Assembly: GCA_000091205.1 (NCBI GenBank)
Contig: AP006489.2
Reading direction: 5' to 3' (one strand)
Length of the DNA: 64,000 bases
DNA from: Cyanidioschyzon merolae
Lineage: Eukaryota
The notes beneath the pieces were generated by a model. That model was not told where the DNA came from and did no database searches. It saw only the letters and a program-made list of their open reading frames with translations. Both the position numbers and the translations under genes were made by a program. Shown piece after piece: positions 1 through 64,000 of the stretch. Within the stretch, counting starts at the first letter, position 1; each line of letters opens with the position of its first letter.

Positions 1-3000
1 GCGACGCCGCCGACGACGACGCGAAAGAAAAGCGACTTGTCCGGCCCAGAGGCTGCCTCTTCGGCGAGCCAAGAGCTCGGAAGCAAGCGGTACAAGCTCC
101 AGTTCACTGCTGTACTGCAGGTCAGGTGGCTCGTCAGCTGCAAAGCACGCCTGTCAGACCGCTTAGACCGGGTTGCTCGCGGCCACAGGCGCGCAGCTCG
201 GACGTAGCCCGGGGCTTGACGACCACGACACTGCTCGTGGACTGCAGGTGCGGCCGACTTCCACAGCGGCTGTCTTACGGTGATTCGATGAGCACAGAGA
301 AACATCGCACCGCCACCTATAGCCGCAGGTCGGAGTCACTACCACAAAGCACCCTCTGTGCTTTTTCCTTTCAGTTAAGGTCCCCTAGTCGTCAAACGCT
401 CGGCTGTCAGTGCCCAAAGCCGAAATGCAGGACGCAAGCGGGGATGTCCGCAACAGCACCAGCACCGACTGCGGTGTCAGCTGCCTGCCTACAGTGTTGC
501 CCGCGGGATGTGCACTTTCGTACTGTGCTCACGTTGTGTATGCTGCGCAGTGACGGCGTTGGATGCAACAGAGAAAAGTGCAACTGAGCAAACATGTTCC
601 AGGAATTTTTTCTTGGAATCAGAACTAGCGTACTTGTCGCAGTGATCGACAGGCTCGCTGTTATCCACAGTGGTGGACGGTAGCGCGAACTGCCTCTGCG
701 GATGGATATCGCACGGAACGAGAAGCGCTGCTTGCATGCACGTACGCTTTCCTAGGACCCGAACTCAGAGATGGTACTTGCGACGCATGGTAAGCTCTGG
801 ATATGGAAGGCAGTGCCCGCCAAACCTAACTAGCTGCTTCACCAGACGACGATCAAATTCTATATTGCGAGTGCTTGGCATCCGGATTCATCCCGAAACA
901 ACTCGATACCCAAAGCACAGAGATTGCTTCAACAAGTGATCCAGATGCGAGCGCTCATGCTCCAGTGCGGGAGCAGCAAGTACAGCTACAACGTCTTGCC
1001 ACGCGTCGAAGACGAGCCACTTGCCCTAAATGCCGAGAGCGATGCGCAGGTAGGTATCTGCCCTGACGTATGTGTGTGCAGCGTCCATGAAGACAGCGCT
1101 GTGCGTTGCGCGGCTGGAGTGTCTCTCGGAGACGTGCTTTTGATCACATACGTAGAATCAGGACTGTAGGCGTCATACACAAAGCACTGAAATGTGGAAT
1201 ACATGTATCATCATGATCTTTTTGACTTTGTTCGTCGTTGTCTCGCGGAGGTATTGGACAAAGGGAATGAATCCTGTCGATAGGGGGAAACGCCGCGGAA
1301 AGAATTCATGCTGGGGCTGCTCGCTTGCGAAAAACTGGTTCACTCGCCCAAGTCAGTCATTCTGGCATTCAGCACGTACTTGAAGCGAGCTTCTCGTGGC
1401 GCTGATGCCGAACCTCTTGCACCCAAAACGGAACCTGTCGTTCTCTATTTAGACAAATGTCTGACTGGTTGTCCATACATTCCCGTCCGTTATTCCTTTG
1501 TGAAAACCTCTCAAAGAAGCCACAGGACGCGACTTTTTCCTACTAAGGATACGAAAAGTGACGAAGAGGCACTGATGGACATAGGGAGAAAACGTGCTTC
1601 TACGGGACTCCGTCACGCGTTGAACAGCACACGAACACTGTTGTACTGAAACGCAAACGCTTCCCACACAATGGACGAGTGTTCGTCGCCCTGGACGTTA
1701 CGCGATTCGAGAAAAACGCTCGACCTGTATACGGTACTCAAAGAGGTTTAGAACGCTGTCCGTACAGAAGATGCGAGCGAGCATGACAACAATAAAAGTC
1801 CTAGCGGCTCTTCAAAGGTGCAATCGCCTACATATCACCAGGCGGAGAGGATCAATCGACATCTCATTGTTCGTTGACGCGTGCTTCGTGGCTTCTCCTT
1901 CCTCGGTGCTGCTGTCCTACTCTCGGACAAGGTCGCCGTCCATCAAGTAAAAGCGGTCATGCGGCACCCGACATACGTTGGCGTTGAGCTGATCTTCGTA
2001 CCAGCTTCTGCGTTCTGGTGCAATCCAGTCGAAAACATCTTGTCTAGTGCGAAGCGCCGGTTTTCGCGCCCACGGATCAATAGATTGGTCAGTTGCACCC
2101 GCGACGCTGAAAGCTGCAGGACGCCACTGAGGATCGCGTAGCTTTCTAGTCGAGGAAGGCTCGCCTAGCACTCATCGCCTCGACGCACCTCGTCAAGCAA
2201 ATGTGCGTAAGTTTCTCGGACACACGGCATCGAGCTGTCCTTTTTCCACTCGAATTTTCTGATGAAATTTCCCTGCGACAGTACAACGGATATTCGTTAG
2301 AAAGCACGCAACTCGATCTGATGTAATGATCAGAGGTTTGGAGGCACACTTCCCAGCATACCTTCAGACGTGGACGCGTCACGTTGTCAATTGAGGTAAA
2401 CGATACAGCACAGGTGTGAAAAATTATTGAACAAGACTCAAAAAGCAAATCCATTTGCAGGTCAATGTCGAGCGATTCATGAGGTCTGTCTCGTGAGCGT
2501 TGTACGCTCAACTCGCTGGTCCAAGAAACTGAAGACTACTTCAAGCGGATTTCACGCTTCAGAGAGTATATGAGTACCCAAACTTAGCATGCGGACAATC
2601 TTATGGACGCTTGCATAGCATTGCGCTGGGGTCGCCATTTGTTTCGGTTCGCGATGAGTGCAAAAAACTTGCATTCGCCAAGTTCCTCCATGGTTTCATA
2701 AAGGAAATAGCTGCTCAGTCGAGTTGATTTGCGGTTGCCTAGTGCGTATCACGTGGCGCAGCGCGCCACGGTCACGTTCCTGCTCCTTCGACGAGTCCAG
2801 CAAGCGACCCTGCATGATTCCCGTTGATGCGCTCCGAGCGACACAGACGCATCACGAGCACGGGCGGACATGGAATCTGGAATAGAACAAGCGTTTGAAA
2901 CAGCGCCGAATACACGAAATTGCAAACAATACGCTGAGCAAACCTCCGAAAGCAAGGCAATTGCATCCGTGACCCTCGCGTTGGTGGAACTCCGCCAACA

Positions 3001-3633
3001 ACAGTGCACGACAGCACGTTCTGCACGACGACCTGAACACCCCGGTCAGTATCCGAAAAACAACTTCACGTTTCCGGAACGTCCATTGGCTCTGTATTGA
3101 GCAAACGTTTCTAGTGATCAGGATGAACACAGAGTAGGCATCGTGCTGAAACACTGAACACTTTCAAAAAACAGTTAGTGTCTAGATGATAGGGCAATGG
3201 AATCCAGGAAAACTGTAGCGCCCTATACACGCACACTGGAAACAATGCCCCTGAACAATCACCCTTGTGCTCCATTATGGGATATCAAAGCGATCATTGC
3301 GAGTGATGCAGTGCTCCCCACGGAGTTGTCACAGCAAGCCTGTGGCGTGACTGCCAATGCCGTGCACGCACGCAGACACCACGTTGCAGGGCATTCGCGC
3401 ATGCATTGCAGCGCGCGCGCGCGCGATAGAGACGCCCTGGCAGCTCGATGGGCGACAAAAGTCGCGTCGACGCGTCACGAAGCGGTACTGCGACGCCTGC
3501 CTCCGCATCAAGAACTGGAGCACAGCATCGCGTTGCGTTGCACGACACTGTGTAGAGCGCAGAGCGGTTGCTGTGCAGCTAGCGTGCCTGTCGCTCCTGA
3601 CACTGACGCCCTGGGCTGCTTCAGCGTCTCCGT

Positions 3634-6324
3634 ATGGGCCTCCTCACGACTGGCCGCCCGCTCGGCTGGTGGGACGCCCAACCCCACCTGGACTACGTTC
3701 GCGAGCACGGCATCGAGCAGTTTGTGAACGTGTTCTGCGCAACGCGTGATCGCCAAGGTGACGTGCTCAAATGGGGCGACGAGATCGAGTACACACTCCT
3801 AGTTTTGAATGAGTCCGAGCGTTGCACATACTTATCGCTTCGGGCACCGCAGGTGATCCAAGAGTTGCAGTCCGAGGAGCGACTCGTGAGTCGCAATTCG
3901 CTTGCCGACGTGCAGGAGCATGTGACCGGAGAGTCGGAGCTGTCTGAATTCGACTCTGCTCCAGTTCCAGAGACACTGTGGCGCCCAGAGTATGCCAACT
4001 GGATGGTTGAAGGTACACCTGGTGTACCCTACTCGTGTTATATGCGAGACCTTGTTTTGGTGGAGCAGAATATGGCACTGCGGCGAGCCCAGATACGCCG
4101 AGTCCTGCGGCCGAACGAGCGCTTGCTCTCGCTCACTGCTTATCCGCTGCTGGGCTGCGGGCGTTTTTGTGAGCCTGCTGGAGACGGGGTTTGCGGTCCA
4201 CTTGCGCGCTCACTTTACCTTCCAGATGCGGTCATTAACCCGCACCCGCGATTCGGTACGCTCACCCGGAACATTCGGCTACGACGAGGCGAGCCGGTCG
4301 CCATTCATGTGCCTCTGTATCGAGACAAGAGCACGCCGTCTGAGATTCCTCTCTGGGAGGGTGGTTCGCGACACGGCGGCGTTGTTGACATCGATCTGCA
4401 TCAGATTGTTGACGAAAAACTCGCAACGACATCTCTGTCGCAGGACAACACCGACCAGAACGTTGGGTCTGTTCGGAGTGACGAAGCCGTGCGGCGACAG
4501 CGGCTGGCTTGGTCACTGTCGCAGGCCAGCAGCGATACTGAATTAGTACTTGTACCGATTGAAGCACCGAGTGTCGATGGTCCCGAGCGTCCCGAAGCGC
4601 TTGACGCGCAACACGACGGCCTCGGCTACTTGTGCGAGAAGGCTGGGCTTGCATCGTGGAATGAGCGAAATCGCGACGGGAGGCACACCAGTCCAGATAT
4701 CTACATGGATGCTATGGGCTTTGGGATGGGCCTCTGTTGTCTGCAAATTACCCTGCAGGCAGCGAATATGGACGAGGGTCGGTACCTCTACGACCAGCTC
4801 GCGGTGTTGGCCCCGGTCATGTTGGCACTGACCGCAGCGACACCAGCGCTGCGCGGTTTTCTCACCGATACCGATGTGCGATGGAGTATCATCAGCGCTT
4901 CGGTAGACGATCGGACCGCTTTGGAGCGCGCATTAGGATGCCCGCCCAAGTCGCGATATTCCTCGATTGACTGTTTCATCAGTAATAGACCGGAAATGAA
5001 AGCCGCCCTCTACAACGATATCCCCGTACTGGTGGATGCACGTGCCTATCGACGACTTCGCGAAGCCGGTGTCGACGAGCACCTCGCACGCCACGTTGCG
5101 CATCTCTTCATTCGAGATCCGCTGGTCATATTTGATGACTTTGCCACCGTCGACGACCGTGTATCGTTGACTCATTTCGAGAATATCCAATCCACGAACT
5201 GGAATACGGTGCGGTTCAAGCCGCCGAGCCAGACTGGCCCGAATACGTCCGCGGGCTGGCGAACCGAGTTCCGCTCGATGGAGCTCCAGATCACGGACTT
5301 TGAAAATGCCGCGTTCACGGTGTTCATGGTGCTGCTGTCCCGCTGCATTCTGGCGTTTGGCATGAACCTGTACATTCCGATATCGAAGCATGATGAGAAT
5401 CTTGTGACTGCACACCAGCGCGACGCTGTGCGCCAAGGCAAGTTCTGGTTCCGCAAACATATTTTCTCTCGCGAAGCAGAGCTCTCCTGCTCTGTCCGGT
5501 GTCACTATCGATGCGCTTGCGGTTCGGAGCACTGTGTCTCGTTCCAGAGCCTGAACGCGGGGTCACCAGCCGGTTCGCAATCGTCGCCATCGCAGTCTTG
5601 TCCATTCCGCTTCTGCACCGATCCGGATCCCGAGGCCATGGAGCTCATGACCATCGACGAGATCATGAATGGAAAACCCTGCTGCGAGAAACACGCTTTT
5701 CGCAAAGCCTACCCCGGCCTCCTGACGCTCGTTCGGGTCTACCTCGACGCAATCCCGGGTCTCGATCGGGCCACGAGAATGCGTCTTGGAGCCTATTTGG
5801 ACTTTGTAGCTGCACGTTCCAGTGGAAGGCTGCTGACCTGTGCGGCATGGATGCGAGAATTCATTCTCAAGCACCCCAGCTATCGACATGATTCAAAAGT
5901 GACTCCCGAGGCATGTTACGATCTGATCCAACGTTGCATAGAACTTTCAGAGGGTCGTTGTGGTGAACCGGCGCTCTTGGGCGATTTCTGGCCCGAGCAT
6001 CATATTGACGGGGAGTTAACGAGCCATGATTTTTCAAAATTACGAAACCAGATACATGAAGAGGATTCTCCGCAGTTGCGCGGAGAGTCATTCCGCGAAG
6101 AGCTCCTCCCAGCAGCTGCATCGCGAATCCTCGAGACGGTATCGATATCCGCGCGGACGCACGCGGGCGTTGCTGAGCATCATCACGATCAGCATGCTCG
6201 TCATCGCGGCTGTGATTACCACCAAGCACATGGTGTCGACGAACGTCAACGTCGTCACCATCGAGGTGCTGGTGCTTTGGGGCGCTTTCAAGAGGCAAGG
6301 CACCAGGCAGACCAACACTTGTGA
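3634..6324 (+). CDS. GCLC: Glutamate-cysteine ligase catalytic subunit (gamma-glutamylcysteine synthetase). The end-to-end conserved core is followed by a roughly 100-aa His/Arg-rich C-terminal extension, so the true 3' end is uncertain.
   Basis: Translation starts MGLLTTGRPLGWWD...VLKWGDEIEYTLLV and carries PRFGTLTRNIRLRRGE, PDIYMDAMGFGMGLCCLQITLQA, RWSIISASVDDRT, HVAHLFIRDPL, HFENIQSTNWNTVRFKPP, GWRTEFRSMELQITDFENAAF, ARWMREF, which are collinear with animal/fungal GCLC. It is a single 896-aa ORF. Confidence 0.88.
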   Translation: MGLLTTGRPLGWWDAQPHLDYVREHGIEQFVNVFCATRDRQGDVLKWGDEIEYTLLVLNESERCTYLSLRAPQVIQELQSEERLVSRNSLADVQEHVTGESELSEFDSAPVPETLWRPEYANWMVEGTPGVPYSCYMRDLVLVEQNMALRRAQIRRVLRPNERLLSLTAYPLLGCGRFCEPAGDGVCGPLARSLYLPDAVINPHPRFGTLTRNIRLRRGEPVAIHVPLYRDKSTPSEIPLWEGGSRHGGVVDIDLHQIVDEKLATTSLSQDNTDQNVGSVRSDEAVRRQRLAWSLSQASSDTELVLVPIEAPSVDGPERPEALDAQHDGLGYLCEKAGLASWNERNRDGRHTSPDIYMDAMGFGMGLCCLQITLQAANMDEGRYLYDQLAVLAPVMLALTAATPALRGFLTDTDVRWSIISASVDDRTALERALGCPPKSRYSSIDCFISNRPEMKAALYNDIPVLVDARAYRRLREAGVDEHLARHVAHLFIRDPLVIFDDFATVDDRVSLTHFENIQSTNWNTVRFKPPSQTGPNTSAGWRTEFRSMELQITDFENAAFTVFMVLLSRCILAFGMNLYIPISKHDENLVTAHQRDAVRQGKFWFRKHIFSREAELSCSVRCHYRCACGSEHCVSFQSLNAGSPAGSQSSPSQSCPFRFCTDPDPEAMELMTIDEIMNGKPCCEKHAFRKAYPGLLTLVRVYLDAIPGLDRATRMRLGAYLDFVAARSSGRLLTCAAWMREFILKHPSYRHDSKVTPEACYDLIQRCIELSEGRCGEPALLGDFWPEHHIDGELTSHDFSKLRNQIHEEDSPQLRGESFREELLPAAASRILETVSISARTHAGVAEHHHDQHARHRGCDYHQAHGVDERQRRHHRGAGALGRFQEARHQADQHL

Positions 6325-7821
6325 GCGCTGGGCTGCGTTCGGGTTCTAGGAGGCGCGAGCTAGGTGGCATGTGTTTGTAAAATGCAGAAGGCACACCGCA
6401 GTCTCGCCCGGCATGTAAACCGCATCGATTAGAAATGGTTGCAGTCTCGTACACCCAGTGACGGAAGCGACGCGTGTCAAGTCGCGGGCTCCATCACTCG
6501 GATCGTCGCACGGGAGCTGCTAGCGTCGCTTTTTTCCTTCACGGGGATTGCAGTGACCATCCGACGCGATTCACGACTTTTAGGTACGCGGCAATCCGAA
6601 GGCGTCAGGGGTTTGGCTGCCCCCTCGATCTCGCGCCTCGACAGGTACGAACAAATTGCTGCATGGAAGAGTCGCGATCCTTATGCAGAACCCGCGGGGC
6701 TCGCTGGGGTTGCCAGCGACCCGCGCACGACGCGACGGCGCGCTCAGAGGCCGTTCACGAGAATCGGACGCGCTCCGTTAGAGGCGCGAAACGCATCTGA
6801 CGATACACAGCGTATGCTTCAAGTCAGTAGCAGGGACCCGGTGGCGTTGATAACGGTCCTCTGATGTTTTGAATCAAAACATTGAGACGAACAACAGCCG
6901 ACTGCACATGGACGTGCGCAAAACCTACCAACACCTGAGCGAGCACCAATCGACCGAACTCGAGTGCTTCGCAAGAGCAGAAAACACATGCACGTAGAGC
7001 TGCGTCGCGAATACGCAGCTCCATTCGTCACGCTAGACGCGGGGGAAACGCGTCTCGCTGACGGGACACGTTGCGCAATGTGTGTCATGCATGCGTGCTC
7101 GGATGTGTGCAATGGAGGCTGGGATGGAGTATTCCAAACAGAACATTTACAAACAATGATCATTGCAAGAGCATGCTTTGTTGCGATGCACTCCTGTCGT
7201 CGTTCCGAATCTGTCATGGCTCTCGGTACCGCAGCTAAGCAGAGGAGCGCGTGTCGCCAGCTACCCATGTGGAGCCGCCGCGAGTGCGGAACGCTACCAT
7301 AGCCCCGCTTGGCTCTGCGCACTTGCCACAAGCTTTCAAGATCGATTCTTGAGATAAAAAGCGTTCATTTGGGGCCCATGCGAAGCCTGCGGGCGGCGTC
7401 TGGCGAACTGGTGCGCGCACTCAACGCGTCAGTGACGAGTTTGACACTGACGCTTGCACACAGGCCCGGATGATGCTCAGCTCCGGTGCGCAGCTTGACT
7501 CCAAGGAATCAATATTTTCAGCAGCACATACGATCAAACTAACAACTGTACTTGCGCAGTAACGGGCAGCGTTTATGAGGTCCGATAAAAGAACGCCCGG
7601 GACTTGGAGAACGTCACCGATACAGCTCGGCAACTCCTCGGTGAAAAGCGCGGCACAGCCTGAAAGTCCAGGTGTAGCAGTGGGAGAAGCCGCAGGAGTT
7701 ACAGCCTCAACAAAACGAAACATAACGAAAACGAATATAACGAGGAGTATTAACCTTCGTGCGAACATTTAGCCTCCAGGTCACTTTTGGAGAGGAAACA
7801 CACGAAACGCCGAAAAGCGTA

Positions 7822-7850
7822 TGCGTGCGCGCGTGCGTGCGTGCGTGCGC
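7822..7850. repeat. (GCGT)n microsatellite
   Basis: tgcgtgcgcgcgtgcgtgcgtgcgtgcgc is read directly from the sequence; it is intergenic. Confidence 0.9.
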
Positions 7851-7914
7851 AATCCAAACGATCCCTAAATTGGTTGCCGCTGTGCTGTCCACCAGCGCGG
7901 TGCTGTCCAGGGCT

Positions 7915-7917
<3 letters not shown>

Positions 7918-7953
<36 letters not shown>
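7918..7953. repeat. (AGC)12 trinucleotide microsatellite
   Basis: A perfect agc x12 run that gives homopolymeric S/A/Q tracts in all overlapping spurious ORFs. No credible gene is present here. Confidence 0.9.
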
Positions 7954-7954
<1 letters not shown>

Positions 7955-9266
7955 CCTCGCGCACCTCATCGCTACCACACGTGCGGTTTCGGTACCGGAT
8001 CCGTGCCTGCAACTGGACGCGCCCGGGATACGCAAGCGGAATGCGCTCGTCGGGGTGCCTGCTCCATGGCGCCGTTGATGAGCAAACATGCACTGCATCT
8101 GTTTCAGGTACGTCTATCTGGTATCGTTGGCTTCACCAATGTTCGAGGTCGATAGTCACAGCGTATGACAGCCGCAAACGCTCAGGATCAGACGCTGGAA
8201 GGGTGGTGTTTTTGGTGCGCCTCTCCATGGTCGCAACTCGGCTGCTCCAGATGCCCCCAGAGGCCGTCATCCCGTCGAACTGGGCCTTGAATGGAAATAT
8301 AGGTTGGGGCGGCTGCACGTAGCCGAGTTGACGCGGACAGCACAACTGCATCGGCCGTCGAAAGTGAGCCTGAACTGCGAGTCGCGACCTCGAGAGGCAC
8401 CGCCAAGCTGCTCCGCGGCCGTCTGGAAGCTGCCGCTTTTGCGTTTGCAGTGCATCCACGTCCTTGTCAAGCGTCTGCGGCACGACAGGTACCTTGAGGA
8501 TCCATGTTAATGGATCGTGCGAGAGCCAGCTCCCAACGATAACACTGGTCTGGGGCTCGTATATCCTATATGCATCTCTGGAAGAAAGGAGGTCTGCTGC
8601 TGACACATCGACAGCAGTCGCGTATCCAAGGAGTTTGCAGGTTCGCCGCTCTGCGCATGTGCTCCATCGACAGCAAATCATCAGCGTCGGCGACGGAGGA
8701 TCCGTATCTGCGAAGCGACTTGCACCAGAACCATTGACGCGGGACGTGCGGTTTCAAGCTCAGAAAACTTACGGAAGGGCTGCGTTCGCTGAACCGCTTC
8801 GCATAATGCCTTGAAAAAAGCCGCTTATCATCGCTGGGAATGATTCTGGAGAACTCGGACGAGCGCTGCTCACTGGCGCGGCAGGTACGTTGCTGCGAGC
8901 AACGCTGGTTCCAGGAGACTCGCGAACAGGCTACTGCGGGTGACCTCGCGAGCATGCTGCTCGCGGCGGAAATGCTATGCCATAGTTACGGTTGCTCGCA
9001 TAGTCGTTATGAACGGTTTCGAGAGGCGCTCCACTTTCTGCGTCTGTACCTGGTTCGGCGCTACGGCACTGCGAACCTGCTGCAGCTCGAGGTGCTGGCG
9101 CAGTCGGGTGCCTCCGCCGACGAGACGCTTCCTCGGGCACTCTTTTTATACCGGCAAGCACGGATCGAGCTCGCAGGTTTGGAAACACCATAATTTAAAG
9201 TTCAGGCGAGCATCGTTCACCTCCCGAGGAGACTGGGTCCGTTCTGGTTGAACCTGCGGAACCGGG

Positions 9267-10502
9267 ATGCCCGACCAGCTCAGCGGGGACGGCGGGTCGG
9301 CACCCGACGCGCCCGAGGCGCTGCTGCCACCACCCGAGAAGCGGGCCCGCACCCTACCCGCAACTGGAACGTCCACGCAAAGCACCCAGGTGACGCCAGC
9401 GCTGACAAGTGAGCGCTCGGTAACCTCGAGCAGACAACTCCGCCTCGTCACCTGGAACGTGGCCTCCTACCGCAGCGCTTCGACTGCACTGCTCAAATAC
9501 GTTCACGAAGCTAATCCAGATATCATCTGTTTACAGGAGACGAAGCTGCAGGCGAACGCGACACCCGGGCCGTTTCTTCTGCCTCAGTACCGTTACAAGA
9601 CCTGGTTTTGCAGTACAGCGCGCAAGGGTTACTCTGGCACCGCAGTGTTATCGAAACTCAAGCCTCAAAGCGTACATCGGGGAATACCAGGTCACCCGGA
9701 ACACGATGCTGAAGGTCGCTGCATCGTCTACGAATATCCCGACCTTGTCTTAGTGAACGTGTACGTACCAAACTCGGGACTGAGGTCCTGCGAGCGCCTT
9801 GCGTACCGAGTCCAAGAGTGGGATTCTGCCCTGCGCGACTACCTCCGACAACTAGCGGCAACGCGACGATCCATCATTCTCTGTGGCGACATGAATGTGG
9901 CTCTAGACGATCGCGACGTCTATTCGGTGGAGGCTTGTCGAGGGTGTGCGGGTTTCACCAGCGATGAGCGGGAGAGCTTTCGGAGAACGCTCTCGGAAGC
10001 GGGTCTGGTGGACGCTTTCATGGCTCTGCATGGCAACGAGGCGACACCGCGCTTTACATTTTGGGATTATCGGGATTCTATGGGAGGCGTTCGACGGAAC
10101 GGGTGGCGAATCGATCTCTTCTGCGTCAGTGCAGCCATGGTGGGTCAGGGTCGGACACCGCGGCAGGTACTGCGGCATAACGATGCTTCCGCAGAGGCCT
10201 GCACCGCTGACACCTCCCCGCAATCGATGGCGACGGAGAGCGTCTGGAAAGTAGTGCAAGTGCGTCCGCGCCCGGATATCTACGGAAGCGATCACTGCCC
10301 TGTCGAGATGGTGCTAGCTTTTGTGCCTGACGCGGAAGCAAGCGCCGCTTTCTCGCAACCATTGGTGAACGTGCCTGAGCGGCGGGAAAGCGCTGAATGC
10401 TCGAGTCCGGTGCGTACCGATGACGATGCATCCGGCTGCTGCCCCGAGCGCGGCGACTCGGACAAGGCCGACCCAGCATGCCCAGGGGTAAAGCAAAGCT
10501 AG
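9267..10502 (+). CDS. AP endonuclease of the exonuclease III / APE1 family (DNA base-excision repair). It has a roughly 60-aa N-terminal extension and a roughly 45-aa insertion before the C-terminal catalytic His.
   Basis: Motifs LRLVTWNVASYRS, PDIICLQETKL, KGYSGTAVLS, EGRCIVYEYPDLVLVNVYVPNSG, ILCGDMNVA, AGFTSDERESF, FTFWDYR, GWRIDLFCVS and GSDHCPVEMVL match the ExoIII/APE1 catalytic core in order. Confidence 0.85.
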   Translation: MPDQLSGDGGSAPDAPEALLPPPEKRARTLPATGTSTQSTQVTPALTSERSVTSSRQLRLVTWNVASYRSASTALLKYVHEANPDIICLQETKLQANATPGPFLLPQYRYKTWFCSTARKGYSGTAVLSKLKPQSVHRGIPGHPEHDAEGRCIVYEYPDLVLVNVYVPNSGLRSCERLAYRVQEWDSALRDYLRQLAATRRSIILCGDMNVALDDRDVYSVEACRGCAGFTSDERESFRRTLSEAGLVDAFMALHGNEATPRFTFWDYRDSMGGVRRNGWRIDLFCVSAAMVGQGRTPRQVLRHNDASAEACTADTSPQSMATESVWKVVQVRPRPDIYGSDHCPVEMVLAFVPDAEASAAFSQPLVNVPERRESAECSSPVRTDDDASGCCPERGDSDKADPACPGVKQS

Positions 10503-10720
10503 ATCTATCCTGAACCAGTGCGCTCGATATACACGTGTACGTCAAACGTCATTCGGGTAGGTTGAATAACCCGAGCGTCTAGCCCCCGAGGCATCCGCAT
10601 ACCATATACAGGGCTAGCTCACGGTGTCGTGGCGACGGAAAGGGTGCAGCTCCAACCCGCACAGCGCCGAGCGGGTACTTGCAGGTCGAAATCCAATACC
10701 GCTTCGTACCGAGAAGACCG

Positions 10721-11320
10721 TCAATATATTTGATCTGTGGCCGCGACACTGGTCGAAGGTGTCTTGGCCGGAACACTCCGATCAAAACTGCAAGGGAAAC
10801 GAGTAACCCGCGGTTGCTCCGCTAGAATATTGCGCAGGAGTTTGTCCCACTGTGGTGGCGAAATCTCCACCGTTGCTGCAGCCTGTGCTTCTGCCTCCGC
10901 TTCGCTCATACCAGCCTGGACTAGTCGCTGCTTCACGCTGCTAGCCGCCTCTTTCAAAACCTCCGGTGGATACTCGTTACATAGATAGTATCCTACCCGG
11001 ATAAACTCCTGCCCACGATAACTGCAGGTCACGAGTACGATCGTAACCCCCGTGGCATCTTCCTCTGGTATCCGTTCTGGTCGCGGCGGTGGCACCTCCA
11101 AGACAAACGCAAAGCGCCCAGGGGTATCCGCGGGTACCAGAACAGCGTCGAGCTCCTGGTCATAAGATTCGGACGACGCTGAACCGACGTAGACGACGCG
11201 CCACTCGATGTCGTCAGAGAGCGCCTCTCGAACCTCGTACGCAATCGCAAAGCGAAGGTTTGAGAGAAAGGGTGCTGGGTTATTTTCCACTGCCACAGAG
11301 ATTATGTCTACAGCAGCCAT
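10721..11320 (-). CDS. ASF1: Histone chaperone ASF1 (anti-silencing function 1).
   Basis: MAAVDIISVAVENNPAPFLSNLRFAIAYEV...DIEWRVVYVGSASSESYDQELDAVLV...VTIVLVTCSYRGQEFIRVGYYLCNEY is collinear with the ASF1 N-terminal core domain. An acidic/Ala-rich tail follows. Confidence 0.9.
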   Translation of the reverse strand: MAAVDIISVAVENNPAPFLSNLRFAIAYEVREALSDDIEWRVVYVGSASSESYDQELDAVLVPADTPGRFAFVLEVPPPRPERIPEEDATGVTIVLVTCSYRGQEFIRVGYYLCNEYPPEVLKEAASSVKQRLVQAGMSEAEAEAQAAATVEISPPQWDKLLRNILAEQPRVTRFPCSFDRSVPAKTPSTSVAATDQIY

Positions 11321-12085
11321 GCTGTTTCACCGGGCACAAGCTCGAAAAGCGTGCCCTTGGCACAGGCAAGGCCAGCTATGTACTGGAACCCGCGCGAAAA
11401 AAAGCGAAATTGTTGTGGGAAATTTTTCCCGCGGCTCTGCAGCAGCCTGTGCGCAGCCACCGGAGAAGGCGCTTGCGTAAGCGCGACTTGCGGGCCCTTC
11501 GATGAGCGCCAATGGAGGATAGACGCAGGTCTTCGATGCTGGTGTTGCTCGCTTCCGCTGTGGTATTGGGACTGGTGCGGCAAACGCTCGCAAGGTGACG
11601 CGAATCTGTTAGATAGGCGAGCGGTGGCTCCGCTTCGACGAGCTCCCGGAGTTTACCTGGTCAACTTTTGTGCAGCTTGGAGGCGCTGCTCGACGTTCCA
11701 GCTTGTAGACAGTCTCATGAAGCAACCACGAAGACACTACGATTTAGGCACCGGTGTACTGAGCGTTATCAGGTGCTTCAGGGAAGCGAGGCGTGCAGGA
11801 CGTTAGGCCAACGTATTCAGAGGGCCGACTTCCTGCCACCCCTAATATCCGTTGTGTCGACGCTGCTTTGGCTCGTTCGATCGCTTGATGCATGCTGCCG
11901 CCAAAGGTCATAGCGACCTATCAGATTGTGCTCGGTACCTCCGGGATGCGGGTGCCAGGTGCGGACGCCTCAGAGCCGCGACCTGCACAAGTGTCGGATT
12001 GTACGCGGTGCTGTGTAAACTGCGAAGCGTTACGCTTAAGGAGACGCTAAGTTAAACATATAGATCTGAACTTTGCTCGGAAGCA

Positions 12086-13312
12086 TTAACAGAAATGCGA
12101 AGGTGGCGGCGTCTCTGGCACGGCACCGCGGCTGAAATGTTCTGCTGCGAACGCTTGAGCAGATTGATCGGAAAGTTGTTGTTGTTGTTGTTGTTGCTGC
12201 TGCTGCGGCACGGTGCCTCCCGAACTACTCTGCCACTCAACATTGCCATTGGACGGATAAGCTCCCATTTCCATGCTCGATATGGACTCGTTCGTTCGGT
12301 GCGTGGGTTCCCCAAAACCTGCTCCAGCTGATACCGCCATCGACCAGGGTGCCTCGACAGGCTGGCCATATGGTGAAACGATTGACTGGTAAGCCTGCGC
12401 CATATCTAGAGAATTTTGTGGTGCGTTCAGCGGCACGGCTCCCGCTCCTTGGAACGATGTCCCCGTGTACATGCCAGAAACATTTTCAGGATGCGCAAAA
12501 CTGGACGCAGTCGCCATCGCAGGCGGCTTACCGGATCCAGAAGGCATCATCATGGATTCCGTCCCAAAACGCGTCATCGTGCTGGGCGCTTTCTCTCCAG
12601 TTGCCGAGAAGGCCCCATTCACAGCTGACGACATTGACGGCATTGGTTGCGGTGCTGTTGCAAAAGCCGCAGGCGGTGCCGTTGACATGCCCTGCATCGT
12701 TCGGGATGCCTGTCGATGCGCTTGCCGTTGCAGCATCTGCTGCGCAGTCTCGAGCGCTTGGTGGACGCGGCTTGCCTCCTGTGCCTCGATCTGTGCCAGA
12801 GAAGCGCCCTGAAAGTGCACAGCTGCATAGGCATCGGCTCGCAACTCCTCAAATGAAACATCAACGCCCTTCACCGAACTCTTCGCATACGTATTGCCGT
12901 AGCAGGAGAGGGGCCAGACCCCTGATTCGTGACCTTCGCGCCACCAGTCCCAAAGCGTCTTTCTCTGGTTGTTACCACGCCCAGCTCCCTGGTTCGTTTC
13001 GCTGCCAGCTCCACGATCCGGTGCCCTTGCTGAATCGTTAACCCCGTAGGGCGCACCACCTGACATATTGAACGCGTTTGGTGTCACCGCCGGCCAGGTG
13101 CCGCCCCCGGCTGCTGGTGTGCCCGCCGTAGGCAAGCCTGAGGCCGGGAACCCTGCCTGTCCGCTTGCCGCAGGCATGCCAGGCCCGACCTGCTGGCGAC
13201 TGGCTCTCCCACCAAGCCCCGGTGGATGTTCATATCGACAACGGTCCCCGAACTTGCAGTTCCCCTGCAAATAGTAACGACAAACAACCATAGGCAAAAG
13301 CACCTCAGCCAC
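12086..13312 (-). CDS. CCCH zinc-finger nucleoporin-like protein (Nup42/NUPL2-like). It has an N-terminal C-x8-C-x5-C-x3-H finger, a low-complexity G/S/A/M-rich body and a C-terminal polyQ.
   Basis: The N-terminus MAEVLLPMVVCRYYLQGNCKFGDRCRYEHPPG resembles the NUPL2 start [24 protein letters not shown]. The internal stretch W..PLSCYG...VSFEELRADAY resembles NUPL2 W.FSVY...ISPEELRLEY. The polyQ is encoded by (CAA)6(CAG)n at 12175-12207. Confidence 0.55.
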   Translation of the reverse strand: MAEVLLPMVVCRYYLQGNCKFGDRCRYEHPPGLGGRASRQQVGPGMPAASGQAGFPASGLPTAGTPAAGGGTWPAVTPNAFNMSGGAPYGVNDSARAPDRGAGSETNQGAGRGNNQRKTLWDWWREGHESGVWPLSCYGNTYAKSSVKGVDVSFEELRADAYAAVHFQGASLAQIEAQEASRVHQALETAQQMLQRQAHRQASRTMQGMSTAPPAAFATAPQPMPSMSSAVNGAFSATGEKAPSTMTRFGTESMMMPSGSGKPPAMATASSFAHPENVSGMYTGTSFQGAGAVPLNAPQNSLDMAQAYQSIVSPYGQPVEAPWSMAVSAGAGFGEPTHRTNESISSMEMGAYPSNGNVEWQSSSGGTVPQQQQQQQQQQLSDQSAQAFAAEHFSRGAVPETPPPSHFC

Positions 13313-13956
13313 CTGAAGCCGTCGAGGCCCGCTCTCCTTACAAACGCCCTATTCAAAATTATCAACCGTAACTTCAGGTTTTCCAGAAGAGCGCAAACCG
13401 CGGCTACGGTGCTTGCACTTGGTCCACAGCAACACCAGTGCTGGGTTCACAGTGAACGCGTCGCTCGACAAGGGTGTCTTCCGAGACCCGGTCGACTACG
13501 CGATGCGAAACTTGCCGTCTCCTCGACACAGAACACGAACCGTACACACCCCAGTCTATAGTTGAAAAGCTATCTCTGGTGCCTGTGCACCCTAGAGCAC
13601 GAAAAAGTCAGTGCTAACCTCCGCAGCCGTCGCTGGTCTGGGTAGTGCGACAGCCGCGACTGCTGTGGCCGCTGCCAGCTTGATGTGCCATACCAGCTGT
13701 GCAGCGTGAGACGCACGCTCTTCGAACGGAACGACCAGTTACCTGTTGTGGTGCTTGTCTGACTGTTTGACTGGCGCTTGGTGAACACGGAGCAGGTGAC
13801 ACGTGCATCATACCCGAAAAGCAGTGACCCCGTGGTGTCCAGACCGTGTGACGGACGCTTGCTTACCGTGCGAGCGCTGCAAAGCGGCTGCTGTGGATCG
13901 CTCACGAAAGCGCTTGCGAGGAGCCACGAGCGTCGGATACGCTATTCGCCCGTCCA

Positions 13957-15660
13957 ATGACATTTATAGTGCCCTCGCGAGGAGTTCGTGCCCCACAAAA
14001 GCACGCAGTGTTGCAAGCGAGGCGTCCGCGGGGACCCGGTCCCTTGACGAGGTGCTGGCGCTTGGCACCCCTGCGGGCGAGCCTCGAAAGGCCGCGCTCT
14101 GTGACCCCTGCCGACGACGACAACCAGGTGCTCGGCTCGACCAAAGTACCGACTCGGAAACGGGAACCCACAAGTGCATACAGTTACATCGACAGGGCAC
14201 GCATCCGCGTCAAGGGAGGCGACGGCGGTGACGGGTGTGTAGCTTGGCGTCGAGAGCGTGGCAACGCACGCGGTGGACCCGCTGGTGGCAACGGTGGACG
14301 AGGCGGTGACGTCTACCTCGTGGCAGACGCCGGACTAAATACTCTAGTCAAGTTCGGAAGTGTGGTTCACTTCACGGCTGAGAACGGAGAAAAGGGTCAG
14401 CCGAAAAACTGCACTGGCGCCGATGGCAAGGCGCTGGAGCTGCGAGTCCCGCTCGGTACAGTTGTCTACGACGCAGAAACGGGAGCGCTCTTGGGCGATC
14501 TTGACCAGGTTGGTGCGCGGTTGCTGGTCGCACGGGGTGGTCGCGGTGGTCGCGGCAACGCAGCCTTCAAAACGGATCGAAACCGAGCGCCCGTTATCCG
14601 CGAAAAGGGTGAACCCGGCACCGGCTGCTGGCTTCGTCTGGAACTGCGCGTGCTCGCCGATATCGGCATTATAGGGTGTCCCAATGCTGGCAAATCAACT
14701 TGGCTTGCAGCGGTGAGCAACGCGCGACCAAAGATTGCTGACTATCCCTTTACCACTCTGGTTCCGAATCTGGGCGTCTACGCTGAGAACGTTGTCCTTG
14801 CGGATATACCGGGGCTTTGCGAGGGCGCCCATCTCGGGCGAGGGCTTGGTATAGGATTTCTCCGCCATATTGAGCGCTGCCGCATGATACTGCATTTGGT
14901 TGCAGGAGATGCACCAGATCCTCTCTATGATCTACAGGCTATTCGTTTGGAGTTGGCGTTGTTCAATCCGCGTCTGGTCCAAGACAAATTGCACGTCGTG
15001 CTCTTTACGAAGATGGATTTGCCTTTGGCCCAGCAGCGTTGGAATGATGCTTCTTTCCGCGAGGCGTTCCAGAAGGCAGTGGGGCACCGCCGGATTGCCG
15101 CCGTATCAGCAGTTACGGGCCAGGGTGTAGAGGAAACCATGCAGCGTGTATGCAAGCTCCTGGAGAAAATCCCGCAACCTGACCGCTTAAGCTCGCTGCC
15201 TGATGCATCTCCTGGTGTGCTAGAGCAATCGCGGAGCCCAGCAGCCGCTGATACCTTTCGTGGTGATCATGACGCCATCGGTGCGAGCGTGGATGGCACG
15301 TTCCGTATCCAAAAGGAGCGAATGGCAGATGGCCAGCGGCGCTGGCGCATACTGGGTTTGCCCAAGCTCGAAAGACTCGCTGTTATGACGGACTGGGCGT
15401 ACCCAGAGGCCGTGGATCGCTTTCAGCGAGTACTTCGAGCGCTGGGGGTCACGGAGGCGCTCTCGCAGAGCGGCATTCGCGCCGGTGATGTTGTCGTCAT
15501 TGCGAATATTGAATTCGACTATACCCCCGATGATAATGTGTTTTACCAGAATGCCCTAGAGGACGGTGTGGACTTGTTTAAGGACACAAGCGATGTCGAG
15601 ATCGCTGTGGATGAGGATCACGATTATCGTGAATGGAGCGAAAACGTTTCGCAATCATAG
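13957..15660 (+). CDS. OBG: Obg/CgtA-family GTPase of bacterial (organellar) type with a C-terminal OCT domain. The N-terminal roughly 70 aa look like an organellar targeting extension.
   Basis: Obg fold YIDRARIRVKGGDGGDGCVAWRRE..GGPAGGNGGRGGDVYL; G1 GIIGCPNAGKST; YPFTTLVPNLGV; G3 DIPGL; G4 FTKMD; C-terminal FRIQKE...WRILGLPKLERLAVMTDWAYPEAVDRFQRVLRALGVTEAL = Obg C-terminal domain. Confidence 0.9.
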   Translation: MTFIVPSRGVRAPQKHAVLQARRPRGPGPLTRCWRLAPLRASLERPRSVTPADDDNQVLGSTKVPTRKREPTSAYSYIDRARIRVKGGDGGDGCVAWRRERGNARGGPAGGNGGRGGDVYLVADAGLNTLVKFGSVVHFTAENGEKGQPKNCTGADGKALELRVPLGTVVYDAETGALLGDLDQVGARLLVARGGRGGRGNAAFKTDRNRAPVIREKGEPGTGCWLRLELRVLADIGIIGCPNAGKSTWLAAVSNARPKIADYPFTTLVPNLGVYAENVVLADIPGLCEGAHLGRGLGIGFLRHIERCRMILHLVAGDAPDPLYDLQAIRLELALFNPRLVQDKLHVVLFTKMDLPLAQQRWNDASFREAFQKAVGHRRIAAVSAVTGQGVEETMQRVCKLLEKIPQPDRLSSLPDASPGVLEQSRSPAAADTFRGDHDAIGASVDGTFRIQKERMADGQRRWRILGLPKLERLAVMTDWAYPEAVDRFQRVLRALGVTEALSQSGIRAGDVVVIANIEFDYTPDDNVFYQNALEDGVDLFKDTSDVEIAVDEDHDYREWSENVSQS

Positions 15661-17734
15661 AGGGTGAATGCGTACCCATTCGGAGACGCCTTCCAGCCGT
15701 GTTCGACCGGCCGCCTGCTATCGGTTTCCGTTTTTCCAGGCACACCTCGAGCTTGAGAGGCTACCTCACAAAGTTAGATCACTTGAGCTCCTCGGGTATC
15801 GTCTTCGGCACCACACATTGTCTGATATTCGTAGCAGCGTAAAGTCTCGTTTCACGAACTCTATGGGTTTCTCGTTGCTGGTGGAACTCATCCGCGAAAG
15901 GATAGCTAAAATGCGTGCCGCTACAGCCTAGTTATCGTGTCGTCGGGCAAACACCTTGTCTCACTTGTCTCCCCTTTTACTTTTGCTGCCTCATCACTTG
16001 CTCTTCTTCGCTTGATGGTTAGTGAGATGCGGATTTATTTCGCTTGTTTCCGACGACCGGGGATGACTGTCCTCCGGGATCCTTGAATCTCACGCCCATA
16101 CCCTTTGCTTGGATTTTTTATTTCTTAGAAATGAACGCATTTCTGTATGCCCCTGTGTGAGGGCGTTCCCAGATGCACGATAGCTCGCACAAGAAAGACG
16201 ACATGTGCCCTGGGTTGTTAGCGTGCAGAACGCTCAAGCGATTCGCCCAGTGGAGCGATTATTAATTTCACAATAGAAAACATTTCTTATACGTGGTTGA
16301 AACATGCAGCGTACGGAGGATAGAGAAGCAGCTCTACTCCTGGGACAGATTCGACACAAGCTCGAACGCTAGGGGAATGGTGAAATACCACGCTCTCCAA
16401 CAGAAGGACGTTGCCAGATGTCAGGGAAAAGTCTTGTGTAATTCGAGCAAGTGGCTGATGCAGTTGTTCAGGCCTTCTCTACGAGCGAAACTGAGCCGCC
16501 AAATGAATCCACCGCAGCTAGAACAGATGGTGTCGTCGTCGTCCAGTTGGATCGCACATAAAACGGGCTCCATCTCCGAGAAAAAACATTCACGCTCCGA
16601 CCATTTCGTCCGAAGGAACTATGATCGAATGAAAAAACAAACCGACATCCCTGTGCTTCATAGCGATCGCGAAGTTCCAGGTACGCTGTTGATGCGTTTT
16701 TGGTAAACAATGGCCGTACATGAACTAAGACTTTTTTTCGACTGTATCCCAGTGTTTTTCGGGACCAAACGAACTAGATGTTGCGAAACAGAGACGCCCA
16801 TGATGGCTGCTGCGATCGTTGCTTTTGCTTTCCGTAAGGTAGTCAGCAGGTCGTTTTCCTACCCTTGACCGCAAGAAGTCTTGAATAATATCGGTATTCG
16901 GCGCAAAGCGCATCTGCTTGTTTCTTGCAGGGTTCGCCAACCACCTGAGTACTGTGGTATGACTGACACTGAGGATTCATGCGGCGCTCCTTATACAGTT
17001 CAGTAAAGAATCTATCCTACAGGGAATTCGTCCAGGAGGTATAGAGCGCATTGCATCCTGCCCTCGATCACCTGCTATCCACCGCAGCACAAGTGAAGCA
17101 AAACTGAGTTGTGAGACCTGAACAAGGTCGATCACCTGCAGCGGATTTCGTTCGTCCGACGCCTCTAAGATCGCATTGGTACGGGGACATGAACTTCGCG
17201 GCCATTGCTCGCCTGCGAACGGTATGATGCGTAGACCAAGTTCGTGTTCCAAGTCATGGTGATGGTCACGGTGATGCGTATCACAGAACGACCAGAAAGG
17301 GCCGGTGCGGCAGCCGCCGCCGCCGCCGACGACGACATCCGTCGGGAGACCCCTTCATGGCGTCAGTAGGTCTAGGCGGGACGACTCACGAGCGGAGCGA
17401 ATCCTAATAACTGGCTTTGCCTTGTTCGTAAAACGTGCGGGCATGAAATCTCGTATCTGAGGTTTTAATGAGCACGCCCCTGATTCTATGAAGGAAAAGC
17501 GGAACCGAATCGCGAGACTGAGCATCGCGGTCTGCCGCCGAGAGCATGCGACCGAGACAGCTTTCGTCCTGTAGACACTAGGCATCCACGTACACCGGAA
17601 AACAAACACGACTCCATTGGATGCAGTAACCAGTGCCTCGTTCACAGAAGCGTTTCGCGGTGCGCATCCATGCTATGCCGGCGTCGACGCTGAACGCGCA
17701 GCCTCCGTGCGCACTCCAACGTCGATAGCCATTT

Positions 17735-17870
17735 GCGTCGGGACACGTGTCTGCGTCCCGCGAACAGCACGCATGGACGTCTGTAGTGCGCTGCAGCGCA
17801 CTAGGCGAGGACACGTGTCCGCATACCGCGAGCAGCACGCATGGACACACAGAGTGCCGACTCCCGCCGA
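17735..17870. repeat. Imperfect tandem duplication of a roughly 68-bp unit, each copy carrying GGACACGTGTC (a CACGTG palindrome). A perfect 20-bp palindrome tagtgcgctgcagcgcacta lies at 17784-17803.
   Basis: Copy 1 is ..gtcgggacacgtgtctgcgtcccgcgaacagcacgcatggacg.. and copy 2 is ..gcgaggacacgtgtccgcataccgcgagcagcacgcatggacac... The palindrome was confirmed by reverse-complementing it by eye. Confidence 0.75.
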
Positions 17871-18062
17871 GTTGCTCTCTACGTTGTACGAGCAACGCCG
17901 CTTCATTGCCTCCCGTGGCATGTTTCGCGCTCCCATAAGACTTGCGGCGTCATGGAAAAGGCACTCGACTCGCGTACGGCACTAGCAGTTGCCGCCAACG
18001 TCGAACTGCGCAATGCGGATGCTGCAGGCGATATGCGTCTCCGAAACAAACCATGTGGCGCT

Positions 18063-20003
18063 TCACCCACCTGCATACAAGCGTTGTATTTGCGCCGCAT
18101 AACGAGCTTCGATGAATGCGCGTCGCAACTTCAGCGTAGGTGTCAGAGTCTGATCTTCCACAGAGAACGCGCGGGGAACAATCCAAGCCTTGCGCACTTG
18201 CGCAGCTCGAGAAACGGCTTGTCTGTTCGCTTTCGCAAGACCCTGCTCCACGTACCGATTCCAGGGTGTACCAAGAACTGCGGCTTCCGCCGATGCATCC
18301 GCTGCCGTCCGAGTCGCGTCATCTACGGCGGCTGCTTCACCGATGAGCGTCTCCCCGTCAGGCGCAGTCTGCAACGACAGGAGACAGCTGAGGAATTTTC
18401 GCCGATCACCGATCACCATGGCGCGCGCTACTGCCGGCATGGCGCTCTCCAGGGCTCGTTCTAGTGGCGCTGGTGCAATATTCTCGCCTCCAGCTGTCAC
18501 TATAAGCTCTTTCAAGCGTCCAGTGATCCAAATGAAACCGTCACGATCGATTGTCGCCAGATCACCGGTACGGAAAAAGCCATCGCTCGTAAAAGCAACA
18601 GCAGTACTCGCCGGGTCATTAAAGTACGCTTTGAACACGTGCGAGCCCTGAACCTGCAGCTCCGATGTCTCGGCATCGACGCGAACGCAGGTTCCCGGTA
18701 GCGGCCGGCCGGAGCTCCCCCTTCGGTACGCCCTCGGGAGGTTGATTGCAATCGGACCGGTGCATTCAGTCATTCCGTAGAGATCGCAGATTCGCATGCC
18801 CAGAGAGCTGAAGTAGTCGAGGGTTTCAGGTCCCAAGGGTGCAGCAGAGGAAATCAGGATGCGAGCTCGATCGAGACCGAGCGCTCGGCGAATAGGCCAA
18901 AGCACGAGGCGGTCGGCCAGCCACGCCGACCAGCTTGGACACCAATCTGCTTGTGGATATTCCCAGCGCTGGATATCGCTGAACATGACGCGCTTCGCCC
19001 AGGTGGAAACGTGTCGGATTGGTGCCGGCTGACTCGCGGCGACCTCTTGGAGCTGTTCGGCGATGCGCTCCCAGACCCGCGGCACACCGACGAAAAAGTC
19101 TGGTCGCACCGCTCGCAGCGTTCGCACGAGAGAACGGGAACCAGGCTGCAGCACGTCGGGATCTGCAAAGTGTAGAGAAAATCCGACAATGGCGGGTCCG
19201 ATAATGTCGAGCATGGTAGCCGCCACGTGCGACAGCGGCAGGTACGAGACGCCACGCCAGGTCTCATCGAACTGAACGAGCCTCCGTGCGCTCTCAATGA
19301 CAAACAGGACGTTACGATGCGAGAGCGCGACGGCCTTGGGCGTCCCGCTGGTTCCCGAGGTAAAGACAATCAGCGCTGCTTGGTCAGCGTTCTGAGCGCG
19401 ATGGCGGTGCATGAGAACGATGTTCCCGTCGTCCAGTGAGCATCCTGCATTCAGAAATGTATGCCACGACATGACACGAGTATCCATGGACGCAAACGTT
19501 TTTGTTTGCGAGACGGTGTCATCGTCGGGACTCGTCGCTGTACTTGGCCATAAGACGAGATGCTTTAGTTTCAGGTCTGGGAATGCTGCTGCTGCTGCAG
19601 CTGCTGCTGCTGCGACGAGGCGCATTCCACAGTCGCCATCCTCCCCAAAAGCGACGACGCACCGACCAAGCTCTAGCAGCTGCCGACAGCTTGCCTCACT
19701 GCTCGTCGGATAGATGCCGTATGGTAACACGCCAGCAAGCAACGCACCCCAATACGCTATAAGGTATTTGGGGCTATTCGAGCCGAATATGGCCACCGTT
19801 GCCCCAGGTTCAACTCCCAGAGCGACCAGGGCACGTGCCACGTCCACGCACGCTTCATAGTATTCAGCATAGGTGTAGTGGCAAGCGTTCGGCCGATACT
19901 GAACGAGCGCAGTTCGGCTTCCGTGCCGCTCAGCGGTGTGTTGAAACGCCTCGGGCAGCGTTGATGACAAGTTATTAGCCGTCGACATGGTCACCGGAAG
20001 CAA
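18063..20003 (-). CDS. Long-chain acyl-CoA synthetase (AMP-binding, fatty-acid-CoA ligase) with an internal poly-Ala insertion.
   Basis: AMP-binding signature FTSGTSGTPKAVALSHRNV. Also ..YGMTECTGPIAI, FRTGDLATIDRDGFIWITGRLKELIVTAGGENIAP, and the C-terminal WIVPRAFSVEDQTLTPTLKLRR typical of ACSL enzymes. Poly-Ala is encoded by (GCT)n at 19584-19613. Confidence 0.85.
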   Translation of the reverse strand: MLPVTMSTANNLSSTLPEAFQHTAERHGSRTALVQYRPNACHYTYAEYYEACVDVARALVALGVEPGATVAIFGSNSPKYLIAYWGALLAGVLPYGIYPTSSEASCRQLLELGRCVVAFGEDGDCGMRLVAAAAAAAAAAFPDLKLKHLVLWPSTATSPDDDTVSQTKTFASMDTRVMSWHTFLNAGCSLDDGNIVLMHRHRAQNADQAALIVFTSGTSGTPKAVALSHRNVLFVIESARRLVQFDETWRGVSYLPLSHVAATMLDIIGPAIVGFSLHFADPDVLQPGSRSLVRTLRAVRPDFFVGVPRVWERIAEQLQEVAASQPAPIRHVSTWAKRVMFSDIQRWEYPQADWCPSWSAWLADRLVLWPIRRALGLDRARILISSAAPLGPETLDYFSSLGMRICDLYGMTECTGPIAINLPRAYRRGSSGRPLPGTCVRVDAETSELQVQGSHVFKAYFNDPASTAVAFTSDGFFRTGDLATIDRDGFIWITGRLKELIVTAGGENIAPAPLERALESAMPAVARAMVIGDRRKFLSCLLSLQTAPDGETLIGEAAAVDDATRTAADASAEAAVLGTPWNRYVEQGLAKANRQAVSRAAQVRKAWIVPRAFSVEDQTLTPTLKLRRAFIEARYAAQIQRLYAGG

Positions 20004-21994
20004 CTTGTTTCAGATATAGACGTCCGTCGTTGTTGTCGTCGATCGACGCGGAGCAACGAGTCACCACCGGTTTCCGCTGCCGGACTCGAAGCACCTACCG
20101 TTGTCCACGTCACGAACGACCATAGAGTCAATAGGCACTATCCAGTTTCCTGTTCGGTGTCGTTTTCGTTCAGGGCACCAGATCGAGACAGTTTCCTGGT
20201 AGAGTACGCGGGGCGTCGAACGGCAATGCTAGTTTTCAGAAGTACAGCGTACGCGTCTCGCGACTGAATACAATCAAGTTTGGGTGATTCGGGGGCTGCT
20301 CTAACGAAAACGCTGCAACCTGATACCAGTAGATTCGACTAATCTTTCGTTCTGGTCCAATGAATCAAACCATCACGCCACTGGATGTATGATGGCTATG
20401 GGGAACTAGGAGCGTGACTCCTGTTCCTCGCTGAGTACGACAAGGTTCCAGAGACTCTGGACGAATCGCTCCTTCGGGAGTAGGAGCCGGAACCAACCAG
20501 CGGACCTTGCGAGTGCGGAGGCTCTCTCTTACACCCGCTACAACGCTGAGTGCTTCGTTACGCTGTTCATGCAGAGACCGGAAAGCTTTGCGGTGCTTTA
20601 TGGACGTCAACTCTACACAAGACCAGACGTGTCGGACACACGCTAGCTAGATTCGGTTTCTCCAACGGCATGCGCTGCGATCTGTTGTTCTTGTAGCGCG
20701 CCTGCCGAGTCCATTGCGAAGACATCATCAACGAGCGCCGCAACGTTTTGGGTACGGTAGCCACTCTAGGCATGCAATGGGTCATGGCACGAGCGCGGGT
20801 GTATCCACAGTGTCGTGCGATGGACTCGAATTCTGCGCTCTAGCAACCACAATAGCAACAGCATTACTCCCTGTACGCGCTAGGAAGCGACTCCAGCGGC
20901 GCTGTGTACCTCGTGTAATCATCGCTGAGCGCTACACGGTATCGAGCGACCACCACAGGCGCACCAACTGGCCGATCTGTTCGTCCGCAGCCGGAAAGCC
21001 CACATACGCCCGCAACGAGGTCATAGATGCGCAAACTCGGTGCAGGAGCGTTGCTGCATGGTGCACGTGCCTACGCTCGGCGTGCGTCTCTTGCGCATGC
21101 GCTGATGCCAGCGCCGGTGAATCCGGATACGCGGCCCGCATCGACATGGAGGCTGGTGCTAGGACCCAGTGCGTAGCGCGCCTTCACGCCATCGAGACTT
21201 GTGGAAACTGGTGTCGTGATTTCGGCATGGTTCTCTTCCGAGCAAGGCACGGATTTGCTGGCGGGTTTAGCGGAATGCATTCGTGCAATGCAAAACAAAC
21301 GTAGCAGATCCACGGTCTATTGCAGCATTTCGATAGCGTTGCGTACGACTTTACCTGTTCCCGCATTCGTGGACTGTCCATGATACGAATGGACCCCGAC
21401 GCATAAACAAAGCGCACCACTATAGTATTGCACGGACCGCATTTTCGCCACTGTCCTGCTATGAAGTCTTTCAAACGGGCATAGACTGCCTCCAGCACGT
21501 TGTTATGATCCGGCACATGCCAACGGCAACGCGTCCGACACGAACACCCGACGCATCCAGCGGTGCATCGTGTAAGCGAATCGGGCGCCACCATCCATTC
21601 CAAGCTCCACCTGGAATCAGGAGCTCGTCCACCAGACGCCAAACAGCTCAGAAACTAGACGTAGAGGCAGCGCAGAGATGCATCTAAATGGGGAATCCTC
21701 GCATCGCACAGAGAGAGGCACACCGGGATCGTTTCCAGCTACCTGCGTGGAGCATGCGATCACGGCAAGCGACCGTCAAACTCGGCACTCTGCTCGCCTT
21801 TGTATGGACAGCTTCCGCGATATACCGATACGTCGCACATCCACTGTAACGCTCGTCGGATTCGCTGCCTGAAAATTCGCCCCAATGCATCATACAGCAT
21901 CGCAGTGGAAACGCTGAGCGACAGCCGCTCAGCGTGCAACGACTGGGTGTGCATGCGCCCACGGCCGAGTGGATCTCCCTGCTTCGCTGCGATC

Positions 21995-22111
21995 GCGCAC
22001 GCACGCATACGCACGCACGCATACGCACGCACGCATACGCACGCACGCATACGCACGCACGCATACGCACGCACGCATACGCACGCACGCATACGCACGC
22101 ACGCATACGCG
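21995..22111. repeat. 14-bp minisatellite (cgcacgcacgcata) x about 8, immediately upstream of DXR.
   Basis: Perfect tandem copies are read directly. They produce the [14 protein letters not shown] peptide repeats in the upstream part of the DXR ORF. Confidence 0.9.
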
Positions 22112-22225
22112 CTGTTGCAGAATACCGTACACTGTTCAGCGCTGCGCTGCTGCACCGAGGCCGGCTACCAGCACACTCTTCTCGTGCATGGTAAGCGTTG
22201 TTTTAATATTGAATTGAACCAATAT

Positions 22226-23713
22226 ATGAACGCTAAACCCGAACAGCTTCAAGCGCGAGGCGGTGCTTTGCTGACTCCTCGAAGCTCAACCGCGCCGGGT
22301 GCTTTCCTTGCGGCATCGGCTGGCGTGCGCCTCTTGGTTGGCGGGTGGACAACTCGTGGAGGCACCTGTCGTCAGCGCAGTACGCGTCGTACCCCGGCCC
22401 GATGGGTCTGCATGGACCAGGGTGCTGCACCCGTGGGCACGAGGAAGAGCATCCAGGCGCTGGAGAACGCGCTCCAACCTACGGCGTTCCACCGACGCGT
22501 CACCATTTTGGGAAGCACCGGGAGCATTGGAACGCAAACCCTGGATATTGTGCGCTCTTGTCCGGACAAGTTTTCTGTCGTAGCGTTGGCGGCGAACGGT
22601 TCAAACGTAGAGCTTCTCGCGGAGCAGACGCACGAGTTTTCGCCCGAACTTGTCGCTATACGTGATACTGCCCGCCTCGAGACCTATCGGGAGGCGCTGC
22701 GGCAGCGTGGCGTCCCGGAACCGCCGCACATTGTTGCTGGCGAAGACGGTGTCGTCGAGTGTGCGCGATACGGTGACGCAGATGTCGTTGTCACTGGGCT
22801 TGTTGGATGTGCGGGTCTCTTGCCCACAGTTGCTGCGATCAAGGCCCGAAAAGACATTGCGCTGGCGAACAAGGAAACACTGATCGCGGGCGGCCCCGTG
22901 GTCGTGCCCCTAGTTCACGAGTACGGCATTCATCTGACTCCAGCCGACTCAGAGCACTCTGCGTTGTTCCAGTGTCTTCAGGGTGCGCCAGATGGCGCGC
23001 TTCGGCGCATCATTCTCACGGCGTCTGGTGGTGCATTTCGCGACTGGGATGTTTCGCGCTTAGCGCATGTGACTGCTGCAGATGCGCTCAAGCATCCGAA
23101 CTGGAACATGGGTCCGAAAATCACTTGCGATTCGGCGACGCTCATGAACAAGGGTCTGGAGGTTATTGAAGCGCATTTTCTCTTTGGCATCGATTACGAC
23201 GCCATCGAAATTGTCATCCATCCCCAGTCGATCATTCATTCGGCAGTCGAGTTTCAGGATACGAGCGTTCTCGCTCAACTCGGATGGCCAGATATGCGTC
23301 TTCCACTGTTGTACGCGCTGTCCTGGCCTCATCGGCTTCGGATTGAGACGTTTCGCCCACTGGATCTCGTTCAAGTGGGAAGTCTAACTTTTCGCGCGCC
23401 TGACCACGACAAGTATCCATGCATGCTTCTCGCGTACGCTGCGGGACGCCGTGGCGGTACCATGCCGGCGGTGCTGAACGCGGCGAACGAGGTCGCGGTG
23501 GAGCTTTTCCTGCGTAACGAACTGGAGTTTATGGGGATTCCCGCGGTCATCGAGCGCACCATGCAGCGGCATGACACAAGCGACTGGAAACAAACACCTA
23601 CTTTGGATGATCTCATTGCTGCAGATGCTTGGGCGCGTCGCACGGCACGAGAGGAGGCCGCGAAGCGCCCGATCTACCCCGCCGGGGCTAACCTGGAGAC
23701 GCAAAAGACGTAG
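22226..23713 (+). CDS. DXR: 1-deoxy-D-xylulose 5-phosphate reductoisomerase (DXR/IspC, MEP pathway). The start is ambiguous: the ORF is open from 21800, through the minisatellite. ATG 22226 gives a roughly 60-aa presequence and ATG 22412 lies just upstream of the catalytic core.
   Basis: [141 protein letters not shown] are collinear with bacterial/plastid DXR. Confidence 0.9.
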
Positions 23714-26620
23714 GAGAGCACCACGCTCGACCAGCTCGCCGACGATCCCTGGCCTGAGACGCATCGGCGGGAACGCTGTAGTGGCGATGAGGTGAACGAC
23801 TGCAAATCTCGATCGCTGGCTACGCTGCGGGTACTGGTCGTTGCCCTCACGAGAACTCGGACCGGATCTTGGCTTGTTGATGATGGGCATACAATGCTAT
23901 TGGACAACGACGGGATGGCATTCACCCAGAGGCCTGTTGTCGTCAACATCTGTCTTGGCCGTGTTCAGGAAGGAGCAACGCTCGCGCTGCAGCAAGCGGG
24001 GGTGCCTCTACACAATAGAGCCGTATCTAAAGCAGGACAGCATCGCTATGTCAACGCGGTGTCTCTCGCTTATACGTAGCACTATCGAAGAATGGAGCAC
24101 CATGCTGTGCCATCGATTGCTCGGGAAAAACGTTCCCGATGTGTAGATACATGGCGCTCCAGCTTTCTTTTATCGCCGAATCGTACCTGACCAGTACATT
24201 GATCCAGGGGAGAATGCAGTCCCCTCTCCCATTCATGGTCACCTTTTTTTAATCGAGGGTGTTCGGAATTTCAGCACACTGTCCGTACTGAATACAAAAC
24301 CGTTTCCTTGAAAGCGCGCTCGACTTTAGCTGCCGGACGCTCCCGAAGCATGAGACAGATCCGGATGTTGATTGAGGCGTTCGGCTCTTGGTTCGGACAC
24401 TGCTTTTCCGCATCGGTGCAGCGGAGCCTGACCATAGAAAGCCCCTCAGCTTCCGATTGCCACGCCATGTGACTTCCAGCCAGCTTACCACGCCTCATCT
24501 CACGCATCCGGCTCCGTTTCACGCCCTTCTTCTATACCTGTTTCAGCGTGCACCCGTGCTCGTGATCCGTGCACGTCGTCGTCTTGAACGCATCAACGCG
24601 AATCGTACAGAATCGGTTCCTGAACTCGTTGAAGGCTCTCGTGTAAGGAGCAAGCGTGCCGTCCCGGCGTGGCACTGTACGTCCAGCACCAGAGGATACA
24701 ATTAAGCGATACGATTCGTCGGTAATATCCGTTCCCAACTCATTGACCAAGTTATCGAATGCAAGTTTCTTGCTTCTGTACAACAGTGACTCTAGGCTAG
24801 CAGAGCGCTCTCTCGTGTACGTTTGCCAAATATCGTCCGTGCGAGTTCTTCGGACGCCCAGAAACGCGCTAGAAAAGGCGCACGATACATTCGCTGCATG
24901 CTCGATACAGCGCACAGAGCGTCGAGGTAGGTGCTGATATTTCCCTCCATCATTCCACTTGTTCATATGCGTCTTGGCCTCGCTCATGGCGGACGATCGA
25001 TCGTGCCGGGCCCTGGAAAGTTTGAATAGCGTGAACTGCTTTCGTAGCGGGTGTTTGGCACCGTTCTCTTGATTTTAGGGGTGCGGCGGCGACGGTGGCT
25101 ACGATGTTCTAATAAGCGGGGTCCACGCTCTTTACGGACTGAAGCTCTCTTCGTCTACCCTGAATGATTGAAGACGAGTCTCGTTTGCCGGTTTGATACT
25201 TTTTGGCCCCGGTGCGGTAGGATTTTCGTGAATCGCCGGGATAGCGCCGCGACGCGGCAAACGACTCCGAGAAGCACAAGTGCAAACCTCTGACCCGACG
25301 ATCAGACCGAATTGCGTCTTCTGCACCGTGTATCAATTGTACTGTTGCACGCAAGCTTGATGAAAGAGTTCCGCAAGAATTTGGACGGTAGACAGTCCTG
25401 CGTCCCGAACTCCGAGGAAGAGCTGCTTGACGAGGCTCATCATGGCATGAGGAGCTAAGCAACTAAGCCTCGAGTCAGAAGCTACGGGATCCGTCATTCG
25501 CGTCCTGCATCCTGCATTTTGAAACATTCTCCATGTTTATTTTTCTGGATATGAGATCTTGACACTGCGTCCGGAATGACTCTACCGTTGGTTCCAGTGC
25601 CTGCTCGCCCCCGTCTTTGTCGATCTGTCTCGTTCTTGTCAGATAGAGTCTGCTCCATTTCTTTTTCTTGGCAAAGTGGCATGGATGGGTTCGCTAGACT
25701 CCACGTCCGTTTCTCCCTCGGGATACAGGCGCACTGGATGGATCCTGACACTGAAATCCATCCCCTCTTTGTGTGTACCACTCCTCACGCGCCGTTTCGT
25801 TGTCTTCTCCGATGCGAGCACAGCTGCGGACCGTGCGCACCGCTCCGCTGCCTCCCGCGAACGCGAAGAGAAGCGACACAGCACACCGGGGGCCGGCGAA
25901 GCCAGAGAGCAACGAATGGATGAACGGTTTCACCGATGCGAACGAGTGTCCCATTGATTTGAGAGGGTGAAAATAACGTTTGTCAACATCGAAGACGTCT
26001 TCGACTGGGTTGATCCATGGGCAATAGCACGATAAGGAGAGCAGCGCAACATGAATGTCGATTGTGCACTACGCAACCGTTCCGCATTGATCGAAAGCGA
26101 CGTTATCTAAGAACGGAACAGAAGAAGGCGGGAAGCTCAAGCTACGCTTCGTGTTTCTTGGATCGCTGAGCTACGAAAAGATCTGGTATGTATGTCGATT
26201 TGTAGGCGACCACACGATTGAATCGCTTCTAGTCCTGGTGGCCTCGTAACGGCCAATCGTACCTTGTTTGCGATCAGCGGCCCGCCAGTGTTTGAGTAGT
26301 CGTATTGAGGTCTACCGTTTTCGGTGCATACAGGCTCGGTGAATGCGACAAACATCCGTCTGTCCTGAGGTAAGCGTTCGTGCTTCAGTGCGACACCGAT
26401 TCTGAGCAGTTCTACAAGCGACACTTGTCATCGAAGCGCCTTGCTTTTTCTTTCCATCTGTGTCTCTTCATCACCGTTCGGATCTATATTATGCGAGCTT
26501 TATATTCTGTGGCTTTTCGACAGTATACCTAAAAGGACGCACCGCGTGCAATGGACTGACGAGCAGACAGTCACATGGGCAGTGTTTGGCGATTCTATCT
26601 TTGGGAGCACGACCTTCGGG

Positions 26621-27220
26621 CTATGCACGAACAGAAGCGTCATTCGTGCACCAGATGAGCATAGAGTGACTGACGCGTAAAAGCGATGCTCTTTTTCGTA
26701 GGCTGGTAATGACAGCATCCCAAATCTCAGCAACATTGCTTCGATCCACTGAATTCATTCCTTTTATTGAATACTTGCGAGAAAAACATACAAGAAGAAA
26801 TAGGGCTTGCTTTAGAGGGGTATTCCAGAGCGCATGGCCCCAGCTATAACGCCAGCGTTTCTCGATGTCGCCCTTGTGTCGATATCGCTGACCCGTTGCG
26901 TGCTGCCGGAGACAGACTGCTTGGAAAAAACGACCTCCATCGGTGCACATCTGCTTCATCCACGCAAAAATAAAATCGAACAGTTCCTCTGACCTACCTC
27001 GGACGTATGCGATGAAGCTTGGGTGCCTTTCCACTGTCAGCGACAAGAGTCCCCGTGGGCTCTTCTCTGAAGGATTCCTTTTTCGTTCGCTTGTCTCAGA
27101 CTCGAAATACTCTGGTCGTTTCTGTTCCGCAAGCTCCATCATCAGCAGTCGAAAGTCGTTGACGGCAGCGTGAATATCCCAAATTGGCAGCTTCAGGCTG
27201 TTTCTGACCATTTCGTGCAC
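26621..27220 (-). pseudogene. Longest member (199 aa) of a chain of short, frame-shifting minus-strand ORFs spanning about 24.0-28.5 kb in a lower-GC island. It may be an exon of an intron-containing or degenerate gene.
   Basis: Consecutive same-strand ORFs (24532..24987, 25109..25462, 26621..27220, 27268..27657, 27639..28055, 28113..28487) abut or overlap in different frames. No family was recognised and the local GC is clearly lower than in the flanking genes. Confidence 0.2.
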
Positions 27221-28755
27221 AGGCCAAAGCTGCGGTGGACTCTTCGCTTGCCGTGTTCATCTTCTTCCTACCAAGCCTCGATGTGCATTTCGCAGTGTTG
27301 ACACCTGGTGAGGTCAGATGTTCTCATGTGTCCGCCATCACTCGTCATCTGTGGACCGGACTGTGGCGCGTAAAGACCTGCTTCATCGCACGGCACATGC
27401 TCTTGAGTGATGGCGACGGCTCGATTCGATACCCTCTCGCTTTTGCACGCCTGTCGCCGTACCCTACGATTCCGGGCTTCTTCTCGACGATACCGTCGGC
27501 GAGTGCGCTGGCCGGCGCACAACCAAGCGCACGTCTTTCTATTTGATGGAGGATCTGTGAAATGCGATACTGTGCATGATGAAACAGGTCCCGGGAGGAA
27601 ATCCGGATTACCGAACAAGTCGAGATATGTTGATCCGTCTACACTCCTAGCGTGCAAAGCGGTGACGCACGCTCCACTGGAAGCAATTGCTTTGATGACT
27701 CAAGTCGGTGTCCACGACTGTTTTCTATGTAAACAGAAGAGAAGGGGCCTCTGAAAGCGTATCCCATGAACGGTGTCATGCAGCTGTCGAATACCGATTC
27801 TTCACTGAACACAGAGAGACAAGCGCTTGTCCCAAGAGCAAAATCGATTACTTGACGTGAAAAAGTTGGTGAGCTTTCGGCATAAGCTTCTAAACAAGTC
27901 GCCAGGGACGACGCCCAGTTCGTTGCTTCGTCAATCCAGTTTTGTTCGTTGCTGCGTCGACGACTCGCCTTGCAACAGAGATATCGAAAACTTGCAGAAT
28001 GCCTGGTTTGAGCATGCTGTACATAAGGAAAGCAGAAATATGGAGGCTTGCCCATACGTAGTGCTTCCTGAGATCAGTTATTTTCGCAATCGCGGATCGC
28101 AGGCTCCGCGATTCATCTCGATTCTCGTTGCGTCACGGATTCCAGCGGAAAAGAGCGGCAGAGGTTCCGCTCCAGAATGACGACGGCGAATCCTCCAGCT
28201 ATATATGAGTTCGTCAGCTCTAATTGATACAATTTGAACGTCAAGGCTGCACATTTGATAGAAAAGTTCAGAACCGCCATCAAAACGCAGAAACAGAGCA
28301 ACCGGCTCCGTTTTTCAGGTGCATCTGACAGCCAATCGTTGTGAGCGCAGTCAGCGGCGACATCATGGATTCCGTGAAGAGGCAACCGCTCCGCATTGGA
28401 CACGCTATCGGAGATACCTTTTCTTCCAAACGATCCCATACCTGTGGAATATCGGCGGGGTTGTTTAAGAAACCCAAGTGCTCGCATCTAAGCTCGCGCC
28501 ACGTCGAGCGCACGCGCTGCACCTATCCCGCGTTGCGTATGATGCCGCTTCCCGAGACGGCCCTGCAACGCGATCGTGGACAGAAACCAGACCCCGGAGT
28601 GTCAATAATCCAGGCGCTTGGAGTCAGCAACCGGGATGCGTCGATAAATCGTGCGATTCGAGCTAGCGCTACTGATACCGCTCCGCCGGCGTCGTCGTTT
28701 TCTCTCTATTTTCTAGTACGAACGCGATTGTGTTTGTGTTTGAGTAAATCGTGCT

Positions 28756-30414
28756 TCATGGCAGACGCTGCCGTCGAACTGCTCGCGGGAACTGCAGCGG
28801 CAAGCGATCAAGCGACACAAATAGACCACTGCGATTGGCGCCACTTGGGCTGTTTGGTGCCGCAGAACGCACCCGTCGCACACTCAGGCCCATGTACTTG
28901 AAGTAGGTAGCGCAACGAGCAGGCGGCAGACGCAGAGCCTCCGCCAAAGCATCGACGGGCTGGTCTTGAAAACCACTGCAGTGCAAGTACAGAACGAGGA
29001 TATGATGCAGCATGCGCTCTTTTTCCACTATTCTTTTGGTCTCGGTAGAATCTGCTTGAGTGAAAATCTCCAGCAGAAGCTTACCCAGCCAGGACGGCAG
29101 CCAGCGCAGCGGCTCGGGCACATCGGCGGTATCTCCCGACAGACCGTGCTCACGAGACGCCGGTACGCGTAATTGTCGTGGCCAGCGATGGTAGCACTCC
29201 AGCAGAATCCAAAGGTAGAGGTGCGTGCATCGCTGTAAAAGAGGGTTCGAACCTACAGAAGCTGTCGTAGATGGCAGCGCTTCAGCGGCAGCGCTGGCGG
29301 GCGGCTGTTCTAGCGAGGTTGCCGTCTCTGTATCTGCGGTCTTTCGGGAACTCGTAAACTGTTCCCTCAGACTTTTCGCGTATTTCATATCGCTTCCAAG
29401 TGATTCAAGTTCGGTGGCATTGCTCTTGTATGCACTGAAGAAGCGGCTCGGGAGGCAGCCACCCAGCAGGGGATACGCTGTTTCAGGTGTCGTCGCCTCC
29501 GAGTTGTACGGCGGTACCAACCGAACGCTCTCGGTGGTGGCCTCTCGGAGACTCGGTGGCGGAGCTTCTCTCGAGATAGCATCGCGTTTGCGTACGTGGT
29601 CTGATGGACCGCGCTCCACTACGTCGGTAACGTGCTGGTTCAAAGAGTCCCCAGCGTCGTCGTCTGTGGCGTCTCCCTGGACAGCTGCCTCTGCCGCTTG
29701 CACGTTCTCATTCGTTACGTGGCGCGCCAAAGAGAGGGCACGTGCGCGTTTCTGGCGCTTGCTCCCAAACGCTGCAATGAGTGCGTTTCGCGCCTCGTGT
29801 GCTTCCCGGGACGCCTGCGACTGGACAGCGAGCTCGTCGGGGAGCTGAGCGCCGTCCGCTGCTGCAGTCTCTCCGGAGTTCTGCTGAAGCGCCAATGAAG
29901 GCACTAAAGAGCTCACTGTATTCGATGAACCCGCTCGAAGCGTGGCAGTGCTGGCGATCGGCACAATTTGTAGCTCCTGAGCTGCAGCATCGACAAAAAT
30001 CAACACGTGCTGACCGCTGGTCGCCTTTCGCCCAGCACTGGCCTCGAGACGCGCCGTCCGCCAGGCCCCTGCCTCCCAGGGGCCATCGAGCTCAACCAGC
30101 GGACCTTCAAAGGACACAGTGCTGGTTTCCAGCTGGACCCTATTACGTTGATCGCGCTGCCAACGCAAGGGCCCCAGGGGGCAACGTGCCTCCGTGCAAC
30201 CGAGAAACCGGAGCAGAACCTTGCGCTGCGCTGCGTCCTGCACAACTCGTACACGCCAGCGCTTCTCTTCACTGTCCATGGTGACCAAAGGGTGTACTTG
30301 TTGCGACTCGTTGCAGTCACCGAGAGCCACAACAAAGCAGCGGTTCAAATGGACGGTGCCGAGGTGACCGATCGACCAGGAGCAGGGCACAGGGTGCCGC
30401 CTCTGTGATGCCAC
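28756..30414 (-). CDS. Hypothetical 552-aa protein. The N-terminal region has a weak, unverified resemblance to RNA polymerase I subunit A49/PAF53.
   Basis: Long uninterrupted ORF in a GC-rich, gene-like composition block. HVLIFVDAAAQELQIVPIA faintly resembles the A49/PAF53 dimerisation-domain segment. The C-terminal LHHILVLYLHCSGFQ...ATYFKYMGLSV looks globular. No decisive motif was found. Confidence 0.45.
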   Translation of the reverse strand: MASQRRHPVPCSWSIGHLGTVHLNRCFVVALGDCNESQQVHPLVTMDSEEKRWRVRVVQDAAQRKVLLRFLGCTEARCPLGPLRWQRDQRNRVQLETSTVSFEGPLVELDGPWEAGAWRTARLEASAGRKATSGQHVLIFVDAAAQELQIVPIASTATLRAGSSNTVSSLVPSLALQQNSGETAAADGAQLPDELAVQSQASREAHEARNALIAAFGSKRQKRARALSLARHVTNENVQAAEAAVQGDATDDDAGDSLNQHVTDVVERGPSDHVRKRDAISREAPPPSLREATTESVRLVPPYNSEATTPETAYPLLGGCLPSRFFSAYKSNATELESLGSDMKYAKSLREQFTSSRKTADTETATSLEQPPASAAAEALPSTTASVGSNPLLQRCTHLYLWILLECYHRWPRQLRVPASREHGLSGDTADVPEPLRWLPSWLGKLLLEIFTQADSTETKRIVEKERMLHHILVLYLHCSGFQDQPVDALAEALRLPPARCATYFKYMGLSVRRVRSAAPNSPSGANRSGLFVSLDRLPLQFPRAVRRQRLP

Positions 30415-31609
30415 CGCTGCGGTGTGCGTCGATACGAACCGATGATGATAGACCAGTTTTGTACATGTATGGATCTAAATATCAGGAATGCAATCAGAGG
30501 CGCTCATGGCAACGCGCGGCACCTGCTATGCAGCTTCGAGAAAGGCGATGTCAAGTCTCTGGTTTCCAAGCGCTCGTGTCAAACTGGGGAACCTGCTATG
30601 CAGCAACGAAAAAATACGTCAACTCTCCGGCTTTCTTGACCGAATCAGCGGTCGAAGATGCGTTTCATCGGGAGGAGAAAATGAGTCTTTAGGGTTAGAA
30701 GGGCAACACATATGCTCTGGTGTACGGAAGAGATGTACCGCTCGATGCTCCAACGGGGAGAGAACGGGCAACGAGCGGGAAGAAGTGATCCAAGGGGACG
30801 TTTGCGTTTCCAAGTTGAAGCTGAACTCTTTCTCCCGAGAACGTCATCGCGTACGAATAAAGTGCCTCGCCGCTTGTTTCTTCATCCTGATCAACTCACC
30901 GGAAATCGAGGCACACATCCTTGTGAACTTCTACATGCTGAGAACTCTCTCCCCGTCTCACGCGACCCTTGACCTAGTTCAAACGATTGTTTGTTTCCCG
31001 TCTGACAGGTACTGAAAGAATGTAGGTACGTGAAGGTCCGAAAATGGGCGAGCGAAGAGGCCACAAATACGCTCCCGTCCCCTGATTTTTTTCATTGACA
31101 AAACGTTTACTTAGGCCAGGGTTCGCCGATTATGCGCATTTTTCTTTTCTTACGTTTTTTTGTGTGTGCGTTTTTTTTCAGTGCGAGGTGAGGTATCCAT
31201 CAACCCCCTACATCTCCTGTCCCCTGATGGGAAGTTTTTCGCGCTTGCTGGATCGCCTGTACCGAGAGGAGCTGTAACGAACTCGAGAGGAACATCGGCT
31301 CGAGTTCCATGTCAAGTATTGGTGCATGCGTTCCGCTCTGACCCAAAAGAACCGAAGCGCAAACCGAGAGGCAAGAACGGTGCGCGTCAAGGAATCTGTA
31401 TTTTCTTCGAATGATGCAAATGCACCCGGAGCTTTCCATCACGAAGGCGGCGATAGAAACGACGCATATCCTAAGGAATTTTGGGTCACGTATCGCTCAT
31501 TACATCGAGCAGATGCATGGAGAGTAAACGATAAGCGTCTCCAAAGAGAAACAGAGATTGTCGGTGCCGCACCCGCTTGATCGTTGGTTAGTCTCGAGAT
31601 TCGTTTCCA

Positions 31610-31626
31610 CCCCCCCCCCCCCCCCC
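31610..31626. repeat. Poly(C) homopolymer of about 17 nt
   Basis: ccac + c x16 is read directly. It lies in a lower-GC, ORF-poor stretch. Confidence 0.85.
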
Positions 31627-34552
31627 GAGAGAAAGCAAAACCGAACATGTCCTTGGCGGCCGTGAGCGTGGAGGACAAGACGCATTCCCGAAGGCTTGTC
31701 TCTGAAGCATTCGTCGAAGACATCTTTGAGCCTTTCTCTGTATTACACACTGTTGGAAGCGCGTGTGAACGCTTCGAACACTTGTTGAGAATGCGGTGCA
31801 GAAGACAGAAGAGATGAACTCCGCCCCGAGACGTTCGCCCTCCGACCGAAGAAGCCTGGCTTCACAAATGGTCATATCTCTTGCAATTACTTGAGCGTCG
31901 TGAGCATCCAACGACGCCATGACATCGCGAAAAAGAATCACGACGAAACGCAATCAGGTGGAGAAATGCAGAGCAGGGCGTACGACGGAAACGTTGATAT
32001 CGAAGCTGCCGAAACTACAAACATTCCAATTGATTTCCGTTTTCTCCCGGATGCGTACGGTGCTAGCGTTTCATTGAGAGCGTCGAAGAATATCTCAGGG
32101 TAAATGGGAAACGATGAAAGCCTTCCGACTCTGAAAGATAACCAAAGACTTGTTGGCGTCTGGTCGGGTCTTCCCATACCTAGACAACTTTGTTGCCTCG
32201 ATTTCAGGGCGAAAGACGCGTCATCACAGCAGCAGAAGATACGTTCATGAGGCAACGTCCGTATACAGCGCGAGAAAGCATAAAAACAGAACCAACACAA
32301 GGGGGATGTGACTGCTCGTCTCTTCATTGGCGAGACGACGGACTCGGAAGCGTACAAAACTCATCTGCGAACATACTTGAGCGTGTTCCCCGAATGACTG
32401 AAACACATAACTCGTTCTGGGTTGCAGCGACTGCGATTCCTCCGTCACGTGCTCGAACAGAAAGCAACCCACGGGATTTGGACGCCCGTATGCTACTGAG
32501 TGACGAAGAGACGGTCATCGGGTGCGAGAACAGAGTGCGAGCGAGCATAGCGTCCGACCTCTCCGTCGCAAACGCGGTGCACTGACAGCGACAGATCAGA
32601 AGCTAAGGGAAATGCCGAATGTGTGTGTGTGTGTGACGAATATCGATGGTTCCCGGATGTCGACCAGGTGTTCCCGTTGCGCAGGTCGCTGCACGATTGT
32701 GAAAGCGATGCCGACGAAGTCCATGACCAGCAAAGAAACGAAAGAAAATGACAGGAGGTCGTATGGTACTCGAACTCACAAACTGCTGCACTGAATGCGT
32801 GTCAGATGCGAGGGCAGGAGAGTATTCGCCCACCCGAGGTACAACATGGAACTGTGAGGGCAACGAGTGCCGCAACATTCCGGAGATGTTGCGCATCAGC
32901 ACGAGAGGAGGTTAACAACCTGCACGGTTTCGCCGCGCGAGAGACAATGAAAAGCATAGTCCCCAGACGAAAAATCTCACCATCCTCCCAGACCAAAGCT
33001 CTCGAAGCGAAACAAACATTGCATGATCCTGGTTCTCGGATATAACGAGAATAATATTCTGGTACGGTCACAAGGAAGCAAGTGGGATGAAACGACTGTC
33101 CCGCAATGTTTACGCATGCCTGTACGGGATCAGCGAACTGCATCGATAAAGACGCCTTGTATAAGCGTTCAACATTATGCGCATGCTTTGTGCATGCTCT
33201 GAAACACAGTTCGTATCACGGCATACTCGTCGTCAGCGACATCCAAAATTCTAGTCTTTGGTATACGATGACACCTTCTGATGACTGATTCAGGGGCTGT
33301 TGTGGCCTCGGCGCCCGTCGCCTTCATGCTGCAACACCCAGCGCACAGGATTCCCCAGTCCGTATTCAGGTGCTTTCATCTACGGCCAGTGCTCTCTACG
33401 CTGAAACTCCTGATCGCCGACCGCAGCCTACACCCGGAACACCTGACCTATCGAGGCTGGAGCGGCTACGAGTGAATCCCAGCGATTGCTGACCAAGTTC
33501 CTACGTGTTCCTCAATCCAGCGATATACGTTACGTGCGAAGAAAAACTCGAGTCCAAACATGATGCGACCCACCTGAGAAAGCGGCATGTCGCCCGGGCT
33601 TGCACCCTCACGGGGACCAGCGTGTCCCCGATTTGTTTCGTGGCTTTCGCATGGGTTGCAGGAGGCGCGTACCCTCGGACCCGCCGTTTCCTAGAAGGAC
33701 GAGCTTGCGCTTTATAAGATGCGCACCGCTCGCTCGCATCCATACGACGGTAGCGGCTGACGTTTAACTGCTTGTCACGAGCATCTGCGGGACATTTCAG
33801 CTGGTGCAGAGGCTTCGACGCGCTTGTTCGGCGCAGGTGCTGTCTACGGATTGTAGGGGGCACTCGTCAGCCCATGAGACTGCAACGGCATTCGCAGGCG
33901 CCTTGCGTCACACTTTTCAAGTCTGGCCCCTGATATCGTCTTTAGCGATTGACTGGCGGGCAGGACGCTTCGCTAAGTGCAATACGTAGCTTGAAGGAAA
34001 CGCTTAGTGATGCTTTGAAACGCAGGCTTCGTCCGCTGTTGGTCACATACGTCGTTCCGTGGCTAGCTGCTTGGCTCGAGAATCTCTGCAGCGTTTCTGT
34101 AACCCGATATTGCAGAACGTTTATCTGTATCATCATTCCAGCGCCTGCGACAGGGGAATCAGTGCCCCCGCGATCGCGTGATTGCAGAGGGTATATTCGC
34201 ATATCTGCAAGGAGCAAAGCGGAAAGCTGGGTCATGCTTTCGTGTAGTGCCCTCTCCGCATCGATAGCTCAAGTGCCTACGCCAGTGACGCCAAAGTTGC
34301 TGACGGGACTGAGCACGCACGATTTGAACGCGAGTACCGGCGCCGACACTGAACAATGATATCTGAAAGGCCCAGCTTGCAGGGCGTACTGAAACGTCAA
34401 GGCACCTACACCGCCGAGCATCCGCTCGAGCAGGTGCATGCGTTGATATCCAGCGCATGCTGAACCAGAGCCATATGCGCGTCTTCGGTGCCGACGGTAG
34501 ATGGTCGGAGACTCCAATCTCACGGATGTAAACGATGATCAACTCATTGTCG

Positions 34553-35767
34553 TCAGCACGGTACCAGCCGCAACGAGGCGGGAACGCGGGCCACGTCAAT
34601 GTTCATTCGGTACGAAGGCTGTAGTAACGGATCGTTGTCGATCCGCTTGATCAGGTGATGAATCATGTCCGCTCTGAGATACTTGCGAACCAGGGCATCG
34701 ACGACGCGATTTTCAAGCCACGTATCAGGAGCGTGGCTCGGCTCGGTTTCCGCCATATCAATCTGTGGACTCGAGTCTGACGAATCTGGTGATAGGATCG
34801 AAGAAGATGACTGCGCGGATAGCCGAGGCAGGAGACGTGGCGTTTCGTGGACCTCACGAGGGCGCCAGTCTCTGTGTGATCGCTCGGTATCGAGCGCCGT
34901 CGGTTCCCGGTGCCATTTGCCATATCCATTAACCACACTGGACTGTAGCTCGTGTGCAAGTCGATCTAGTTCTGCTTTCAAGCGCTGCGATTGCATTGCT
35001 GCTGCTTGCAGAGCAACATTCGCACTCAGTTGCTTGCGCGCTGCTCTGAATCCATACGCGGAAGATTCCCTACACGTCGGCGAATACCGTCGCCTTGAAC
35101 CCGCTTTCGTCGTCACGGCTGCCGGACCCGGTGTCGGCCAGTCATGATCTATGGGGGTATCCGCGGGCTGCCTCGGGGAAATCGTGGAAATGCTCCCGTC
35201 TGAGAGCATCGTGTCGGGTGTCGCTCGTGACGGTGTTTGTCGCGGCTCTGCGGGGTGAGTTCGCTCCCCAGACCGCGCTTTGCGAGCAAGCCGCCTGGTT
35301 TCAATCACCGTTGGCGTGGAAGCAGTGCTCGGAAAAGATGTGGTGTCTGTTAGAACAAATGAATCACTGTCGAATAGACTACTAGCGAAACTCAAGTCAA
35401 CAGTGCTGAGCTCCAAATCAGCTGGTTCCGTCGACCGCGCTATTACTCTTTCCGTTTGTTGCGCAGGTCGGTAGCGAGACGCCCCGGCGCGTACGGGTTG
35501 GTGCTCCCGCTTACCGCTGGGAGAGGCACTTCGACTGATAGCATCCTCTTCCTCCTCATGTTCTTCCAAAATTCTTTCGATCTCTTCGCTTTCAATGTCC
35601 AAGTCCTCGAGGGACAGCTCCTCCTGTAACTGCCGTAACGTGTCCTCGTCCAACAAGCCTTCGCTTTCTGCGAACAACTCGGACTCTACTTCCGAGGCTG
35701 TGCTATCATCAGAGGCCAGTAACGCATCAAAGCTGCTAGAAGCGGACACGTCACCCAGCTCGGGCAT
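34553..35767 (-). CDS. Hypothetical 404-aa protein with a highly acidic, Ser-rich N-terminal half (probably disordered) and a conserved-looking C-terminal segment.
   Basis: Uninterrupted ORF. The N-terminus is D/E/S-rich (EEIERILEEHEEEEDA). The C-terminal RVVDALVRKYLRADMIHHLIKRIDNDPLLQPSYRMNIDVARVP looks structured. No family was recognised. Confidence 0.4.
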   Translation of the reverse strand: MPELGDVSASSSFDALLASDDSTASEVESELFAESEGLLDEDTLRQLQEELSLEDLDIESEEIERILEEHEEEEDAISRSASPSGKREHQPVRAGASRYRPAQQTERVIARSTEPADLELSTVDLSFASSLFDSDSFVLTDTTSFPSTASTPTVIETRRLARKARSGERTHPAEPRQTPSRATPDTMLSDGSISTISPRQPADTPIDHDWPTPGPAAVTTKAGSRRRYSPTCRESSAYGFRAARKQLSANVALQAAAMQSQRLKAELDRLAHELQSSVVNGYGKWHREPTALDTERSHRDWRPREVHETPRLLPRLSAQSSSSILSPDSSDSSPQIDMAETEPSHAPDTWLENRVVDALVRKYLRADMIHHLIKRIDNDPLLQPSYRMNIDVARVPASLRLVPC

Positions 35768-36134
35768 TCAAGCGCTCTGCGAAGGCTCTTCCTTCCAAAG
35801 ACACCAGTGCCGGTTCGAACTCGCCCGTTCGTCTGTGAACACGCGCCTCAATCACCGCAACTACCCCCAAAAAGCAGCTTTCTTTTCGAATCCACCTTGC
35901 CTCGAGGTACGCAGCAGCCCAGGATACCTGAGACGTATCGCCAACCAAGAGGCGCTGCTCCGACCGCGTTACAAACGGGATCCAGCAGGCGTCGCCAGCA
36001 GCCAGCAGCCGGCCGGCGTCATCTGCTTCGCGCACGCCTGCGCACGCCCGCGCGAGCACCGTTTGGAGTGCCGTGGCGTTGTTGACGGCGCGCGCGCGCA
36101 CGCGCCAATCTCGCATCCATGCACACGATAGATA

Positions 36135-36211
36135 CGCAGCTGCCTTTCAAATCGCAAGAGCGATCAGAGCAGCTGCCTTTCAAATTGCATGAGCGATCAG
36201 AGCAGCTGCCT
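36135..36211. repeat. 33-bp tandem repeat, about 2.4 copies (gcagctgcctttcaaatcgcaagagcgatcaga).
   Basis: Two near-identical units plus a partial third, about 770 bp upstream of the Tem1-like GTPase start. Confidence 0.85.
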
Positions 36212-36904
36212 GATGCCATCCGAGCAACAGCATGGGTGACAGGGCTCGGGGTTCGGGCGTGTGGATCGATCGATGGATGCTTCGCCGCGCGCTGACCAGC
36301 AAGCGCGCAGTCGAGGAACGCTGAACAGGGTCAACTATTTCCAAAATTAAAACATAAAACAATCACTGCGCTGGTAGTGAACGTCCAGCGTTCTGAGGTT
36401 GCGCGATGCGCGCGAACGCCACGGGCTGTATGCACCTGGGCAGCTCGGGCGTGCGGATCTCTATAGCGCCACCGCCGCCGTCGCAGCAGCAGCCGCAGCT
36501 GCACGTGTCAAGCTGGAGGCTTGTCTGCCAGCTGGGGTCAGCGAGCAGGAACGCAAGACGTGCTTCGCTCACGGGACGTTGCGTCTCGAGACCGCTGTGT
36601 TCTTCGGAACTGGGTGATTTGAAGAGTGCTCACAAACCGTTGGGCCTATTTGGGTTCTCGTGTGAGGGTTTCGTGGAGGTTCCAACGGCGCCTTGAGGTC
36701 GGGTGCTCCTCCCAGACGCACAGCGCTTGCGCCAGGGGGGTGTCTGGTGCGGTTCCCGCTTAGGGAAACGGTGCACCCTATTTTGACAGTTTGTGGTTGC
36801 CGGTGTATTCGTGTGAGAGAAACCGTGGTACGCAGTGTTGTGCTTCAGCCGAGTGGCGCCGGTCGGAAGCCATTGTGATTGTTGATTCTGCGCTAAAGCT
36901 TCGT

Positions 36905-36945
36905 TTGGGAGCTTTGTGTGTGTGTGTTTGTTTGTGTGTGAATAG
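36905..36945. repeat. GT-rich (GT)n/(GTTT) tract about 40 bp upstream of the GTPase ATG.
   Basis: gctttgtgtgtgtgtgtttgtttgtgtgtg is read directly. Confidence 0.8.
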
Positions 36946-36980
36946 GTTCTCGATAACGGGAACAAAGCGCGATAGGGGAC

Positions 36981-37877
36981 ATGTCTGAGTGGAACGAGGT
37001 TGTCTCGCCGAGGCGCCTGGTGTCTGTCAGCCCGCACGGAGAACCAATGACTCGAGCAGAATCGCCGCTGAGAGGTAGTCCGGAGGCGCGGACGCAGCAG
37101 CACGAGGAGGTCGCGCTCGAGCTTGCGAGGGGGGATGTGCCGGCGGAGCCGACGGATGCTGTAGATGAGGCAGCAAGTACGCTAGCCGCTCAAACACTGG
37201 ACGAGAATGAGGTTGAGCAGACTCCCAGCTCACCTCCTTCGTCCTCGTCTGTGTCGATGGGATTCGGAGGCGAGGCGCCGTACCTTGCCCGTCGTCCGCG
37301 CCGATCCTCGCTAACCCTCAAAGTGGGCATGGTGGGCGATGCCGGTTGCGGGAAAACTTCCCTTATGGTGCGATACTGCGAAGGCCACTTCGACGAGGAC
37401 TATATCATGACACTAGGAGTGAATTTTCTTGAACGCTCCGTTTCTCTGCGGCACACAGACATCGTGTTCTCTGTCTGGGATCTGGGAGGTCAAAGTGAAT
37501 TCCGAACGATGCTTCCCCTGGTGACCAGTGACGCCGCAGCCATGCTTTTTATTTTCGACCTCACGAGAAAAACGACGTTGATCTCCATTCGAGACTGGTA
37601 CCAGCAGGTACGATTACTCAACGTCACAGCGGTTCCGATTCTGGTAGGCAACAAGTACGACCTGTTTATATCACTTGCGGCTGATCAGCAGGCTTCGATT
37701 GTTCGTCGAGCCCGGAAATACGCACGTGCCATGCATGCGCCGCTGGTTTTTTGCAGTGCAAGCCATTGTGTTCAAGTGCAGCGAGTTTTCAAGTTGGTTC
37801 TCGTCCGGCTTTTCGATCTTCAGCCGGCTTTCGAGCGCCAAACTGATGCAGCACGAGGCCCACTGTGCGAATGGTAG
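36981..37877 (+). CDS. Small Ras-superfamily GTPase of the Tem1/Spg1 (mitotic-exit / septation-initiation) type, with a roughly 110-aa acidic N-terminal extension.
   Basis: LKVGMVGDAGCGKTSLMVRYCEGHFDEDYIMTLGVNFLERSVSLRHTDIVFSVWDLGGQSEFRTMLPLVTSDAAAMLFIFDLTRKTTLISIRDWYQQVRLLNVTAVPILVGNKYDLF matches Spg1/Tem1 closely and in order ([39 protein letters not shown]...WDLGGQREF...LFMFDLTRKSTL...IPILIGTKYD). G1, G3 (DLGGQ) and G4 (NKYD) are intact. Confidence 0.8.
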   Translation: MSEWNEVVSPRRLVSVSPHGEPMTRAESPLRGSPEARTQQHEEVALELARGDVPAEPTDAVDEAASTLAAQTLDENEVEQTPSSPPSSSSVSMGFGGEAPYLARRPRRSSLTLKVGMVGDAGCGKTSLMVRYCEGHFDEDYIMTLGVNFLERSVSLRHTDIVFSVWDLGGQSEFRTMLPLVTSDAAAMLFIFDLTRKTTLISIRDWYQQVRLLNVTAVPILVGNKYDLFISLAADQQASIVRRARKYARAMHAPLVFCSASHCVQVQRVFKLVLVRLFDLQPAFERQTDAARGPLCEW

Positions 37878-38865
37878 ATACCAAACCAGGCAGTGAGCGA
37901 GCCCCGAGGAGACGCATTGAATCACACCGCTTTCGTGCCGCTCGCCAAGAATCTATTTGCATGGCCAGTCGGTGCGACCGTCGGAACAAGCTACGCCCCA
38001 GAATCCCTCGTCATTCATCTCTACTGCGCGAATATAGACAGCACGTAAGAATCTATAATCCTGCCGCCGACTCGATTGACATGCAGTAGCGCAGGCGACT
38101 AGGCGGCGTATCGACGCCGGAGGCAAGTCTTTTCAGGGACGTGTGCTGCGGCCATCATCAAAATCACAGCATAGCGCTCCTTTACTCTGGTGATTTTCGG
38201 GTTTATGCTGGAGCAATCGCGAAGCACGACAAGGCATCATGTACAAGCGTCACCCATGCATGGTACAAGGGGGCATATTTTTAGTACCATAAGCAGTTGC
38301 GACACATGGCCTCCCACGGACACATTTCACCATCTCCACAGCAGATCGATCTCAAACTGCGAGCTTCTTCCGCGCAGCGCATATACACGATCGGGACCAC
38401 TGTTTCTCTCATCGTTGCGGTAGCTCGCAAAACCCGCTGGTCATGTACTGGGCTCATACGATCACGCTTTTGGTCATGGTTTTCACGAGGTTGCCACTAG
38501 CCCTATCCATATCTGTGCAGCAGCGCTGTTCCATACCAGGGAATGCTCCTAAACTAAGAAGATGCCCGTAGCGCCAAATCCGCCGCTGTTAGCGTGGCCC
38601 TAAAAATGCCACGCGTACCCGGTCCCTGTGATATCAACAGAAGCATGTGGGTGCCTATAGCTCTGACTTGCACGGTTCGCAGGAGCAAAAATGTTCACGG
38701 GTACATGATAAGATACTCGGCACCAAAGTCCGCAGCCGAGAAGCTATACCACACATCTGCGGCCCTTTGTTTTGTCTCACGCACGCCTTGCCTCGATGCC
38801 CTAGCAAGTCCGGCTGCAAGATCGCCGCCGGCGCGCGCTCATCTGTCTTGTGTCTAAGAGAGGAG

Positions 38866-39381
38866 CTAGCTTCCATGCTCATCAAAGCTTGAGCGAAACT
38901 GGACAAACTCAAGCAAACTCTTCACGAAGCACGCAAACTCGCCCGCCGAAGCAAGCACTCCCGAGAGCCTCTCCATGCGCTTCGTGCGACTCACGCGCGG
39001 CTCCACGATAAACTCTATGGTCTCTCGCTGCTGCTGAACCTGTGCGCGCAAATACTCTAGCGTAGCCTGGTCTTCTACAGAGTCTGCTGTCTGGCCGCTC
39101 GAGCTGTTGTTTACCAGAAGCGCGAGCCGCTTCGCGAACGACTCGGCGCGTGCTGCGGGGTCACGCTCGGGCACCGCGACCCCTTTCGTACGTTTCCAGG
39201 TTGGAGCGCGTTGTGCACCCAGCGTTCTGTACTGACTCGAACAGCGAGGCACATGTTCTTGGAAACACTGTGCACTACCGTAGCGCACCCCGCAGACTGG
39301 ACATCGGTACTTGCTACTGCAGTCGACGCTTGCCCCGAGTCGTGTCCCTGAACACACCTCGCAGCGCCCTGTTTTGTCCAT
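38866..39381 (-). CDS. Hypothetical small Cys-rich (zinc-finger-like) protein, 171 aa.
   Basis: The N-terminus CEVCSG...CPVCGVRYGSAQCFQEHVPRC is a C2HC/C2H2-like arrangement. The ORF is bounded by an (ACGC)n-containing intergenic region. Weak. Confidence 0.35.
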   Translation of the reverse strand: MDKTGRCEVCSGTRLGASVDCSSKYRCPVCGVRYGSAQCFQEHVPRCSSQYRTLGAQRAPTWKRTKGVAVPERDPAARAESFAKRLALLVNNSSSGQTADSVEDQATLEYLRAQVQQQRETIEFIVEPRVSRTKRMERLSGVLASAGEFACFVKSLLEFVQFRSSFDEHGS

Positions 39382-39557
39382 GAATGATGCTTCGGCTCAG
39401 TGTCTCGACGTTTCCATCAGTAGCTTGACTATGATCGAGTAGGAAGATGCTTGCCTCGTGTTTTTGAGCGCTATCCACACTGCACGCGTAGCACGGAGCA
39501 ATCCAAGCGTAATTGATCGTACGTATGGCAAGCGGTTTACGCTGCAGATTTCTGGGT

Positions 39558-39642
<85 letters not shown>

Positions 39643-39645
39643 CGT
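39558..39645. repeat. (ACGC)n microsatellite, about 21 units, in the divergent intergenic region between 38866..39381(-) and 39781..40803(+).
   Basis: A long perfect cacg/acgc run is read directly. It is flanked by a TG-rich tract at 39745-39770. Confidence 0.95.
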
Positions 39646-39780
39646 TCGCATGCGTGCCTATGGACACGTGTCCATTGGGGTATCCATGATCGTTTTTGGG
39701 GTAGCGCGCCTCGACCCATCGTATTGCACAGCTATCTTGACTGGGTGTGTGTGTGTGTGTCCGTGCATAGCGACCAAACA

Positions 39781-40803
39781 ATGCCGCCACCTGGCCCGAT
39801 CGCAGCACTCCGGGACCGCGTATCTTCCATTTTGTTTGATTTTAAGGATGCCACAGAGGTACTGGCCGAAGAGGAGGCGCACCTGGGTCGGCGCTCTGGC
39901 CAGGCGCTCTACAGAGCGCTCGTTGCACTTGAACAAGCCCAGGGGGCGTTTCTTCGCACAAGCGAACGAACACTGGCCTATTGTACCGCTTGGAGCGGTT
40001 TGGCTCGTGCGCTGCGCGCGCTTGCCGAACCCTTGTCGGCCGGTGACCTGGTACCACTCGCGTTTCGGGTTGAGCACGAGGAGCGTGTTGTCGCGCAGTT
40101 ACAAACTGGAGGTGCTTGCGGCGCAACTGCCGAGTCCATAGAGCGCACAGCGAACCGGTTGCGCAACCGGTTGCGCTCACTTCGGGGAGAACTGGACACC
40201 GTGGTCGTGCAGGAGTCGCTTTCGTCGCGGAAAGCACAGTACCGACGCGCGCGAGACAACTATCGCAAACAGCAGGATGAGGCGGCGTTGGAGGTCTGGC
40301 GTGAGGCCAGCCTCGAGTTGCAGACAGCCGCAGTGCGAGCGGTGCAGCGCTTCAGCGATGCTGTCGATGAGGTTGTTAGTATGGTCGCACGCTCCACTTA
40401 TCATATTGGACGCATGCTATCCGAAGAGTGGCGGGAGGCCGCCGCTGCCGTTGTTGGTCTGGACGAGGTTTTTGCAGAGGAAGCCTCTGAGGCAGCGGAT
40501 GCCGCGTTTGCACCGGTGTCTGCAGTGAGGCATGTCGAGGACACTACGAACGCGGATGCGCCAGTGGAAGCGCCGAAGGCGCCAGGGCAGTCGTCAGCGA
40601 CCGCTGCCGACGAGCGTCTCTCCGCCAGCGCGCCTGTTTCTGCATCCGTGCTGCCCAGGAGCAGCACCGGGCCTACCGGTGACGAGCCGGATACCGGGGC
40701 GGCTTTCACGCTTTACGACGAGCTCGATGCAACATTTGACGCTTATTCGAAGGAGGAACCACAAGAACCAGCATCATCATCATCATCATCACCGCAGCAA
40801 TGA
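39781..40803 (+). CDS. Hypothetical 340-aa protein that is Ala/Arg/Glu-rich and predicted helical/coiled-coil. The ORF track opens at 39556, but that start lies inside the (ACGC)n microsatellite (MRTHARTHAR...), so the ATG at 39781 (MPPPGP...) is preferred.
   Basis: Continuous ORF with periodic charged/hydrophobic pattern (LRNRLRSLRGELDTVVVQESL...). There is no recognisable enzyme motif. It ends in an acidic/Ser tail. Confidence 0.45.
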   Translation: MPPPGPIAALRDRVSSILFDFKDATEVLAEEEAHLGRRSGQALYRALVALEQAQGAFLRTSERTLAYCTAWSGLARALRALAEPLSAGDLVPLAFRVEHEERVVAQLQTGGACGATAESIERTANRLRNRLRSLRGELDTVVVQESLSSRKAQYRRARDNYRKQQDEAALEVWREASLELQTAAVRAVQRFSDAVDEVVSMVARSTYHIGRMLSEEWREAAAAVVGLDEVFAEEASEAADAAFAPVSAVRHVEDTTNADAPVEAPKAPGQSSATAADERLSASAPVSASVLPRSSTGPTGDEPDTGAAFTLYDELDATFDAYSKEEPQEPASSSSSSPQQ

Positions 40804-41872
40804 CCTGATTCGTTGCCGTCTTCGAATCATGCCTGGTCCAGGGTAATCCAAAGCCAGCCAGCCAGCCAGCAGACCCGGAGCTAAGGAAGCCGGTTTCGGC
40901 GAAGGGGGCGCAGCTTCAAACCAGTTCAAAGCGACTCCTTCTCAGCGGTCATTGACCATATTTCCTTCCCGCGCAGGCGCTGACGGCTGCGCTGTCTATT
41001 CCGACGCGGCCGGAAACCCTGACCGAGAGTTATACGTATAGTGCTTTGCAGCGGAGTCAACGGCCTCCTGCTGTTGCTAGTGCAATGGCGCCCGCAATCA
41101 ATGTGTTGCGTCCGCGGCCGGAGTTCAGCAGCCACGCAGTATTGACGCCAGTTTTGCATAAAACGCGAATCTGGGGATCCTCGATCAGAATCAATGTTCA
41201 CAATTACTTCCGGATGGAAAAACGAACAAAGCGCCACCAACTGTGCACCGTTCGCGACGCAGGAGAAAAGGCCCCGGCACACCGGCCCCAAACCCGTCCG
41301 CTTTGCAATCGAGACAACGGGGCCTCGAAGGGTCGAGACATTCTCCGCACGACGCATGATTTCCGACGGGATTGGCTCTCGGATCTCACGCCACGAGACA
41401 TTTCTGCGTCGCATCGTCGACCCGAGCCTCCCGGTCGAGTCTACCGACACGTTGACGAGGGGTTTTGCGTTCGAGCGACGCTGCTTGGCATCCGAACCGC
41501 GGATTCCTAAAAGGTCTGCGAATGAACATCTGCCTGCGGCTTGTTGCTCTATGCCAGTGGCGCGACAGTAGAAGGCACGCTCGTGCGACATTGCTTTCGT
41601 TGATGCGATCATGAGTTCCAGCCGCTGTTTCCAAGCGATTTCGCGACGCATTTGCAGAAGGTGGGCCATGAAAATCACGGGCCCCTTGATTCGCCACATC
41701 AAACTCAACGCCAAACCAGAATCCCTACCGCTATGCACGCTAGCCGCGCTAGACAGCACGATCAACTGGAAAAACCAAACATACAGGCGTCTCGAAGCGC
41801 GCCTGATGGAGGACAAACCCGCAGCCGCACATTGCAGATTGCACCAAGCCAGCCAACGGTCTCGAGCCTGCC

Positions 41873-43534
41873 TCAGCTTAACTCGCGAATCGTCAGTTCC
41901 GAGAGCCACAGTTGATGCACGAGTTTGAAGAGAGCTGCACTCACGCTCACTTTGTAGGGTGTCGGATTCAATGGACGCTTGTAATCGTACCGAAGCGCCT
42001 GCACCTGCTCTCGGCAACGTCGACGAGCCAGCTGAAGACGATCCCGGTCGCTCGCTGTACTCGCGAGGGCATCCTCTGGCATGACGGTACCGTTGATGAG
42101 GCGCAAGTGCAGAATTTCCTCCACTCTCGATGGAGTCATGTAGCATCGTTTGTGTTCTTCGTATGGATGGCAACAGAGTATGCGCTCGCCGGGTTGCGGC
42201 TCCGGTTCCGAATCCAACATCATCAGATCGATCATGGAAACACTTGGATCACGCCCGTACAGACGGTAGACTCGTTTGCGCCCGGGTATGGTGGTTTTGT
42301 TGGGATCCTCGCTCACCTTGATGCAAGGCGTCTGATCCACTTGCACGAGCTTGAAAACGCAGCCCAGTGCCGGCTGTTTCTGACAAGTGACGAGGTGCGT
42401 ACCCACCCCGAAGGCGTCAATCGCGTGCCCCTGCTCCTTCAAGGCGTACAAGGTGTCCTCGTGAATATCTGACGAGGCGAATATGATATACTTATTACCT
42501 GGCTTCACCACGTCGAAGATGCGTCTCGCCTGGCTCGAGATGTATGCCAGATCACCCGAATCGATTCGAATGCCGAGTGGCTTATAGCCCTGGTGCTCTA
42601 GAGCCAGCGCCACAGCCAGAAAGTTGGGAACCCCCGATCCCAGCGAATCGTAGGTATCGACGAGCGCGAGAAAAGCGCGCGGAAAAGCCGCCGCATAGGC
42701 AATGAACGCTTCCAATTCCGACTCGTTTGCTGCTTTTGCTGATAGCTGAAATGACTGACGCAAAGCCGGGTCCACAATTTCATCCCGATATCGATACGCA
42801 AGCAGCGCGAGCGCGCTTCGTTCCGTGGAAGCACCAGCGTCAACGGGCGGCGCTTGTGCTGGCCTGACGAAGCTCTGTACAAAGGCGTGCGCATGCGTAC
42901 CTCGACACGGGATACCGTAGGTAAACGCTGCCATCACGTTGCTTGTTGCATCAAAACCTCCGAGATAGGCATAGCGACTGGCAGTCATACCACCGTCGGG
43001 ACCCTGGGCTCTCCGCAAGCCAAACTCCACGAGTTGCACGCGGTCGCCGACTGCAACACGATGTCGAGCAGCATTCGTCGCTACCAGGGATGGAAAGTTT
43101 ACCAGGGTCAAGAGCGTCGTCTCGAGAAGCTGGCAAACAGCGAGCGGTCCGTCCACGCGCACCAGAGGCTCTAGCGGGAAGCAAACACTGCCTTCGGGGA
43201 GCGCTCGGAGCTGCACCACCTGACCGCTGCACTCGTCGGACTGGAGAAACGCTAAAAACGCTTCTAGTTGTTCGGCTTCCGCGAAGACCTCGTGCTGCCT
43301 AATGAATGCACAGTGCTCAGCGGTGAACCGGAACTGCTCTTGCACAAAGTGCAGGACCTCCGTCAGGCCAGCAAACACGGTGTACTCGCCTTGGAAGGGG
43401 TTTTTACGGAAAAAGAGGTCAAACGTAGCCGGGAGGAGATGTCTTCCCTCCCGGAAGTAGGCATACGCCATCGTTATCTCATAGAGGTCCGTTAAGAGCG
43501 GTGTAACGAAGTTATTCCGGGGAAACGGCTCCAT
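41873..43534 (-). CDS. NAPRT: Nicotinate phosphoribosyltransferase (NAPRT, NAD salvage).
   Basis: MEPFPRNNFVTPLLTDLYEITMAYAYFREGRHLLPATFDLFFRKNPFQGEYTVFAGLTEVLHFV, ...FGLRRAQGPDGG..ASRYAYLGGFDATSNV, GTHAHAFVQSF and GVGTHLVTC are collinear with the eukaryotic NAPRT family. Confidence 0.9.
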   Translation of the reverse strand: MEPFPRNNFVTPLLTDLYEITMAYAYFREGRHLLPATFDLFFRKNPFQGEYTVFAGLTEVLHFVQEQFRFTAEHCAFIRQHEVFAEAEQLEAFLAFLQSDECSGQVVQLRALPEGSVCFPLEPLVRVDGPLAVCQLLETTLLTLVNFPSLVATNAARHRVAVGDRVQLVEFGLRRAQGPDGGMTASRYAYLGGFDATSNVMAAFTYGIPCRGTHAHAFVQSFVRPAQAPPVDAGASTERSALALLAYRYRDEIVDPALRQSFQLSAKAANESELEAFIAYAAAFPRAFLALVDTYDSLGSGVPNFLAVALALEHQGYKPLGIRIDSGDLAYISSQARRIFDVVKPGNKYIIFASSDIHEDTLYALKEQGHAIDAFGVGTHLVTCQKQPALGCVFKLVQVDQTPCIKVSEDPNKTTIPGRKRVYRLYGRDPSVSMIDLMMLDSEPEPQPGERILCCHPYEEHKRCYMTPSRVEEILHLRLINGTVMPEDALASTASDRDRLQLARRRCREQVQALRYDYKRPLNPTPYKVSVSAALFKLVHQLWLSELTIRELS

Positions 43535-43912
43535 GAGTGCATCAACAAGTCCAGTTACGAAGTGCAGGTATGCCTGGAGACGCTGGCACTGAGGCAGGTC
43601 ATTGACCGACGTGAGCGTGCCGCCGCACCCGTCTTCGGCGACGACCGGTAAGCGAAACGCGTTGCTTTACGCTCGCGTTTTTCGGAGCTTTCCATTTTGA
43701 GAGGTACAGCCTCGAGATTCGAAGTGCAGCCATGAGGGCTTGTGGATTCATATGTGGATTATGGGATCTCGGCGGTCTATTCGGTGTGGCTCTTTCGAGT
43801 CTTTACCGTTGCTCTTCGTTACGTCACCGGTACCAGGATATGATTCGCGACGGCCTCGAAGAGTGGTTCATATAATGACCCACATCATCATGCAAATGAA
43901 ATGAACGTGCAT

Positions 43913-44614
43913 CTACGCGCCTCCTTTCCTTACACGCAGCATACTCCAATCATGCACGGTTTCAGTTTTCGAACGTTGTGGTTCAACGAACTCGTAGGCG
44001 TTGCAGTTTGCGTCGCTGGATCGACGAGCTGTGAAAACCTCGACAGGGTCGCTTGAGGACTTGTTCACAAACGCGCGCCGAAAGATCGCTGAAGCTGCCA
44101 CATCAGGTGATCGATTCCGTTCGAAACGCGAATCCCCCTGTCTCTGTGGCCATCGACGGATCGGCATTCCACTAGGGCATCGTACATCTCGTGGAGTATG
44201 CAACCGGAGGCTCACGACTCTTTTGGTTGCATGAGAAAGGGTCTTGGGCTTGCTCGGAGCGCCAGACATTGCAGCGATCGTTCCCAGTGGAGCGTGCGTC
44301 ACCGTTTTGCATGAACGTCGTGCAGAGAGATCGAGATTTCTCGACGTGTTTCCCAACCTGAATTTTTCTTCTGGCACGTGTTCCATCGCGGATACCATCG
44401 TGTTCCACAAACCTTTTACTGAATGGAGCAACGTGCGCTTGCATGTGCGGCGAGCAGCGTACTCGCCCCGTGAATCGCCCAGTAGAGGCTCGTGTCCGTA
44501 AGGTACGAAACCAGACCCGGAAACGGATGGGGGCATCGGAGGCAGGCCGCTGTACCAGTCCTGGGCATGTATCGACCGATAAAGCAAGCCATCTGCGGTA
44601 CCAAGACGGTCCAC
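43913..44614 (-). CDS. Hypothetical ORF (233 aa) with no recognisable family. It lies immediately before the 86-bp tandem repeat, and part of it may be UTR.
   Basis: ORF length only. Composition is intermediate and no motifs were found. Confidence 0.2.
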   Translation of the reverse strand: MDRLGTADGLLYRSIHAQDWYSGLPPMPPSVSGSGFVPYGHEPLLGDSRGEYAARRTCKRTLLHSVKGLWNTMVSAMEHVPEEKFRLGNTSRNLDLSARRSCKTVTHAPLGTIAAMSGAPSKPKTLSHATKRVVSLRLHTPRDVRCPSGMPIRRWPQRQGDSRFERNRSPDVAASAIFRRAFVNKSSSDPVEVFTARRSSDANCNAYEFVEPQRSKTETVHDWSMLRVRKGGA

Positions 44615-44706
44615 CTAGGTAGCGATCTGGTAGGCAGATTGGAATACCTGCACACAGTCAGGTGTCAATGCTGCGAAGCGTGCACCGAGACTGTACTCAA
44701 AAATGA

Positions 44707-44968
44707 TGAGAATCGCAATTGATGCACATTTCGCAACTTTCGCCTGAGGGTGTATGCGTCGACAACAGTCGGAAGCAACGAAATCGGGGCTTGGAAATCG
44801 CACTTGATGCACATTTCGCAACTTTCGCCTGAGGGTGTATGCGTCGACAACAGTCGGAAGCAACGAAGTCGGGGCTTGGAAATCGCAATTGATGCACATT
44901 TCGCAACTTTCGCCTGAGGGTGTATGCGTCGACAACAGTCGGAAGCAACGAAATCGGGGCTTGAACGC
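44707..44968. repeat. Tandem repeat of about 86 bp x 3 (unit ...gaaatcgcaattgatgcacatttcgcaactttcgcctgagggtgtatgcgtcgacaacagtcggaagcaacgaaatcggggcttg).
   Basis: Three near-identical copies with 1-2 substitutions each. The overlapping ORFs show repeated peptides PTVVDAYTLRRKLRNVHQ(L/V)RF. Confidence 0.9.
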
Positions 44969-45945
44969 AGCCATCAACATGTTTCGTCTGCTGACCACGG
45001 GGCCGGAGTGAAACGCGACACATTCGCGTATTGAACGCCAAAGCTAAGAGAGAGACGAAAAGAAAGCAGTCGAACGTATAGCCAGCCAAGTCTGGTGCTG
45101 AGGACAGTGACAGGAGACACATCCTATAAGCATGGACGCTCCAGTTAGCAACGTAGACCTGTTCCATTATACGCTGACAAGAATTTCACGCGATAACGAT
45201 GCCATCCTCAGAGCTGTATGCATGGATGCGCGCCCGTGTCTGCATGCCTGTGCATTCACTTGTTCGTTCGTGCAGACCGCATGTGCACGCGCGGATGACA
45301 AGCGGCCGTGCGTCCGTAGCGAATACGGTTCTGTATCGAGGTAGAGTGCGTCGACTGGCGCTGATCCAAAGCACGCTCACGGCTGGAGTACGTCGCAGTT
45401 CCACAGGCACGAAGAACGATATCCGAAGGTATGTGCTGTGTTGCCGCACACGAGCGCCGCAGCAGCACGTCGGTGGCAAGAAATCCAGCTGGCAGACCTG
45501 CAACGATGCGCCAAGTCGTTCGAGAATCCTAACTGGGCCCAGGGAGATGGGTCGCAGGCCTCGCTCTGGAGGCCAGACAGCCGGTCCCAACGGTAGGTAG
45601 GCAGGTATGTCGTCGATGCGCGGAGGATGCTCTTGGACGAGAAGATTGCCATTGGAGCCGAACAAACCGTGTCGTGGACAGCAACGCCAGAACGGCTTTT
45701 CAGATAGTTTGCGCATTTTACCGCACGTCACACATGATGAAACTGCAGAGCCGCAAGGCAGCACGCGGGATGTTCTCGTTGAGTTCTTTGATAGCGTCTG
45801 CGACGTACGTCACAGCGATATCGCGCTGTACCCATAAACATCTGGACGCTCAGCATTCGCGTGTAAGTCGCGCACCCAGAACGTGAACATAGCGCCCGGC
45901 GCCGTCAGTGCAAACCCCCATGAACCGATGTTGACGCAAGCGTGC

Positions 45946-46377
45946 CTAGTCCACATCCGCCATGACTGCGGAGCGCGACGGCGTCACCCGTGCGTTCATC
46001 AGAGAAGCTCGCTCTTTGCGCTTCAGCAGCGCTATCCGGTCCTTATCCAGACGCAGCGCAATGATCTGGACTTTGCTGGGGTGGATCCCAATGTCAACCG
46101 GGAGGCCCCGGCTGTCCTCGCGCGCAACGCCCTCCACTGCGATTCGGTATTTTTTCCGGTGGCATCGTTTGACTTTTCCTTCCTGCATTTTATACAAACC
46201 TCTCATGATGCGTACTTCGTCTCCAACTCGGATCGGGACAGCGTGCACACCGTACTTCTCAACGAGCTCGCTGCTCAGCGGAGCGGACATTCGAATCCGC
46301 CGCTCGTGACTCGGGGCCGTAAAGTGCGCCTTGCGTTGCTTCCGTCGCGAAGACGATACTTCCTTGCTAAACTTCAT
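45946..46377 (-). CDS. RPL26: 60S ribosomal protein L26 (eL26 family).
   Basis: MKFSKEVSSSRRKQRKAHFTAPSHERRIRMSAPLSSELVEKYGVHAVPIRVGDEVRIMRGLYK...KYRIAVEGVAREDSRGLPVDIGIHPSKVQIIALRLDKDR aligns with human RPL26 ([55 protein letters not shown]...GIHPSKVVITRLKLDKDR) over its full length, in a single exon. Confidence 0.9.
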   Translation of the reverse strand: MKFSKEVSSSRRKQRKAHFTAPSHERRIRMSAPLSSELVEKYGVHAVPIRVGDEVRIMRGLYKMQEGKVKRCHRKKYRIAVEGVAREDSRGLPVDIGIHPSKVQIIALRLDKDRIALLKRKERASLMNARVTPSRSAVMADVD

Positions 46378-46865
46378 GCCTCACTGGGTAAGTAGGGTAT
46401 CTGAACAGCAGGTACCGTGGTCTTCCTCTGAGGCCAGCGGATAGACGTTGTGGATAAACTCCACCGCAACAAACACTCCTCGGTGTTGAGGAATCGGGGT
46501 ACGCGTCGCGGGTGCGGATACAGACGGCGTTCGCGGGCGGACGCATGTGCCGGCGCGGCGCATTGGAATAAACCTAAACAAAAATGTATTTTACTGTACT
46601 TAAGGGATCATTGTGGAATCAACTTGCATGATCATGGAACATGCCCTATGTTCCATATCAGGCATGCCGACACTTTTACCGGACATGCGATCATGAATGC
46701 GACGTGCTCATGTGATCGTCGAAACGGTACGCGAGGCGCATGCGTTCGTTACGTGTCTGGAACGCCGTATGGTAGAGCTACCTGCACGCTACACGAGAAC
46801 AGCTTCGGTGCCTGGACAGCCCACCGTGACGAATAGGTGTCGTTCAGGACCGGCCGAAAGGTAGC

Positions 46866-46892
46866 TGTGTGCCGCACGGCTGGAGGGCGCGC
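46866..46892. other. GC-only hairpin / inverted repeat (gggcgcgcg ... cgcgcgccc, 9-bp stem, 7-nt loop).
   Basis: gggcgcgcgctggggccgcgcgccc, with the arms confirmed as reverse complements. A second gcgcgcccctgc copy is at 46925-46936. It is intergenic, downstream of nothing obvious. Confidence 0.6.
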
Positions 46893-47785
46893 GCTGGGGC
46901 CGCGCGCCCCTGCTCCGCGTAGGGGCGTGTGTGCGGTATGCGCGCCCCTGCACCAGTCAGGAACGTTGTAAAGTAGACGCGTTTGCCCTCGTGACTCGAA
47001 ACGAGGCAAGCGTTGTCGATAGTCGTAGTATAACGTTGGGCAGTACCGGACACTAGAGCGTCTGTAGCGGCGCAGTGAGACGCTAAACAACTATCGAGTC
47101 GTGCGACGCGCGCCTGCCAGCGTCGGTATGGGCGGTGTCGTTTGCGCTAGAGCGAGACCGTAGCGTCCACTGCGTAATATCCAGCCTTTTTGATGCGGGC
47201 TCCAGTGGAGCCTTGGACGCAGAGACCGGTGCGCCCATAAACCAGGGCGACGATCAGCACTTGCTCTGCAGCGCGTGTACGGTCCAGTGCCATGCCCTCG
47301 GACAACTGGATACAAACGCAGTTTTGCAGTATGGAGTGAGCTCTGTGCAACCCGGAGCGACACCCACTAGCACCTGCGGCAGCCTGAAGCATATCACAGA
47401 AGGAGTATCGCGAGTGTTTTTCGTAAGAGCGTCAGTAGCGCCGAGCTGGTGACGCTCTCCAGCGACATCGCTTGAACAGGACGCGCCTGGAGGTTGCTAT
47501 GGCTTGGGGATCAGCATGGGTTGCAACCGACATTGGGAAGGTGCGGGTCGTTTTCCTTCCACATGCAGCCATGGAGAAGCGGTAACGGCGCATTGCCTCC
47601 GCAAGCCAGCAGGGATACTGTCGTTGTCAAGAACTTCATACCCGCTCCGGATTGTAGACCGATGTTCATCCCACAGCTCGCATCCGGTTGTGCAGCGTGT
47701 TGGCCTGGAACATCCGTCAAACCAACATGATGCGTATTTCGCCTTTGACTGCGAAGCCACCGCCCCAGGAGAAACATCGTCGCCG

Positions 47786-49978
47786 CTAACGCTCTGGGGC
47801 AGACGATACAGAGGATGCGGTAGAAACCGATGTGGATGAAACCGTCACCGCCACAGTGGCGAGGGTACGAGTCCCTGGTGAGGTACTCGGGTCTGCCTCC
47901 GTGTTGGTCTCGGCGCTTGCAATGCCCAGTGGATTGCCCACGCGAGACGTCTCGCCTCTCCAGGACGCGGTACGAAACGTTCTTGTCTTTTGTATGATCA
48001 AATGCGGTGAATCGCCAATTTCAATTGGCGCAGCAGGCATTTCGAAGGGCCGCACATCCTGCAAGGGGCCGAACAGCGCATCGAGTTCCGCTTGCTCAGC
48101 TGAACGATGGGCAGCTCTACGTTGGTGCGACCACCGACTCGCCTCTGGCAGCGCGCAATGATCGGAAGATTCAGCAGCACCAGCGACACATGTCCCCGAG
48201 AACATTTCCCCGCCTCGTTGCTCCGACACAGAGGCCGGTACATCCAGCTGCGATGGTGCTTGCCGGTGCCAGTGGAAAGCGGGTCGCGCGGGCATGTCTC
48301 TGGGCGCTTCCTCCAGGTAGTGCGCTTGGGCGTGCTGGCTTGTAGACGGCGCTCGACGTCTCAGGGATTCTCGAGTTGGAGCCCAGCGCAAATGCGGTTC
48401 CACTCGATCCCACAGATCAGGTCGTTTCGCAACCAGCACTGATTGCTGCTCGGCAATCTGGTGGCTCAACGGACGCCGCACGATGCGGTCGTGGAATTCC
48501 TCTGGAATATTTGCTCGGTTACACACAACGTCGTCGAGCAACTCGATAACGTTAGACTGCACAGCCTGCAGGAAAGCAGAGCAGAAACAAGCTGCCTCGA
48601 AAATGGTTCGATGTCGACGAATGACGTTGCGCACTGAATGACTTGGTGGATAGCGATAGTGTTCTCGCACTTTGCGTTCGATCGTCGCCCGCGATATTTC
48701 TCGTTGAGCGACTGCAGCCGCCGCAGCCGTGATACATGCTGCAGCGTCGTCGCTGTCGGAGCGCCAACGCCTGTGCAGGCATTCGCCCGGTTCATCCGTG
48801 ACCGGGGCCGCGGCTCCAGGCGACGTCAAGCCAGAGTCAGGAAGCTTGGCTGCCTTCTGTTGTGACGCAGACGCCACCGTGGTCATCGTGGCGGCTGCGT
48901 CTGCGTCTGCGACCTCTTGGCGAAATACTGGTGACAGGCTTGGGGGCTTGGACTGATTCCAGTTGTGACCGAAGAAGACGGAGGCTCCGTCGGGGCTCGT
49001 AACGATCGCAGTGAGCTCACCGAGACAGGCTGGTCCACCCCGTGGTGCCGGCGACGACGCGAGCAGTCTGCGAGCAAGCGCAGCACCCTCTAACGTCAGC
49101 GGGAGCTTCTCATTCGGTTTCAAAAGCCCGAACAAGACGCGGAAATTTTCCAGGCGCTCCAGGACGCTTTCGCCATAGCTCCCGCCAACAGGCCGGAACG
49201 TGAAGTGGAATTTGCGCTGTCGTAGAGCGGAGAGAACGGTTTCGTCACGCTGCTGGCGCATATCCAAGTGCGTTGAGGTGGTCTCCATCGCCGTGGTGCC
49301 GCTGGTACCACTGCTGGTGCCCTCTGCGTGCATCAGTGTGCATCCAGTCGACGAAGCGAGCTGCCAAGAGAGCTCCCGCGACGAGCTACGTCTCTCAACC
49401 GATGGTGGTGACGTTGGCGTCCCTGACAGGGCAGAAGGTGGCGAGAACGCGCCGGCTGAGCGCCCACCAGGCCTAACGAGCTTGGGCACCTCTGCTTCGT
49501 CTTGTTTGCTGCTGTGGTACTGCGCTGTCTCAAGCTGCTGACTGCGGCTCTCTGGAACCCGCGCAGTCGTCCAGCTGACCGCTGCGCTCTGCGGGTCGGT
49601 TACGCTCTCCGAAAGCGTCCCCGTCGCCATCGGCGTATCGGTTACGCAGCTTTCCGCGGGTGAGTGCACAGCCACGGACGCAGACGGCAGCAGAGCGTCG
49701 GTTTCTCGTGCCGAACGCACTGCGGTCGACGTGGAAGCGACTCCTGCCGGCACCAGCCTCGCCAGCTGGTGCCCAGGGTTCTCGGCCGGCTGTGTCGCGC
49801 CCGCGAGCGGACGCTTGTCCTCGTCTATTGGAAAAACGAACGCAGGTGCTTGCCGCAAGTCGCCCGAGTTCGAACCGGACATGAAGCGGAACGCCTCCCT
49901 ACTGCACCAGAAGCGCCCCCGTCGCCACCAGACTTGCTCCTCGCAACGCCGTTCACACCCAGACGATACTTTCACCAA
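47786..49978 (-). CDS. Hypothetical 730-aa protein rich in Ser/Thr/Ala low-complexity sequence, with a central conserved-looking block. The function is unknown.
   Basis: Long uninterrupted ORF in a GC-rich block. The central region KFHFTFRPVGGSYGESVLERLENFRVLFGLLKP...VFFGHNWNQSK and a later IERKVREHYRYPPSHSVRNVIRRHRTIFEAACFCSAFL (possibly helix-turn-helix-like) look structured. No family was assigned. Confidence 0.45.
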   Translation of the reverse strand: MVKVSSGCERRCEEQVWWRRGRFWCSREAFRFMSGSNSGDLRQAPAFVFPIDEDKRPLAGATQPAENPGHQLARLVPAGVASTSTAVRSARETDALLPSASVAVHSPAESCVTDTPMATGTLSESVTDPQSAAVSWTTARVPESRSQQLETAQYHSSKQDEAEVPKLVRPGGRSAGAFSPPSALSGTPTSPPSVERRSSSRELSWQLASSTGCTLMHAEGTSSGTSGTTAMETTSTHLDMRQQRDETVLSALRQRKFHFTFRPVGGSYGESVLERLENFRVLFGLLKPNEKLPLTLEGAALARRLLASSPAPRGGPACLGELTAIVTSPDGASVFFGHNWNQSKPPSLSPVFRQEVADADAAATMTTVASASQQKAAKLPDSGLTSPGAAAPVTDEPGECLHRRWRSDSDDAAACITAAAAAVAQREISRATIERKVREHYRYPPSHSVRNVIRRHRTIFEAACFCSAFLQAVQSNVIELLDDVVCNRANIPEEFHDRIVRRPLSHQIAEQQSVLVAKRPDLWDRVEPHLRWAPTRESLRRRAPSTSQHAQAHYLEEAPRDMPARPAFHWHRQAPSQLDVPASVSEQRGGEMFSGTCVAGAAESSDHCALPEASRWSHQRRAAHRSAEQAELDALFGPLQDVRPFEMPAAPIEIGDSPHLIIQKTRTFRTASWRGETSRVGNPLGIASAETNTEADPSTSPGTRTLATVAVTVSSTSVSTASSVSSAPER

Positions 49979-51441
49979 AACTAGTCAATGAAAAATCAAT
50001 TTTGGCACCACAGCGTTTCCTGCAACTTCTAGAACGAAAGTTTTCTCTGAAACCGCACGTGTACACGTGCGATCGTGCGCTTGCAGAGAAATCTCTGTTT
50101 GTCGTTGCATTGGCCGGTGGCATCGCACTGGGCGCAGCGCCAGCGGCGTAGAAACGTCCTCGCCATCACCGGGCCTTGGGTTGTCGATACGCTGCCGACG
50201 CCTGCGCCTCTGCTTGGGCGGCTGCACAACACGTGTAGGGTTCCCGAGGCGCGATGCGTCACCACTGTATATATCAGTATACAATGGTATAGAATAGAAC
50301 AGCGACGTCAATCTGGATGAAATGGTATCAAGCGGACAGAGAGGCATCGCGCGCGAGACGCTGCGGGGCGCGAGATGCGTGCGCGCCTTTCTGATTCTAG
50401 TAAAAACGGACTCCTTGTCCATGCGGCCCTGAGCAGCAGGTAGCACCAGCATACCGCAACGCATTTTTTACATAGGCAGCGAGCATACTGGGAAGGGTCA
50501 AGTCCGGGGGCCCCGACATCGGTTCTCCTGGAGGCACCTTAGCCATCGCGGTTGCGCTGCCTCAAGGGCGTAGCTCTCTGGGTATTCGGCTGTGTTCGGT
50601 GGCGTCTGCCGCTGCAACCGTGGGTCCGGTGCCAGAAGCGAAGCGCCTTTGCGTTAGCCGCTTCAGTGGTGCGGTCTGGGCGCACGCGGTCTGCAGCCGA
50701 CACTTGAGGTGCGCTGCGTCCGCGGCTTCGGCGCTCGATAAAACCGTACTGCGGATACCCAAGCGGTAGCAGGCACAGGCTGATCGCCCCGCGTTTTCAC
50801 TGTCTCGGACCCGATGGTCCATGTGCTCTAGACCCAGAGGTAAGCGGTGCCTTCGCACGGAGCTGCGACGAGCGTTCCCTGGGGCAAGGTGCGGCTACCG
50901 GCGTGGCTAGGAGCAGAGCGCTGCGCCCGCCGCAAGTCAAGTCCTACCTGCGACCGTTGAGGCAGCAGAGGCCGTCCACGACAGCGAGCACTCGAGCGCG
51001 GCACGGTGACCGGGTCCAGGATCCAGTCGACAAGCATCGGCTCTTGAAGACCCTGCTTGTACCGAATCTACCAAGGAGGTCGCACAGAATCGGGCTAGCT
51101 TTACTGTACGTGCGCAGTTGCCAGAACGAAGAGCCAGAAAAGCTGCTCGACGTCAAAGTTCGTTCTGTCTTTGTGAGGCGCACTCGAGGATACCAGAGCC
51201 GAGCACCTGGCCTAGCAGGGGCTTCTGACGGCATATCCAGCAACGTCGTTGACGTTTCTATGTCGTTGCTGACACAGTGCGACCAGCCCCGGCATATTGC
51301 ACCTCCTGGCTGATAACGTCAACCAGCTTTGCATTCGGGTGGTCTGCATGAAGCGCCCGAATGAGCATAACCTCGCGGGAATACCGTTTACATCAAGACT
51401 CTCCAAACTATGCGGACTGGAGCCCGCGTTATCTTTCGGAG

Positions 51442-53748
51442 CTAGCGAACCCGCCGAAACCCTTGCTGTACAGCACGTTCAGTGAGTCGGCCGAGCACTT
51501 GCCGAAACAGGTCGCTTGCAGGCGGTGCGAGCTCCAGTAGCCACTCGAGTGCGTCGGGAGCTGGAAGCCACGGTACCAGCGGCAACAATCGCGGTACAAG
51601 CGATACCATTGGCAACGCCCGCTGCGTGCTTCCTCGTGACCAGTAGCTGTCCGATTGCTTTTGTATTCCTGCTGTGAGCAGTGTCGGGGTCAGCTCACCG
51701 AGAAACTGCACCAGCTCACGCAACGTCTCAAGCTTGGCGATATCGTGAGGCGCACGCCGCCCGCGTCGTCTCGGATCCAACAGGAGCTCGACGCCATCGA
51801 CAATCTCGTCCACGAGGAGCTCTCGCAGAACCTTACCGCCATCGCTCGCCAGCACAAACCGCAACGCAGCTCGCATAGCTGCAGCATCCATCTGTTTCGG
51901 TGGAGCGTCAAAGTCTACAAATGCTTTGCCATCGATAAGGAGGCCCTGGCTTGAGCTGATCAGTGTACGCAACCGGGCGATCCGCAGACGCGACCCGTTC
52001 GCGTAGAGAATCTCGCGCAGTGCCTTGCGTAAAGTCTGGTTATTGGCGCTTGCCGCCGTCATGACGCGTCTACTCACAAACGGTAGCGCCTCCATGATCA
52101 TTTTGAAGTTCGGGTCCGCTTTCAGCGCGATGCCTTCGAGCACGCCCAAGGCTCGGATGATCAAGGCAAAATACGGCGGAATCGAGAACGGGAATTCGAA
52201 GGTTACCGCGGCAAGGTCGCTGGACAGGGATCGAAAGTCGATCGCGCGAGCGCCACCACCCTCTAGAGCCTGGTTCAAGATGTTACCCATAACTCCTACG
52301 ATGCGTGAGCGGTTCTCCCGAACCTTCTCGGTATCCGGGAGAAAATCGAGCGCGATAAAGTCATCGACCACGGCCTCAAAGTCGCGATTCGCCAAGTGAA
52401 TGATTGAGGCGACCATCCGATCCATTTGCGGGCGCTCAATCTCAGCCATAAGACCAAAGTCAAGAATCACCAAGCGTCCGTCGGCGGTGGCTAACAGGTT
52501 TCCGGGATGAGGATCTGCGTGGAAAAACCCCGTCTCCAGCAGCTGCGTTAGGAAACACTCAACACCGACGTTCACTAATGCTCGGATACGCTCGGGAGGA
52601 GCGTCTGCCAGTTTGGTTCCGTCGATCCACTCGGTCGTCAGAACCCGTCGTGAAGTGTATTCGAAATAAACCTTGGGAATTTTCACCTGATCAGCAGTGA
52701 TCCTGGCCTCGGGATCGGAACCGCGCTGCTGCAAGCAACCGAGGAGCAGGCGTTCGAAGCGTTCCGCGTTACGACCCTCGTTCACATAGTCGAGCTCGAG
52801 ATACATTCCACGAGCCCATTGGGTAAACAGTGCGATAAAATCCGTTCGATTGGCGGTAAAGAGATTCTGGATGCTCTGCGCCGAACCTGCCAGACGACGG
52901 ATGCAAAACAAATCCAGAGAGACGCGCTGCAGCATATCAGGTCGCTGCACTTTCACGGCGACTTTTTTCTGCGGGTCTCGTGCGAGCGTTCCCCGATAGA
53001 CTTGCCCTAAAGAGGCAGCTGCGACTGGCTCGGGCGTGAGCGTTGCGAAGACGTCATCGACGGAGCACCCCAGCTCCTCTTCGATCATGCGCCGTGCCAC
53101 TGCCGTCGGAAACGGTGGTACCGCATCGTGCAGCTTTTGTAGCTCGCGCATGGTAACCGGGCCGACGAGGTCCGGTCGAACGGCGAGCCACTGCCCGATT
53201 TTGATAAAAGTTGGTCCAAGTTCGGTAAGAATCTCGCGCAGACGAGCTGCTCGTGCCACCTCGAGGTCCGCTTTCGCCGCTCCCGATGCAGTCGACATTC
53301 GCGAAGTCGCCGTCGATACCAGGAAAGGAATCAAGAGCGAAGAAATCTCGCTGAGGCGGCGCGCAACCTCCGTTGGCCTTCGCGACCAGTAGGCGGCAAT
53401 CGCGTCCTCGTCGTAGGTAAGCGGGAGTCCGCGGTCCGCGTCCAGCACTTGACGCGTCTGGACGGCTGCCAACGCCTCAGTGTTATCAGGCGGAGGACTC
53501 AAGACCGCACGGCTCGCCAGCGTATTCATCGCGCGCGATACTCGAGTGCGTCGCGCGGCTTTCCCCTGAACGGCCACAGGCCGCGTACACCAAGTCGCGG
53601 CAGGAGCGGGCAACTCGTGTCTCGTAGGACGCAGTGTCCGCTTGCCAGCCGTCAGGGTGAACGCCTGCTGTGCTCCCACAAAGAGCATGCTCGGCAATGC
53701 TCTAATGAACATTGGTCCCCTTTCATTTGATCTATTTTGATTTCTCAT
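51442..53748 (-). CDS. ABC1/ADCK (UbiB-family) atypical protein kinase, of the type usually found in plastids or mitochondria. It has a roughly 90-aa N-terminal presequence.
   Basis: LGPTFIKIGQWLAVRPDLVGP...ELQKLHDAVPPFP, AAASLGQVYRGTL..KVAVKVQRPDM, HADPHPGNLLAT.DGRLVILDFGLMAEI = conserved ABC1 kinase motifs (KxGQ, AAAS/GQVY, HADPHPGN, DFG) in order. Confidence 0.9.
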   Translation of the reverse strand: MRNQNRSNERGPMFIRALPSMLFVGAQQAFTLTAGKRTLRPTRHELPAPAATWCTRPVAVQGKAARRTRVSRAMNTLASRAVLSPPPDNTEALAAVQTRQVLDADRGLPLTYDEDAIAAYWSRRPTEVARRLSEISSLLIPFLVSTATSRMSTASGAAKADLEVARAARLREILTELGPTFIKIGQWLAVRPDLVGPVTMRELQKLHDAVPPFPTAVARRMIEEELGCSVDDVFATLTPEPVAAASLGQVYRGTLARDPQKKVAVKVQRPDMLQRVSLDLFCIRRLAGSAQSIQNLFTANRTDFIALFTQWARGMYLELDYVNEGRNAERFERLLLGCLQQRGSDPEARITADQVKIPKVYFEYTSRRVLTTEWIDGTKLADAPPERIRALVNVGVECFLTQLLETGFFHADPHPGNLLATADGRLVILDFGLMAEIERPQMDRMVASIIHLANRDFEAVVDDFIALDFLPDTEKVRENRSRIVGVMGNILNQALEGGGARAIDFRSLSSDLAAVTFEFPFSIPPYFALIIRALGVLEGIALKADPNFKMIMEALPFVSRRVMTAASANNQTLRKALREILYANGSRLRIARLRTLISSSQGLLIDGKAFVDFDAPPKQMDAAAMRAALRFVLASDGGKVLRELLVDEIVDGVELLLDPRRRGRRAPHDIAKLETLRELVQFLGELTPTLLTAGIQKQSDSYWSRGSTQRALPMVSLVPRLLPLVPWLPAPDALEWLLELAPPASDLFRQVLGRLTERAVQQGFRRVR

Positions 53749-55173
53749 ATCCCAAGGTTTTACAGAAAGAAAAACTCCTCAGGGGTACCCAGAACACCGA
53801 GTACTTTGCCTAGATAAACCACAACGCGATCATGGCGTGAAATCCGAACTGGATGCGGTGGCGCGGTGCGCGTAGGGCTTTCTAGTTATTTGCGACAATG
53901 TGGACAGGACCTGGAAGCAGCCGCACGCGTTACCAACCAATGGACGGCGGGCGTGAACGAGGCGTTTCGATCGCGCGCGCAGCTGCCTGCCTGCTTGACT
54001 GCCTGGCTGGCGCAGCGACGTCCCGGGCGCGACGCTCGAGGCAAGAGCGCCTCCATCGCTGCTGGAACGTTTGCGCTGGGCGATGAGCGCACCAGCGATG
54101 ATCACCGGAATGACACCCGACATCGATGAAGCTCTTCGTGAACAAGGTATGATCTCAGGGTGACGTTTCAAGACCGGGAAGCATCGGTACTGTGCGAGGG
54201 ACGCGATCCCGCGGCGTTTCAGCGGACGTCGATTTTCATCGATGCGATGGATGTTGCCATGCCGCGGCTCCTGGGCAGGCACAAAGGCGTTGTCATCCAT
54301 GGTGGATGGCATTGACTACGGCGCGGTGGCGAGTCGTTTCTGCGCGAGCATGCGTCAACACGCGTGCCTTGGGCTGGATGCGGATGAACGCGTAGCGCAC
54401 TGAACGCGAGGTTGCTCACAATCGGACACTTGTCGCTCCTCCGAGCTGCATGGAAGCGACTGCGCGCTCGCACGACTAGGCCAACTGCTCGATGGTGTGC
54501 GCGTCCGCGAAACGGGCACATACCAATGGCTGTTCTGTACTGCACATCTCTCGGAAAGAGGCCAGTGCGGTACACCGGGACGTGCAAGCACTCGGCACAC
54601 CACCGACCTGAGATGCGCCTGTCGCCTCGGGCGACGCTGCCGGGCGGTGGCACGGCAGGCCCTCGCATCCACGCGATCGACCTCATCGAACGATACTCGG
54701 TTCATTTGAGTTTACGCATTCGAGGTGAATATGTGTATCAGGGGCATTAATCTATGAACTGACTCGCGCGTACCGCTGTTCGGATGGAGTACAGAGACCG
54801 ATCTCTCAATGAGAGCATCAGCCACAGGCAGCAGTATCACGGTTATGAATCCATGATCTGATGCACGCATTACGCTTCCCCCTCAAAATGAATATGTTGG
54901 TGTCCCGCACGCCCGGTTTCAATCCAAATCACGCAACGGTTCTCACGTCTTGGCAGATGCCCGCAGAAACGCAAGGCAGCCCAGCCCGACGCGTCCGTGT
55001 CGTCATCGACCAGGACCGCGCTCGGGGGATCCAGCGCCAACGACTCCGACCGCAGGAAGCGTGCGCTCCAGATGTCGCTCATCGCCGCACGTCCACTTTA
55101 TACAGAGATGTACCGAACACCACCATCACGCCACCAGCGTTACGCGGATCAGCGGATCGGCGTTCATGCCTGT

Positions 55174-55194
55174 GCACGCACGCACGCACGCACC
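55174..55194. repeat. (ACGC)5 microsatellite upstream of the Rieske gene.
   Basis: gcacgcacgcacgcacgcacc is read directly. A further (CA)n is at 55283-55295. Confidence 0.8.
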
Positions 55195-55497
55195 TGCGCA
55201 TGATCGCGGGCGGTGTCGCTCAGCGAGAGCTCCCGCGCGCTCATCATCGCCGTGCGCTCGGCGAGGGCTCGAGCGCGCACGCGCACACACACACCCTTCC
55301 CGCAGCGCTCTCCCGCGGATGGCCTCAGCACGTGAGCAGCGCCTCGGGGGGCGGTGGCTGTGCGCTCACCGATCGCCGTCACGAGGCGAACAGCCGCAGG
55401 GCGTGTGCGCTCAGCGACAACAGGTGTGAGCACGCAGCACACGAACACTTGCCCTGGAACGAGGTTTTGCTAGAAAGGAATAGCCCAGAAGCGTGCA

Positions 55498-56043
55498 ATG
55501 TTTGTAACTACTCCTCTTTCTCTGAAGAATAGTAAGGTCAGCACACGGTCTAGTTGCTGTGTGCAACGAGCACGGCGCTCGACCGGTGTGGCGAAGCTCG
55601 CTATGAAGGAGGCTTGGGTGCGTTTGGTGCCCACGAGCGACTTGCAACCCGGCGAGCTGCGCACGGTCACGGTTGCGTCCCAGCTTGTGCTGGTGGCCGT
55701 AGATCAGGACGGTAGCGTGTTTGCGACCCAGGGCTACTGCAGTCACTTGGCGGTGCCGCTGGATACGGGCTCTATCGGCGACGGCGTGCTCACCTGCTCA
55801 CAGCACCGCTCGTCGTTCGACCTGAAGACCGGTGAAGTGATTTCGTGGTGTACGTTCCCGCCGATTCTGGGTCCACTTCTGGGTAAACTACAACCGCCAA
55901 CACCCATCTCGGTGTACCCGGTTCGTGAGAACGCCGGCTACATCGAGGCGTATCTGCAGGTGGACGCAAAGGATGAGTTCGAGAAGCAGTACTGGAAAGG
56001 CATCTTGGACGCTCAAGGCAAGGCAACAGGTGGTTACTATTGA
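55498..56043 (+). CDS. Small Rieske [2Fe-2S] domain protein. An alternative start ATG at 55603 (MKEAWVRL...) would remove a roughly 35-aa Ser/Arg-rich presequence.
   Basis: Rieske cluster-binding boxes CSHLAVPL (CxH) and CSQHRSSF (CxxH) with the correct spacing, and a beta-rich flanking sequence VTVASQLVLVAVDQDGSVFATQGYC. Confidence 0.7.
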   Translation: MFVTTPLSLKNSKVSTRSSCCVQRARRSTGVAKLAMKEAWVRLVPTSDLQPGELRTVTVASQLVLVAVDQDGSVFATQGYCSHLAVPLDTGSIGDGVLTCSQHRSSFDLKTGEVISWCTFPPILGPLLGKLQPPTPISVYPVRENAGYIEAYLQVDAKDEFEKQYWKGILDAQGKATGGYY

Positions 56044-56514
56044 GTTACCGCAGCCGTGTACAAGTGCCTACCATGGCGCGAAGCGCTCGCAGTTGAAGGT
56101 GATACTGTGAACGATGGCAACAGCAATGACGCGCAGCGTGGCGAGGCCAGCACTGATCGCAGCACTGGGCTACCACCCGCATGCCACTTGTGCCATTTTT
56201 ACGCGGATACAGGGGATGCACCACGGAAGCGGTCAACCGTTGCGTGCTGCTGGAGCGCACACCTGCATGCGTACGTCTTCCTCTTTCACCTTGGGGTAAC
56301 CGGCACGTTTATCCCAAGCGCCACCGCACGGCATGCTTTTCGGGACCTTGTTTGCAGATGTACGCGCCATGGGCACGAGGCTCGACAGATGCGTGGGTTT
56401 CGGCATACTGGAGGCACCCGTCAGCATCGTCATCATTCTGAGGTATTCATCGCTATGGTAGGTTTCTGAACGGGTAAGCGAGAGGTGCTTTTTCATAAAC
56501 TGCTTCGGGTTTGC

Positions 56515-58149
56515 TTACACGGTTGTCTTTCGATACACCAGACGCGTCTCCCCGTGTCGCCATACTAGGAAATCGTCGCTTGATAAACCTGCTGCAGTTA
56601 GCGCCTGCGCAAGCCTTCGCTCCGGATCGCCGAGGCCCTCGTCCGTCAGCACAAACGTGGAGTGGTGCATTGCAACGCTCGACCTCGCTCGTACATCCCG
56701 ATGAATGGCTACCGAATCCACTGGATCTACATGAAAGCGGCTCATAAACCATCGCGGTGAATAGGCACCAATAGGGATCATGGCGAAATCGAAGGGACCC
56801 CACTTGTCGCCAATCTCTCGAAACACAGGGCAAGGTGCTCGCTGCGGGTGCTGGACCGCCAGCTGCTCGCGTTCTTTTTCTGTCGGATACGGATAGCTCG
56901 GGTCATCCTCTCGAATGACGCGGTAGGCAGTATCTCCGGCAAAATAACATCGAAAGTCCGTCTCGATATCCCGGAGCACCCAACCGCCCCAGAGTGTCTG
57001 ATTTCGATCCCAGAGCGTGCGGCCCGTAGCGTGCTGTGCCGGCACAAACGTGACCTCGAGTCGCCCGAGTCTCCTTTGCTCGTACCAGTCCAGTTCATAG
57101 ATCTGGTGCGAGGCCGGCACTTGTCCGCCCCAAAGCGGATTCTTGTCTCGTAGCAACGACTCGACACCCAGAGGAACCAGCCAGGAGATCGTACGACGCT
57201 GCGCCCTGGCGCTCGCTACGAGCGCCCGAATCGTTCCAATATCACAGTGATCGTAATGGTTATGACTGATGCACACAACATCAGGTAATGGGCATTCTTG
57301 GAGAGGCGCTGCCCTGACAAGCCGTTTCGGGCCCAGGAATGACACTGGACTTGCCCGTTCCGAGAAAATCGGGTCCAAGTACACGGTGGTGATACCGTTG
57401 GGAAGATCGTATCGGCGCCCGGCGCAGTTCGTCGGCTGTGTCGCTTCATCAGTATCGCTTCGCCCAGGAAACTGTAAGATGAAGCTGGCATGACCAATCC
57501 AAGTGGCAGCTATCGCCGCCTGCTGGGGTTCCACGTTGCCCACGAGACTCCAGTCCGGAGTACGTGCTGCTGCCTGCAGTGCTTGTCGCTGCTCCTGCGT
57601 CACTCTACTCGTCTCCTTGTTCCAGACGCTGCGGACGCGCCAGATGTCCTTTAGCGGGGGCGGGTCCGCCTCCGAGGTCCACGGGTTGCGAAAACCGCAC
57701 AGCCGACCGTTCGCGTCGCGCACGTGGTGCTCCCGAGCACCCGACGGTGCGGCTGCCTTGCGTGTTGCATCCGGTGCGGTCGGGGCTGTCGCCTCGAGAT
57801 CAGACTCGCAAGTTCCAGCGCCAACAGCGAGCGGAGAGCTCATGCGCAAACCGCGCTGACGAGCCCCGACACTCGCTTGTTTGGGCGCACTTGCACTCTT
57901 CGTTGTCGCAGTCGTTGCGCTGCGCTGAAACTCAGAATCGTACTCACGTTCGAGTTCCTGAGCCTTCAACTGTACTCTGCTACAGATCCGCCGAAGTTGT
58001 CTCTGCCAGCTGCGGTACAGTGACGCAGCAGCCGTGCTCATGTAGAACCTGCAGCAAGTCTTTGCTAGGCGCATCGGATGCCACCATCCGATGCGAAAAA
58101 CTGCGCTGGCGCCCGGCAGGGCACAGCTGTGCTTTTTCTCCAGTTCCAT
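56515..58149 (-). CDS. N-acyl-phosphatidylethanolamine phospholipase D-like metallo-beta-lactamase (NAPE-PLD family), with a roughly 150-aa N-terminal extension.
   Basis: ATWIGHASFILQFPG, LDPIFSERASPVSFLGPKRL, PDVVCISHNHYDHCD, ELDWYE, VTFVPAQHATGRTLWD, LWGGWVL, YFAGDTAY, FREIGDKWGPFDFAMIPIGAYSPRWFMSRFHVDPVDSVAIHRDVRARSSVAMHHSTF, FLVWRHGETR are collinear with human NAPE-PLD, including the HxHxDH metal site. Confidence 0.85.
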   Translation of the reverse strand: MELEKKHSCALPGASAVFRIGWWHPMRLAKTCCRFYMSTAAASLYRSWQRQLRRICSRVQLKAQELEREYDSEFQRSATTATTKSASAPKQASVGARQRGLRMSSPLAVGAGTCESDLEATAPTAPDATRKAAAPSGAREHHVRDANGRLCGFRNPWTSEADPPPLKDIWRVRSVWNKETSRVTQEQRQALQAAARTPDWSLVGNVEPQQAAIAATWIGHASFILQFPGRSDTDEATQPTNCAGRRYDLPNGITTVYLDPIFSERASPVSFLGPKRLVRAAPLQECPLPDVVCISHNHYDHCDIGTIRALVASARAQRRTISWLVPLGVESLLRDKNPLWGGQVPASHQIYELDWYEQRRLGRLEVTFVPAQHATGRTLWDRNQTLWGGWVLRDIETDFRCYFAGDTAYRVIREDDPSYPYPTEKEREQLAVQHPQRAPCPVFREIGDKWGPFDFAMIPIGAYSPRWFMSRFHVDPVDSVAIHRDVRARSSVAMHHSTFVLTDEGLGDPERRLAQALTAAGLSSDDFLVWRHGETRLVYRKTTV

Positions 58150-61100
58150 GCAGTGCAGCGATTGTTGGAAAATCCATGCAAGGATACCCTTTTTTTTCTC
58201 TGTTTCCTCGTAGTCGTTCTAAAAAAGGGATTTCTCCCGGAGATTGGAGCAGGATCGCAATAGACTTTATGGTGGCAGGGCGAGCTTGCGAAAGACTGCC
58301 TTACTTGGACATATTGGTTTTTGTACGGTCTGCGGGTGCATGAACTATCCTTCTCATGTCGTCCACATGCTGCACGTTGTGCACTCGAGGCGGAGCTTAT
58401 CAAACTCTATCTAGATGATTGTGCACATGTCCGTGCATTCGACTTCATACGTTGTCTACGAAATATTACGAATGAAGCTAAAGGGTGAGAAGTTTCGATT
58501 CCATTGATCCGGATATGGATGAAGCGACACGAATAGACAACATGAAGAGCACGTCGCAATGCGAAACCACCACGTGTTTATCAGAGATACGACTGATTTC
58601 GTATGGAAGCGCTGAGTCGCATTCCAGGAGAGACGGGTTCGCGTCGCACTCGATGAGACTCCATTCGAGGAACATGGAAAACCTGTATATGGGTACGCAA
58701 ATAGGGGTCAACAGCTGTTCGTAAAGAAGGGACAGGTAACCTTGAAGACAACTTCAGGTCTAATGGCTAATCAGGTGTATGGTCGCCCGCAAATCGCCAA
58801 ACTGGCGGGATCGTTCGACGTCTTGGTGCTTCATCGAACCAGGCCTCGTGGCCTCTCCTTCCCACTTGTTTTGTGTCCTGCTCGTAGACAGCGTCACTGT
58901 GCATGAATCAAAGGCAGTCGAGTCGTCCGCAACAGAGATTATCGTTGAGCTGCTCTTCATGCCTGCCGGTTCTGCCTGGTTCAACGCAGTCGAGGATATC
59001 TGGTGTAGTGTCGAACACCAATTTTACGCGTCCGGATCAATAGCCGAGTCGTTCGCATCCGCACCACTGTCCTTTGATGAATTTTGGTCCACATGCGCGA
59101 GCTTTGATATGCTCTATTCTTGTTTACTCGTGTGCGGAAGTTAGCGGGGGGCTGTCTCAGTCCATGATCGCGTCGCTCCGGAGCAGGCGATCAAGAAAAC
59201 TTTCTTGAGGATTCGCAGGTTCAGCATCGAAAGGTCGAGCTTCACAACGTATGTCCGTCTGGTGCATGTGAATTCCGAGTAAAAACCGGGTACAGAGAAT
59301 GCCGACTGTACTCACGCCACAAGACGAGGAAACCACCAGACAAGGAAATGAAAGATCCGTTGGAACAAAAGGACGAGGAAGGACGCGAAATAGAAACTTG
59401 CTGATCGGAAACATCAGGCTGAAATCGTTGCCAAGATCTCTCCAAAGAATCACGTCAATGTTGAGCACCTCCCGAAAAATGAGATGCAGGACGTAACGAC
59501 GGTTTGCCTGGTTTCCCTCGCCTTGAAGCACCTACTGAAGCGGTTTCTCGGGGGGCTCCGGACGCTATGCTGCCAGTCATCCACATTCTTCCAGCATTTT
59601 TCGATCCAATCTTCATGCAGCAATACAGCTGACACTATGGACCGCAGATGCAACACGGTCTGATTGCAGGATCTGAGCATCGGACACACGCTACCTAGAA
59701 TGGCTTGACGTGGTGCGATGCCACATCGGTGAATGGAACGCCCACAGCGCACGAGCCAAACAGTGTGAAACCCATCTCGAAGTCTATATACTGGTCAGTA
59801 TCGCGCGCTTGTTGAAGTGCATGCCGTCAGCATTCCACCTTCATGTTAGACGACCACAAAATTAGAGTCTTATGAAAGGGATCCTTGGGGTGTCGACAGA
59901 GGCAACTGATGAGCCGCTGGTGCCTGGTTCGGAACTAATGTCGCAACGAAAGCGCACGTCGCAGCAGCTCATCCAAACGCATTGTATTGCTCGCGGCCTC
60001 ATTCCGATGGACATCGTATCCAATGGATGGTTGAAGCGCGATGCCTGCAATCCTCGCATCCCACTCGACAACCATTTCCTGAGCAGAGCCTTCCGAGGTA
60101 AAACGACACGCTGCAGATCCGCACGTCGTCGCTTCATCGAGCTTCGATTCGATATGGTCCAGAAATCCGCGATCGAGACGCATCATATCATAGTAGAATT
60201 TCTCAGTCGTGAAACATCTCGTCAATGAGCTAGGGCTCGTCTCTGCGGGCAAGTATACAGCATTCGAAAAATTCCTCGAAGAGCATGGACAACGTTCATT
60301 CGGGGTTTCTCGTTTCCACGGAGCAAATGTAGAGCAGCGTACAGGCATGACCGAAAGCGGCGGTATATCCATCTGCATGTACTTGGTAAAACTCGGAGAA
60401 TCGTGGTCTAAATCGAGCGCCGATACTCACCTGCAACCGTTTAGTGTAGACGACGAGAAACTCTCCAAAGTGAGTTTTGATCCACGGTTTGAAGAACGTC
60501 ATGGCCGCCGCCATGCCCCTCAATCAAGAGTACGGACCCCAAGACCTGAATGACAGACAGGTGATGCTGGTCAATGGTTGCAGGGCTGGGCATCACCGCG
60601 AGTCGGGCGTGATGCATTCCAGACGGCATCGCAGGACATCGAATGACGGCCTTGGGAAGCATTTCGAAGCGCCAGGCACCGTATCGAGCAGCTAAGGATG
60701 CTTTGTACGCTTCATCTATGGATTACGTCAGCGTCCACGCAGCGCTTGAGGGCGATTTTCGGCAGCAGTGCACGAGATCGAGCCATTGCGATGGCCAACG
60801 GTGTTTGATCCTGCGGAGCCAAGAGGCATGCATTTGCCAACTTCTTTAACTCGTTGGAATGGGGATTGCATTGCGTGTCACGTCGTTTGGTGGTAGCGTA
60901 TGACACCGAACGTGCAGCAGCGTGGAAGCACTGCGCTCGTGCTCGGTCCCTGCGAGCGTCCACCGAGTCCAGGAATCGACTCATTACGACGGACATCGAT
61001 GCGTGCATCACGAGCACGAGTGCACCCTGAAGCGGATAGAGAAGAAGCGCACGTCATAGAGCCGGATGCATGAGATAACGTACGATACGCTGACGGGACA

Positions 61101-64000
61101 TCAGTTTGCAAATGAGTCAAAAGTGAGAGCCTTGCTCGGGTCGAATGCCACGCGCAGGTGCTCGCTGTACCAGGACTCGGGCGCATCGGCCTATATCCGT
61201 AATGATGTCTCATGCGATCGGAGCGACCATTGGGTTTGTGTCGGGCGCACTTTCGAAGCAATGGTTTCGTATTCGGTGTGGGTATCATGCTGAAACGCTG
61301 AAGACTCTCAATGAAAGAAATCAGGTACCAGGAGAGATGACCTTGGATTCCCGATCGGAACAAGGCGCTCGTCTTGTACAGTAACCAATCCAGCGGAACT
61401 AGCGCTACGTATCCATATTCACCGAAAAAAGCTTTCCAGGTCAATCGTTCAACGATACTTGTGCTTCATGCCTCGATATCGCTGAGTATCTCAGCTGGCT
61501 GCTGGGCGCAGGTTGCATCGCGGACGCATCAGCAATGCCGCTTGGCTGGGTCCAGGAACGCAACCCGCCGTGCCGGATTGGCATGGCATCATGAAGTGCT
61601 CGCTCTGTTCCCGCCTTGGATGTCTCCGAATCATTCTTTAGATGTGCAACCATGCCATTCGACGTGATGCAACAAGGGCTTGCGGAATCAAGCCTCGTAT
61701 GAGGATTCTCGGTTGCCGTTTCGAAGTGGCGCATCCGATGCATTGTCGCTGAAATTCGTTGCGTTCTCTGTATCAAGAGCGTTCGCGAGGCCCTCAATCA
61801 GGGATTCGGAACGAATGGGTATCACCGTGGAATTCCCGCGTACATGCCATCACCCTTCACCTGTCCACGCGTGTGTGGCAGGGACGAATCACGCATGCTT
61901 CAAGAGTTTGGCACTTGCATTTCATGCCAACACGTTTGTGCGGCATCTCCCCGCCGCTCGATTGGCGAAGAAGAGCATTCGACTTTATTTTTCTTGACGA
62001 CTTTTGCACAAGCCCATGCCAAGAGTTCAATGCTCTTTATCAAGTAATCGATTCCGTTCGGAGAGACAACGTCTCGTCTATTTGTGGCCATCGAAGAAAC
62101 CGTATTCGACAGCAGCATTTTACGGCTTGCGCGATGTGCGCTCTGGGGCTCGCGTCTCGTCGACTTCCACCGGAAAGCGTCTTGGGCTGGGCTTTGATTT
62201 GTGGGAACGATCGCTGGCGGCGGCAAGTGCATCATCGCTTTGCACAATGCAACCCAAGATGGATAGAAAAATTTCCTCGACTTTTTCGTGAGCCTGGCGT
62301 CCACTTTCAATACTGTGTTCATCATCGAAGACACCACGTTTTGCACATCCCCAATCGAATGGAAAGCCCTGCGTCTGTCTGTACGGCAGACAACAACGTC
62401 CTTTTCAACAGGGTCATACAGACGAAAAGCCGTTGATCATCGGGTACAGCACCGGGCGCGTATACCTAGGCAGGTACCGAGCAGAGGCATCGGTACCCGT
62501 CAGGCGCATGTTCCGAACGATGAAGCAAGCCTGTAGGCGCCGCAGGATAGCATCCGGAGAGGGCGATATTGTGGCCATATAGGAACATCTGACCATGATC
62601 GAGTATCAGTGCTGCGATAAGCGCACCTCCGCTCCATACAAACACGACGAAAATCGCAGTCGAAGCATAGATCGCGTTTACCGTATGCGCACGGAACCCA
62701 TCAACAACCGTCGGAAGCAGTCAAATCGGGACTTGTGCGCTTCCATCAGCATCCTTCGGTTGCGGATGGCGGAGCTGGAGCGAAAGAAGAGACAGGCTGA
62801 TCTAGGGCCGGAGAAACGGGAGCTCCAGGAGGAGGCATCCTCCGAAAAAACCAACCACATTCTCTTGTTCAGCATAGTTGGCTGCATCCGAAGCTTTAGT
62901 GTGTGTACGGCCGTCGCAGACAGCCTGTCCCATTGCATGCTGTCATGATGGTAAAAAAAGCTGCTATGATGCAGCGCTTGAAGCACCGCGGCGGACGTCG
63001 CATGCAGCCAGCACGCCCCTGTGGAGCCGTCAGGGACGTCGCCACGAGGCACGGCAAGTCTACCGTCAGACAGGCATCGTCCGGTGAAGGTGCGCTATTC
63101 TGTGCCATAGGGCTGGTGAAGGCGCCGAGAGACCCACAACGAGCCTCGCCTTGGAGGTCGGGGGGTGTCTTTTCCAGCGTTTTCCCGGGAGGCGTCTGTC
63201 ACGACGGTGCTCGCACGACCAGCACCGAAGCGCCGTCTAGGTACCGAATGTTTGCCGATGCACACGAGGTCATCTCGAATACCTCTGATGCCGCACGTTG
63301 CTTCTCCGGATGGAGCTACGCGAGGCAGCGTTCACGCCGAGCGAGGTGCGCGCCCAGATTACGACGCGATCGAGCCGGGACTGGAGGATACTCGCGCGGC
63401 TCCGTCAGGTTGACGCTTGGGCTGGAAAGGGGGTTTTCGAGTCTCAAAAACATCATTGAAAGTAAAGCGTATTATGATTGGCCCGCCTAACCGCAAACTA
63501 CTGGAATCCACTGGCAGCAACTCGTGACTGACTACTCAGCCACAGCGTAAGCTTTTCCGCCTAGCTCAGTTTCGGTAGGCCGCAATGTCTCCCGCGCGAC
63601 ACCAACGGGTAGTCTGTCAAGAGTCTACAGCAGTCGTGCCCAGTACAGCGTGCACCAGTGTTGTCTATTCGCCTGGGGCTAAACGAACTCTTTGTTCTGC
63701 TGTTGAAAGCAGCCGCCTACTGACGTGCGTGCGCGCTTTGCACCCCTTGTCTGAGACATTTCAGTGAATTCGCTGCTCGAAATGCACACTTCGGGATATA
63801 CCTCCTCTGAGTCCTCTTTTAAGACGTTTCAGAAGCATCGCTGCTTCAGGTGAAAACCTAGGAGCGTGTCCAGCTGAGCTCCAGTCCAAACAGGCTTCGT
63901 GCAAGCTGAGCCTCCAGCGCATCCAAGTGTGGCGCTGTCCGCAGGCGACGGTGCGACACGACCCTGCATTGGCAGCGACACAGCCGACGTATCTCCTGCC

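Follow-up and report, generated by a model that had tools for sequence, protein, structure and literature searches.

The locus considered here raises the question of where a predicted plastid enzyme begins. In the 64,000-bp stretch of DNA that was analyzed (hereinafter, the window), the frame encoding 1-deoxy-D-xylulose-5-phosphate reductoisomerase (DXR, EC 1.1.1.267) stays open back through a perfect 14-bp minisatellite, so that both the start codon and the status of the repeat are at issue. The first-pass annotation of this sequence named ATG 22226 and ATG 22412 as candidate starts and held that the choice could not be settled from the sequence. Both are indeed in-frame ATGs, but a third one, at 21953, was overlooked; as detailed below, comparative data do favor one of the three, namely 22226. 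Taken together, the observations are best explained by a plastid-targeted DXR that starts at 22226 and is preceded by an untranslated, probably neutral VNTR, a joint reading that we consider quite probable.

Comparison with GenBank entries identifies six ORF translations from the window as identical to proteins of Cyanidioschyzon merolae 10D (Table 1). All six lie on a single contig of 584,452 bp; its length and the CMG prefix of the locus names point to chromosome 7. Each of the six proteins is encoded in a single unbroken ORF without introns, and the GC content of the window is about 56% (51-61%); the entire C. merolae genome reportedly contains only about 27 introns. Thus, the window comes from the nuclear genome of the plastid-bearing red alga C. 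merolae 10D, a type of organism that is already known, and the deduction of a plastid-bearing, GC-rich, intron-poor eukaryote made from the letters alone was correct. The Pfam matches include several typical eukaryotic neighbors, namely ASF1 and RPL26, both of which had been named previously and are recovered at the same positions, as well as RNA polymerase I subunit A49, a Ras-family GTPase and the eukaryote-type gamma-glutamylcysteine synthetase. For the protein encoded at 12086-13291, the whole basis of the candidate label "Nup42-like" is an N-terminal CCCH finger combined with a low-complexity tail that contains three FG dipeptides. The gene order Obg / AMP-binding enzyme (minus strand) / DXR / A49 (minus strand) is kept in Cyanidiococcus. 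A search of the whole window against Rfam at the gathering thresholds yields no matches. A 175-aa ORF (20777-21304) in the 2.2-kb gap that precedes DXR is annotated as a gene on metagenome contigs. It lacks both a Pfam match and a counterpart in Cyanidiococcus, its 12 substitutions are distributed 5/2/5 over the codon positions, and it was rejected as a gene.

Table 1. Features of the window, with GenBank proteins to which the translations are identical
Feature	Coordinates	Strand	Description	Identical GenBank protein
ASF1	10721-11320	-	Pfam match	
CCCH zinc-finger protein	12086-13291	-	Pfam match	
Bacterial-type Obg GTPase	13957-15660	+	77-aa N-terminal extension, begins MTFIVPS (F3); Pfam domain from residue 78	BAM79652
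Alternating pyrimidine-purine tract	21994-22112		119 bp uninterrupted, spans the array; longest such tract in the window	
14-bp minisatellite	21996-22110		unit CGCACGCACGCATA, 8.2 copies, 100% matches, score 230 (Tandem Repeats Finder)	
Spacer between array and start (promoter or 5'UTR)	22111-22225	+	115 bp	
DXR (CMG148C)	22226-23713	+	495 aa from ATG 22226	BAM79654 (= XP_005535940.1)
DXR presequence, putative plastid transit peptide	22226-22411	+	residues 1-62	
Conserved DXR body	22412-23710	+	Met63 approximately at the presequence/mature boundary, followed by the GAAPVGT motif; NADPH-binding domain from residue 92	
DXR stop codon	23711-23713	+	TAG	
RPL26	45946-46377	-	Pfam match	
ABC1/aarF atypical kinase	51442-53748	-	204-aa N-terminal extension; Pfam domain from residue 205	BAM79663
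Small Rieske [2Fe-2S] protein	55498-56043	+	39-aa N-terminal extension, begins MFVTTP (F2); Pfam domain from residue 40	BAM79664
Gamma-glutamylcysteine synthetase (GCS; eukaryote-type)				BAM79648
Nicotinate phosphoribosyltransferase (NAPRT)				BAM79660

The DXR gene itself is the single-copy CMG148C, already annotated with this function; the C. merolae DXR is listed under the same locus name in a 2025 pathway survey (PMC12649381), and the GenBank CMG148C differs in nothing from the gene described here, either in the protein and its start or in the chromosome context. The protein shows the complete three-domain architecture of DXR, with the N-terminal NADPH-binding domain (PF02670, residues 92-223, 7.7e-45, full-length, 1-129/129), the catalytic domain (PF08436, residues 237-320, 1.2e-37, 1-84/84) and the C-terminal helical domain (PF13288, residues 352-472, 7.4e-42, 1-114/115). 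In an alignment with red-algal and cyanobacterial DXRs, the NADPH-binding motif GSTGSIG within L95-D107 and the metal/substrate-binding DSEHS segment (P239-A246, PADSEHSA) are invariant. A database search retrieves, in the order of decreasing similarity, near-identical environmental Cyanidioschyzon proteins, Cyanidiococcus yangmingshanensis (84%), Cyanidium caldarium (73%) and a long list of cyanobacterial DXRs (390-397 aa), which are 66-70% identical over 77-81% of the query and are the closest relatives outside the red algae. This is the expected signature of endosymbiont gene transfer with an added N-terminal extension. The genes around DXR are eukaryotic, in agreement with the earlier eukaryotic call. 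Given the level of identity to the cyanobacterial enzymes, the CMG148C product can be predicted to convert DXP to MEP; it would be a protein of cyanobacterial descent acting in the plastid MEP pathway, which, according to a passage in PMC7912892, is present in plastid-bearing eukaryotes. A literature search found no paper on the transcript or the localization of CMG148C.

The repeat upstream of this gene is readily delineated. A perfect 14-bp minisatellite of eight copies had been noted in the first-pass annotation, and Tandem Repeats Finder recovers it; a pattern search for CGCACGCACGCATA yields the eight exact copies and, elsewhere, one match with a single mismatch, that is, nine matches compared with 0.12 expected by chance. 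The unit can be written as (CGCA)3 + TA, so that the array is a higher-order repeat derived from a CGCA microsatellite. Under a first-order Markov model of the window, the longest alternating pyrimidine-purine tract has a mean length of 17.4 bp and a maximum of 24 bp, compared with the 119 bp observed; a tract of this composition would be Z-DNA-prone. No such array is found upstream of DXR in Cyanidiococcus, where one lineage has an unrelated 70-bp repeat of 2.4 copies in this place. Given that the gene order is the same, this absence indicates that the array is a young feature, restricted to the C. merolae lineage; its expansion in 10D, with eight perfect copies, would be recent. The literature search retrieved no publication dealing with C. 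merolae tandem repeats and, as far as it went, shows the CMG148C annotation to include neither the upstream repeat nor its variability.

The length of the array was compared between the window and 12 environmental contigs, i.e., 13 sequences in total, as the distance between fixed flanking anchors. Eleven of the environmental sequences (L001-L011) come from metagenome gene calls and one (L026) from a DNA scan of metagenomes with a conserved 36-mer from the flank, which matched two contigs, one of them new. The distance is 120 bp in 10D, 102 bp in L001, 64 bp in L010 and L011, 60 bp in L006, L007 and L026, 50 bp in L002 and L008, 46 bp in L009, and 36 bp in L003, L004 and L005. There are thus seven length alleles, with linked SNPs, although the 12 environmental alleles derive from short-read assemblies, which are prone to repeat collapse. 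The alleles differ by multiples of 14 bp, with or without one 4-bp CGCA unit, and some have internal variants, namely CGTA units and a truncated 10-bp unit. The array is the site of all indels within 2.5 kb, and none occur in an additional 1.3 kb of intergenic DNA upstream. A second CGCA array, at 39559-39644, likewise varies in length, and a coding (GCA)n tract in a neighboring gene varies by whole codons, as expected of any trinucleotide repeat.

The differences in copy number could, in principle, be artefacts of short-read metagenome assembly, with the array not being truly polymorphic. Perfect tandem arrays longer than k are often collapsed by De Bruijn graph assemblers, and every environmental allele is shorter than the Sanger-finished 10D allele, both here and at the (CGCA)n locus; the longest allele is that of 10D at each of the two repeat loci examined, a pattern compatible with assembly collapse but also with ascertainment bias. 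However, the alleles also differ in the internal point variants and are tied to different flanking SNP haplotypes, and the same alleles recur across independent samples and pipelines (JGI and Logan for this array; JGI, ENA and Logan for the (CGCA)n locus). Moreover, the 102-bp allele, with six perfect units, did assemble. Collapse as the explanation of the length differences accordingly appears unlikely. Judging from the alleles, the array is a non-coding, length-polymorphic VNTR, as the first-pass annotation had surmised; the 14-bp and 4-bp units would be gained and lost, presumably, through replication slippage or unequal exchange.

The same alleles bear on the most upstream of the three in-frame ATGs (21953-21955, plus strand). 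If translation started there, the DXR precursor would carry a repetitive N-terminal stretch encoded by the minisatellite. No other stop codon interrupts this frame in 10D between 21953 and the DXR stop, which yields a 586-aa ORF, and the translated repeat is basic and devoid of acidic residues, in a loose resemblance to a transit peptide. The observation that the frame stays open through the repeat is valid, and the frame extends even farther upstream, from 21800 to the stop codon that ends at 23713. However, none of the six frames of the unit CGCACGCACGCATA contains a stop codon, so that an open frame across the array is automatic and uninformative with regard to coding. The 64-, 50- and 46-bp alleles differ from 120 modulo 3, so that in five of the 13 haplotypes ATG 21953 and DXR are in different frames, a shift that a translated N-terminus could not tolerate. 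Furthermore, both the array and ATG 21953 are missing in the sister genus Cyanidiococcus, the divergence of about 3% upstream of the array is at the non-coding level, and the GenBank annotation has 22226. A start at 21953 was therefore rejected and is considered exceedingly improbable.

Of the two remaining ATGs, the annotated ATG 22226 is most likely the start, judging largely from comparison with other sequences; the basic composition of residues 1-62, with a single acidic residue, points the same way. The residue aligned to Met63, encoded by ATG 22412, is cysteine in both Cyanidiococcus lineages (CEKGAAPVG and CHKGAAPIG), so that the sister DXRs, of 505 and 503 aa compared with 495 aa in C. 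merolae, must start upstream of this position. Two islands in the presequence are common to C. merolae and Cyanidiococcus, RxR[WF][LV]C directly before Met63 and AF[LV]xxS about 35 residues earlier. Compared with cyanobacterial DXRs, which align from approximately residue 90, the extension is about 90 aa long. Among 12 haplotypes (the window and 11 environmental contigs), the 186 bp of the presequence contain no indels and four substitutions (2.2%), compared with 3-5% in the flanking non-coding DNA and 0.6% in mature DXR (8 in 1302 bp); this gradient, from the flank through the presequence to the mature part, fits what would be expected of a weakly constrained targeting peptide.

The sequence immediately upstream of ATG 22226 is nevertheless unusual among the genes of the window. 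The 115-bp spacer ends with an AT-rich patch (approximately 22199-22225) that contains TTTTAATATT and CCAAT, with the TATA-like part located 16-25 bp upstream of the ATG, and the AT fraction just upstream of 22226 is 0.70-0.80, compared with 0.35-0.65 for the other genes. Should this patch act as a TATA box, the transcription start could lie downstream of ATG 22226. The spacer also shows the highest substitution density in the region, six substitutions in 115 bp among the haplotypes, and contains an out-of-frame ATG at 22188 that would open a 9-codon uORF. On these grounds, one could propose that DXR starts at ATG 22412, with 22226-22411 being 5'UTR or promoter and about 29 residues preceding the DXR fold. 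Besides the TATA-like/CCAAT patch, this proposal is compatible with the lack of an N-terminal phenylalanine in residues 1-62 (see below) and with the choice of 22412 by prokaryotic gene callers on some contigs, where it gives 433-aa calls. It is at odds with the cysteine at the Met63 position in both Cyanidiococcus lineages, with the conserved protein motifs upstream of it, and with 186 bp that remain free of indels and accumulate fewer substitutions than the flanking DNA. In addition, given what is established about the MEP pathway, the enzyme would end up in the wrong compartment if it lacked a transit peptide. The start at 22412 is, in our estimate, very unlikely, and 22226 remains the favored start codon. 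The AT content upstream of the well-supported starts in the window is itself spread from 0.35 to 0.65, and no rule for picking starts emerges from it.

A possible cryptic first intron can also be drawn in this region: ATG 22188 is directly followed by GTAAGC, a CAG ends at 22246, and the resulting 56-nt intron would join in frame to Leu8, with the bases involved kept in all haplotypes. This arrangement was treated as probably a chance occurrence: the CTAAA that resembles a branch site deviates from the consensus, splicing would remove just six residues from the product, Cyanidiococcus has no equivalent, and the annotated protein in GenBank is intronless.

Composition and motif checks were used to assess the presequence as a transit peptide. 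DXR residues 1-62 include ten R+K and a single D+E, for a net charge of +9, with 18% S+T and 15% A; most proteins of the window that lack such an extension have net charges from -8 to +4. Phenylalanine within the first few residues is typical of red-algal plastid transit peptides (PMC2222254, PMC9407449). The first phenylalanine of DXR is residue 27, within the AFL motif common to Cyanidiococcus, so that this red-algal feature is missing. With their basic character, many hydroxylated residues and few acidic ones, residues 1 to about 62 would serve as a plastid transit peptide, and its removal would probably occur near the conserved Cys62/Met63 boundary, just ahead of GAAPVGT. Plant plastid DXR precursors, which reportedly consist of a transit peptide, a conserved extension and a bacterial-type core, offer a parallel: as in C. 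merolae, a poorly conserved basic presequence and a short lineage-conserved motif precede a core of the cyanobacterial type. However, the motif before the core in C. merolae is Cys followed by GAAP[VI]GT, neither it nor the presequence is related in sequence to the plant ones, and the red-algal import system normally uses the N-terminal phenylalanine that is missing from this presequence.

Three other organelle-type genes in the window, those for Obg, the ABC1 kinase and the Rieske protein, had been described as encoding non-conserved N-terminal extensions, and the positions at which their Pfam domains begin (Table 1) bear this out. The three extensions have net charges of +7 to +10. The near-N-terminal phenylalanine of red algae is present in Obg (F3) and in the Rieske protein (F2), as well as in ABC1 (F2) when the latter is read from Met13 (MFIRALPS), possibly its true start. 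These features support the assignment of the extensions as putative organelle presequences, and suggest plastid targeting more specifically.

It remains to consider whether the array upstream of DXR could have a function of its own. It would remain untranslated, separated from ATG 22226 by 115 bp, and would belong to the promoter or 5' flank that DXR shares with the divergent gene for the AMP-binding enzyme. The default interpretation, and the most likely one judging from the pattern of variation, is that the array is a neutral, slippage-prone, hypermutable repeat. A different possibility is that the alternating array is a functional promoter element, acting via Z-DNA or nucleosome exclusion, with its length tuning the expression of DXR and/or the divergent AMP-binding-enzyme gene. 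The perfect alternation over 119 bp, far beyond chance, and the position of the array relative to the ATG are compatible with such a role, as is the fact that all point variants in the alleles are transitions that preserve the alternation; other CGCA-type tracts (39556-39645, 55171-55193 and 55273-55294) are also located 110-330 bp upstream of start codons. However, Cyanidiococcus functions without the array, the extreme length variation and the lineage restriction are the behavior of a neutral repeat, and repeats are expected to persist mainly in intergenic DNA regardless of function. We thus regard a promoter element as quite unlikely, and prefer neutrality.

Analogous arrangements are known from other systems. 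Promoter-proximal VNTRs occur, for example, in front of the human insulin gene (the INS VNTR) and, as tandem repeats of variable length, in yeast promoters, and (CG)n and (CA/TG)n alternating tracts near promoters form Z-DNA. The C. merolae array resembles the INS VNTR, with its 14-15-bp unit, and the yeast promoter repeats in that the units are arranged head-to-tail, within a few hundred base pairs upstream, in variable copy number. It differs from them in being short (2-8 copies) and derived from a tetranucleotide microsatellite, and effects on expression are not part of the likeness. Similarly, the array resembles the Z-DNA tracts in its perfect alternation, which consists almost entirely of CG and CA steps, but contains one TA step per unit, which lowers the propensity for Z-DNA; here, the likeness is one of sequence alone. 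A broader, speculative generalization, to which we assign very low confidence, is that CGCA-family alternating arrays, located 110-330 bp ahead of start codons, are recurrent, fast-evolving promoter modules of Cyanidioschyzon, in which copy number sets promoter topology, through Z-DNA or nucleosome exclusion, and tunes expression between hot-spring populations. If that were the case, tuning at the array locus would hit DXR, the flux-controlling step of isoprenoid supply.

With regard to the biology of the alga, the implications are small: the gene, its annotated start and the organism are already known and ordinary, and in a fully sequenced model alga a gene annotated with a start that the comparison supports changes little. 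New details are the comparative support for the annotated start, the characterization of the repeat as a frame-inconsistent, hypervariable non-coding VNTR, and the inflation of gene calls by stop-free repeats. The gains are modest. An ambiguous N-terminus receives a resolution, predicted by sequence comparison, in favor of 22226 rather than 22412 or 21953. The upstream array and the second CGCA array are hypervariable and could serve as markers for telling apart Cyanidioschyzon strains in metagenomes from hot springs. Finally, the DXR cluster at 90% identity contains metagenome calls of 433, 495, 509, 558, 566, 569 and 580 aa, and the long calls among these are of the prokaryote style and extend upstream across the repeat; prokaryotic gene callers, which read through stop-free repeats, thereby introduce spurious "DXR" proteins of 558-580 aa into metagenome catalogues.

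The promoter of the DXR gene (CMG148C) has gained tandem repeats independently in C. merolae and in its sister genus Cyanidiococcus: one Cyanidiococcus lineage carries a 70-bp x 2.4 tandem repeat (contig L013, 3693-3859) located 150-300 bp 5' of the DXR start, and this repeat is unrelated to the C. merolae array. Downstream, the spacer between DXR and the gene for RNA polymerase I A49 spans ~5 kb in C. merolae (23714-28755), compared with ~0.5-0.65 kb in Cyanidiococcus (5513-6034 in contig L012 and 5519-6167 in L013). The extra C. merolae DNA includes two minus-strand ORFs, 24532-24987 and 26621-27211, neither of which has a Pfam match.

Immediately around the DXR start, ATG 22188 directly precedes GTAAGC, and position 22246 is the last base of a CAG. 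If spliced, this segment would be an in-frame 56-nt intron, the removal of which joins Met to Leu8 of DXR; unspliced, a uORF of 9 codons runs from this ATG to 22217. The bases of 22188-22246 are kept in all 12 of 12 haplotypes, save for an A/C polymorphism at 22205. The intron-like signals are probably due to chance. Further upstream, the 175-aa ORF is probably not a gene, because it has no Pfam match, its 12 substitutions show no codon-position bias, and a homologue was not found in Cyanidiococcus.

Repeats, tracts and other features in the window
Feature	Coordinates	Strand	Remarks
ATG ORF, 175 aa	20777-21304	+	in the 2.2-kb gap from the AMP-binding gene to DXR; gene call on metagenome contigs
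CGCA/CACG-type alternating pyrimidine-purine tracts, 22-35 bp	55171-55193, 55273-55294, 7817-7851		
Perfect (CGCA)21.5 microsatellite	39559-39644		alternating tract 39556-39645
Coding (TGC)10 repeat	19584-19613		poly-Ala on the gene strand; in AMP-binding enzyme gene 18063-19988 (-)
Tandem repeat, 85-bp x 3.0	44711-44963		97% matches; just 5' of or overlapping small minus-strand ORFs
Tandem repeat, 33-bp x 2.3	36136-36211		95% matches
Metallo-beta-lactamase-fold protein (PF12706)	56515-58149	-	

The (CGCA)21.5 array lies in a divergent intergenic region of 400 bp, flanked by a 171-aa gene (38866-39381, -) and a 340-aa ORF (ATG 39781). It is length-polymorphic, measuring 99 bp between fixed flanking anchors in strain 10D versus 55, 59, 63 and 67 bp in environmental contigs (L016-L023), where CGTT and CAAG interruptions create 16-bp higher-order units within the (CGCA)n alleles. 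Two of the shorter alternating tracts, those starting at 55171 and 55273, lie 200-330 bp 5' of the ATG (55498) of the Rieske protein gene, inside the divergent intergenic region that separates it from the ABC1 kinase gene. The coding (TGC)10 repeat varies among strains by whole codons only (35, 32 and 29 bp between anchors), yielding AMP-binding enzymes of 641, 640 and 639 aa, whereas the steps of the array upstream of DXR break the frame.

The annotated start of the ABC1 kinase may be placed 12 codons too early. Codons 1-12 (MRNQNRSNERGP; 53712-53748, -) are AT-rich and UTR-like; read from Met13, the protein begins with MFIRALPS, an N-terminus typical of Phe-type transit peptides in red algae, and environmental strains have gene calls of 756 aa, the length expected from a Met13 start. 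The PF12706 protein, judging from an N-terminal extension of ~215 aa and a net charge of +9 over residues 1-60, may be another organelle-targeted protein. A search of the whole window (1-64000) yields no Rfam family at the gathering score. The 33-bp repeat is located in the gap between a 404-aa ORF (34553-35767, -) and a Ras-family gene (36981-37877).

Follow-up and report, generated by a model that had tools for sequence, protein, structure and literature searches.

Two dead Tc1/mariner-Fanzor elements probably make up a low-GC intergenic island on Cyanidioschyzon merolae chromosome 7

Introduction

What fills the spacer between DXR and CMG151C on chromosome 7 of Cyanidioschyzon merolae? The window, by which we mean the whole 64,000-nucleotide stretch of DNA analysed here, was assigned to this chromosome of C. 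merolae 10D by exact protein matches. At 24.0-28.5 kb it contains a block of reduced GC (island 1) with a chain of short ORFs on one strand. A sequence-only reading took this chain as the signature of either degraded pseudogenes and mobile-element relics or a rare intron-rich gene, and considered either outcome notable against a compact genome.

Introns are few in C. merolae (about 27), and repeats account for 13-26% of its genome; H3K27me3 has been reported on about half of these repeats. Nozaki 2007 described a 'WSV486-like' 3.2-kb repeat, present in 253 copies and with a truncated ORF that bears a weak resemblance to WSSV WSV486, and found no LTR elements in this genome. Fanzor1 was subsequently reported in both C. 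merolae and WSSV, which has one, in a survey that also listed Mariner-Fanzor1 elements (Bao & Jurka 2013). Repeat expansion in C. merolae spacers was documented by Cho 2023, with RepeatModeler yielding 12.7% 'LTR elements', and a 2026 re-annotation employing diploid-phase RNA-seq added about 250 genes.

Results

Island 1 lies between convergent genes and carries no annotated protein

The 3' ends of DXR and CMG151C both point toward island 1, and the accessions of the two proteins are consecutive, indicating that no protein is annotated between them (the locus name CMG148C for DXR is from PMC12649381). The relevant features of the window are:

1101-3375, plus strand: another BC copy, by homology, with a DDE relic (1583-2066) and a Fanzor relic (2763-3059)
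15683-17030, minus strand: separate family, by homology; a DDE transposase relic, then CMe-1A fragments and a Fanzor C-terminus
22226-23713, plus strand: DXR (CMG148C, BAM79654), left neighbour; exact protein match, Pfam DXP_reductoisom
23714-24071: apparent leftover ancestral spacer and DXR 3' flank, without repeat homology
24072-26830, minus strand: BC element, a decayed Tc1/mariner-type transposon once with transposase and Fanzor1 genes, by DNA and profile homology
24304-25494, minus strand: Fanzor1 (TnpB-like) pseudogene (hmmsearch E 5.9e-32)
25183-25190, minus strand: internal deletion breakpoint with ~0.7 kb missing (Fanzor profile ~165-401, including the RuvC-I region)
25928-26755, minus strand: frame-shifting relic of a DDE_3 (Tc1/mariner) transposase, by tblastn and hmmsearch
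26920-28310, minus strand: A element, 1.4 kb, derived by internal deletion from a related Tc1/mariner-Fanzor element, judging from its copies and their consensus
28396-28755: apparent leftover ancestral spacer and CMG151C 3' flank; repeat homology stops at ~28300-28395
28756-30279, minus strand: CMG151C (BAM79655), RNA polymerase I A49-like, right neighbour; exact protein match, Pfam PF06870
43600-45185, plus strand: solo A copy, by homology, with an internal 85-bp tandem repeat (three units)
58166-62950, plus strand: island 3, paralogous to island 1; BC (58166-61489), then A (61500-62950)

Composition and ORF statistics do not set island 1 apart

The computed GC profile was not uniform, with 0.518 over 24000-28500 compared to 0.585 in ten adjacent coding genes, bearing out the initial impression of lower GC. 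The two further blocks of the sequence-only reading, at 30.4-34.5 kb (island 2) and 58.4-62.6 kb (island 3), are likewise low in GC, but its count of three was too small, as the same is true at 0.7-3.4, 15.7-17.8 and 43.6-45.2 kb; low GC is general in non-coding DNA here (e.g., 0.519 at 15.7-17.8 kb). Island 1 indeed lacks a long ORF, the longest being 199 aa, and seven minus-strand ORFs (151, 117, 95, 199, 129, 138 and 124 aa) abut or overlap in differing frames.

The number and length of these ORFs are what chance would produce. In 1000 second-order Markov simulations of island 1, the longest open frame averaged 168 codons on the plus and 196 on the minus strand (observed, 125 and 211), and frames of at least 100 codons numbered 5.1 and 7.8 (observed, 7 and 7), with all P > 0.2. 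The antisense strand is equally rich in long open frames, and TpA observed/expected is 0.54-0.59 everywhere, a depletion that accounts for the long open frames. Scans of the single ORFs against Pfam and Rfam and for tRNAs returned no matches, and a scan for tandem repeats was no more informative.

Island 1 is composed of two dispersed repeats

Sequence identity of 56-62%, with E-values down to 1e-77, links island 1 to island 3 and to the stretches at 1.1-3.4 kb and 43.6-45.2 kb; homology to island 3 begins at ~24072. The BC element is 56-57% identical in DNA to 58166-61489 and 1101-3375 (E 1e-52 to 1e-62), and the four A copies (island 1, 61500-62950, 43600-45185 and L021 7652-9030) are 55-59% identical in every pair. 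Pairwise K2P distances of 0.65-0.69 between all copies describe a star-like relationship. Island 2 is outside the A and BC families, and a six-frame Pfam scan of it was without a match.

Two sister lineages, Cyanidiococcus and a second Cyanidiales lineage, have kept the gene order, but their spacer between DXR and the A49-like gene is 522-650 bp, compared to 5042 bp in C. merolae. Similarly, the Cyanidiococcus spacer orthologous to 43600-45185 is 0.2 kb. In these two lineages the A and BC profiles gave no significant match (best E 0.75), and the repeats of island 3 are also missing from the orthologous spacers. The A/BC block is thus a lineage-specific insertion, a result supplied by the syntenic comparison that had been proposed at the outset.

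Both repeats contain relics of transposase and Fanzor1 genes

Translated searches, also proposed at the outset, recovered transposase and Fanzor1 relics in islands 1 and 3. In BC, segments 26755-26657, 26385-26161, 26152-26084 and 26053-25928 correspond to positions 2-277 of the 302-position DDE_3 profile. Individually these are weak (hmmsearch E from 3.6e-7 for 26053-25928 up to 0.13); tblastn against the transposases of the intact relatives described below (L022 and L023) gave E 3e-11 and 9e-10. By this homology the relic is assigned to the DDE_3 transposases typical of Tc1/mariner.

The first match for the Fanzor relic came from a full HMMER search of 1.84 billion representatives. Segments 25494-25342 and 25345-25187 cover profile positions 67-164 with a frameshift, followed by 25071-24535 (402-576) and 24453-24304 (587-635 of 647). 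Over 25071-24304 the relic shares 37% of its residues with the published CMe-1 consensus (E 8e-32), and tblastn with P0240, P0173 and the CMe-1 consensus gave 33-37% over 236-268 aa (E 3e-30 to 8e-32), which identifies it by homology as Fanzor1. In-frame pieces of the two decayed genes lie within six of the seven minus-strand ORFs, indicating that the frame-shifting chain is real in origin, even though the number and lengths of its ORFs do not exceed chance; ORF statistics alone could not reveal this.

Residue-level alignment placed two in-frame stops in the Fanzor1 relic. At the deletion point island 3 retains 59772-60421, which encodes Fanzor aa ~195-381; its own Fanzor relic (59692-61298) runs through frames 1, 1, 2, 0, 2, 1 and 0, and its DDE relic lies at 58625-59063. 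The RuvC-III motif NRDxNAAINIRRC reads NQEPNASINIRIC in island 1, where 'RD' has become 'QE' and the catalytic Asp is gone, and the intact Fanzor1 motif, D-X(125,275)-[TS][TS]-X-X-[C4 Zn finger]-X(5,50)-RD, is not present. Given the loss of RuvC-I, the RD-to-QE change and the two stops, this copy is a pseudogene rather than a functional member of the family.

The A element holds relics of a helix-turn-helix (HTH, 28252-28103), a DDE core (27992-27733 and 27700-27542) and a Fanzor C-terminal Zn-ribbon/RuvC-III (27235-27104), which reach significance only in the four-copy consensus. This consensus is colinear with the DDE profile (E 9e-4, 1e-6 and 6e-6), retains 'DE..GY' and 'MDxxAFH' motifs, and matches Fanzor profile positions 589-628 (E 1.4e-5), where it reads 'NRDLHAAINI'.

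Intact relatives have a predicted Fanzor fold

The BC nhmmer profile matched two intact elements, L022 (E 1e-56) and L023 (E 6e-53), on short metagenome contigs that end 32-45 bp past the ORF. Each encodes a DDE_3 (PF13358) transposase followed by a 699-727-aa protein that retains DPG...EFRTT...NRD. The C-terminus of this protein matched NCBIfam guided_TnpB (E 2e-5) and Pfam Cas12f1-like_TNB (E 0.002), both below curated cut-offs. PDB sequences searched by profile yielded no match; the likeness to Fanzor emerged from a fold search. With the AF2 model of P0173 (pLDDT 72.6), the top seven Foldseek matches were SpuFz, GtFz and PpFz (E 9e-14 to 1e-11, TM 0.5-0.7), ahead of Cas12f and TnpB. The Fanzor/TnpB fold (WED-REC-RuvC with an inserted Zn ribbon) is therefore predicted for P0173, which is ~35% identical to the relic, and not for the relic itself.

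The best structural match of P0173 is SpuFz1 of Spizellomyces punctatus (PDB 8GKH, 9CEZ; E 9e-14, TM 0.59/0.69), an omega-RNA-guided DNA endonuclease with which it shares the NRDxNAAxNI RuvC-III motif; their identity is only 13-16%, and the C4 zinc finger seems degenerate in the P0173 clade. Bacterial TnpB (IS200/IS605, IS607) shares the RuvC-like core and distant fold matches, but is half as long and tied to Y1 or serine TnpA, whereas the protein of the intact relatives is tied to a DDE transposase. PUl-1 (Pythium ultimum) and PGv-1 resemble L022 and L023 in having a transposase and then Fanzor1 on one strand within 3.4-4.4 kb. Elements of this type have 24-33-bp TIRs and TA duplications. No TIRs were found in island 1, the aligned copy ends or L022/L023, nor TA target-site duplications for A or BC, in copies that are heavily decayed and contigs that are incomplete, and it is accordingly the transposase relic, together with the architecture seen in the intact relatives, that supports the Tc1/mariner assignment.

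Copies have decayed neutrally

Substitutions between copies are without codon periodicity, most indels span 1-2 nt, and no reading frame outscores the other five, indicating that the copies diverged neutrally after insertion, without coding constraint. Taken alone, the absent coding signal could suggest that no gene relic exists, a reading overturned by the HMMER search against intact relatives; periodicity and six-frame tests report only on divergence after insertion and are silent on gene origin. Strain polymorphism in island 1 is 1.2-1.4%, compared to 0.5-0.7% in DXR and CMG152C, and pN/pS is near neutral, with 0 synonymous and 8 non-synonymous differences in the longest ORF (orf196). Island 2 is the more polymorphic of the two islands (2.4% versus 1.3% in island 1, with 20 versus 1 indel positions), which leaves room for some constraint on island 1.

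Discussion

Based on the data presented above, we consider it likely, with a probability of about 85%, that island 1 is ~4.3 kb of dead Tc1/mariner-Fanzor DNA in two elements inserted between DXR and CMG151C. The original spacer would have been ~0.6 kb, into which both elements inserted in the same orientation, with minus-strand coding. BC would be near full length, with a DDE_3 transposase gene and a Fanzor1 gene ~150 bp downstream, and A a non-autonomous deletion derivative that kept the N-terminal two-thirds of the transposase and the Fanzor C-terminus. While alive, the elements would have moved by cut-and-paste transposition driven by the DDE transposase. Fanzor1 may have been cargo, an omega-RNA-guided endonuclease by likeness to SpuFz1 and others that, as with TnpB, probably aided retention or homing of the element. 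A single ancient wave of amplification, after Cyanidioschyzon and Cyanidiococcus had separated, may have multiplied both families in the former lineage, and neutral decay since then would amount to ~0.33 substitutions per site per copy. The lower GC would then reflect drift toward non-coding composition, and the frame-shifting chain of 60-200-aa ORFs the combination of decay and genome-wide TpA depletion. Today island 1 is most likely inert spacer. The suggestion of mobile-element relics therefore holds for islands 1 and 3; island 2 belongs to neither of these families.

An unannotated minus-strand gene, intron-rich or a domesticated Fanzor or transposase, would also place an ORF chain on one strand, and ORF lengths are kept in ~10-12 strain variants, polymorphism is below that of island 2, and genes were still being added in 2026. 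Such a gene is nevertheless highly improbable: stops, 1-2-nt frameshifts, the 0.7-kb deletion and the lost RuvC-III Asp interrupt the frames, codon periodicity is lacking, polymorphism is near neutral (including orf196), two sister lineages lack the block between the same genes, and introns are rare in this genome. At the opposite extreme, unique, featureless intergenic DNA with chance ORFs would fit the Markov expectation, the empty Pfam, Rfam and tRNA scans and the absent coding constraint between copies. We regard this as refuted by the paralogues of the block, at three or more loci of the window (E to 1e-77), and by the DDE relics and the Fanzor relic (E 6e-32), with which six of seven minus-strand ORFs are in frame.

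C. merolae centromeres, one per chromosome, are reported to span 2-3 kb without a consensus sequence, at a GC of ~48.4% versus 55% genome-wide, and a gene-free, low-GC island could be or overlap that of chromosome 7. This is very unlikely given at least six comparable low-GC blocks within 64 kb, an island GC of 51.8% rather than 48%, and transposon relics that fully account for the content. If A were the LTR and BC the internal region of a retrotransposon remnant, this would explain the A-BC, BC-A and solo-A (43.6-45.2 kb) arrangements and fit the 'LTR elements' of Cho 2023, but such a remnant is scarcely credible: no element has A at both ends, BC encodes DDE_3 and Fanzor relics rather than gag/pol, the A and BC copies of L021 are 5.5 kb apart, and Nozaki 2007 found no LTR elements. 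The LTR reading, together with a circular-permutation or tandem-unit reading, was rejected because A is a deletion derivative with transposase and Fanzor relics of its own.

Returning to the two dead Tc1/mariner-Fanzor elements, CMe-1A (Bao & Jurka 2013), putatively the WSV486-like repeat of Nozaki 2007, is likewise an old, dispersed repeat of ~3 kb in the same genome that has a Fanzor1 ORF and no recognisable TIRs. It differs in having a 0.9-kb non-coding 5' region where BC has the DDE transposase relic, and in being ~80% identical to its consensus versus ~57% pairwise for the more diverged BC copies. In sensitive blastn, the 3169-bp CMe-1A consensus matched only 15684-16155 of the window, and nothing at 24-28.5 kb, so that identity is shared at the superfamily level only; BC is a family separate from and older than CMe-1A. 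At 15.7-17.0 kb, CMe-1A fragments likewise have a DDE relic next to them. By the description of the 'WSV repeat' in Nozaki 2007, interspersion and size fit island 1, and its relic is Fanzor1; CMe-1 matches the WSSV Fanzor SWv-1 (E 7e-22), while tblastn of SWv-1 against the window gave no match.

Earlier work on C. merolae had reported both Fanzor-related repeats (2007, 2013) and the expansion of spacers by repeats, and in a genome so rich in repeats island 1 is not notable in the way first supposed; A and BC are distinct from the CMe-1A consensus. More tentatively, at somewhat short of even odds, A and BC may be undescribed Tc1/mariner-Fanzor1 families, the 'unclassified, non-autonomous' Fanzor repeats of C. 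merolae may all descend from autonomous mariner-like elements, and one ancient burst, rather than 'LTR elements', may lie behind much of the 4.5-Mb Cyanidioschyzon-Cyanidiococcus spacer expansion.

An odd-looking island thus turns out to be ordinary: dead transposons in a genome with known repeat-inflated spacers. When algal metagenome contigs are annotated with prokaryote-style gene calling, such relics become 'hypothetical proteins' and, once, a 'pectate lyase'. The intact relatives in environmental assemblies, with a transposase and a ~700-aa Fanzor, are candidates for tests as genome-editing nucleases. For C. merolae, the finding points to Tc1/mariner as the transposon class of these elements, which the 2013 description left open, and, if the putative equivalence holds, ties its 'white-spot-virus-like repeat' to Fanzor, a eukaryotic RNA-guided nuclease.

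Island 1 is made of two dispersed repeat units

Island 1 (24000-28500) is repeat DNA that carries the relics of two genes, both decayed, and is absent from the sister lineages. In a sensitive blastn comparison with the window, it was homologous over almost its full length, in inverted orientation, to island 3, and also to 1.1-3.4 kb and 43.6-45.2 kb (56-62% identity, E down to 1e-77). The repeat comprises two units, A and BC, which adjoin in the same orientation in both islands, the order on the coding strand being A-BC in island 1 and BC-A in island 3. Searches with nhmmer profiles found no more A or BC copies in the window.

Copies of the BC and A units in the window
24072-26830, BC unit, island 1
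58166-61489, BC unit, island 3
1101-3375, BC unit, third copy
~26920-28310, A unit, island 1
61500-62950, A unit, island 3
43600-45185, A unit, solo copy

K2P distances were 0.65-0.69 for every pair of copies, with a ts/tv ratio of ~1, the pattern of one old burst. Segmental duplication was rejected as the origin of the copies, given that paralogous flanking genes are lacking. TIRs or target duplications of A and BC were searched for and not recovered. The solo A copy also contains three repeats of an 85-bp unit (97% identity) at 44711-44963, where its Fanzor C-terminal relic sits.

The repeats carry relics of a transposase and a Fanzor1 gene

When the concatenated island ORFs were searched with full HMMER against 1.84 billion cluster representatives, 72 hits were returned, about 45 of them on the 151-aa ORF (24532-24987, minus strand). 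These included intact proteins of 576-727 aa, with whose C-terminal third the ORF aligns and which have in common the motif DFVVGxDPG and the ending ...NRDLNAAINIRRC, which is the signature of RuvC-III in TnpB and Fanzor. Curated models gave weak matches below cut-off (Pfam Cas12f1-like_TNB, E 0.002; NCBIfam guided_TnpB, E 2e-5), and a sequence profile found no match in the PDB. The best seven structure matches of an AlphaFold2 model of one intact relative (P0173; pLDDT 72.6, pTM 0.66) were SpuFz, GtFz and PpFz (E 9e-14 to 1e-11, TM 0.5-0.7), with Cas12f and TnpB ranking after the Fanzors. On their own contigs, the intact Fanzor-like genes lie 150 bp downstream of, and on the same strand as, a gene for a DDE_3 (Tc1/mariner-type) transposase of 272-302 aa. 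In the two contigs listed here (GC 45-50%), the transposases are 272 and 302 aa and the Fanzor1-like proteins 727 and 699 aa, respectively; the contigs stop 32-45 bp past the Fanzor stop codon, so that neither the termini of the elements nor a possible omega RNA can be seen.

Intact relatives in metagenome contigs
L022, 1-3560, contig ERZ27301260, DDE_3 transposase then Fanzor1-like protein, apparently intact
L023, 1-3738, contig JGI 3300000575 'brine', DDE_3 transposase then Fanzor1-like protein, apparently intact

Relics of both genes were mapped on the minus strand of island 1.

Relics in island 1
26755-25928, minus, transposase relic (frames 1, 0, 1, 1; tblastn E 3e-11)
25494-25187, minus, Fanzor relic, first part (profile 67-164, one frameshift)
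25071-24535, minus, Fanzor relic, second part (profile 402-576, E 5.9e-32)
24453-24304, minus, Fanzor relic, third part (profile 587-635)

Residue-level alignment of the Fanzor relic revealed two in-frame stops and the change of NRDFNAAINIRRC to NQEPNASINIRIC. Fanzor profile positions ~165-401 are absent from island 1 (breakpoint 25183/25190) and kept by island 3 at 59772-60421. The A-element signal was visible only in a four-copy consensus that included an extra copy from a further contig (L021). In this consensus, an HTH and DDE core is colinear with the transposase profile (E 9e-4, 1e-6 and 6e-6), and a Zn-ribbon-like CxxC...CxxC followed by NRDLHAAINI lies near the 3' end (Fanzor profile, E 1.4e-5). 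Given these transposase and Fanzor C-terminal matches, A (1.4 kb) derives by internal deletion from a related element that had both a transposase and a Fanzor gene.

The ORF chain reflects the relics and a genome-wide dinucleotide bias

The lower GC noted in the sequence-only reading was borne out, at 0.518 for 24000-28500 vs 0.585 for ten coding genes; other spacers are as low, with 0.519 at 15.7-17.8 kb. Island 1 indeed has no long ORF (maximum 199 aa), and the reported chain is present on the minus strand, as seven abutting or overlapping ORFs of 95-199 aa in differing frames. As a statistic, the chain did not hold up: in second-order Markov simulations of island 1, the number of frames of at least 100 codons equaled that observed, the mean longest open frame was 168 and 196 codons, and the chain was not unusual (P > 0.2). 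The plus strand is as rich in ORFs as the minus strand. TpA is depleted genome-wide (observed/expected 0.54-0.59), which accounts for the abundance of open frames in island 1.

Of the seven minus-strand ORFs that reach 95 aa, frame arithmetic and motif comparison placed in-frame relic segments in six (orf151, orf117, orf95, orf199, orf138 and the beginning of orf129), leaving orf124 as the sole one without. In island 3, the frame-shifting chain corresponds to the frame series of the decayed Fanzor relic (1, 1, 2, 0, 2, 1, 0).

In the protein collection, the island ORFs occur solely on metagenome contigs from hot springs, where prokaryote-style gene calling produced them. One of them, a 138-aa ORF (27639-28055, minus), is called 'pectate lyase' in some IMG metagenome annotations; it is an in-frame piece of the decayed transposase (DE...GY motif), and the label illustrates how prokaryotic gene calling on algal contigs leads to spurious names.

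The insertion is lineage-specific and has decayed

Ten long ORFs of the window, which lies on chromosome 7, match strain 10D proteins exactly, including the genes around islands 1 and 2.

Genes flanking islands 1 and 2
22226-23713, plus, DXR (BAM79654, CMG148C)
28756-30279, minus, RNA polymerase I A49-like gene (BAM79655, CMG151C)
34553-35767, minus, CMG152C (BAM79656)

Because these accessions are consecutive, neither island holds a protein gene in the GenBank annotation, and we infer that the skipped numbers CMG149 and CMG150 are non-CDS loci within island 1. Two perfect short tandem arrays were also observed: CGCACGCACGCATA x8.2 at 21996-22110 closely precedes the annotated start of DXR, and (CGCA)x21.5 at 39559-39644 stands at the start of ORF 39556-40803.

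Comparison loci from Cyanidiococcus yangmingshanensis (VWRR01000017.1; L019) and a second Cyanidiales lineage (metagenome; L020) were reached via CMG151C homologues. Both keep the order ASF1 ... Obg - acyl-CoA synthetase - DXR - A49 - CMG152 - Rab ... NAPRT. The 35 kb at 11135-46195 are colinear with ~21 kb of each locus, with gene orientation wholly conserved and DNA-level alignment for all coding genes, and the excess length in C. merolae lies entirely in spacers. The DXR/A49 spacer is 5042 bp vs 522-650 bp in both sister lineages, the spacer after NAPRT, site of the solo A copy, 2.4 kb vs ~0.2 kb, and the A49/CMG152 spacer 4.27 kb vs ~1.5-1.7 kb. A and BC profiles had no significant match at either sister locus (best E 0.75). 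Repeat homology in island 1 ends ~350 bp short of each flanking gene, and what is left outside it is roughly the ancestral spacer length. The island 1 insertion is lineage-specific.

The A and BC copies appear to have been under no constraint after insertion. Mismatches between copies showed no codon periodicity, gaps are for the most part 1-2 nt, and translated scores are equal in all six frames. Among 18 contigs from Cyanidioschyzon strains ~99% identical, segregating sites made up 1.2-1.4% of island 1, 0.54% of DXR, 0.66% of CMG152C and 1.12% of the fast-evolving CMG151C, with synonymous-site polymorphism roughly estimated at 1.8%. The longest island 1 ORF differed among strains by 0 synonymous and 8 non-synonymous changes.

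Island 2 (30400-34500), also low in GC as are islands 1 and 3, is not a member of the A/BC repeats by nhmmer profiles, and showed no similarity to transposase or Fanzor proteins, Pfam (six frames) or the rest of the window. Compared with the Cyanidiococcus spacer, island 2 has an extra 2.7 kb, and no other stretch of the region is as polymorphic (2.4% segregating sites and 20 indel positions). A strong A-excess is present at 32-33 kb.

Relation to known repeats and proposed history

Nozaki et al. (2007) described a transcribed 3.2-kb interspersed element of C. merolae (253 copies, ~5% of the genome) with a truncated ORF weakly like WSSV WSV486. Bao & Jurka (2013), who defined Fanzor1, listed one family for C. 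merolae, CMe-1A (3169 bp, ~150 copies, without TIRs, class unknown), as well as one WSSV Fanzor1 family, and described Mariner-Fanzor1 elements elsewhere. A genome-size difference of 16.5 vs 12 Mb has been ascribed to repeat expansion in spacers, with repeats at 25.9% vs 3.2% of the genome (Cho et al. 2023), and H3K27me3 covers about half of repeats (Mikulski et al. 2017).

The CMe-1A consensus DNA had no match in island 1, whereas its protein matches the island 1 Fanzor relic at 37% identity (E 8e-32); A and BC are therefore older relatives of CMe-1A, not CMe-1A itself. The consensus does match fragments at 15684-16155, directly downstream of a DDE relic (17030-16266), in a spacer of 2.4 kb vs 0.38 kb in Cyanidiococcus.

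CMe-1A-type site
15683-17030, minus, Obg/acyl-CoA synthetase spacer: Tc1/mariner DDE relic, CMe-1A fragments (consensus 857-967 and 2872-3082, 66-69% identity), Fanzor C-terminus

The DDE relic beside these fragments points to a mariner-like origin of the 'unclassified, non-autonomous' CMe-1A family. Cyanidioschyzon metagenome contigs hold CMe-1-type Fanzor ORFs in abundance (P0262-P0300; up to 752 aa, 62-91% identical to the consensus); the NCBI proteome of C. merolae lists none of them. A precomputed Pfam hit to PF26935 (DUF8286) is present in many of these ORFs, and this family is thus probably a Fanzor1 domain.

From what is established for DDE transposases, the A/BC elements would have moved by cut-and-paste. 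Their Fanzor1 would be an omega-RNA-guided nuclease, an activity demonstrated for SpuFz1 and others in clades other than that of the island relic, and, in analogy to TnpB, probably aided persistence of the element. After the burst, the copies would have drifted to the GC of non-coding DNA, and they may serve today as inert spacer. Island 1 is real but ordinary for the C. merolae genome, and the value added by the Fanzor and mariner assignment is modest; the transposase relics give the class assignment left open by Bao & Jurka (2013).

Follow-up and report, generated by a model that had tools for sequence, protein, structure and literature searches.

Assignment to the Spg1/Tem1 family of a red-algal small GTPase from Cyanidioschyzon merolae

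Introduction

In yeasts, the Spg1/Tem1 GTPase serves as the molecular switch by which the last step of cell division is timed. Schizosaccharomyces Spg1 interacts with Cdc7, with Cdc16–Byr4 and with the spindle pole body, and budding-yeast Tem1 is known together with its regulators (Bfa1–Bub2, Lte1 and Kin4) and with its output, the release of Cdc14 from the nucleolus. Land plants carry members of the same family, the SGP/SPG1 proteins; Champion et al. in 2004 reportedly found that the plant proteins SGP1/2 (AtSGP1/2) complement fission-yeast SIN (spg1) mutants. A non-fungal, functionally studied instance of the GTPase is that of Dictyostelium, where Spg1, at the centrosome, works upstream of SepA, a Cdc7-like kinase (‘septase’), in cytokinesis (PMC8534566), which shows that the logic of switch and kinase is older than the fungi. 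Eliáš and co-workers called the Spg1 group ‘poorly known, yet broadly conserved’ (PMC4736243), and according to a 2026 survey little is understood of what Spg1 does in the cell outside model taxa (PMC13393502).

Two reports bear on what such a switch could control in Cyanidioschyzon merolae, a red alga. Cdc14 has been reported in this organism despite its having no flagella (PMC3038932), and its cytokinesis is described as proceeding without an actomyosin ring in work by Imoto et al. (2011), as that work appears among the references of PMC8089483. Dictyostelium, in contrast, divides by actomyosin furrows. Here we describe a C. merolae gene encoding a small GTPase, found in a window of 64,000 nucleotides (the whole stretch of DNA analysed). 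Taken as a whole, the evidence is best explained if this gene is the orthologue, in C. merolae, of the Spg1/Tem1 (plant SGP) GTPase, and its product is very probably a GTP/GDP switch for mitotic exit or cytokinesis.

Gene model and existing annotation

The open reading frame runs uninterrupted from ATG to stop, with exactly the limits given in the initial annotation (Table 1). Along its entire length, its product shows 100% identity to BAM79657.1 (XP_005535943.1; UniProt M1VBG7) of C. merolae 10D. The product name of that protein in GenBank, where the record has 584,452 bp, is ‘small GTP-binding protein of Rab family’. At JGI, near-identical metagenome entries go under the name ‘GTP-binding protein of the ras superfamily involved in termination of M-phase’. 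Full-length orthologues are present in Cyanidiococcus yangmingshanensis (293 aa, 70% identity) and in Cyanidium caldarium (295 aa, 64% identity), the latter under the UniRef name ‘Septum-promoting GTP-binding protein 1’.

An in-frame stop lies 27 nt 5′ of the ATG. Translation of the protein's long N-terminal extension is supported by ORF conservation: all three species keep the frame open, stops occur over the first 330 nt in each of the six frames except frame 0, and Cyanidium has no methionine between Met1 and the G domain. We considered Met23 and Met93 as alternative starts and rejected both as the main one, since the N-terminal sequence MS(E/A)W is common to C. merolae and Cyanidiococcus; an internal start is also disfavoured by the Cyanidium protein, which is devoid of internal methionines upstream of the G domain. 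One member of the family, as called by JGI, is 276 aa long, the length expected from a start at Met23.

Table 1 Features of the C. merolae GTPase gene, with positions in the window
Feature	Position	Strand	Basis
Complete single-exon CDS, 298 aa + stop, Spg1/Tem1-family GTPase	36981..37877	+	ORF list; 100% identity over 100% length to P0001
Acidic, Ser/Pro/Thr/Ala-rich, predicted-disordered N-terminal extension, aa 1–103	36981..37289	+	Composition; AlphaFold2
Basic junction RRPRRSSLTL, aa 104–113, just before β1	37290..37319	+	Conserved in three Cyanidiales
Small-GTPase G domain, aa 114–278	37320..37814	+	Pfam Ras PF00071; AlphaFold2 pLDDT 80–95, Ras-type β/α order; Foldseek
G1/P-loop GDAGCGKT, aa 119–126	37335..37358	+	Alignment; G119, D120, G124, K125 and T126 invariant in 62 members
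Switch I/effector region FDEDYIMTLGVNF, aa 137–149, including the G2 threonine T144	37389..37427	+	Invariant or nearly so family-wide
G3/switch II WDLGGQ, aa 166–171, catalytic Gln171 kept	37476..37493	+	G169 family-diagnostic
G4 NKYD, aa 224–227, then family-specific 5-residue insertion LFISLAADQQ	37650..37661	+	Alignment
G5 CSAS, aa 258–261, family-diagnostic F257 just before	37752..37763	+	Alignment
Family-specific C-terminal tail FDLQPAFERQTDAARGPLCEW, aa 278–298, aromatic last residue	37812..37874	+	Aligned with Spg1 FDLKCTIPEI..GEPILEY and plant ..GEPLVVY/GEPIIDY termini

Family assignment

We compared the core of the C. merolae protein (aa 105–298) with members of the Spg1/Tem1 group and with reference GTPases of other families. 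Identity to the Spg1/Tem1 anchors (S. japonicus Spg1 and members from Planoprotostelium, Cryptococcus, Parvularia and Aspergillus) was 57–60%, at 235–248 bits, compared with 26–30% and 44–99 bits for Rab22A, Rab1A, Rab5A, Rab11A, Rab7A, Ran, RhoA and HRas. The human RAB1A, RAB5A, RAB7A, RAB11A, RAN, HRAS and RHOA references were checked against PDB chains, which they matched save for engineered mutations and, in the best-scoring chain, one Asp/Glu difference in the tail of RAB7A. Among the anchors, S. japonicus Spg1 (P0042) has 57% identity over 191 aa and 246 bits. Saccharomyces-type Tem1 (YML064C; represented by the Zygosaccharomyces and Torulaspora TEM1 cluster P0135) shares 53% identity and 207 bits with the algal core, and lies further from the family consensus than the alga does. 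Land-plant SGP/SPG1 proteins (Arabidopsis AtSGP1/2 and Selaginella SPG1, P0209), which belong to the same supergroup as the alga, Archaeplastida, share about 39–48% identity with it.

Database searching placed the protein in the same company. In an exhaustive HMMER scan of 1.84 billion representatives, 175 clusters scored E ≤ 1e-30 and ranked before the mass of Rabs, 8,665 at E ≤ 1e-10. Among the best 120 homologues listed, those beyond the Cyanidiales (~245–260 bits) bore the names Spg1, Tem1 or ‘septum-promoting GTP-binding protein 1’, generic small-GTPase or P-loop names, or ‘hypothetical’, and many were unnamed; the named matches among these 120 came mostly from fungi, together with Planoprotostelium and Parvularia.

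Phylogeny had been set beforehand as the test that could refute an assignment to Tem1/Spg1. We computed a neighbour-joining tree from 90 sequences, aligned over 196 trimmed columns (Kimura distances; a distance-based rather than a maximum-likelihood tree). In 197 of its 200 bootstraps the C. merolae protein and the Spg1 anchors formed a clade from which the Rab, Ran, Ras and Rho references were all excluded, in a sampling that left out Rab-like groups such as RJL, IFT27 and RABL2; the assignment was not refuted. The three Cyanidiales were monophyletic in all 200. In a single neighbour-joining tree, not resampled, the same large clade also held the Saccharomycetaceae TEM1 (YML064C) cluster, land-plant sequences named ‘SPG1 / septum-promoting GTP-binding protein 1’, a ‘Tem-1-like protein’ of Giardia, a ‘cell cycle-associated GTPase’ of Entamoeba and a foraminiferan sequence.

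Individual residues point the same way. We defined diagnostic columns as those at least 80% conserved within the family and differing from the references. At 14 of these 15 columns the C. merolae protein has the family residue, the sole exception being T182, where the family has Cys. The diagnostic residues that it holds include the LGG of WDLGGQ, VxxD in the place of YYRG, the Phe before G5 and the DL in β4; the 5-residue insertion after NKxD is present as well. The motif stretches quoted in the initial annotation could be traced to FDEDYIMTLGVNF (aa 137–149), WDLGGQSEF (aa 166–174) and FIFDLTRKTTL (aa 190–200), but the fourth, given there as beginning with IPIL, reads VPILVGNKYD (aa 218–227). 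From the identities, the tree and the diagnostic residues, we assign the C. merolae protein to the Spg1/Tem1/SGP GTPases and not to the ordinary Rab, Ran or Ras proteins, in agreement with the initial annotation.

This classification is correct but ordinary: the gene is already deposited, automated names already place it or its orthologues in the Tem1/Spg1 group and the group itself has been described as broadly conserved, so that what is left is a routine identification and, as set out below, a correction concerning the N-terminal extension. Its practical value is modest and lies in mending a misannotation at the subfamily level, with the automated UniRef and JGI names already pointing to Spg1/Tem1.

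G domain and C-terminal tail

Pfam recognized one Ras-family domain (PF00071, aa 114–274, E 4.6e-33), with weaker matches to Roc and Arf. AlphaFold2, run on a 62-sequence alignment, gave a confident Ras-like G domain, with pLDDT values of 80–95; switch I was of low confidence, as is usual for small GTPases. The nucleotide-binding and catalytic motifs G1–G5 are all intact as judged from the alignment, and the domain is predicted to adopt a Ras-like fold.

The motifs combine canonical and family-specific features. Switch I, FDEDYIMTLGVNF, is nearly identical in the alignment to its counterpart in yeast Spg1. In G3, L-G-G is the signature of the family and T-A-G that of Rab, Ras, Ran and Rho; position 169 is Gly in 84% of family members and Ala in all 8 references. 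Position 257, just before G5, is likewise Phe in 81% of members, with E or D in all references. G4 has the canonical Asn in the Cyanidiales, NKYD, compared with TKYD in Spg1 and in most fungal members. F278, L280 and P294 of the C-terminal tail are invariant across 62 members. Schizosaccharomyces Spg1 and the algal protein have in common the layout of G1–G5, the near-identical switch I, WDLGGQ, the insertion after G4, a G5 of the form FCS(T/A)S, a non-prenylated aromatic tail and membership of the same clade. Their tails differ at the very end, where Spg1 reads GEPILEYQSV and the alga GPLCEW-COOH.

The solved structures that come closest are those of Rabs, and they speak for taking the protein as an ordinary membrane-traffic Rab GTPase, as its GenBank product name does. 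Rab22A was the best match by sequence (86 bits), and Foldseek returned Rab5, Rab1 and Rab22 as the best folds (TM 0.75–0.87, target-normalised; 22–29% identity), with both Rab and Rho structures matched. Neither the PDB sequence search nor the fold search returned a solved structure of Tem1 or Spg1, and Rabs topped both. The Pfam result, too, resolves the protein only to the generic Ras and Roc families, and the Spg1 group has been placed in the same unresolved subgroup as Rab, Ran, Ras and Rho (PMC4736243). Against this reading stand the much lower identity to Rabs than to Spg1/Tem1, the exclusion of the Rab references in nearly every bootstrap and the failure of the protein to match Rab motifs: it has VTSDA where Rabs have YYRGA, and LGG (in WDLGGQ) where they have TAG (in WDTAGQ). 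Nor does its C terminus, GPLCEW, offer a site for geranylgeranylation, as no CC, CXC, CCXX or CAAX prenylation motif is present, the double Cys of Rabs is missing and the only Cys stands alone at position −3. We regard an ordinary Rab as extremely improbable, and the ‘Rab family’ label as a misnomer at the subfamily level.

N-terminal extension

In Spg1, a protein of 198 aa, about 11 residues precede β1, compared with 113 in the alga. The algal extension has a net charge of −8 and, over aa 1–112, contains 18 Asp and Glu against 10 Lys and Arg (pI 4.7). Given these counts and a Pfam domain that starts at aa 114, its description in the initial annotation as an acidic extension of roughly 110 aa was accurate. 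Residues 1–92 are the more acidic (17 Asp and Glu against 6 Lys and Arg, pI 4.3), and residues 93–112, which include RRPRRSS, are basic (pI 11.5). From aa 1 to about 105 the AlphaFold2 model has pLDDT values of 41–47 and no secondary structure.

The extension is kept in length and charge in all three Cyanidiales (108–113 aa, net charge −7 to −8), with merely 8 invariant columns across aa 1–103. In the comparison with Cyanidiococcus, the extension has a pN of 0.56 and the core one of 0.03, a contrast often shown by disordered linkers and tails. We set aside the dN/dS of the extension, 0.48, as uninformative, since synonymous sites are saturated and non-synonymous sites nearly so.

The junction that follows is different in character. 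The pattern R-x-RRSSLTLKVGMVGD is invariant in the three Cyanidiales (R105, R107, R108, S109, S110, L111, T112 and L113), and at Ser110 it fits the basophilic-kinase consensus RxRxxS/RRxS. None of the aligned members from fungi, plants and protists, the land-plant SGP/SPG1 proteins examined among them, had RRPRRSS, and within this alignment the junction is specific to the Cyanidiales. That it serves as a phosphosite or a localisation signal is a conjecture.

The initial annotation called the long acidic extension unusual for the family, and this does not hold. Of 111 close homologue clusters, 14 have an extension that reaches 90 aa or more, as do 25 of the 89 representatives at 50% identity (13–28%); land plants and Pezizomycotina are among them, and long extensions are thus ordinary for Spg1/Tem1 proteins. 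Land-plant orthologues resemble the alga in architecture: an extension, 101–184 aa long in those that allowed a measurement, is followed by the G domain and by a C terminus of the form GEPxxxY. Most of these plant extensions are basic or neutral, unlike the algal one. We saw no sequence similarity between red-algal and plant extensions, which may therefore be independent acquisitions. The Tem1 proteins of Pezizomycotina (for example Aspergillus P0084, Cladorrhinum P0027 and Thermomyces P0077) have, like the algal protein, long, low-complexity and mostly acidic extensions (97–176 aa, pI 4.1–5.0), but these cannot be aligned with the algal extension and lead into the G domain through (K/R)NS/HVVIKVG rather than RRSSLTLKVG.

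Possible function

If the C. merolae protein works as its relatives do, it would cycle between GTP and GDP forms, and the GTP form would recruit a kinase of the Cdc7/Cdc15/SepA type. The recruited kinase would feed an NDR/LATS–Mob1 kinase step, and through this cascade nuclear division, once complete, would be coupled to mitotic exit and cytokinesis, with a TBC-type GAP (Bub2/Cdc16-like) probably turning the switch off. An effector of this class is favoured by switch I, which differs little from that of yeast Spg1. The disordered N terminus would stand outside the catalytic mechanism and most likely adjusts where the protein is localised or how it is regulated, phosphorylation at RRxSS being one example. 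A literature search pairing Cyanidioschyzon with Tem1, Spg1, MEN, SIN, Mob1 or Dbf2 gave the Cdc14 report as its sole relevant result, and no papers citing or discussing the accessions of this GTPase were found.

An alternative is that the protein is a true Spg1/Tem1 orthologue whose function has diverged in the Cyanidiales, so that it no longer exerts MEN/SIN-like control and instead has a nucleolar role (compare the localisation of plant SGP) or coordinates nuclear, plastid and mitochondrial division. The reported lack of an actomyosin ring in C. merolae, taken from the references of PMC8089483, means that the classic downstream target of SIN would be absent, and several features set the Cyanidiales apart: the RRPRRSS junction, T182 in place of the family Cys, GPLCEW in place of GEPxxxY and, in the neighbour-joining tree, a branch separate from the fungal and amoebozoan members. 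The poor understanding of Spg1 roles outside model taxa (PMC13393502) leaves room for such a change. Against it speak an almost unchanged switch I, the strong constraint on the core indicated by its pN and the retention of Cdc14 (PMC3038932), as does the complementation of fission-yeast SIN mutants reported for plant SGP1/2 (Champion et al. 2004). We consider a diverged function unlikely, and prefer to see the protein as a switch for mitotic exit or cytokinesis of the kind known from its relatives.

A constrained switch and a reported Cdc14, in an organism reported to lack an actomyosin ring and, in one report, flagella and centrioles, leave a further reading, which we put forward tentatively and with rather little confidence. 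The GTPase may time a late-division event that is independent of actomyosin, for instance abscission or the point at which organelle division gives way to cell division, and the acidic region of the Cyanidiales together with RRPRRSS may act as a phospho-regulated module for localisation or auto-inhibition. Were this so, the ancestral job of the GTPase would be that of an ‘end-of-mitosis timer’ and not of a ‘ring or septum trigger’. An extremely reduced eukaryote, reportedly devoid of an actomyosin ring, would in any event have kept an Spg1/Tem1 switch under strong constraint. The genome of C. merolae is about 16 Mb, its division is synchronous and its genes can be targeted. Synchrony and gene targeting would make it a clean, minimal system for studying the role of Spg1/Tem1 in the absence of the canonical fungal output, which is an opportunity rather than a discovery.

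Genomic neighbourhood

The initial annotation had placed the gene in a non-fungal lineage with plastid-pathway genes nearby. This was borne out: the source is a red alga, and the gene for DXR, an enzyme of the MEP pathway, lies 13 kb upstream. The occurrence of the family outside fungi is not surprising, given its named members in Giardia, Entamoeba, Dictyostelium and plants. We rejected a functional linkage of the GTPase to the plastid-pathway genes, as its other neighbours (RNA pol I A49, NAPRTase, an ABC1 kinase and Obg) are functionally unrelated. None of the MEN/SIN component genes looked for in the 64-kb window (Bub2/Cdc16, Bfa1/Byr4, Cdc15/Cdc7, Mob1, the NDR/LATS kinase Dbf2/Sid2 and Cdc14) was found there.

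Cyanidiococcus keeps the order DXR, RNA pol I A49, an unknown of 403 aa, the GTPase, two ORFs of 172 and then 338 aa, and NAPRTase. This synteny reflects the relatedness of the two algae on a eukaryotic chromosome where neighbours are unrelated, and so implies no functional link. Several ORFs overlap the gene in antisense (36630..37103 and 37027..37233, both on the minus strand, and others), and we take them to be putative chance ORFs in GC-rich DNA.

Sequence features of the GTPase and its family

The Cyanidiales (C. merolae, Cyanidiococcus and Cyanidium) retain the canonical NKYD as the guanine-specificity motif (G4) of the Spg1/Tem1-type GTPase, at residues 224–227 of the C. merolae protein; in most Spg1/Tem1 proteins of fungi and Amoebozoa the motif reads TKYD instead. 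Among the homologues found with the C. merolae GTPase as query, one Spg1 match labelled Adiantum nelumboides (P0035) shares 61% identity with the query, and its C-terminus, ...GEPLLLYVDT, resembles that of basidiomycete (Cryptococcus) Spg1. A genuine fern orthologue, from Adiantum capillus-veneris (P0223), clusters with land-plant sequences in the neighbour-joining tree. P0035 is probably a fungal contaminant in the fern assembly.

Genomic surroundings of the GTPase gene

Both ORFs flanking the GTPase gene have counterparts in Cyanidiococcus, in which the neighbourhood is syntenic. The Cys-rich ORF corresponds to a gene of 172 aa and matched the HIT zinc finger only below threshold, scoring 17.8 bits (E 0.0028) where the cutoff is 24.7. 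The very acidic, Ser-rich ORF corresponds to a gene of 403 aa at the same position and gave no match in a Pfam search. Repeats lie on either side of the GTPase gene. The perfect (CGCA) microsatellite occupies either an intergenic or a 5′ region, and the long (ACVR)n and (HART)n ORFs on both strands are spurious because they are produced by this repeat. The 33-nt tandem repeat and the (TG)n-like tract could be promoter or 5′-UTR elements, or else merely simple repeats.

The initial annotation placed the GTPase gene next to 'plastid-pathway genes', by which it presumably meant those for DXP reductoisomerase, an Obg-family GTPase and an ABC1 atypical kinase; the products of all three are probably targeted to organelles.

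Features of the GTPase gene and of the window around it
Feature	Position	Strand	Remarks
Obg-family GTPase	13957–15660	+	
DXP reductoisomerase	21800–23713	+	N-terminal extension of ~230 aa ahead of catalytic domain
Acidic Ser-rich ORF	34553–35767	−	404 aa; divergent from GTPase gene
Tandem repeat	36136–36211		33-nt unit, 2.3 copies, 95% match; ~800 nt 5′ of GTPase ATG
(TG)n-like tract	about 36905–36940		within 80 nt preceding GTPase start codon
G4 motif	37650–37661		
Cys-rich ORF	38866–39381	−	171 aa; directly downstream of GTPase gene
Microsatellite	39559–39644		perfect (CGCA) × 21.5; between Cys-rich ORF and next + strand ORF
ABC1 atypical kinase	51442–53748	−
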